Position numbers and translations under genes: made by a program
The notes under the pieces: model-generated
What the model saw: the letters and a program-made list of their open reading frames with translations, nothing else
Databases searched by the model: none
What the model was told of the DNA's origin: nothing
Source of the DNA: Octopus sinensis
Taxonomy: Eukaryota
Assembly: GCF_006345805.1 (NCBI RefSeq)
Contig: NW_021835051.1
Span: forward strand, 1 to 42,773
Direction: 5' to 3'
DNA: 42,773 nt
In this document: positions 1 through 42,773 of the stretch, piece by piece
Layout: each line of letters starts with the position of its first letter
Position numbering within the stretch: position 1 is the first letter of the stretch

Positions 1-495
1 TTTGACCAACTTACTGATTTCAAAATCCAAATTAACACCATAAACAGTAGTATCAATTTCAGAAATAGTAGATTTTATCTTAGTTTCTTTTGCATATTTG
101 CTTTTATACTTACGTTCGGCAGTGCTGTACAAAATTTTGTGATATTTGGACATTTAGTTATTAATGAAAACAAACACAATTTTTGCTTGTTATCTCTTGA
201 CGAAATAAAATCATGGCTTCCATGACGTCAACACATACACACATACAGAATACACACACATGTCATGAATGTCATGACGTGTCAACCAACATAAACAGAC
301 GCCCGCTATCTGTGACATATCCACACACATAGTTTTCGCGCTCTCTAAGAAAGTTTTAATAATTTAGAAATATTTTTAACTGAATGCTGTTTCAAAAATG
401 TAAGTTGTTTGTACAATAAGTGTTTATATTTTAGCTTTCATTAAACAGACAATATTTTAATGTGTTTTTTAATCATTTTCAAGTGAGTGACGATG

Positions 496-1037
496 CTTCG
501 CTTTGACTCTCAGAACTGTCATTCGGAGTTCGTTAATTTACGTAAAAGTATTTTTTAATTTACTTTAGTTTTAAAGTGAAAGCGAGGAGAAAGTGAAAGA
601 AATATGTACATGTTTATGAAATAGACGTGTGCTTGTGAAAGAGAGGGAGAGAGAGAGAGAGAGAGAGGGAGAGAAAGAAAGAGAGAGAGACGGAAAGAAA
701 CAGGAAGAGAGAGAGAGAGTGAGAGAAGGCGTACATATGCGTACATCTTTTTAAATGTACGTGTATAAGTGTTTTTTTGAGATAGAGAAATAGAGAGAGT
801 GAGAGTGTGAACGTGTGTTCTCATGTGTAAGTGGCACACACACACACACACACTCTCTCTCTCTCACCCACACACGTCCATTTTATATACACGTTCATGC
901 ATCATTCATTTTCTCCTCTCTTTCACTTTAAAACAAAAGTAAATATAAAATTTCTTACAGAAATTAACGAATAAAAACAGCTGATCTGGATGAGAGTTCT
1001 GAGAGCCAAAACGACAATTCTGAGAGTCAAGGCGAAA
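496..1037. repeat. Imperfect foldback element
   Basis: 496-660 is the imperfect reverse complement of 855-1037; microsatellites inside. Confidence 0.65.
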
Positions 1038-1100
1038 GAATACCCCAACGGAATACCATTACAAAAATTTTTTCGAGTGCATTCAGCGCATCTCAGCGCC

Positions 1101-1219
1101 AAAGATTTGGCTGCTATTTCTAGCACGCCCTACTACCACGTAACAGCTGTTTCCGGTAATGGACTCGAAATACCGGTTAGGTGGTAGTAAGGCATGCAAG
1201 AAATAGCAGCAAAATCTTT
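1101..1219. repeat. Short imperfect hairpin
   Basis: Arms 1101-1139 and 1181-1219; inner ccggta/taccgg stem. Confidence 0.75.
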
Positions 1220-1814
1220 CCATTTCTGGATAAGGAGCCGTTTACGCATGATTTCGATGCCACATTCGTTGAAAGCATGCAAAATAACCCATGTTATTAA
1301 CGGTAAATATATGATTTTCCTTCTCTTATACCAAAGCTATCAACTAATTATTCTTTTAATATCCTGCTAAATCTCCCTTCTCTTAAAAAACCGTCTTATT
1401 ATTTTCTATTAATTTTATTATTATTGTTTCCCATAACTATTAAGGCTCCATTTTTAAATATTCACTTTGCTTACTTGAAATGTGTCGAGGGATTATCGTT
1501 TAACATGGGTTTTTCTCTCGCCTAATGTTGTAGCTTTGTATCTACATTAATTTAAAACTTGTTTATATTAATGCAGATATGTAAATAATTTACTTATTAT
1601 ATAATATAATAAAATGAATTATTTTGGTGAAATATAAGAACTTCCAATGGTTAAATAAACTTCATGTTATTTTCTCTAGTTATTTATAACTGTATACACT
1701 CCTAATGGTTTTCTCTTGTATCGTATTCTATATCATGTTTTGTAGAATGCTACAGTAAGGAGCTGATCTTATGAGTGCCATCGGATTAATTGAATCCATA
1801 CGTTGTGACTTAAA

Positions 1815-1865
<51 letters not shown>

Positions 1866-2074
1866 TTAATCCAAACATGAAAATACAAAGAGAAGACACA
1901 ACAACGCGAGGACGTGGGACAAGTATGGTATTATTGGACGCTCAGGAAAGAAGGAAAGAAGGAGGGTTTAACATTTCGAGCGGAGTTCTTCGTCAGAAAC
2001 AGGAAAAGGAAAGATCCAAAGAAGGGAAGGTGGAGGAAAAAAATCGCCAATGGTACACACGCGGTCACAATTAT

Positions 2075-2099
2075 CTATATATATATATATCTATATATA

Positions 2100-2172
<73 letters not shown>

Positions 2173-2207
2173 CACATATATATTTATATACATATATATA
2201 TATAATA

Positions 2208-2274
<67 letters not shown>

Positions 2275-2280
2275 TATTTA
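2075..2280. repeat. (TA)n microsatellite
   Basis: Direct inspection; marks the left edge of the duplication. Confidence 0.95.
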
Positions 2281-2596
2281 TTGTAGCATCAGTAAATAGT
2301 TCTCAATCCAACTATCGTTAAATATCATTTAATGACGACAGGTGTTGTACGTGAACTACTTGAAATTTCATACCCGATTAGTGCAATCATCGGACAGGCC
2401 TGTATCGCATATTATACATGATCCAGCGATCTGGCAAGCTCAAACGATATGGCTACTCTGTGAGTAAACGCGAGAAAAATAGCAGAGGACATTAAGAAAT
2501 ATTTGAAAGGAAAAGAAAGTATAAAAATTACACAATTAATCTATCTTCTCAAACTCTATTAACTATTAAAAGAGGACAAATATATAAATAATTTAC

Positions 2597-2733
2597 CTGT
2601 ACAATTTCTTCTCGACACTTCTCCTGTACATCCGTGTATTTGGCCATACAGACAAAAGCCCAGGTAAGATGGCTAGAAGTTGTGTCGGTTCCAGCCAGAA
2701 ATAAATCGCAAATTGTGTGGAACAAATTCTCAT
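2597..2733 (-). CDS. CYP gene A exon 5 (I helix)
   Basis: (D)ENLFHTICDLFLAGTDTTSSHLTWAFVCMAKYTDVQEKCREEIVQ|gtaaat (phase 0); AGTDTT oxygen-binding motif; 137 nt. Confidence 0.95.
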
Positions 2734-2871
2734 CTTCGATGTAGAAATGATAATTAGATTTAAAAGCATAATAATTGTGCATAATTATAGAAAATAGTGA
2801 ATAAATTAATGACAATAAGGATAATAACTGTCCCAAAGAAGCATCTTTGGTAAAATATATTTGCATCAGTT

Positions 2872-3193
2872 ATGTTCAACTCGTTCGAGTGTAATCGGAC
2901 ACGTTAAGACCAATCACTGCAGAAATACCCATTTGAAAATATTCTACACTTTGATTTGCCTAAATAAGCATTTTGTGTTGGGCTATGAGTGGCATAGATC
3001 GTTTCGGCAGCGTGGTCAACTGAGTTAGTTTTGGCAGAAGATATATTTCAACGATACAGAAACGCCTGCTCCCTCTTAGCCCCCAACAAAATTTGCATGT
3101 ACAGGAACTGAGGTGGTGATTTTTTTACTCCTGGGACTAGTTCTGAAGCGATAGGCCTTATCACGTCCAGTTACACTCGAACATTTCAAGCAT
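2872..3193. mobile_element. MITE-like element with imperfect TIRs
   Basis: gttcgagtgtaatcggac at left end vs gtccagttacactcgaac at right end. Confidence 0.5.
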
Positions 3194-3416
3194 GACTGTA
3201 CACGAATATACAGAAATAGAAAAATATATCAAACTATCATCAGTTAAAACTCCTTCGGCAGGTTACTTGATCTGAAACCACGTTTTAAGTGGGGATCAAA
3301 CATTTTACGAAAGGGATTTAAAAAATTTACGAATGCACAAAATCTCTTATATAATAACTTTGGGGATATTTCCTTATATTAGTGCCCGATGTTAAGTTTT
3401 TAAATGTCCCGTGCTG

Positions 3417-3549
3417 CTTCGTCAGTGATAAATGTGGCAAAAAAATAAATGAGATACTTACTCATACCCATGGGTATGAGTAAGTATCTCATTTATGGGT
3501 ATGTGTAAGTATCTCATTTATTTTTTTGCCACTTTTATCACTGACGAAG
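3417..3549. repeat. Near-perfect palindrome with duplicated centre
   Basis: cttcgtcagtgataa...catacccatgggtatg...ttatcactgacgaag; inner tgggtatg.gtaagtatctcattta occurs twice. Confidence 0.85.
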
Positions 3550-3743
3550 GAAGGGTTCTCACGAACTAACCCTGAAATCGGTCCGATATAGTAATAATGG
3601 AATTTTTTTAGAAATTTCTGTCGGCTTTTTTTCGAGTAGCGTGCGTATTATGAAAAATTATATGGTAATGGATAATATGTCCAATTTTCGGCATATTTGG
3701 CATTAGAAATTTTTTCGTTTGCCCTTATTTATAAGTTTTATAT

Positions 3744-3807
<64 letters not shown>

Positions 3808-4567
3808 CAGACACATATACATATATATATATACATATGTGGATATATATACATAAAAATGATATATATTATATATGTATTCTATTTCCTCAATAGGAAG
3901 TACGTAGAAGCGTTTCATAATTTTTTGTTAATCAAATAATTGCATTGTTGAATTATTCTTTTAGATCAGTATTTCTCAACGGGGATCTCAGGGGAGAGAT
4001 TCAGGGAGTCGCTGGCGATGTATCGTGATGATCAAAAATCCGGCCTGCTAAAATTTGGTTAAAGTGATTCAAACTGCAGACTCAACGCAAAATGGTCACG
4101 TTTAATTCAAAGCGTTATAAATATTATGAAAACAATTGGCATGTGTTCACAAAGTCCAAACGATTAATACGAAAAAACCATCCAGGCTACATCCCGAAAA
4201 TTTATTTCTTGATTTTTAAAATTTTTCATGCAATTTACGCATGCTTGCACGCGTGGTGAACACAGTTCATGTCAAACAGCTGACTGAGTAAAGTTCACTA
4301 TTAAATGCATGGGATAAGGCCTAAACAAACACATTATCGATTTTTGCACTTGCGAAATGAATTTCGGAACAGAAATAGCGCAGTTCAATTTTCATTCGCC
4401 TAAACTTTAAGTGACCCATTTTTGGTGGTTCTATGATTTGTTCGCTATGAGGAGATGTGCCGGGAAGTTAAACACACAGACACACAAGTTGAGTTTTATA
4501 TATATAAATATATATTTCAAAAATGAATAGAAATAGCTTTTCTCATAATTTTCCCAAGTTAATTGAA

Positions 4568-4620
<53 letters not shown>

Positions 4621-4727
4621 TAAGTAATTAAGGGTTTAGCAACGATTTGCCTCACCACACACCGAGTTTAGAAATAGCAGTCAAAGAGTTATAGCTATTC
4701 TTTCTACTAAAAGGGAGATCTCAGTAA

Positions 4728-4835
<108 letters not shown>

Positions 4836-5122
4836 ATATATATATATATGTATGTATGTGTGTGTGTGTGTGTGTGTCTGTCTGTCTGTCTGTCTTTGCG
4901 TGTCTGTGTGTGTGTGCATATAAAGAAAGCATGTTTGGGAAAGGGAAAATTATATGGATTATCTATTATAGAATATTGTTTCTTCAAAATGATTTATAAT
5001 ATACCCTTTATATCTTTTATATTTTATTTTATGATTAAAATAATTCTTTTTGTTGTTAATTTCTTTTATTGACATCATTGAAGAATTATAAGAATATAAT
5101 TAACAGCTCATACAAAACTCAC

Positions 5123-5279
5123 CAGTTAACGTTTCACTGTTTGGTTCCTTCTCAAGCGTCAGCAAATACATATCAATGAAATCTCTTATGTTTTCAGCAT
5201 TAAACGTTTCTTTATGTTCTATGATTTTATTTTTTACGTAACTTCGGACCTTCTCCTGCTTCCTTATAACCTTTTCTAT
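5123..5279 (-). CDS. CYP gene A exon 4
   Basis: ttatag|ATA; IEKVIRKQEKVRSYVKNKIIEHKETFNAENIRDFIDMYLLTLEKEPNSETLT, RDFID motif; G|gtgagt (phase 1); 157 nt. Confidence 0.93.
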
Positions 5280-5609
5280 CTATAACAAGACAGTCAACAA
5301 CAATAACAGTAACGTATTTGCCGAATTAAATGTTTTACAATATAACATTTTTTATCAAATAACACTTAATTCTATGTTTATATCTAGTTGGAGCTGACTT
5401 TCTTATTGAGTCAATAAAAATAAACACATTTATTCACCAATCTAACCACTATAAACCAGTTGGTAATAAAATTCTTTATTTCCAAACTACGAACTCCATA
5501 TAAATTGCACACGGAATTACATTTAATTGTAAGATGAATTATTTATCTTGCATGGAATTGTTTTGAAGTAGGGAGTTATATATTCATATGTACACACACG
5601 CACACACAC

Positions 5610-5644
<35 letters not shown>

Positions 5645-5661
5645 TAATAATAATAATAATA

Positions 5662-5692
<31 letters not shown>

Positions 5693-5699
5693 CCCAGTG

Positions 5700-5935
5700 T
5701 CACTTTGATGGCATGCACTGCTCTCTCACTCAATAGTAATAATGATGATGATAATTCTTTCTGACTTCAATATGCTTAACTGGAATACCAGTGAAATAAT
5801 GAAACTTGGTAGAAAATTCCGCAAGCTACTGACTTGTAATAAGATGCACCATCCAAAGGCAGTAGTGGATCGACTTTACCTTCCCAGAGCTCAGGGAGGA
5901 CGAGGTTTGATCCAGATAAGACAATAATCAGATAA
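5700..5935 (+). mobile_element. R4/Dong-like non-LTR fragment
   Basis: MHHPKAVVDRLYLPRAQGGRGLIQI; follows an (AAT)n array. Confidence 0.7.
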
Positions 5936-6810
5936 GACAATGTCCGGCAAATATGGTGTGTGGGGCATTCGTTTCCCATTCAAATGACTTCGGCCTTTGG
6001 ATTGTCACCCTTGCTGTATGTGAGCGAGCATTATCTTCATGGAAGAACACCTTTCGACTTGAAAGCAAAGATAATCATTTTTCTTCTAGCGCTGATTTAA
6101 GCCGCTCAAGCTGCTCGCAGTAGATCTGTTTTGTTATAATTTGGTTTGGATTTAAAAGTTCAAAGTTTACTAAACCTTTCATATCCCACCAAACTGACGA
6201 CAACTGATTACGTGTTTAGCTTGAGGTGCCGGAGTTTCTCCTTCCTCTACCCACTCTTTTCGGCGCTTGAAATTTTTATATAGAAACCATTTCTCCTCAT
6301 CAGTAACTATTCTCTCCAAAAAAAGGTTCATTCGTGAAACGTGACAGCAAAGAAGAGGAAACATTCGCGCTCTGTGCGCGATTAGATTCGGAAAGTTTGT
6401 GAGGAAGCCGCTGCCCCAATTCACTGACTTTCCCGATGGCACGCAGGTGTCGATAAATGGTTGACTGACCAGATCCAAGTTACAATGGGATTTTCTTCCA
6501 CCAGGGTTTGCAGGACGTCCTCATCGAGCTCTACAGATCTTCCAAGATGAGGTTTGTCTTCTAGGCTTCAGTTTCCGGCTCGGAGTTTCTGGAACCACTG
6601 TTGACACTGGCTTACGCTTATTGTCCGATCCTCATACACTGCATTAATATCCCTTGCCTTTTCCGTTGCCTTCTTGCCTTTACTGAACTCATAAAGCAAA
6701 ATATGCCAAATATGTCCCTTTGTCACTTCCGTTATAGATACGAAAAAGTAACGGTTAAAATCGAACTGCATTCTTTAAAACTTGCATTAAGAATAAAAAT
6801 AATGTAAAAT
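5935..6810 (-). mobile_element. Mariner transposase remnant
   Basis: HILLYEFSKGKKATEKARDINAVY...QCQQWFQKLRAGN (HTH); RIVTDEEKWFLYKNFKRRKEW (first catalytic D region). Confidence 0.88.
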
Positions 6811-7280
6811 TGCCATCTGCTTTTACAGGTAAAATTACAACCTGCTTTTACAGGTAAGATTACTACCTGCTTTTATAGCAAGTTGATGCAGGCAGTTTAT
6901 CCCTTTCGGCTTTGACATTTAGATTATGCAACTGAAAAATCTGCATTATTTATGGGGTTTTTTTCAATATGTAGACCAATTATAAAAATCTGAAAGACTC
7001 TCTCTCTCTCTCCTCTTCCCACAGCCTAATGAGAGGCGTTTTCAAAATAGTAGGGGTAAAGTCACTTTCCCTACTTAACAGTAATATAGATTTGAACGTA
7101 GTATATCCGCTTTCTGCGTTCAAGAGATGAAATAATTTAACACAAAATTCCGGCATATTTTTTATCAAGCAATTATCTTCAGAATATTCTGGAAACCTGG
7201 ATTTTAATTTTTTTTTAATATACCCTGGATTGTAAAGTTGATTTAATATTCGTATTTTGATGTGAAGTTTTTATACTTAC

Positions 7281-7407
7281 GGAAGAATTCCACCGAAAAA
7301 ATCTGATGAATGGAAAGAAATTTTCTGGTACAAATACACCAATATATTTGAACACATCTTGAAAATGTTGAACGATCTCCTGAAACTCAGAATCACTGTA
7401 TTTGATC
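7281..7407 (-). CDS. CYP gene A exon 3
   Basis: ttgaag|G ATC; IKYSDSEFQEIVQHFQDVFKYIGVFVPENFFPFIRFFRWNSS|gtaagt (phase 0); 127 nt. Confidence 0.92.
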
Positions 7408-7489
7408 CTTCAAAAAGAAAACAGCAAAACATCATACATTCATAGCATGGCCGCAGTCAAATGACTAAAACATGTAAAAGAATAAAAGA

Positions 7490-7527
<38 letters not shown>

Positions 7528-7849
7528 ATATACTTTCAATAATAATAACGAGTAAAATTAATTAATTAATAATTCGGTATGTTAAAATAACTTTTATCGG
7601 TAAACTTATACAAAAATTCTATAATTATAAGCATAATTATAATTAAAGAGATGTAAAATTCCTATTTACTCACTTATTTCCAACTTCAGTGTAGTATTTC
7701 ACGTATAAGTTTGAAAGTACTTAATAATTAAATACGCATTCGACCAAGCGATATCGAATAACTAATATCCAACAAACAGCACTTCCAAATTTATACGGAC
7801 GAATAACGAATTCACACGTCTTAATTATAGAATTTATATATATATTTAA

Positions 7850-9185
7850 GATTGATGCCTGTTCACGTTGAAGGCGGGAGACTTGGTGACACCTGTGCTG
7901 ACACAGTCAGAACATGGACAGATGTAGCGAATGACTGGTAGAGCGGAAGTGGCGCGAGACCGGGCTGTCATTGCCAAATCTGATGTCTCGGAGGTGCTCC
8001 GCGAACCACTCGGTCAAGCGGTGTCCCTTTTGACCAATGTACAGAGAAGGACAGAGGGAGCAAGTGATGCTGTAAATAACATTACTAGAGGTGCAGGTAA
8101 AGGAATCGGTGACGAATGGGCGGGCCATGAGTTGAGATTGAGTCACAAAGTCATGGCCGTCACTGCATAACCTGCGTAGACACAGGAATTGGGATTAGGG
8201 AATGGAGAGCTTGGTGTGGGTTGAGTGGGAGGAGGAGAAGTTAATGTAGGAGTGTGAGTCAGTATGCTTAGATAGAGGTTGCTGACAGAAATGTCGAGAA
8301 ATTCGATGGAAGAGTTAGAGATAGTAGAGGAGAATTCGAGGTTAGGCTGAAAGGATTGGACAGAAAAAAGGAAGGAGTCCAGTTGTTCGCGGGAGAGTGA
8401 GGTCACGCCGATACAGTCGTCTATATAACGACCGTATAGCTCGAGAGTGAGACCAGTGAATTGTGAGAATATTTGGGCCTCATCGTAGCCAATGGACAGG
8501 TTCGCACAGTTGAGGCTCATTCTCGTTCCCATGGCCACTCCCGAAACTTTTGGTAAAACTCCACCGCGAACAAGAAGTAGCTGAGGGAGTGGAGAAGTTC
8601 AACCAGACGTGTGGAAATGTCAGGTTGAGGGTTAAGCCGATGGTCAAGGAAGGGTTTAAGCGCAAGAATTCCTTCGTTTTATGGGATCACCGTATACCGA
8701 GTCCTAATGTCAAAAGTGAACAGAATTTGAGAGGGTTGAGAAGGGAAGCTGAAAGAGTTAAACAGACGGAGAGCATGATTGGTATCGTGAATGTGTAAGG
8801 AAAGGGAAGCTATTAGGGGGCAAGGACACGGTCGAAGTATTTGGAGAACATTTCTGTGGGGCTGTTACTGGTGGAGACGATAGAGCGGCCAGAATTGTTA
8901 GGCTTGTGAATTTTGGAAATGAAGTAAATAGTGGGTGTGCGTGGGGTACGGACAATGAAGTTGGAGGCGGTGGGAGGAAGACAGGAGGAGGAAATGAGGT
9001 CATGAATAGTGGAAGACACAGTCTGTTGGTAGTTAGGTGTGGGGTTGGAGGGGAGTGGGCAAGAATATGAGAGGTTTAGTTCACTGATGATCTAAACAAA
9101 CGGTACGGTGCGTATGTGCTATAACCGGTCATCCGTGAGGTTCGGTGTTCACAGCTAAGGCTGGATTTAGTGATCCGTAGTAGGC
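7850..9185 (-). mobile_element. Decayed Penelope-like retroelement (RT + GIY-YIG)
   Basis: SKIHKPNNSGRSIVS, AMGTRM, YGRYIDDCIG (RT); NVIYSITCSLCPSLYIGQ...FAEHLRDI (GIY-YIG); frameshifted. Confidence 0.9.
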
Positions 9186-9386
9186 TTTCAAGCCTGCAGG
9201 TATATATTAAAGAAAAATGGAAAAGAAAACCAAGGCAGGACGAGTATCTCAGGTCATTAGAATATTTGATTGAAGTGAATCAAAAATGGAGAAATAGAAG
9301 TTGTTACTCCGACTCCATTTCTTATTCATCTTACTCTAACTAAATATTCTACATGAGATACTCATTCCGCCTTGGTTTTATTTTTC

Positions 9387-9492
<106 letters not shown>

Positions 9493-9839
9493 CATACATA
9501 GATACATACATACATAGACAAATACGGAAGGAATCAAGAATATTTGCATAATCTAAACAAAATTGAACTAAGATAGATAACTCAGAGTGACCAATAGCAT
9601 GTATTTGAAGAACATAGACAGAAAACAGGTATATTAAATATGATACAATATAAATTCATGCTTTCCTAGAATGATACAAGCTTCTAGAAAATGTGTTGGC
9701 ATTACCAAAGAATAGAGAACAACATCTTAATAGAAAGGGAGATAAGCTCAAAGAACAAGAATTCTCCATGTATACACACAAACATACACGTTCACACACC
9801 CACGTATATACACACACACACACTTACATACACACATTC

Positions 9840-10240
9840 TTTTATTCTCACATTCTTTTACTTGTCTGAGACAGTTGATTGCGGCCATGCAAGAGCACCA
9901 CTTTGAAGGGTGCTTTAGTCAAATAAATCAAACACAGGACTTATTTCTTAAGCCTAGTACTTATTCTTTTGAAGTCTTTTGCCGAACCGCTAAGTGACGC
10001 GGACGTAAACACACCAGCATCGGTTGTCGAGTTATGATGGATACACAAACACACACACAGACATACGCACTCAAACATATACATACACACGACGGGCTTC
10101 TTTCAGTTTCCGTCTACCAAATCCACTCACAACGCTTTGGTTGGCCCGAGGTTATAGCAGAAGACTCTAATCCAAGTGCTACGCAGTGGGACTGAACCTG
10201 GAACAATGTGGTTGGGAAGCAAACTTCTTACCACACAACT
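9840..10240 (-). mobile_element. tRNA-derived SINE
   Basis: Minus-strand head tgtgtggtaagaag...ttgttccaggttcagtccc with A/B-box-like motifs; internal (CA)n. Confidence 0.75.
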
Positions 10241-10295
10241 AACGCAAACACAAACATACACACCCATATATTTCTGGATCTGTACTGCTACTCAC

Positions 10296-10521
10296 CTTTT
10301 ACCAAATATGATATTGTATATGACACTCGAAGTGAAGAGTGGCAACTGTTTATTCAAGGAGAACGGTTTACCATTTTGAGATTGAAAAGCTTCGCCTAAT
10401 CTCTGGGTTTCTAAAGATATCTTTTCTTCCAGAACTTTTTTGCCTACTCCTAGTTCCCGAAGTGCTGACATGGTAAACTTTCTCTGGTCTTTCCATTGTT
10501 TTCCAGAACTAAAAACGATAC
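10296..10521 (-). CDS. CYP gene A exon 2
   Basis: tttcag|GT ATC...; (G)IVFSSGKQWKDQRKFTMSALRELGVGKKVLEEKI...IIFGK(R), C-helix WxxxR; ends AG|gtgagt (phase 2); 226 nt. Confidence 0.95.
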
Positions 10522-10679
10522 CTGAAACAATGAAAGTAAAAATAAGCTTTTCAAAATATCTTTTGTTTTGAAATATTTAAAACTGAGAAGAATATTTGAA
10601 AATATTAGAAACAATATCGAGATATTAAACATTTAGAGATTGTTTTGAATCCTTCGTTACGCATAGAATTCCTCAATAC

Positions 10680-10955
<276 letters not shown>

Positions 10956-11207
10956 TATAAAAATAACAGGAACCAAGAGGTGGAACGAAACGACGAATCG
11001 GAACGAACCTGACGCGGGGCGCTGTCAGACAATAATGTGATAAATAAAAATATATGCATACATACAAACATATATGTACGTACCTACATCTACATGTATA
11101 TATACATGCATATATAAATAATTATACGTGAGTACAGGATACCACAATAAGACGTAGAAACGGGAAAAACAAAAAACAAAAACAAGAAAACGAAAAAACA
11201 GTTACAG

Positions 11208-11277
11208 GACGTGCTACACCGTCATCAGCTGTCGCTAGTAGACGTGCTACACCCATCATCAGCTGTCGCTAGTAGAC
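11208..11277 (+). repeat. 33-bp tandem duplication
   Basis: gacgtgctacacc(g/ca)tcatcagctgtcgctagta twice; also present at about 38998-39067. Confidence 0.9.
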
Positions 11278-11711
11278 TCAAGCATGTTTTGAAGGCAAGA
11301 GGGAACACTAATCCACTAGGCCTTCCTGCGAGAGAATTAAAATAAAATTTATATATATATATATATATATATATAAATTAAATTAGAGATAAAACCACTA
11401 TTAGGCAACTCAAACAGTGAAAGACATAAAACAAAACAGAAATAAAAATAATTAATATAATATACAAAATACAAAATTTTAAATTTAAATTATTTAAATT
11501 AAATTTAAAATTTTAATTGTTAATTTATATTTATAAATTTATATATATATATTATATTATATTTTTATTATTTAATTATTTATTTAATAATTAAAAATAT
11601 ATATATATAACTATCAAAATGTATTAAAAGTTTAATGTAAGATAAAAAGTATATATATCTTTATATATATATCTATCTATATTTATATATGCATATATAT
11701 ATCTATATTTA

Positions 11712-11873
<162 letters not shown>

Positions 11874-11972
11874 TCAATATAGGGTGCCAAAAAAAATTTT
11901 GTAGAATTTTTTTTGCCACCAGCGGCCTAGTGGGAAAAAATTAAATAGTCATAGACCATTTTTAAGTTCAAC

Positions 11973-12478
11973 ATCAACAATCAAGGAACGGCCATAATAG
12001 GCCATTCACCCACTAGAAATAACAGCCAAAGCTTCAACCGCAAATAAAAATTAATTCCGTAAACCAGGAGAAAATTTAAAAAACATTTACCCTGTAATTT
12101 CTTATACGATGCACCGTTTCATCTGCTGTTTAATGGTAAACTAACCTGATTAAATTAAATCAAGCCAATCTTCCATAGGCCCTCAGATTCTTCAGTAAGA
12201 AATAGCCCAAGTCGGAACAGATATTTTCACGAGGCATTTCCGACCTTGCCAAGGTAATATCTGACCTAAAATTTTCAAATCGTCGCACTCGCGATTTAAT
12301 TTAATCAGGTTAGTTTACCATTAAACCAGATGACGGTGCGTCGTATAAGAAATTACAGGGTAAATGTTTTTTAAATTTTCTCCTGGTTTACGGAATTAAT
12401 TTTTATTTGCGGTTGAAGCTTTGGCTGTTATTTCTCAGTGGGTGAATGGCCTATTATGGCCGTTCCTTGATTGTTGAT
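11973..12478. repeat. Long foldback (about 189-bp arms, 131-bp spacer)
   Basis: 11973-12161 is the near-perfect reverse complement of 12293-12478. Confidence 0.92.
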
Positions 12479-12699
12479 ATATATATATATATATATATAT
12501 ATAGATATATATATCTATATATATATGTTATATATATATATATATATATTTATATGTGTGTGTGTGTGTGTGTATGTGTGTGTGAAAGAATAAGTTCAAG
12601 TAGAAGAATTCAAAAGTTTTGGGAGAGTCCAAAAAGATATATTTCTAATAATTATTCATCATATCAGAATGATATCCTGCTAAAGCAAGCAATTAAAAT

Positions 12700-13600
12700 A
12701 TGAAAATAACAAGTAAAGAGTTTGTTATAGGCATGTATAAGATAAAATCTTATATAAAACAGTACAAACAATTAGAAAAAGAAACCTATACCATAAGTTC
12801 GAATGGGTGACACGCCTAAAACAAACCACCATAGCAATAAGGAAAGCAAGAATATCATCATTTGGATTATAATTCCTTTTGCTAAGCATTGAAAGTCAGA
12901 TATATTAGATCCATTATTAAATAAAATAAAATAAAAAAACTCTAGATATGTTAATATATTCAATAACAAAATTATCAGATTTGGTTTTTCTGTAGCTCCC
13001 AACTTATTTAAGATTATTTCCACTTTTAACATGAGAAAATTAAACAATTTCTACAATGAAAAAACCCACTCTACTACACATACTAACCTCAATAATTCCA
13101 ATAACTCCATATCTATTAACAACGACTATCATAATCACATAACCCCAATTTCCCTTAATGCATATAGGCATTACAATAGACTTTCCAATATTAGTCCTAA
13201 TTGTAACTGTAGACACCCAAATACCTGTGGGATAAAAGGTAACTGTAAAAAGAAAAATGTAGTATACCAAGCTACTATTACAACCCATAATCTCTCTAAG
13301 TTTAATTATATAGGTTGTACACAGAACATATTTAAATTGAGCTTCAGTAACCATAAGTCACCTTTTAATGACCCTTGGAAGAAAAGAGTACCGGTCTATC
13401 AAAAATGGTTTGGCAATGAAAAGAGATAACAGATAACACAATTTCTTGGAAGATTATTTCTTTCTTCTGCCTCCTTCTTAGGATTAGCAATAGGACATGT
13501 ATTTTATGCCTAAAAGAATATTATAAAATCATGAAAATGAATAATTCTCTCATAAATTCGAGAGATGAGTGAGATTTTTCTTGTAAACATGTCTAAATTT
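12700..13600 (+). mobile_element. Penelope-like 3' fragment (GIY-YIG domain)
   Basis: CNCRHPNTCGIKGNCKKKNVVYQATI...YIGCTQNIFKLSFSNHKSPF; downstream ISWKII and C.LCLKE in shifted frames. Confidence 0.8.
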
Positions 13601-13739
13601 CTTTTTATTAACCTTAAATAGGTCTTTTTCTCCACAACCACTTTCTTCATATTGGTTTTTATTCTACTCATTACCTCTCCCTATTTCTTCATATAATACC
13701 CCCAATTTACATATCTACTACACACCACACACCATATAT

Positions 13740-13836
13740 TTATGTATATGAGTATATATCTATATATATATATATATATATATGTCCATGTAAATACGTG
13801 TTTGTGTATGTATATATATGTGTATGTGCGTGTACA

Positions 13837-13881
<45 letters not shown>

Positions 13882-14180
13882 TATACGCATATTTGTATAT
13901 ATATTGTATGTATGTGTGTATGTATGTGTGTATGCATGTGTATGTATGTATGTATGTAAGTGTCCATGCATATATGTGTATGTGTATATGTTATGTATGT
14001 GTATACGTGTGCATGTGTGTGTATGTATATATATATGAGTGTGTATATATGTATGTATATATGTATGTATATATATGTATATGTATGGGGGTATATATGT
14101 ATATATGTGTATATTTTGCATTTTATATCCATATGTGTATGCATGTTATACATATGTATGTGTGTATATATACATTTGTG

Positions 14181-14225
<45 letters not shown>

Positions 14226-14320
14226 TATATGTGTGTGTGTGTTGTATGTATATATTTGTGTATGTATGTATATGTATATATATATATATATATATATGAT
14301 ATATATATATTGATATATAT
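13740..14320. repeat. Compound (TA)n/(TG)n/(TATG)n microsatellite
   Basis: Direct inspection; duplicate at about 41532-42112. Confidence 0.95.
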
Positions 14321-14699
14321 TTTTACTATTATTTTTCATATACCTATGTGAGTATTTTTTTCCTGTACATACATCAATATATTTCTTGTGTGTAGTTCGT
14401 ATGTATGTTGACAATAAATTTTACAATAATCCATAAATTCAAAATAAGAGGTCGTGAATAAAAAGGAAAGAATAAACAAGTAAAAGTGAACAGAAAAGTA
14501 TATAAGATAACATATCTTTGTGTCTTCAGAGTCGTATATCTGTTGAAAGATAGTGTCTGCATTAAAGTCGTTTGGGTCGCTGTGACGGTACAACTTACCT
14601 GTTTAGTAACATCACACTGCTGTCTGTAGCCAAGAATTGTTGGAGATTTACGGCACCGATTAATTTAGTAACGGGCTGCTAGTGAAAATATTAACTATG

Positions 14700-14823
14700 T
14701 TTACCCATTTTGCCTTTCATCCTTTCGGGGGTCGATAAAAGAACTACAAATTGAACACTGGGGTCGATGTAATCGACTTACCCTCCTCCCAGAAAGTGCT
14801 GGCCTTGTGCCAAAATTTGAAAC

Positions 14824-14889
<66 letters not shown>

Positions 14890-15075
14890 CGTTACCGCGT
14901 CGAGCAAAATGCTTAGCGGAATTTCGTCTGTCTTGACGTTCTGAGTTCAAATTCCGCCAAGGTCAACCTTGCCTTTCATTCTTTCGGGGCCGATAAATTA
15001 AATGCCAGTGAAAGACTGCGGTCGATGTAATTGACTTGTCCTCTTCCCCAAAATTCAGGCCCTGTGCCTATATTA
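14700..15075 (+). mobile_element. Two tandem SINE copies separated by (TTA)n
   Basis: gagttcaaattcc B-box-like motif; ctttgcctttcatcctttcgggg core shared with 20997-21217 and 26713-26923. Confidence 0.75.
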
Positions 15076-15131
15076 TTATTATTATTAATATTATTGGGAT
15101 AAAATATACGAAGCCCAGTATACCCACCATG

Positions 15132-15423
15132 ACTACCCGCCTGATAAGGGTACACCAGGCACATGCATCACAAACATATGTGCGCGACATGGGTATCTCA
15201 TATCAAGATAGTCAGCGCATGATCTTGCAGGTGGGTCCCATCCCGCTCAAAAGGTCCTTGAAGAAAGGTTGTTTGAGGATGTTGAACGAAATACCCATGT
15301 TTCCAAAGAGGAATTATCCAAACCCCAAAGAATTCCTCTCAACACACAGCTATGGTGCTCCCCCACTACTTCTACAGTTATCATCATCATCGACATAATT
15401 ATCATAATAATAACAATAATAAT

Positions 15424-15464
<41 letters not shown>

Positions 15465-15494
15465 TAATAATAATAATAATAATAATTATTATTA

Positions 15495-15574
<80 letters not shown>

Positions 15575-15712
15575 TGAGAGAGTTGTGCATGCCATCAATG
15601 TGACTACTCGTCTGATAAGGGTAAACTAGGCACATGCATCACAATCATATGTGCGCGACATGGTAATCTCATATCAAGATAAACAGCACATGACCTTGCA
15701 GGTGAGGCCCAG
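15132..15712 (+). repeat. Two direct copies of a 110-bp interspersed repeat flanking (AAT)n/(TAT)n
   Basis: ctgataagggta...gcacatgcatcaca...gtgcgcgacatgg...ttgcaggtg at 15132-15240 and 15603-15712. Confidence 0.8.
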
Positions 15713-15820
15713 TTAGAATTTTCTTCTGGTCGAGTAAACCATCCCACTTTTTTCTATACTTCTCATATTAATCTTTTCATCATTTGAGACTGTATGGTCA
15801 ATCATCTGACACTTTCTTAT

Positions 15821-15874
<54 letters not shown>

Positions 15875-15916
15875 ATACTACTACTACCACCACCACCACC
15901 ACCACCACCACCACCA
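15380..15916. repeat. Trinucleotide arrays (AAT)n, (TAT)n, (TAC)n, (CAC)n
   Basis: Arrays at 15380-15570 and 15823-15916. Confidence 0.9.
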
Positions 15917-15917
15917 A

Positions 15918-17570
15918 ATCAGGCCTTCTAGCTTCTATTACTCTGTCAGTCTGAGTGTTAAAGTCCCAAAACATCTTATATTTCTTACTTTCTAGTACTT
16001 TACTAGGTTCGTGTTCCTACCATTTATCACTCATGTTCAAATCCTGGCTTTCTACATAGTTCCCAGTGGATTACTCTCCCTAGGTTGTCATGTCTTTTTT
16101 TGTATTCTTCTATGCTGGCATCCTAAATTTACTTACTATACGAGTAACGCTTTCCTCTTTGGATTTGCATAACCTACTCTGGGAACCTACTTGGTTTTGT
16201 CTATCTTGGCTTTTATCCAATTAGTCCTTAATTCTTGGTATTGTGCAGCTACTAAAAAACTTTCTGTCTCCCTCTTCAGCTTTACTTTCTGCAGCCTTAA
16301 CCATGTCTCACTGCTACTATTTGCTGAAATTATATAATTTCTGTTCTTTTTTCTGGTTTTTAAGTTCGTTTGGGTTTTTGGTTTCCCTATGTCTTGCAGC
16401 TTTTAATAAACTTTTTCCACTATTACCTACATAGAAATATATATCTACTCTAGCTAACTCTACGTAATCTTCTACTGATATTAGTCCTCTTCTACCTTCC
16501 TTTCTACGTAGGTGTAATCTTGCTACTCCTATCTCTGGGTGGAGTCCACCATTCATATTGAATTTCTATCCTAGTCCTTCTGTCTAACTTTGCTTATTCA
16601 GTTTTTGTCCAATTTACAAAGGCTGCTGAGTATCCAAGTAATGATACTGCCCAAGTATTTACAGCCTTCACTAGATTCAGACCATTTAGCTTTGACTTCT
16701 TTAGCTTCCTCACCCTTCTAATGTCCTCCTTCTCAATTTTCGTTTTCATTTCTAAAGTTAGTACTCTGTCAGATTCTAATACTTCTAGATGCTTAGAACT
16801 CTCTCCTCCTTTCAATGATTTTAATATCTGGCCATCCTGTAATTGGATGCCTTCGCCGTTGACTACCTGTCCCCTTCTCATTTATCTATGCCAAATTCCA
16901 TGCCTATATCATTGCTGAAGAATCTTACAGTAAGTATTAAGGAATGTATCTCTTTTTCATTCTAACTAAAATGCTTCAGATCCTCCATGTAGAGCAAATG
17001 GTTAATTTTTCCACTACTATTTCTGAACTGATACCCTGCTTTTGTCATCCTTAATACAAAACTGAGGGGTGGGGATCAAACGTAAGACAAATATTATAGA
17101 GGAACACATAATAGATCATGTGTTCCTCTAGGCTTCTTCCTACAACATTTCTGTTCTTCTGGCAGTAAATTCTGGTTGTCAATGCTTTCTATAAGTATTC
17201 CTGTTAACTGTTTTCGCACTAATGCTAAGCAAGTGAGTGGGCAATAGTTGCTAACTGCATTGCCCTTGCTCTTATCTTTCATGATAAGTATTTTCGTCCT
17301 TTTAGTCATCCAATCTGATATTATTTCTCCATTAAGGTAATCCTGAAATTATTCCCTCAGCCGCCCATAAAAACTATTGAATTTCTTCAGTCAGTACCAA
17401 ATCATTCTTTGACTAAGTATCTTTTCTCGAGGGAAGATTTGCATCTTGTGTTTCGTAACTTGTTTAGTTTTCAGGCTCCTCTTCTACCCAGATCTTGTTT
17501 TAAAGTCTTCACTTTATTTTGTAGTCTCCTTTTCCACATTTGCACTTTTTAAATTTTTCTCCGTGAGATC
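15918..17570 (-). mobile_element. R4/Dong-like non-LTR retrotransposon, decayed
   Basis: NYCPLTCL, LLPEEQK, KSKLNGLNLVKAVNTWAV, LHPEIGVARLHLRRKEGRRGL, then HDNLGRVIHWELC and FWDFNTQTDRVIEARRPDL. Confidence 0.8.
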
Positions 17571-17589
17571 ACTGATCTTCTGTGGACAA

Positions 17590-18414
17590 TAACTATCCTA
17601 CATAAACCAGTAAATTAATGTACTTCTCAAGATTTTTACTCAATGTCCCCAGGGCTCAGACAACTATTGGTACTATTACGACTTTTTTCAGTGACCACAA
17701 CTGCTTAGCCTCCCAAGCTAACCAGTCATATCTGTCGACTTTTCTTTCTTCCTGACCGCATACCTGGTTGTCAGCTTTATCTTCAACAGTCCTATGAAAT
17801 TGTCCTTGCATTATTGTCTTTATCAATCTATTTTCAGTGTCATTCGTTTCCAATTTCTTGTATAGTGCTTTAGCTTTGCAAACTTTCATCCTACACAAGA
17901 CTGACCTCCTTACTTCTAATAAATAATAACAGTTCTGTGACATTTTTTACATCCCATGCTATGTTGTTTTCTTCTGCTCTAATGCTGTATTCGCATCCAA
18001 TAAGTCCTCTTACCACTCTTTTTCTTTGTACATACAGTCTGTCTGTGTTACTTTTTGGGTGGAGTGACCCATATCTAGTTAACATCTTCCTTGTCTTTCT
18101 GTCTAGGATGTTTAGTTCGTCTACTGTCCATACTATTACCCCTGCTCCATATCTAAGGAGTGAAGCCGCCCAGGTGTTGATAGCCTCAATCTTATTCCGT
18201 CCGTTTAATTTCGACTTAAGGATCAGTCTCAGTCTGCGCAAGTATTCCACCTTAAATTTTTCTGCCATTTCTTTCTCCATCAATTTAGCCATTTCCAATA
18301 TCCCAAAGAACTTATAGCCCGTCTCTTCTATTTGCTTCATAACCTCCCCTGATGGTATCGCTAGCCCGTCCATACATTTCATTTTACCTCTCTTCAAGAC
18401 TAGCACACCACAAT
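17590..18414 (-). mobile_element. R4/Dong-like non-LTR retrotransposon, second copy
   Basis: CGVLVLKRGK, KSKLNGRNKIEAINTWA, LHPKSNTDRLYVQRK, GQFHR, VVIVPIVV*ALG. Confidence 0.82.
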
Positions 18415-19230
18415 TTTCTTCTTCTTCTTCTTCTTGTTCCTCCTCAACACAGCGTAGGTAAAAATGCACCACAACGAAATCAGACAGGTAATACTTTCCT
18501 TAAGATGTGCGCTGAGCCCAATAAGGCTGCTTTTTGCAAGACATCAATCTTGCATGCGATTTCCAGTTGCCTTCAGAAGACTTGAAGTTTCAATAGGATT
18601 GAGCCCAATGCTCCAATCATCACTGCTGGTATCATTTTACATTATCCTCTCGCATTCCATACAGTTTGCCATTTCCACTTCAATTCGGAGTATTTGATGA
18701 TTTTTTTTCAACCTTTTTATTCACATCATTCATGTAATTTGGCATGGCTGCATCAATGATCTGACAGTATTTGTCTCTCTTATTCAATATGACAATATCC
18801 AGCTGACGGTGTTCGATTACACGATCCGTCTGAAAACCATAGTCCCAGAATATCATTAATATTCCAGAGGACGAATTAGTATAGACCACTGTATAAGGAG
18901 TGGAAGGAGAACGCTTGCCAAGTATTTGATAAATAGTGACGAAGACCAGCTGCAATATGCCGCGAAAGATATAGGTGTCTTTGCAAATGAAGTGATGGGC
19001 AAGGAAGAGTTTAACCAAAGAGATGAGGAGAAGAGAAATGAAGACCTTCTTGAAATGAGAATGTGCGGACAGTTTGAAAGGAATACACAGGGCGTTAAGG
19101 ATAATACTGCATCGTAGACATGGCTTGAGCGAGGTGGTTTGAAGCGTACCACCGGAAGCTGGATCATTCCTGCCCAAGACCAGGCTCTCGCTACCAATTC
19201 AGTGAAGTATAATATCTATAAAATTTTTGA
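18415..19230 (-). mobile_element. R4/Dong-like element with inverted 5' segment (18860-19230 on + strand)
   Basis: Minus: IFWDYGFQTDRVIEHRQLDIV, IIDAAMP, IGALG, LQKAALLGSAHILRKVL, (GAA)n tail; plus: MCGQFER, WLERGGLK, AQDQALATN. Confidence 0.75.
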
Positions 19231-19269
19231 GTAAGTGGATGAGAAAGCCTTACACAAAAAGAATGCAAG

Positions 19270-19710
19270 CGCCGCCACGACATTTATTATCCTTAACGTC
19301 CTGTGTATTCCGTTCAAACTGTCCATGCATTTTCATTTCAAGGTTTTTTATTTTCTCGTCTTTGAATTTCAAGCAATTCATTATCTAGTTCGTTAATTTT
19401 CCCTGCATGTGCACCCACCACAGTATCAGGGTTCACTCTATAACGTTCCTGTTCCTCATCTTTAACCGCCCCATCACCATTTCCCTGTTCCTCCTGTCTA
19501 CTCTTTTCTCCGCTTTCAACTCCTACCTCTCTGTTTTCAACTCCGACCATCCTTTGTAGCCAATCCTCAGAGTCTCTCAGACTCTCACTAATCCGAGATA
19601 TTCCAACTCCAGTTAAGTAACCCATCCTCCTAATCTCTCTCACTTGGTTCATTAGTTTATTTGCTACTCCTATAAGGGTGGAAGCTATGCAGAAGCGATT
19701 GAGAGTGGGC
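19270..19710 (-). mobile_element. R4/Dong-like fragment
   Basis: LEMKMHGQFERNTQDVKDN; resembles the reverse complement of 19030-19115. Confidence 0.55.
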
Positions 19711-19764
19711 ACTGCTCCGGCCCATTACGTTCTGAATTCAAATTTTGATTTAAAATCGCGAAAG

Positions 19765-19915
19765 GAGTAAGTCGATTAAATTGACACCGGTGTTCAACTG
19801 GTAGTTATTTTATGGAACCCGAAAGAATGAAAGGAAAATCGGCCCCAGCGGCTTTTGAAATCAAAGTTCAAATATTGGCGTGTCAATTGGTGCCGCAGAA
19901 TGGTTGCAATCCAAG
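19765..19915 (-). mobile_element. Diverged SINE
   Basis: Reverse complement of the same cctttcattctttcggg core. Confidence 0.55.
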
Positions 19916-20016
19916 ACATATGTATATCTATTTGTCTGTTTGTCTGTCTATCTGTCTGTCTGTCTACATACATATGAGCACATGAATACATTAATTAAAG
20001 TAAATTAATGACTTAC

Positions 20017-20383
20017 CTTTGTTTCGGAATACTTTATCTAAAGCATAGAGTGAACTCCTTCCATTCAGATGTTGTCCTTTTTTTACTAGTCCTTCCAAAA
20101 TCGTTTCAGTTTTACATACAAACACGTAGTTATATGGACCAATTTTGAGTTTAAAAATATCGCCATATTGTTTTTTTAGCTCTTTCAACATTGAATAAAA
20201 ATCGGTAATGGAAAGAACCTGAAGTAGATTTCCAATTATTGGAAGAGCTCTAGGACCCGGTGGTAAATTGTAGTTAGATTTTGGTGGTGTCATAAACCAT
20301 CGTATAATCAGTAAAATGACTAATCCAAATAACAAACTTTGGACACTAACATTCTCTGTAAAAAGTAATGCTGAAAAATCCAT
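20017..20383 (-). CDS. CYP2-like cytochrome P450 gene A, coding exon 1
   Basis: ATG at 20383; MDFSALLF... hydrophobic anchor, PPGPRALPIIGNL, KQYGDIFKLKIG; ends AAG|gtaagt (phase 1); 367 nt. Confidence 0.95.
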
Positions 20384-20689
20384 AGTAGCGGTTATTGTTG
20401 CAATAATGTTGTCTTAAGTACAACTGATTATGTTTTTCTCAACCAAGGTTCTGAAACAAATGCCGTTAAACTCCAGAATGTAATTTTATACGTCTATTAA
20501 ATAGGTTATCTTTAGTAATGCATATATTATGTAATAGCTGTAAACAACCCGATAATAACCTTAAGTTAACTAACGCTTACGTTTGCATTACTGATAACAG
20601 CACATTATATGTATTTAATTAGATCGCTATAAAAAGATTGTATTGAATCCAAAACAATATTTTGTAACTTATTTGTTTTATTCGTCGAT

Positions 20690-21470
20690 TTACAACAAAA
20701 GCTGCCTAATTTTCGAAGTAGAATCCATTGTGTTGCAGCGTCTGAAGCCACTTTTCTGTCAGTTCTTCGATCGAACGCTGATACCAGTTCTTGTCCTTCG
20801 AGGTGAAGAACTTCACTGGGGCTTCCACCTCCTCTCTGTTGATGAAGCATCGCAAGCGCAGGAAGTAGGACCATGTATCAGACCAATAATAATCCGAGGG
20901 AGCTGAGTCCAGACTATATACTGGGCGTGGCACCAGTTCGATTCCCTCAAATTCCTGGAGTTTATTCTCGGTCGTTCGAGCGGTATGAGCTTTTGCTGGC
21001 AGAAACGTTAGCACGCCGGGCGAAATGCGTAGCCGTATTTCGTCTGCCGTTACGTTCTGAGTTCAAATTCCGCCGAGGTCGACTTTGCCTTTCATCCTTT
21101 CGAGGTCGATAAATTAAGTACCAGTTATGCACTGGTGTCGATGTAATCGATTTAATTCGTTTGTCTGTCCTTGTTTGTCCCCTCTGTGTTTAGCCCCTTG
21201 TGGGTAGTAAAGAAATAGGTATGAACTCTTGCGTTGTTTTACTGCAGATAAAATCGCTTTCTGTTAACCAATGCCAGGTATTTTTGCCGTACAATGGCAT
21301 ACACCTGTTCAAATTGTTCCGAGTACAGGTTGGCATCGATGGTTCGATCGTGTGGAACGAACACGCAGTGAATTATTCCCTCATAATTACACAAAACACT
21401 TGGCGACAGTTTCCAGAAACTAGCCCTTGCTTTACTACTGCCTGTGCACGTTAGGATGGTGGAAAAATAT
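20690..21470 (-). mobile_element. Mariner transposase remnant interrupted by a SINE
   Basis: NYEGIIH...TIDANLYSEQ, NARVH|TARTT, VYSLDSAPSDYY (YSPDLAPSD-like), FFTSKDKNWYQRSIEEL. Confidence 0.88.
20997..21217 (+). mobile_element. Near full-length SINE with target-site duplication
   Basis: Flanked by ggtatgagcttttgc (20982-20996) and ggtatgaactcttgc (21218-21232); B-box-like gagttcaaattcc. Confidence 0.88.
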
Positions 21471-21479
21471 CTCCCTTGG

Positions 21480-21640
21480 ATTATTACTTGTTCCGATCTA
21501 TGGATCACTTCCTGCGCTCGCGATGGAAGTTTCTGTGAAGGAGTTCTTTGCCTTGGCGGACAAGAACTACTATCAACCTGGGATCAAAGAAATGGCAGAA
21601 AGGTGACTCCAGACGGTGCAACACGATGGCAAAATATTGC
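21480..21640 (+). mobile_element. Mariner C-terminal fragment, opposite orientation
   Basis: FRSMDHFL...EFFALADKNYYQPGIKEMAER*LQTVQHDG in shifted frames. Confidence 0.6.
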
Positions 21641-22112
21641 AAAACTTTTGACTCAACACAATATTATCTCCATATTTCTCGTCTTGGAACTACACAAAAA
21701 TAAAACAAGATTATTATTGCCGGAGCTATACAACAACACTCTCACTAACTTACCGGTTATTAGTAGATTTGGTAGATCTAGTATCTAACCACGTATCGTG
21801 ATAGAATATACTTTGATCTCGTATTTTCAATGCGTCCGTATTAACCGCTTTGAATGAATCACTTCTTATTTGGTAACTGTGTACATGTTCTATTGGAACA
21901 GTATTATACAATGGTCAACTTTTGTGGACGTCTATGTGATTAAAGTCGCTCGAATGTTTAAAATACTTTACAGGTTCGACATGTTAAATTAGAAAAATGA
22001 GAGCGAATGGCAGTAAATATAGTTACATATCATTTACCAGGTTTGAGCCAAAAGTTTTTTCGTATTTTCATTATGATTTTTGGTTATTTGTACATAATTT
22101 GTACAAATAGCC

Positions 22113-22200
22113 AACAATCTATTTCTTTATTACCCACAAGGGGCTAAACACAGCGGGGACAAACAAGGACAGACAAACGGATTAAGTAGATTATATCGAC
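22113..22200 (-). mobile_element. SINE 3' fragment
   Basis: Reverse complement of the 3' part of 20997-21217. Confidence 0.7.
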
Positions 22201-23130
22201 ACCAGGTTGAGTCAAAAGCTCTTTTTCCGTATCTTCCCTGAATATTTTTGGTTATTTGTACATTATTTGTACAAATAGCCAAATTTAGTGTCAAAAGAAA
22301 TCAATGATGTGGAAATCCCAGGAAATGGCACAAAAGTGGTTCAGATGTGTCAAGGTAACTGTCATCAGCCTCGAAGACAAACCAAGGTCAGGGAGACATT
22401 CTGTTGCGAAAGATGAGGCCTTGCTTGAAAAGTTTGAACAATGGCCTAGCACTAGTATTCGTACATTGTCGGCAGAACTTGGTCCTTCAAAAGATAATCA
22501 ATCGTTGTTTCCGTAAGCTCGGCTTTGGGAACAAACATTGTCAACAAAATACTCATAAACTAGCCAACGACCAGGGCTCAGCGGCCGGAAAATCCTCGTG
22601 ATGCCCGTTTTTGTTTCCGAATTGTAACTGGGAATGAAAATGGATGTTTCCATAATACCAATAAGGAAAATAAGTGACTTGGTTCTGTCCAGACTTCAAA
22701 ACCTGTTGTCAAACAAGGGTCGTTTGAACAAAAGGTCATGTTGTGTGTCTGTGGGAAGTTGGAGGTGTTGTTGCACTTCGAGCGTGTCCCAGATGGTCAT
22801 ACTGTAAACATTAACCTTTATGCATAACAACTTCAGCGAGTATATAATACTTTGAGAGCCTGCAATTCGATATTGGTCAATCGAAGACGTGCATTCCTGC
22901 AGTATGACAATGCCCCTGCATACACTACCAATAGGACAAGCGCAAACTTGAGAAAGTTGAGGGGTTGGAAATGCTGCATCACCCTATCTACAGTCCAGAC
23001 CTTGCACCTTCAGATTACCCCTTTTCCGAGTCATGACTCATTTCTTGCATAGATGGTAGTTCAACAATGTGGATGAGGTTGGAAATTGGGTGTAGGGAGT
23101 TTTTAGCCTCTAAACTAGTCAAATGGTATA
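22200..23130 (+). mobile_element. Mariner transposase remnant
   Basis: QKWFR...LEDKPRSGR, RIVTGNE, LQYDNAPAY, HPIYSPDLAPSDY. Confidence 0.88.
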
Positions 23131-23319
23131 AGCCTCATTCTCGGGTAATGACGGATAGTTCGTCCCATATTAAGTTCAACATCACTGACGACTATCAGCT
23201 GTCGGTTTATTATCTTACTTTCTTAATATCACATGCAACGTAGGAACGAGCTAAATTTGACCTGATAGTACGACCTGTCTGAAGGTAACACTGACTAATC
23301 ACTATGATTATTAGATAGA

Positions 23320-23411
23320 ACGTTATCTATATCTGTAAAACTGTCCTTGGACGAAAATTACATGCACGTTATCTATATCTGTAAAACTGTCCTTTGACGA
23401 AAATTGTACGC
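23320..23411 (+). repeat. 46-bp tandem duplication
   Basis: acgttatctatatctgtaaaactgtcctt.gacgaaaatt twice. Confidence 0.9.
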
Positions 23412-25451
23412 ACATTTTGCTTTGACGGTTAATGGCGGCCAAACCGAGGCAAGGATCGAGCTGAAAATTGGCAGGGATACTAAATGAGGATGAGACCTGG
23501 GATGGTTAAAATTCGCAAGCTATAAATATGTGGTTGCTATAGCAAAAAGATTGATTTTTTTATCGATTCAAGGGGGCCCAGAGCCCCTCTAGGTTTGTGC
23601 GATTGGCTTTTAATGCCCAATGGCATGCACTGCAGGCTGTTGTCCTCAATAAACATACATCTTGTCGCGAAATTCCGGCAACTAGGAAACGATTTTTCAT
23701 TGTGAATAAACGAGTGCTTTTTACCCTCATTTTCTTTTTAATCTTTTTATAAAAGTGAAAAGATTTCGTCTAATTATTTCTGCAGTCCACTTACGATGGT
23801 GATTCAGTTGACTAGGAAAACTATAAGTGAAGAATATCCAATACCAAACTATCTTAATCTACATATTGAAACTGCATTAAACTTTAGCAAGCTTACCTTT
23901 ACCTATTCTGAGTTACTTGAACGGCGATGTTCCCTTCCCTCTCTTCTGATTATGGATACCTTTTTTTTTTACCTTTGATACCGTTGTTTCACTTTAAGGA
24001 TGCTTCTTTACCCAGCCATTATGATATTTCGACTGCTGTCCACTGTTTCAAATAGGCTTTAGCATTGTCATTATAGCCTTTTTTAAACACTCACATATGA
24101 TTCGTCCCAAAGAATCAACCTTTAAATAAGAGTTTTGCTTCCACTAGCGAAAGCTATACATGTCTTTCAGGAAGCCCCTTACCAATTTAACTTTATGCAG
24201 CATTCGCTGTTAGTTTATGTGCACGATATGTGGGAAGATAGAATAAAGGGGTTTTTTATTAGCTTATCTCTCCGAAAAAATAGCTCCCTTTGCTGTTGAA
24301 AAAAATAAACTCGCAGAGGGAAAGTTTCAACATCTTCAATTTCCTTACATCATTTATGTGGATGTTTCTGACAAGAAATTTCGCTTTCATGTAAAATATT
24401 TTGTAGTCATTATCCGTAATCTACTCCCAAAACACTTCAGTAGCTCTACTTTACATCGCTTGCAAACTTATATGTTCTAGGATAATCGAAGTGCAACGAC
24501 CTCCACAATAACCAGCCTTCAATTTGATTTTCCATTCCTAGGTTAATCGGAAGCAATTTGCCATGCTACACATAAACCTTCCCGGTAGTTCAATTATTTG
24601 GTGAAAAAATACCACGAAAGCATCTTAAACCGTTTAAAGGACAGGTGCGTTTGCTAGTTTACTATAAATTATAAATGTTTTATTGGGAATTACGAGACGG
24701 ATGTTCCATTATGGTATTATGGTGTTGTAAATAAATGTGGTTGGTGTATTTGGAAAATCAATAGACTAGGGCATAGCTAGTCAACAAAGGAACTTCTGTG
24801 TGGTTGGTCGACCTTCAAGAAATGACAGCTACAACTTCTGCAAGTCACTCAGATACTTCTTTTTCAGAAGAGGAAAGGCACTTTGGATAATGTCCTCCGA
24901 ATCACTCTGTCCAAAAAGCAAAGCAAAAGAAAACAATATCCAAAGCAGATGGGATAATTAAGACTTAAAAAGCTTTTAACCATAGGTCTGCTCGAACAGG
25001 CACAACCTTGAAGCAAACCAGAAACAAATCATATACTACCAGTTTAATGTAAGAAAGACGCGGGGGGAATGTAACCCCTGTGGCTTCCTGCTTCTTCGAT
25101 TAAATTGAAAGAAAAGGAGACAAACAATGGGCGCAGTGGGAAGAACTTGTATGATATGTTTGTTGTATCACAACTGATCTAAACATTGAATATTATCATC
25201 GTAATAATTTCATAATAGTTATTCATAGCTTATTTTCGTTGAATTGTACAAAGGAGTATACCGCAATTAGCAAAATAGAGAAAGCTCTACATCGAGGAAA
25301 TTACAATATCAAAGTTTTAAAGGAAAAGGTAAACATGACCACCACCATATTGCTCGAAGTTTTGTCTATTTCTAATCTCTATATATCACGATGCATACCT
25401 ACAGATAGTGCTCATGATATATCAGTCTAGGTATATAACCATGTGTGTCAA

Positions 25452-25457
25452 TTTAAT
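25452..25457 (-). promoter_or_regulatory. Candidate poly(A) signal for exon 8b
   Basis: ATTAAA on minus strand about 180 nt after the 8b stop. Confidence 0.25.
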
Positions 25458-25636
25458 AAACTCTATGGAGGAATACTAAAGAAAGGAAACATAGACAAAT
25501 ACAATAATTCACGATCGTTGAACTGTCAGTATTCTGCGAAGAAATAGGACCTCTGCTTTCAAAGAGATGTATTTTCAGTTATATCTAGTATACCTTAAAT
25601 AGGTACGCTAAAACACATATATATGACTGATGTATA

Positions 25637-25815
25637 TCACAATCCTGTTACACGGATATTATCATTCACTGGAACATAAGTGATGCCTGGTTGCTTGCCT
25701 TCTAATTTCATTGGTGCTTTTATAGGTTTTTCCAACTGAAATATCTGTAAGATTTTTGTAAAAGTGATGAAAGCTTCCGTATTAACCAGTGTCACTCCTG
25801 CACACATTCTTGGAC
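25637..25815 (-). CDS. CYP gene B terminal exon 8b (distal duplicate)
   Basis: Same acceptor ctgctttatttgtag; (G)PRMCAGVTLVNTEAFITFTKILQIFQLEKPIKAPMKLEGKQPGITYVPVNDNIRVTGL*; 179 nt, in frame with exon 7; use in mRNA not shown. Confidence 0.8.
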
Positions 25816-26259
25816 CTACAAATAAAGCAGATGTTACAAATAAAACGATATACATACACATGTGCTAACATGTGATAAAATTTGAATATATTTACCCGCA
25901 CACACAAACACACACACACATACATTCACACACATACGTACGCACACACTCACACAATACATTTATAATTAAAATGTAAACATAGGTTCATTGAACAAAT
26001 TTAAATATCACAGCCTTTACATTTCACTATTAATATTTATTCATCGTACATAAGGACTATGAGCCTGAAAATGTTTTCGAGCAGTAGTCAATGCTGTATC
26101 AAAGCTGATAAGCCGTCATTGACTTTAGTTTAGGTGTAAATATCTTTCCTTTGTGAAGTCGAACAAACTTCTCTTCATAGACACACACGTCCTGATCAAC
26201 GTCAGACGTCAGAAATCGATTTTCATGAAATAACAACCAAGGTTATTGAAATACGCGTG

Positions 26260-26695
26260 GCGCCTTCTGAAAAAATTTTGACCACAAATTTTGAAAACAT
26301 TTTTGAAAAAATTTTAACGAAAATTTTCTAGAAGAATTTTCAAAAAAAATTTAAGAAAAATTAAAACCCAAATTTAGAAATATTCTTGAAAAAATTTTGA
26401 CCAAAACTATCAAAAAAAAATTTTCAAAAAATTAAAAAATATTTTGACCAAAATTTTCGAAACAATTTTTGAAAAGATTTTGACGAAAGATTTCAAAAAA
26501 TTTTTTTTTAAATTCGAAAATTTTCGTCAAAATTTTTTCATAAATATTTTGAAAATTTCTGGTCAAAATTTTGACGAAAATTTTTTATAAAATTTTTGAA
26601 AAAATATTGACGAAAATTTTTGAAAAATTTTCAAAACATTTTGACGAAACATTTTTGTTAAAATTTTGACGAAAATTTTCGAAAAATCTTTGTAA
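26260..26695. repeat. Degenerate AT-rich minisatellite
   Basis: Repeated aaaattttgacg/aaaatttt motifs, roughly 10-22 bp periodicity. Confidence 0.8.
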
Positions 26696-26712
26696 AAAGT
26701 ATGTGTTTGTAT

Positions 26713-26923
26713 GCACGCCGGGCGAAATGCGTAACCGTATTTCGTCTGCCGTTACGTTCTGAGTTCAAATTCCGACGAGGTCGACTTTGCCTTTCATCCT
26801 TTCGGGGTCGATTAAATAAGTACCAGTTATGCACTGGTGTCGATGTAATCGACTTAATCCGTTTGTGATTCCTTGTTTGTCCCATCTGTGTTTAGTCCCT
26901 TGTGGGTAGTAAAGACATAGGTA
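26713..26923 (+). mobile_element. SINE between exons 8a and 8b
   Basis: High similarity to 20997-21217 over its length. Confidence 0.85.
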
Positions 26924-27087
26924 TATGTATGTGTGTGTATACATACATACATACATACATACATACATACAAACAAAAGTACCCTGTTGTTGATGTTGAA
27001 ATTCCAATGAAGGAACTTTGGATGTGGGTTAGAAGCCGGCTCTTTCTCTATTGGTAAAAAAATCTTGAAATAAAACTGATAATTGGT

Positions 27088-27355
27088 ATACATACATACA
27101 TACGTGCATGCATTCATGCACACATACATACATATATACAAACGTATATCGTACATGCATGCATCCATCCATACATACATACATGCATAAATACGTACAT
27201 ACATACATACATACATATATGCATGCATGCATACATACATACATACATACTTACATACATACATATATACGTACATACATACATACATACATGCATGCAT
27301 ACATATATACATACATATATACGTATATACATACATACGTACTTACATGCATACA
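27088..27355. repeat. (TACA)n microsatellite
   Basis: Direct inspection; similar arrays at 29905-30028, 31080-31160 and 32545-32705. Confidence 0.95.
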
Positions 27356-27859
27356 CAAGCACTCAAGCTCACGCGCACATTGGCGCGCAACAATGTCTCA
27401 GACAAACGCAGCTTCCATAAAAGACTAAAAATATTCATCGAACATTTTGCAAATAGCAACGAAAGATCTTTGACAAAAAAACAAACAAACAAACAAACAA
27501 AAGCAAAACAGACGATTGACTGTTTAACCAAGTTAAACAAACAATCTATTAGTTAGTTGGATTTCTAACCAATTGACTAATAAAAAAGGACTGGAATCGA
27601 GCCAGTATGTGTGTTATTACTCCTTGCATAATGTCTCTCCCTGGACACAACAAAATTTCTATCAACACACGAATTCACACAAAGAATCTTGCAAAGCCAA
27701 TGCAAAAACGAAATGATAATTTATCTTATAGTTTTATTTGCGTAAATTATACGAAGGAGTGTACACGAATTAGCAACATAAAGAAAACTGTAACTCAAGG
27801 AAATTGCGAAGGGAAAGGAAGACATTTTGTCCACCATATTGCTCGAAATTTTGTCTATT

Positions 27860-27865
27860 TTTATT
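27860..27865 (-). promoter_or_regulatory. Candidate poly(A) signal for exon 8a
   Basis: AATAAA on minus strand about 230 nt after the 8a stop; the hexamer is common in AT-rich DNA. Confidence 0.35.
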
Positions 27866-28090
27866 CTCTATATGTCATGGTACATATCCGCATATATTCC
27901 TATTGATATACCAGCATACATATATTACCATGTGTGTCTATCGAATAATATTGTTGGAGAACTACCAAGAGTGAAAGCATAGAGAAATACTATAATTTAC
28001 TATCGCGGATCTGCCAGTATTCTACAAAGAAAATGTTTCTCTACTTTCCAAAAGATATCTTCTCGCTGTCCAAATTCTGACCAAATTACA

Positions 28091-28269
28091 TCACAATGAT
28101 ATTGCACGGATATCATCATTCGTTGGGGCATAACTGAGGCCAGACATGTTGCCCTCTAGCGTCATTGGTGTTTCGTCAGGTCTTTCCAACTGAAATTTCT
28201 GTAAGATGTTTGTAAAAGCCAGGAAAGCTTCCATATTGGCTAATGACATTCCTGAACACATTCTTGGAC
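28091..28269 (-). CDS. CYP gene B terminal exon 8a (proximal)
   Basis: ctgctttatttgtag|GT CCA AGA ATG TGT; (G)PRMCSGMSLANMEAFLAFTNILQKFQLERPDETPMTLEGNMSGLSYAPTNDDIRAISL*; completes FGSGPRMCSG; 179 nt; absent from the ORF track. Confidence 0.93.
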
Positions 28270-29041
28270 CTACAAATAAAGCAGTAGTTATAAATTAAAC
28301 AACACACACTATGTATGCTAAATATGTATCATATACAAGTGATAAAAATTAGATAAGTCGTCATTGATTTTAGTTAGGTGTGAATATGTTCTGGCTGTTA
28401 TCTCCTACACCCTTTATATAGTCGAACAGACTTCCAGTCATAGACACACACGCCCTGACAATAGTCAGATGTTATAAATGGATTTCCAGAAACTACAACC
28501 ATCCTGAAATTACCCAGTGTATTCAAGCACACGGGATTGCCTTCAAGATGACTGTTAATATAAAGGGAGGTAAGTGTTTCCCATAGCGCGAAGTTATAAA
28601 TTTGAATTTGAAATCGAGGAATCAAGTAATTTTATTAAAAATATGTTATTAAATGAATAAGATAAACAAATCGAGGCTTGCTCACAGAAATAAGGATATA
28701 TCTCGGGAGAAAAAATGACAAAATATTTGTTTAGAGAATAAATATTCTATGTAGCGTATTTAGTGGAACATTGATGCATATTTTGTTGAAGCGATGAATA
28801 TCAATACGCACTTAAATAAGATTTGAAGTAGATTGCTGTTTTATAGTGTCTCATTTTTACTAATGTCAAACCAACTCTGGTGATTCTACAATTCAATAAT
28901 TAAATCTCCCCTTAACATACAGTTTTTAAACAATCATTAGATAGTCTAGCTGTAGATCGAGGCAAATGTTGTGTTGGTCACGACTGGGAACCGTTTGATT
29001 ATAGATATACTAAATCATTAGAATCTATTTACAATACTTAC

Positions 29042-29248
29042 CCGAACCGAAAGGTAAAAAAGCCTCATTTTTCTTTAACTCATTATTTTCATCAATCCAT
29101 CTTTCAGGACGGAATTCCTCTGGTTTATCCCAATAATTCGGATCAGAATGAGCTTCCAATAATAAGAATGAAACGAGAGTATCTTTTGGAATATCATAAC
29201 CTTGAAGAGTTGTTTGAACTTCAGCGGTGTGTGGAGCAGTTACAGAAG
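29042..29248 (-). CDS. CYP gene B exon 7 (meander)
   Basis: ttctag|CT; (A)SVTAPHTAEVQTTLQGYDIPKDTLV...DPNYWDKPEEFRPERWIDENNELKKNEAFLPFGS G|gtaagt; PERF-type motif and FxxG; 207 nt; absent from the ORF track. Confidence 0.95.
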
Positions 29249-29771
29249 CTAGAAAAAAGAATCTTTGTAAATATTTACAGAGCCCAAATTAACGATAATC
29301 TAAATTAAATATGTTACTATGGATATCATAATAACTTTGATGTAATTATTCTGTGACACCTTTATAAGCATTAGTTAATGTGGAGTTGTATTGAACCAAA
29401 AATTTCGTTCCGTAACACTGTTGCTGTAAAATTGGGTATTAAATTAGTCTGTGTTGCAACGTTAGAGATCTGAGCTTATGTAACACTGGATTGACGAAAT
29501 GTTGTAATGTAACAATACAGATTAGAACTGAAAGAGAATTGATCATGTCAGAATGAGTTGACTTTCAGGGATGGTATAACCAACAAAGTTTGAGATTATA
29601 TTACAAAAGTGCTTACTAACAATAAAAACAATGTAATTCACAAGGAAATTTTGCCATTAACACAGGGATGTAAAAGTTTTGGCGCGAATATCATTGGCGT
29701 ACTGATTCAAGATCGATATGAATTACAAGAGATATCGTTGTATTTTGAAAATTGCATGACGGCCTTCTTAC

Positions 29772-29868
29772 CAATTGTCCCAATTCTGTGAACCTCAAAA
29801 AGAGTTGCTGCAACGTATGTCATATGTGGTTTGTCTTCCATTGTAACAGGTCTGGTCCCATTGGTGAT
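29772..29868 (-). CDS. CYP gene B exon 6 (J/K helix)
   Basis: tttcag|ATC; ITNGTRPVTMEDKPHMTYVAATLFEVHRIGTI, ExxR = EVHR; G|gtaaga (phase 1); 97 nt. Confidence 0.93.
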
Positions 29869-30029
29869 CTGAAATAGATAAGCATTCACAAAAGACTTAA
29901 TTCATAATACATGCATACAAACAAACATACATACATACATACATACATACATACATACATACATACATACATACATACATACATACATACATACATACAT
30001 ACATACATACGTACGTACGTGCGTACATA

Positions 30030-30260
30030 CTTATCTCTTTGAAAATCGAAGTAAAAGAGAATATCTATGGACAACTGCTTCGAAATCTCCAGCTTCTATA
30101 TCCAGGCTCTGAATTCATATTCATACTAATAATACTTGGAGCACTAAGTTTTGTTAAAGGAGAATGTGGATAAACTGGGATTTTCAGAGAGAGAAATCGG
30201 CCAGCTAATTCGTACATTACAAGTGCAATCTGTGAGTGGAACTGTAAAAATATGCAACAC
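30030..30260 (+). mobile_element. R4/NeSL-like C-terminal fragment
   Basis: YGQLLRNLQLLYP...ILGAL...LIRTLQVQSVSGTVKICNTFLKF. Confidence 0.65.
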
Positions 30261-30419
30261 TTTTCTCAAGTTCAAATGTGAATTTGTCTATGTTAACTAC
30301 ATCTCAAAGATGGAACCTTGTCTCTTTATTGACATCACCTCCCTACAACCGTTAACAAAGTTACCATTATTGTATTATCTGATATACTAAAACTCTATAC
30401 CACGATCTCGCACCAATAT

Positions 30420-30920
30420 GGACTGGAGGGAATAAGTTTCTGGCTGGAAAAATTCTTTTATGAAATCCCAGACAGAAGTAAAAATGTTTAATTACCAAAG
30501 GATTAAAATTCATCCTTAAAAACAATGTTTTCGAGTTTAATGACAATATTTATGAACAAATATCTGGGACAGCTATGGGGGAAAAAGTCGCCCCAATGCA
30601 AATCTAGTCATGGTATACATGGAGTTCCAGATATATGAACAATGTAACTTAAAATATGGCTTGGATTTCCATAAATATTTACTAGAAAATTAGAAACGCT
30701 ACTTATATGACTTCCTTAAAAGCTCATCGATTCTGTACCAACACGCCGAACAGGAACACGAGGGATCAATCAACAACATAGAAATTAAAATATTGTCCAC
30801 ACATAGAACAGATGCAACAATTAGACAAATTACAGAAGCTACACACATAATAGAAGATAAACCTAGCCTGAATAGGAAACTGGAATGGAACACTAGCACA
30901 CACTACAACATATGACGTAG
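30420..30920 (+). mobile_element. Penelope-like fragment, internally deleted
   Basis: NNVFEFNDNIYEQISGTAMGEKVAP (RT) followed within about 150 nt by a C-terminal-like IRQITEATHIIEDKPSLNRKLEWN. Confidence 0.7.
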
Positions 30921-31687
30921 AGGATCCCCATAAACTGGTTACAATATAAACAAAACCGAAAACATAATAAATAAGATACACAGATAAATAAACAAATAGA
31001 AATAAATAACTACATAAGATTTTTTGTTTAATTTAAAATATTGTTTTTGATTTATTATTATTATTACTAGTATTGTTGTTATACATACATACATACATAC
31101 ATACATACATACATACATACATACGTACATACATACGTACATACATACATACAAGCATACGTAATGATAATAATAAGTGGATGTAAACACATGAACAAAT
31201 AAGAATAAACAAAAACAACAACAACAAAATCAAATTACACGAACGTATATAAACAGAAGATACAAATATTACAGGCCCCTCCCCACACACTAAATAAACA
31301 TAGACGCACATAAAGATATAAGCATGCGCAAATGAAGACATACAATAGAAATACAAAATGGCTGACGGTTAGTAAGGAGAGACACAAATAAGAAAGAAGA
31401 AAACAAAGGACCACTGTTGCGGTCACAGGAGTGTGACGAAAGAACTCTGGCCGAAATAAGATTAAGATTAATGTAAAAAATAAATAACACTGAAGCAATA
31501 TAACACCAAATATATAGTGCGCCTGTTTTTTTTTGGCTAAACTGGCAAAATGACCATTCCGAAATATAACAATATCTGTTTCAACACACAACTTCACATA
31601 AAATATCTTGCACAACAAATATATAAATATACAAACACACACACACACAAACACATATATATATATATCTATCTAAATATATATATG

Positions 31688-31743
<56 letters not shown>

Positions 31744-32302
31744 ATATATATATATTTGTATGTTTGTATGTGTGTGCGTGTGTGTATATGTGTGTGTGTG
31801 TGTGTGTACAAGCATTCATGAAACCATAACTTTTGAATTATTATCGGACACGCTCAATGAAAAAGTGCATGGTATAAACGAAGACGTGTTTTGTGAGGTT
31901 CATACCTGTCAATTTACCCCACCCGCACACATTCACACGCACAGCCGCGTACACACGCACACAAAGAGAATGTACTGTTCGCTTTTTTGTAGCATCAGTA
32001 AATAGTTTTCAGTCCAACTATCGTAAGATATCATTTAATGACGGCAGGAGTTGTACGTGAACTACTTGAAATTTCATACCCGATTAGTGCAATCATCGGA
32101 CAGGCTTGTTTCGCGTATTATACATGATTCAGCGATCTGGCAAGCTCAAACGATATGGCTACTCTGTGAGTAAACGCGAGAAAAATAGCAGAGGGCATTA
32201 AGAAATATTTGAAAGGAAAAGAAAGTATAAAAATTACACAATTAATCTATCTTCTTAAACTCTATTAACTATTAAAACAGGACAAATATATAAATAATTT
32301 AC

Positions 32303-32439
32303 CTGTACAATTTCTTTTCGACACTTCTTCTGTACATCCGTGTATTTGGCCATACAGAGAAAAGCCCAGGTAAGATGGTTAGCAGTCGTGTCGGTTCCAG
32401 CCAGAAATAAGTCGCAAATTGTGTGGAACATATTCTCAT
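32303..32439 (-). CDS. CYP gene B exon 5 (I helix)
   Basis: (D)ENMFHTICDLFLAGTDTTANHLTWAFLCMAKYTDVQKKCRKEIVQ|gtaaat; 137 nt. Confidence 0.95.
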
Positions 32440-32590
32440 CTTCGATGTAGAAATGATAATTAGATTTAAAAGCTTAATAATTTTCTCATAAATTTCCCAA
32501 CTTAATTAAATATATATATATATATATCTATATATATGTATATACGTATTTATGTATGTATGTATGTATGTATGTATGTATGTATGTATG

Positions 32591-32621
<31 letters not shown>

Positions 32622-32946
32622 GTAAGTATGCATGCATGTATGTATGTATGTATGTATGTATGTATGTATGTATGTATGTATGTATGTATGTATGTATGTA
32701 TGTATGTGTGTGTCTGTGTCTGTGCGTGTCTGTGTGTGTGCATATAAAGAAAGCATGTTTGGGAAAGAGAAAATTATATGGATTATTTATTATAGAATGT
32801 TGTTTCTTCAAAATAATTTATAATATACCCTTTATATCTTTTATATTTTATTTCATGATTAAAATAATTCTTTTTGTTGTTAATTTCTGTTATTGACATC
32901 ATTGAAGAATTATAAGAATACAATTAACAGCTCATACAAAACTCAC

Positions 32947-33103
32947 CAGTTAACGTTTCACTGTTTGGTTCCTTCTGAAGCGTCAGCAAATACATATCAA
33001 TGAAATCTCTTATGTTTTCAGCATTAAACGTTTCTTTATGTTCTATGATTTTATCTTTTATGTAACTTTTCACCTTCTCCTGCTTCCTTATAACCTTTTC
33101 TAT
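32947..33103 (-). CDS. CYP gene B exon 4
   Basis: IEKVIRKQEKVKSYIKDKIIEHKETFNAENIRDFIDMYLLTLQKEPNSETLT G|gtgagt; 157 nt. Confidence 0.93.
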
Positions 33104-33581
33104 CTATAACAAGACAGTCAACAACAACAGTAACGTATTTGCCGAATTAAATGTTTTACAATATAACATTTTTTATCAAATCACACTTAATTCTATGTTT
33201 ATATCTAGTTGGAGCTGACTTTCTTATTGAGTCAATAAAAATAAACACAATTATTCACCAATCTAACCACTATAAACCAGTTGGTAATAAAATTCTTTAT
33301 TTCCAAACTACCAACGCCATATAAATTGCACACGGAATTACATTTAATTGTAAGATAAATTATTTATCTTGCATGGAATTGTTTTGAAGTAGCGAGTTAT
33401 ATATTCATATGTACACACACGTACACACATTAGACATTCAGTAGTACAACACAAAAAAACCCAAATATATGGCACACTAGGCATAACAACAACGTGAAGT
33501 TCCAAAATTGTCTCTTGAGGTTTCTGGGTGAGACTTGGAGCCAACTTGTACAGACATAAAGCAAAAGTCAATCATAGAACG

Positions 33582-33644
<63 letters not shown>

Positions 33645-33654
33645 TAATAATAAT

Positions 33655-34090
33655 GTGCGCGTTTAAATTCGGAAAGTTTGTGAGGAAGCCGTTGCCCCAA
33701 TTCACTGACTTTCCCGATGGCACGCAGGTGTCGGTGAATGGTTGATTGACCAGATCCAAGTTACAATGGGATTTTCTTCCACCAGGGTTTGCAGGACGTC
33801 CTCATCGAGCTCTACAGATCTTCCAAGATGAGGCTTGTCTTCTAGGCTTCAGTTTCCGGCTCGGAGTTTCTGGAACCACTGTTGACACTGGCTTACGCTT
33901 ATTTACCGATCCTCATACACTGCATTAATATCCCTTGCCTTTTCCGTTGCCTTCTTGCCTTTACTGAACTCATAAAGCAAAATATGCCAAATATGTCCCT
34001 TTGTCACTTCCGTTATAGATTCGAAAAAGTAACGGTTAAAATCGAACTGCATTCTTTAAAACTTGCATTAAGAATAAAAATATGGTAAAA
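33655..34090 (-). mobile_element. Mariner remnant, truncated duplicate copy
   Basis: Matches 6370-6810; catalytic-domain half missing. Confidence 0.85.
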
Positions 34091-34557
34091 TTGCCATCTG
34101 CTTTTACAGGTAAAATTACAACCTGCTTTTACAGGTAAAATTACTACCTGCTTTTATAGCAAGTTGATGCAGGCAGTTTATCCCTTTCGGCTCTGACATT
34201 TAGTTTATGCAACTGAAAAATCTGCATTATTTATGTTTTTTTTTTTCAATATGTAGACCAATTATAAAAATCTGAAAGACTCTCTCTCTCCTCTTCCCAC
34301 AGCCTAATGAGAGGCGTTTTCAAAACCGTAGGGGTAAAGTCACTTTCCCTACTTAACAGTAATATAGATTTGAACGTAGTATATCCGCTTTCTGCGTTCA
34401 AGGGATGAAATAAGTTAACACGAAATTTCGGCATATTTTTTATCAAGCAATTATCTTCAGAATATTCTTGAAACCTGGATTTGAATTTTTTTTAATATAC
34501 CCTGGATTGTAAAGTTGATTTAATATTCGTAATCTGATGTGAAGTTTTTATACTTAC

Positions 34558-34684
34558 GGGAGAATTCCACCGAAAAAATCTGAGAAGTGGTAAGAAATTT
34601 TCTGGTACAAATATACTAATATATTTGAACACATCTTGAAAATGTTGAACGATCTCCTGAAACTCAGAATCACTGTATTTGATC
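34558..34684 (-). CDS. CYP gene B exon 3
   Basis: IKYSDSEFQEIVQHFQDVFKYISIFVPENFLPLLRFFRWNSP|gtaagt; 127 nt. Confidence 0.92.
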
Positions 34685-35282
34685 CTTCAAAAAGAAATCA
34701 GCAAAACATCATACATTCATAGCATGGCCGCAGTCAAATGACTGAAACAAGTAAAAGAATAAAGAATACACACACACACACATACACACACACACACAAA
34801 CACACACACATATACTTTCAATAATAATAATGAGTAAAATTAATTAATTAATAATTCGGTATGTTGAAATAACCTTTATCGGTAACCTTATACAAAAATT
34901 CTATAATTATAAGCATAATTATAATTAGTATTCAGCAAAATGCTTCACCACATACCGAATAAGAAATAGGAGTTAAATACTATTCTTCTATAATAAGATA
35001 TCTTATTTTTCATAGGTAAAGAGAAAAAATAACGAATCCACACGACTTTGATTAATTACATACGCGTTTCGGGATTAAAGAGATGTAAAATTCATATTTA
35101 CTCACTTATTACCCACTTCAGTGTAGTATTTCACGTATAAGTTTGAAAGTACTTAATAATTAAATACGCATTCGACCAAGCGATATCGAATAACTAATAT
35201 CCAACAAACAGCATTTCCAAATTTATACGGACGAATAACGAATTCACACGTCTTAATTATAGAATTTATATATATATTTAAG

Positions 35283-36612
35283 ATTGATGCCTGTTCACGT
35301 TGAAAGTGGGAGACTTGGTGCACCTGTGCTGACACAGTCAGAACATGGACAGATGTAGCGAATGACCGGTAGAGCGGAAGTGGCGCGAGAGCGGGGTATC
35401 ATTGCCAAATATGATGTCTCGGAGGTGCTCCGCGAACCACTCGGTGAAGCGGTGTCCCTTTTGACCAATGTACAGAGAAGGACAGAGGAAGCAAGTGATG
35501 CTGTAAATAACATTACTAGAGGTGCAGGTAAAGGAATCGGTGACGAATGGGCGAGCCATGAGTTGAGACTGAGTCTCAAAGTCATGGCCGTCACTGCATA
35601 ACCTGCGAAGACAGAGGAATTGGGATTAGGGAATGGAGAGCTTGGTGTGGGTTGGGTGGGAAGTGGAGAAGTTAAGGTAGGAGTGTGAGTCAGTATCCTT
35701 AGATGGAGGTTGCTGACAGAAATGTCGAGAAATTCGAGGGAAGAGTTAGAGATAGTAGAGGAGAATTCGAGGTTAGGCTGGAAGGATTGGACAGAAAAAA
35801 GGAAGGAGTCCAGTTGTTCGCGGGAGAGTGAGGTCACGCCGATACAGTCGTCTATATAATGACCGTATAGCTCGAGAGTGAGACCAGTGAATTGTGAGAA
35901 TATTTGGGCCTCATCGTAGCCAATGGACAGGTTCGCACAGTTGAGGTTCATTCTCGTTCCCATGGCCACTCCGAAACTTTTGGTAAAACTCCACCGCGAA
36001 CAAGAAGTAGCTGAGGGAGTGGAGAAGTTCAACCAGACGTGTGGAAATGTCAGGTTGGGGGTTAAGCCGATGGTCAAGGAAGGGTTTAAGCGCAAGAATT
36101 CCTTCGTTTTATGGGATCACCGTATACCGAGTCCTAATGTCAAAAGTGAACAGAAATTTGAGTGGGTTGAGAAGGGAAGCTGAAAGAGTTAAACAGACGG
36201 AGAGCATGATTGGTATCGTGAATGTGTAAGGAAAGGGACGCTATTAGGGGGGCATGGACACGGTCGAAGTATTTGGAGAACATTTCCGTGGGGCTGTTAC
36301 TGGTGGAGACAATAGAGCGGCCAGAATTGTTAGGCTTGTGAATTTTGGAAATGAAGTAAATAGTGGGTGTGCGTGGGGTACGGACAATGAAGTTGGAGGC
36401 GGTGGGAGGAAGACAGGAGGAGGAAATGAGGTCATGAATAGTGGAAGACACAGTCTGTTGGTAGTTAGGTGTGGGGTTGGAGGGGAGTGGGCAAAAATAT
36501 GAGAGGTTTAGTTCACTGATGATCTAAACCAACGGTACGGTGCGTATGTGCTATAACCGGTCATCCGTGAGGTTCGGTGTTCACAGCTAAGGCTGGAGTT
36601 AGTGATCCGTAG
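35283..36612 (-). mobile_element. Decayed Penelope-like retroelement, duplicate copy
   Basis: Same motifs (GVAMGTRM, YIDD, YIGQ); paralogue of 7850-9185. Confidence 0.9.
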
Positions 36613-36820
36613 TAGGCTTTCAAGCCTGCAGGTATATATTAAAGAAAAATGGAAAAGTAAACCAAGGCAGGACGAGTATCTCAGGTCATTTAGAATATTT
36701 GATTAAAGTGAATCAAAAATGGAGAAATAGAAGTTGTTACTCCGACTCCATTTCTGATTCATCTTACTCTAACTAAATATTCTACATGAGATACTCATTC
36801 CGCCTTGGTTTTATTTTTCC

Positions 36821-36872
<52 letters not shown>

Positions 36873-36960
36873 CAACAATTGAGGGTAAAATTAATTAATT
36901 AATCAATTTCACCAAGTATTCAGTATGCAAAGGGACCATTTAAGGCGAATTCAAATTATT

Positions 36961-37222
36961 ACATTATATAAAAGGGCTTAGTATAATAAATTACTTTGCC
37001 GCATACTGAACTCATTAGAAATAGCAGCTAAAAAAAACTTTTTCAAAACTATTTCCAATACTTAAAGAAAACCTCTCTCATATAGTGTTTGCTCAATTCA
37101 AACACTATATAGTGTTTTCTTTAAGTATTGGAAATAGTTTTAAAAAAGTTTTTTAGCTGCTATTTCTAATGAGTTCAGTATGCGGCAAAGTAATTTATTT
37201 TACTAAGCCCTTTTATATAATG

Positions 37223-37223
<1 letters not shown>
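36961..37223. repeat. Near-perfect hairpin (about 110-bp arms) unique to copy 2
   Basis: acattatataaaagggcttagta...gaaaac / gttttc...tactaagcccttttatataatgt, with a nested small stem in the loop. Confidence 0.9.
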
Positions 37224-37289
<66 letters not shown>

Positions 37290-37612
37290 CATACATACAT
37301 AGACAAATACGGAAGGAATCAAGAATATTTGCATAGATAACTCAGATAGATAACTCAGAGTGACCAATAGCATGTATTTGAATAACATAGACAGAAAACA
37401 GGTATATTAAATATGATACAATATAAATTCATGTTTTGCTAGAATGATACAAGCTTCTAGAAAATGTGTTGGCATTACCAAATGATAATTGAGAACAACA
37501 TCTTAAAAGAAAGGGAGATAAGCTCAAAGAACAAGAATTCTCCATGTATACACCCAAACATACGCATTCACACACCCACGTATATATACACACACACACT
37601 CACATACACACA

Positions 37613-38030
37613 TTCTTTTATTCTCACATTCTTTTACTTGTCTCAGACAGTTGATTGCGGCCATGCAGGAGCACCACTTTGAAGGGTGCTTTAGTCAAAT
37701 AAATCAAACACAGGACTTATTTCTTAAGCCTAGTACTTATTCTATTGAAGTCTTTTGCTGAACCGCTAAGTGACGCGGACGTAAACACACCAGCATTGGT
37801 TGTCGAGTTATGATGGACACACAAACACACACACAGACGCACGCACAAACATACGCACTCAAACACATACATACACACGACGGGCTTCTTTCAGTTTCCG
37901 TCTACCAAATCCACTCACAATGCTTTGGTTGGCCCGAGGTTATAGCAGAAGACTCTAATCCAAGTGCTACGCAGTGGGACTGAACCTGGAACAATGTGGT
38001 TGGGAAGCAAACTTCTTACCACACAACTAA
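37613..38030 (-). mobile_element. tRNA-derived SINE, duplicate copy
   Basis: Paralogue of 9840-10240. Confidence 0.75.
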
Positions 38031-38083
38031 CGCAAACACAAACATACACACCCATATATTTCTGGATCTGTACTGCTACTCAC

Positions 38084-38309
38084 CTTTTACCAAATATGAT
38101 ATTGTATATGACACTCGAAGTGAAGAGTGACAACTGTTTATTTAAGGAGAACGGTTTACCATTTTGAGATTGAAAAGTTTCGCCTAATCTCTGGGTTTCT
38201 AAAGACATCTTTTCTTCCAGAACTTTTTTGCCTACTCCTAGTTCCCGAAGTGCTGACATGGTAAACTTTCTCTGGTCTTTCCATTGTTTTCCAGAACTAA
38301 AAACGATAC
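38084..38309 (-). CDS. CYP2-like gene B exon 2
   Basis: Same length and splice sites as gene A exon 2; (G)IVFSSGKQWKDQRKF...KMSLETQRLGETF...QLSLF...FGK(R). Confidence 0.95.
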
Positions 38310-38515
38310 CTGAAACAATGAAGGTAAAAATAAGCTTTTCAACCTATATTTTGTTTTGAAATATTTAAAACTGAGAAGAATATTTGAAAATATTAGAAAC
38401 AATATCGAGATATTAAACATTTAGAGATTGTTTTGAATTCTTCGTTACGCATAGAATTCCTCAATACATATACATATATATATGTGTATATGTATATATA
38501 TATGTACATATATAA

Positions 38516-38686
<171 letters not shown>

Positions 38687-38687
38687 G

Positions 38688-38742
<55 letters not shown>

Positions 38743-39501
38743 ATATAAAAATAACAGGAACCAAGAGGTGGAACGAAACGACGAATCGGAACGAACCTGA
38801 CGCGGGGCGCTGTCAGACAATAATGTGATAAATAAAAATATATGCATACATACAAACATATATGTACGTACCTACATCTACATGTATATATACATGCATA
38901 TATAAATAATTATACGTGAGTACAGGATACCACAATAAGACGTAGAAACGGGAAAAACAAAAAAACAAAAAACAAGAAAACGAAAAAACAGTTACAGGAC
39001 GTGCTACACCGTCATCAGCTGTCGCTAGTAGACGTGCTACACCCATCATCAGCTGTCGCTAGTAGACTCAAGCATGTTTTGAAGGCAAGAGGGAACACTA
39101 ATCCACTAGGCCTTCCTGCGAGAGAATTAAAATAAAATTTATATATATATATATATATATATATAAATTAAATTAGAGATAAAACCACTATTAGGCAACT
39201 CAAACAGTGAAAGACATAAAACAAAACAGAAATAAAAATAATTAATATAATATACAAAATACAAAATTTTAAATTTAAATTATTTAAATTAAATTTAAAA
39301 TTTTAATTGTTAATTTATATTTATAAATTTATATATATATATTATATTATATTTTTATTATTTAATTATTTATTTAATAATTAAAAATATATATATATAA
39401 CTATCAAAATGTATTAAAAGTTTAATGTAAGATAAAAAGTATATATATCTTTATATATATATCTATCTATATTTATATATGCATATATATATCTATATTT
39501 A

Positions 39502-39663
<162 letters not shown>

Positions 39664-39762
39664 TCAATATAGGGTGCCAAAAAAAATTTTGTAGAATTTT
39701 TTTTGCCACCAGCGGCCTAGTGGGAAAAAATTAAATAGTCATAGACCATTTTTAAGTTCAAC

Positions 39763-40270
39763 ATCAACAATCAAGGAACGGCCATAATAGGCCATTCACC
39801 CACTAGAAATAACAGCCAAAGCTTCAACCGCAAATAAAAATTAATTCCGTAAACCAGGAGAAAATTAAAAAACATTTACCCTGTAATTTCTTATACGATG
39901 CACCGTTTCATCTGCTGTTTAATGGTAAACTAACCTGATTAAATTAAATCAAGCCAATCTTCCATAGGCCCTCAGATTCTTCAGTAAGAAATAGCCCAAG
40001 TCGGAACAGATATTTTCACGAGGCATTTCCGACCTTGCCAAGGTAATATCTGACCTAAAATTTTCAAATCGTCGCACTCGCGATTTAATTTAATCAGGTT
40101 AGTTTACCATTAAACAGCAGATGAAACGGTGCGTCGTATAAGAAATTACAGGGTAAATGTTTTTTAAATTTTCTCCTGGTTTACGGAATTAATTTTTATT
40201 TGCGGTTGAAGCTTTGGCTGTTATTTCTAGTGGGTGAATGGCCTATTATGGCCGTTCCTTGATTGTTGAT
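39763..40270. repeat. Long foldback, duplicate copy
   Basis: Same arms as 11973-12478, slightly better matched. Confidence 0.92.
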
Positions 40271-40489
40271 ATATATATATATATATATATATATAGATAT
40301 ATATATCTATATATATATGTTATATATATATATATATATATTTATATGTGTGTGTGTGTGTGTGTATGTGTGTGTGAAAGAATAAGTTCAAGTAGAAGAA
40401 TTCAAAAGTTTTGGGAGAGTCCAAAAAGATATATTTCTAATAATTATTCATCATATCAGAATGATATCCTGCTAAAGCAAGCAATTAAA

Positions 40490-41390
40490 ATATGAAAATA
40501 ACAAGTAAAGAGTTTGTTATAGGCATGTATAAGATAAAATCTTATATAAAACAGTACAAACAATTAGAAAAAGAAACCTATACCATAAGTTCGAATGGGT
40601 GACACGCCTAAAACAAACCACCATAGCAATAAGGAAAGCAAGAATATCATCATTTGGATTATAATTCCTTTTGCTAAGCATTGAAAGTCAGATATATTAG
40701 ATCCATTATTAAATAAAATAAAATAAAAAAACTCTAGATATGTTAATATATTCAATAACAAAATTATCAGATTTGGTTTTTCTGTAGCTCCCAACTTATT
40801 TAAGATTATTTCCACTTTTAACATGAGAAAATTAAACAATTTCTACAATGAAAAAACCCACTCTACTACACATACTAACCTCAATAATTCCAATAACTCC
40901 ATATCTATTAACAACGACTATCATAATCACATAACCCCAATTTCCCTTAATGCATATAGGCATTACAATAGACTTTCCAATATTAGTCCTAATTGTAACT
41001 GTAGACACCCAAATACCTGTGGGATAAAAGGTAACTGTAAAAAGAAAAATGTAGTATACCAAGCTACTATTACAACCCATAATCTCTCTAAGTTTAATTA
41101 TATAGGTTGTACACAGAACATATTTAAATTGAGCTTCAGTAACCATAAGTCACCTTTTAATGACCCTTGGAAGAAAAGAGTACCGGTCTATCAAAAATGG
41201 TTTGGCAATGAAAAGAGATAACAGATAACACAATTTCTTGGAAGATTATTTCTTTCTTCTGCCTCCTTCTTAGGATTAGCAATAGGACATGTATTTTATG
41301 CCTAAAAGAATATTATAAAATCATGAAAATGAATAATTCTCTCATAAATTCGAGAGATGAGTGAGATTTTTCTTGTAAACATGTCTAAAT
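40490..41390 (+). mobile_element. Penelope-like 3' fragment, duplicate copy
   Basis: Translation identical to 13031-13429. Confidence 0.8.
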
Positions 41391-41628
41391 TTCTTTTTAT
41401 TAACCTTAAATAGGTCTTTTTCTCCACAACCACTTTCTTCATATTGGTTTTTATTCTACTCATTACCTCTCCCTATTTCTTCATATAATACCCCCAATTT
41501 ACATATCTACTACACACCACACACCATATATTTATGTATATGAGTATATATCTATATATATATATATATATATATGTCCATGTAAATACGTGTTTGTGTA
41601 TGTATATATATGTGTATGTGCGTGTACA

Positions 41629-41673
<45 letters not shown>

Positions 41674-41972
41674 TATACGCATATTTGTATATATATTGTA
41701 TGTATGTGTGTATGTATGTGTGTATGCATGTGTATGTATGTATGTATGTAAGTGTCCATGCATATATGTGTATGTGTATATGTTATGTATGTGTATACGT
41801 GTGCATGTGTGTGTATGTATATATATATGAGTGTGTATATATGTATGTATATATGTATGTATATATATGTATATGTATGGGGGTATATATGTATATATGT
41901 GTATATTTTGCATTTTATATCCATATGTGTATGCATGTTATACATATGTATGTGTGTATATATACATTTGTG

Positions 41973-42017
<45 letters not shown>

Positions 42018-42629
42018 TATATGTGTGTGTGTGTTGTATGTATATATTTGTGTATGTATGTATATGTATATATATATATATATATATATGATATATATAT
42101 ATTGATATATATTTTTACTATTATTTTTCATATACCTATGTGAGTATTTTTTTCCTGTACATACATCAATATATTTCTTGTGTGTAGTTCGTATGTATGT
42201 TGACAATAAATTTTACAATAATCCATAAATTCAAAATAAGAGGTCGTGAATAAAAAGGAAAGAATAAACAAGTAAAAGTGAACAGAAAAGTATATAAGAT
42301 AACATATCTTTGTGTCTTCAGAGTCGTATATCTGTTGAAAGATAGTGTCTGCATTAAAGTCGTTTGGGTCGCTGTGACGGTACAACTTACCTGTTTAGTA
42401 ACATCACACTGCTGTCTGTAGCCAGAATTGTTGGAGATTTACGGCACCGATTAATTTAGTAACGGGCTGCTAGTGAAAATATTAACTATGTTTACCTACT
42501 TTGCCTTTCATCCTTTCGGGGGTCGATAAAAGAACTACAAATTGAATACGGGGTCGATGTAATCGACTTCCCTCCTCCCAGAAGTGCTGGCCTTGTGGCC
42601 AAAATTTGAAACCATTATGATTATTATTA

Positions 42630-42686
<57 letters not shown>

Positions 42687-42773
42687 CATTATTATTATCG
42701 TTACCCCCGCGTCGAGCAAAATGCTTAGCGGAATTTCGTCTGTCTTTACGTTCTGAGTTCAAATTCCGCCAAG

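What the first reader, a model, noticed from the sequence alone, without database searches (positions are those of the whole stretch)
25637..28269. Two intact alternative terminal exons, each with the P450 heme-ligand cysteine
Seen: exon 7 ends in phase 1 (FGS G|gt). Downstream lie two 179-nt exons with the identical acceptor ctgctttatttgtag|GT CCA AGA ATG TGT, each open to a stop at the same position. By hand count they are 34/59 aa identical, without indels or premature stops. The co-duplicated flanks (about 25240-25430 vs 27740-27900, and 26110-26200 vs 28355-28470) do show indels. No second exon 7 is visible between them, so only the last exon and its flanks were duplicated, and much earlier than the whole-gene duplication. 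Established: this exon supplies the RxCxG Cys, the L helix and the beta-4 region containing substrate recognition site 6. Inference: one locus may make two catalytically complete P450s with different C-termini by alternative last-exon choice, or by poly(A)-site competition. This is an unusual way to diversify a P450.
Basis: partly seen in the sequence, partly recalled or inferred. Interest (0 to 1): 0.8.

Follow-up and report, generated by a model that had tools for sequence, protein, structure and literature searches.

The report
Orphan duplicate last exon, octopus P450
An octopus detoxification-type P450 gene carries a second, still readable copy of its last exon 2.3 kb downstream, but that copy has evolved without the constraint seen on working last exons, so it is more likely a leftover of a partial duplication than a second enzyme form.

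Summary
On the minus strand, exon 7 (29248-29042) ends in phase 1. Two 179-nt exons follow, 8a (28269-28091) and 8b (25815-25637). They have the same 15-nt acceptor and the same stop position, are 34/59 aa identical, and have no indels.

The window is an Octopus (vulgaris/sinensis group) tandem array of CYP2-like genes. 8b lies in the spacer between gene B's exon 8a and exon 1 of the next gene (20383-20017). No other exon relic lies nearby. The 8a+8b pair is present in all four array copies I could read from O. vulgaris and O. sinensis. Three more distant paralogues have a single last exon.

The functional reading is not supported by the sequence:
- The 8b stem branch has omega about 3.6, against 0.31 for paralogue last exons (p=0.004), and is not distinguishable from 1.
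- Its intactness is unremarkable under neutrality (roughly 0.1-0.2).
- One O. vulgaris copy has lost the acceptor AG.
- The conserved AATAAA site behind 8a has decayed behind 8b.
- The three gene models whose 3' ends I could check end in 8a.

The most likely reading is an unconstrained solo ("detritus") exon. Alternative last-exon use remains possible, at about 0.2. RNA junction data are needed to settle it.

The parts
29042..29248 (-). Gene B exon 7 (207 nt). It ends in phase 1 with ...PFGS+G and has a GTAAGT donor.
28270..29041 (-). Intron 7 (772 nt) between exon 7 and exon 8a.
28091..28269 (-). Exon 8a, the last coding exon used by the three public gene models checked. It carries the heme Cys (GPRMCSG), the L helix and the SRS6 stretch EGNMSGLSYAP.
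27733..27738 (-). AATAAA 352 nt after the 8a stop, followed by a GU-rich stretch. It is conserved in 4 of 4 copies and is the likely poly(A) signal of 8a.
26251..27700 (.). Spacer between the two duplicated units, made almost entirely of later repeats: (ATAC)n at 27088-27355 and 26939-26975, a SINE-like element at 26713-26924, and an AT-rich 12/83-nt satellite at 26268-26698.
25816..26250 (-). Remnant of intron 7 upstream of 8b. It is homologous to 28270-28501 and to the last intron of paralogue P0007, and is interrupted by a (CA)n at 25899-25956. It includes the intact acceptor ctgctttatttgtag.
25637..25815 (-). Exon 8b, the orphan duplicate of the last exon. It is an intact 179-nt ORF in phase 1 (GPRMCAGVTL...RVTGL*).
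25212..25636 (-). 3' flank of 8b, homologous to the 3' flank of 8a (72% identity with 3 indel events). The site homologous to the 8a AATAAA reads AATAAG here.
25452..25457 (-). ATTAAA 179 nt after the 8b stop. A second ATTAAA at 25048-25043 has a GU-rich downstream stretch. These are the only candidate poly(A) signals for 8b.
20017..20383 (-). Exon 1 of the next tandem gene (gene A), starting at ATG 20383. It matches Pfam p450 positions 1-86. 8b ends 5.25 kb upstream of it.
29772..38309 (-). Gene B exons 2-6: 38309-38084, 34684-34558, 33103-32947, 32439-32303 and 29868-29772. All frames and splice sites are intact. Exon 1 lies beyond the right end of the window.
2597..10521 (-). Gene A exons 2-5: 10521-10296, 7407-7281, 5279-5123 and 2733-2597. 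Its exons 6-8 lie beyond the left end of the window.

Best explanation
Exon 8b is a solo copy of the last exon of a CYP2-like P450 gene. It arose either by a small tandem duplication of [end of intron 7 + last exon + 3' UTR] or by decapitation of a neighbouring paralogue; the data do not separate the two. This happened long before the roughly 28-kb gene unit itself was duplicated, so every tandem unit now reads exon 1...7, 8a, 8b, spacer. Exon 7 is spliced to the first identical acceptor (8a), and the transcript ends at the conserved AATAAA/GU-rich site 350 nt further on, so 8b is normally left outside the mRNA. Freed from selection, 8b has drifted. It is still open only because few substitutions have hit it. 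Shown: the anatomy, the age, the presence in all copies read, the relaxed constraint, and the splice-site loss in one copy. Inferred: that 8a is the exon used and that 8b is not maintained as a second isoform.
For: (1) A branch codon model on 11 last exons gives omega 0.31 for paralogue branches, 0.47 for the 8a stem (not different from background, p=0.52) and 3.6 for the 8b stem. The 8b stem differs from background at p=0.004 and does not differ from 1 (p=0.16). The result is the same under all three 8a/8b/P0007 topologies. Pairwise omega for 8a-8b is 0.88, against 0.24-0.38 between working paralogues. (2) Intactness is not evidence of selection. P(no stop) is 0.38-0.55 for 12-20 neutral substitutions. 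Flank indel density predicts 2.1 events per 179 nt over both lineages, P(0)=0.12, or about 0.35 for one lineage. Exon identity of 77.7% is not significantly above 3' flank identity of 71.9% (p=0.18). (3) Among the four recent copies, 8b changes as fast as its flanks (0.034 per site against 0.034 and 0.020), with 5 nonsynonymous to 1 synonymous change. (4) In O. vulgaris copy 2 the 8b acceptor AG is AT. (5) The AATAAA behind 8a is conserved in 4 of 4 copies. The homologous site behind 8b reads AATAAG, AATATA, AATATA and AATAAA in the four copies. (6) The three gene models whose 3' ends I could check all end in 8a: O. vulgaris CAI9729728.1, the 375-aa O. sinensis model in L002, and P0001's gene range. 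No gene call covers 8b in L001 or L002. (7) 8b is an isolated exon in an intergenic spacer.
Against: 8b is open, in phase and full length in all four copies read, with an acceptor identical to that of 8a in three of them. It keeps the family-consensus SRS6 motif GITYVPVNDNIR, which 8a has lost. Amino-acid polarisation against seven paralogues gives similar numbers of derived changes in 8a (13) and 8b (11). Exons 2-7 of these young copies also show a high omega (0.67), so recent comparisons have little power. Omega above 1 on the 8b stem could equally reflect adaptive change. The ATTAAA at 25048-25043 with a GU-rich downstream stretch could serve as a poly(A) site. Annotation in this array is poor (chimeric and truncated models), so the absence of an 8b model is weak evidence. 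The codon test rests on 59 codons and my own implementation.
Confidence: 0.6

Rival explanations
1. 8b is a genuine alternative last exon. Exon 7 is spliced either to 8a or, when 8a and its poly(A) site are skipped, to 8b. This would give two complete 498-aa P450s that differ in the L helix and SRS6, with 8b keeping the ancestral SRS6 and 8a carrying a fast-changing one.
For: Both exons are open and in phase, with identical acceptors. Either one completes a 498-aa ORF that includes the heme cysteine. The pair has been kept through the gene duplication and in two species, in 4 of 4 copies read. There are no indels in either exon, against 5 events in 428 flank nt. 8b keeps the consensus ITYVPV motif. 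A stem omega above 1 is compatible with neofunctionalisation. A precedent exists for exon-swap P450 isoforms in CYP4F3A/B (PMC12784423).
Against: There is no purifying selection on 8b on the stem or in the recent copies. The acceptor AG is lost in O. vulgaris copy 2. The canonical poly(A) signal has decayed. No gene call covers 8b in L001 or L002, and the three models whose 3' ends I checked end in 8a. The proximal exon has an identical acceptor plus a strong poly(A) site and should win by default. The no-indel and no-stop pattern has a chance probability of about 0.1-0.2.
Confidence: 0.22
2. 8b is occasionally captured by read-through transcripts, giving a minor, non-adaptive mRNA form. This would resemble the CYP3A7-3AP1 transcripts that capture downstream pseudogene exons, or the intergenic splicing reported in P450 clusters.
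For: The acceptor is intact and identical to that of 8a. Public models in this array already join exons of different tandem copies: P0001 joins exon 5 of copy 1 to exons 6-8a of copy 2, and one O. sinensis model spans 118 kb across five other P450 genes. This hints at, or at least is modelled as, long-range splicing. The precedent is Finta & Zaphiropoulos 2000, Gene 260:13, seen only as a title in a reference list.
Against: There is no transcript evidence either way. The chimeric models may be mapping or lift-over artefacts among 95-99% identical copies.
Confidence: 0.13
3. 8b is the principal, ancestral last exon, and 8a is the newer, degenerating insert that annotators picked only because it comes first.
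For: 8b is closer than 8a to the O. bimaculoides protein A0A0L8HJA8 (78% against 68%) and keeps the consensus SRS6 motif. The recent 8a copies show 12 nonsynonymous to 1 synonymous change, and 8a with its flank diverges 2-3 times faster than the 8b region.
Against: The 8a stem omega (0.47) resembles that of working paralogues, while the 8b stem does not. 8a has the conserved AATAAA/GU-rich site. 8a is proximal with an identical acceptor. 8b has lost its AG in one copy.
Confidence: 0.05

Closest known systems
[quoted passage not shown]
   Same: A single P450 exon with no other exons of its own gene, lying between tandem family members and produced by partial duplication or deletion. It evolves without the constraint of its working counterparts.
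   Different: In the window, and in 3 of 4 copies read, it has no disabling lesion, keeps a perfect acceptor, and lies directly downstream of an exon 7 with which it is in phase. It could therefore still be used. It has also been co-amplified with the whole gene unit.
CYP4F3A/CYP4F3B, two enzymes from one gene by mutually exclusive exons 4 and 3 (PMC12784423)
   Same: A duplicated exon within one P450 gene. In CYP4F3 the choice of copy changes a substrate-contact region and hence specificity.
   Different: The CYP4F3 exons are internal (residues 67-114), the choice is tissue-regulated and shown experimentally, and both forms are active enzymes. Here the exon is terminal and carries the heme cysteine, use would require skipping a poly(A) site, and no expression or constraint has been shown.
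[quoted passage not shown]
   Same: A P450 transcript can read through and splice to exons of a downstream pseudogene remnant in the same cluster, which changes the C-terminus.
   Different: As I recall it, that case appends exons after an almost complete coding sequence. Here the captured exon would replace the whole heme-binding last exon.
Vertebrate CYP2 family (best solved relatives are CYP2B enzymes, E about 4e-95)
   Same: The fold-defining motifs are present. To my knowledge, the position and phase of the last intron just before G-x-R-x-C-x-G, and a last coding exon of about 180 nt, are as in vertebrate CYP2 genes. Both occur as tandem arrays with fast-evolving substrate-recognition sites.
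   Different: This is an octopus lineage-specific expansion with 8 coding exons rather than 9, and it is not an orthologue of any vertebrate CYP2 subfamily. The '2B-like' names are automatic.

Membership tests
Cytochrome P450, CYP2-like (Pfam PF00067) | Significant match to the P450 profile or to solved P450s over the full length | tested here: met
   The exon 1 ORF matches PF00067 positions 1-86 (E=1.8e-12). The composite 498-aa product matches CYP2B structures over residues 16-495 at E about 1e-94. Database homologues carry PF00067.
Cytochrome P450, CYP2-like (Pfam PF00067) | Heme-ligand signature FxxGxRxCxG, completed across the exon 7 / exon 8 junction | tested here: met
   PFGSGPRMCSG with 8a and PFGSGPRMCAG with 8b.
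Cytochrome P450, CYP2-like (Pfam PF00067) | I-helix AGxxT, K-helix ExxR and PERF-type motifs in the upstream exons | tested here: met
   AGTDTT (exon 5), EVHR (exon 6) and FRPERW (exon 7) are present in the translated exons. They were read by eye, not scored.
Gene with alternative last exons | Two terminal exons, each with a usable 3' splice site and its own stop codon, both in phase with the shared upstream exon | tested here: met
   In O. vulgaris copy 2, however, the 8b AG is AT.
Gene with alternative last exons | Each terminal exon has its own polyadenylation signal | tested here: inconclusive
   8a has a conserved AATAAA with a GU-rich stretch. Behind 8b the homologous hexamer is degenerate and only ATTAAA variants remain, at 25457 and 25048.
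Gene with alternative last exons | Transcripts that join the common exon to each terminal exon | not testable with these tools
   No RNA data were available. The three models whose 3' ends I checked end in 8a. The protein word-index searches aimed at 8b returned nothing and missed even a known 78% relative, so they are uninformative. The 74-aa ORF containing 8b is not on record.
Gene with alternative last exons | Both exons maintained by purifying selection | tested here: not met
   The 8b stem omega is 3.6 against a background of 0.31 (p=0.004). The recent 8b copies show 5 nonsynonymous to 1 synonymous change and diverge as fast as their flanks. Power is low (59 codons).
Solo ('detritus') exon of a P450 cluster | An isolated exon without the other exons of its gene, inside a tandem P450 array | tested here: met
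   No other P450 exon lies between 28090 and 20384 at E below 0.03. The flanking genes are mapped.
Solo ('detritus') exon of a P450 cluster | Disabling lesion or demonstrable non-use | tested here: inconclusive
   The window, O. vulgaris copy 1 and the O. sinensis contig are intact. The splice acceptor is lost in O. vulgaris copy 2.

The most novel reading that the evidence does not exclude
Every unit of this octopus CYP2-like array is a two-headed gene. By choosing between two heme-binding last exons it would make one enzyme with the ancestral SRS6/L-helix (8b) and one with a rapidly diversifying SRS6 (8a). This would be a P450 isoform switch at the terminal, cysteine-bearing exon, maintained through gene amplification and speciation.
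Probability: 0.2. Interest if true: 0.65.

Novelty: new member of a known kind. Interest (0 to 1): 0.3.

Why it matters
If 8b were used, it would be to my knowledge a rare case of a P450 swapping its heme-binding, SRS6-bearing terminal exon, and a neat mechanism for widening substrate range in a lineage-specific detoxification array. On the present evidence it is instead an example of how partial duplicates persist intact in young tandem arrays. Such exons can mislead annotation and by-eye reading: an open, in-phase exon with a perfect acceptor is not sufficient evidence of an isoform. It also flags this octopus P450 array as poorly annotated, with chimeric and truncated models.

Tried and rejected
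- **Protein word-index searches for an annotated product ending in 8b.** I tried an exon 1 + 8b chimera and 8b alone. They returned nothing, not even the known 78% relative P0002. I therefore treat them as uninformative rather than negative.
- **Exact look-up of the 74-aa ORF containing 8b.** I searched public assemblies, including run-level assemblies, hoping for transcript contigs. It is not on record.
- **Exhaustive representative search with exon 7 + 8b.** The best hit is a 67% paralogue. Clustering at 50% hides isoforms, so there is no information on 8b use.
- **O. bimaculoides locus.** Protein A0A0L8HJA8 is not on record with DNA, so the key outgroup genome could not be read.
- **Conservation test among the four close copies.** Divergence is only 1-3% and even exons 2-7 show omega 0.67, so there is too little power. 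I do not use it as strong evidence.
- **'Co-duplicated flanks prove a recent exon-only duplication': rejected.** The last intron and proximal 3' flank of paralogue P0007 align to 8b about as well (67% over 776 nt) as 8a does (70% over 645 nt). The 8a/8b/P0007 topology is unresolved. Only the longer shared 3' flank (about 370 nt against 110-140 nt) and the lowest dS favour 8a and 8b as sisters.
- **Pfam scans of long ORFs.** Scans elsewhere in introns and the spacer found nothing except P450 exon 1. ARAGORN found no tRNA in the SINE-like element.
Full report
**What the window is**

The finding lies in a tandem array of CYP2-like cytochrome P450 genes on the minus strand of an Octopus genome.
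- Peptides from the region hit only Octopus proteins. The best is O. vulgaris CAI9729728.1 at 94%; O. sinensis and O. bimaculoides paralogues score 65-74%.
- The DNA aligns at 97.3% to O. sinensis contig VCDQ01002035 (L002). It aligns at about 92-95% in BLAST terms, or 1-3% substitutions locally, to O. vulgaris chromosome OX597824 (L001).
- A composite of exon 1 of the downstream gene with exons 2-8 of the upstream gene gives an open 498-aa protein. Its best solved relatives are CYP2B enzymes (E about 1e-94).

**Gene map**

- Gene B has its exon 1 beyond the right end of the window. Its other exons are exon 2 38309-38084, exon 3 34684-34558, exon 4 33103-32947, exon 5 32439-32303, exon 6 29868-29772, exon 7 29248-29042 and exon 8a 28269-28091. 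All frames and GT/AG sites are intact.
- Gene A has exon 1 at 20383-20017 (Pfam p450 positions 1-86), exon 2 10521-10296, exon 3 7407-7281, exon 4 5279-5123 and exon 5 2733-2597. Its exons 6-8 lie beyond the left end of the window.
- The two genes belong to a recent segmental duplication: 2277-14961 matches 31983-42773 at 93-98%.

**Check of the observation**

- Exon 7 ends ...FGS+G|GTAAGT in phase 1.
- 8a (28269-28091) and 8b (25815-25637) are each 179 nt and are preceded by the same ctgctttatttgtag. They stop at the same codon, are 34/59 aa and 140/180 nt identical, and have no gap.
- The flanks are homologous with indels.
- No second exon 7 lies between them.

- 8b is not inside a gene body. 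It lies in the spacer between gene B's 8a and exon 1 of gene A, 5.25 kb upstream of that exon. No relic of any other P450 exon lies anywhere from 28090 to 20384.
- The 1.4 kb between the end of the 8a-unit homology (about 27700) and the start of the 8b-unit homology (about 26250) is made of microsatellites, an AT-rich satellite and a SINE-like element. The two units were therefore probably adjacent originally.
- The 8a+8b pair is a fixed part of the tandem unit. It is present in both O. vulgaris copies in L001 (8a at 14175 and 43224; 8b at 16659 and 45302) and in the O. sinensis contig (2161 and 4605).
- Three more distant paralogues in the same array have a single last exon, and no second copy in the downstream sequence I could read: 2.3 kb to the next gene for the 499-aa gene, and 10 kb for P0004 and P0007.

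**Age and origin**

- dS between 8a and 8b is 0.30 and the JC distance of the 3' flanks is 0.35. Exons of the gene A and gene B copies differ by only 2-6%.
- It is nearly as old as the split from paralogue P0007. dS is 0.335 for 8b-P0007 and 0.41 for 8a-P0007.
- The last intron and proximal 3' flank of P0007 align to the 8b region at 67% over 776 nt, about as well as 8a does.
- The three possible 8a/8b/P0007 topologies have nearly equal likelihood (-761.07, -761.49 and -762.03).
- 8a and 8b do share a longer 3' flank (about 370 nt, against 110-140 nt with other paralogues).
- I cannot separate a small tandem duplication of the gene's 3' end from decapitation of a once-complete neighbouring paralogue. 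Either way the result is an orphan last exon.

**Is 8b maintained?**

1. *Constraint.* Pairwise omega for 8a-8b is 0.88, against 0.24-0.38 between working paralogues. In a branch codon model (my own GY94/F3x4 script, 11 sequences, 59 codons), background omega is 0.31. The 8a stem is 0.47, not different from background. The 8b stem is 3.6, different from background at p=0.004 and not different from 1 at p=0.16. The result holds on all three topologies. Three-taxon Nei-Gojobori splits, done by hand from the distances, point the same way (8a 0.5-0.8, 8b 0.9-1.9).
2. *Intactness.* With 12-20 neutral substitutions, the chance of no premature stop and a retained stop codon is 0.38-0.55. Flank indel density (5 events in 428 nt) predicts 2.1 events in 179 nt over both lineages, P(0)=0.12, or about 0.35 for the 8b lineage alone. 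Exon identity (77.7%) is not significantly above 3' flank identity (71.9%, p=0.18). An open 8b is what neutrality gives roughly one time in five to ten.
3. *Recent history.* Across the four copies, 8b has 6 changes (5 nonsynonymous, 1 synonymous) at 0.034 per site, the same as its flanks at 0.034 and 0.020. Power is low because exons 2-7 themselves show omega 0.67.
4. *A lesion.* In O. vulgaris copy 2 the acceptor reads ...tttgtaT|GTCC, so the AG is lost.
5. *3' end signals.* AATAAA at 27738-27733 with a GU-rich stretch behind it is conserved in all four copies. The homologous hexamer behind 8b reads AATAAG (window), AATATA (both O. vulgaris copies) and AATAAA (O. sinensis contig). Only ATTAAA at 25457 and 25048 remain.
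6. *Annotation.* The O. vulgaris model, the 375-aa O. sinensis model and P0001's gene range all end at the 8a stop, and nothing is called on 8b in L001 or L002. This is weak evidence, because annotation here is poor.

**Points in favour of use**

- 8b is open and in phase in 4 of 4 copies, with a perfect acceptor in 3 of 4.
- 8b keeps the family-consensus GITYVPVNDNIR, whereas 8a has changed it to GLSYAPTNDDIR.
- Polarisation against seven paralogues gives 13 derived residues in 8a and 11 in 8b.

**Most likely mechanism**

Exon 7 is spliced to the first of two identical acceptors (8a), and the transcript is cleaved at the conserved site about 350 nt further on. 8b stays outside the mRNA and drifts. 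It is a solo ('detritus') exon that has been copied along with the gene unit. I put this at about 0.6. A maintained alternative last exon is about 0.2. Occasional non-adaptive capture by read-through is about 0.13. 8b as the principal exon is about 0.05.

**Comparison with what is known**

- P450 clusters are described as genes, pseudogenes and detritus exons in tandem (PMC4964396). This is the kind I file 8b under, with the difference that 8b is still spliceable on paper.
It also resembles the capture of downstream pseudogene exons by CYP3A7 (Finta & Zaphiropoulos 2000; I saw the title only).
- Neither precedent involves swapping the heme-binding terminal exon, so the novel reading would be of real interest if RNA data supported it.

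**What led nowhere**

- Protein-index searches for an 8b-ending product were uninformative.
- The exact-ORF look-up found nothing on record.
- The representative search gave no close hit.
- The O. bimaculoides locus could not be fetched.

Noticed in passing
window 28125-28148 (codons 41-48 of exon 8a); L001 14175-14353 and 43224-43402; L002 2161-2339: The SRS6 stretch of 8a differs in each of the four recent copies: NMSGLSYA, NLSGLIYA, NLSAIVYA and NMSGLVYV. Across 8a as a whole there are 12 nonsynonymous changes to 1 synonymous, and crown omega is about 4 (p=0.095 against 1). This may be diversifying selection on substrate contacts among young tandem duplicates.
   Followed up: partly
window 27690-28269 compared with 24437-26200: Divergence among the four copies is uneven. 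8a and its 3' flank run at 0.067-0.10 per site, while 8b, its flanks and the next 800 nt run at 0.02-0.034 (0 of 799 differences between the window and the O. sinensis contig). This suggests gene conversion or differing copy histories. It is unexplained.
   Followed up: no
L001 10001-43402 (O. vulgaris OX597824.1): The public model CAI9729728.1 (203 aa) is a chimera. It joins exon 5 of tandem copy 1 to exons 6-8a of copy 2, skipping a whole gene's worth of exons. An O. sinensis model (XP_029642749.2) has a 118-kb range that encloses five other P450 genes. Annotation of this array is unreliable.
   Followed up: partly
L002 23446-23668 (O. sinensis VCDQ01002035.1): Exon 2 of the downstream gene copy aligns with 7 gap columns. 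The public model (P0011, 145 aa) runs out of frame after exon 1. This is either a pseudogenised copy or an assembly error. The window's two copies of exon 2 are intact.
   Followed up: partly
window 26713-26924 and 21011-21222: Two copies (93.9% identical) of a 212-nt SINE-like element lie in the region, one between 8a and 8b and one upstream of gene A exon 1. ARAGORN calls no tRNA in them.
   Followed up: no
window 10676-10959, 11650-11868, 13734-14320 and counterparts at about 38464-38747, 39440-39658, 41532-42100: Long (TA)n arrays of 110-295 units lie inside intron 1 of both gene copies. The long 'ORFs' listed there are artefacts of these repeats.
   Followed up: no
window 8001-9000 and 35001-37000: A G+C-rich segment (0.44-0.48, against about 0.31 around it) with strong positive GC skew (0.23-0.40) lies in intron 2 of both gene copies. 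A 266-aa ORF at 35295-36095 has no Pfam match. Its nature is not determined.
   Followed up: no
protein P0002 (O. bimaculoides A0A0L8HJA8), last 59 residues: The C-terminus of this protein is intermediate between 8a and 8b. It shares derived residues with 8b (K33 and T57, and a non-Asp residue at position 32, where the other six paralogues have Asp). This could mean that a complete gene with an 8b-type last exon exists in O. bimaculoides.
   Followed up: partly
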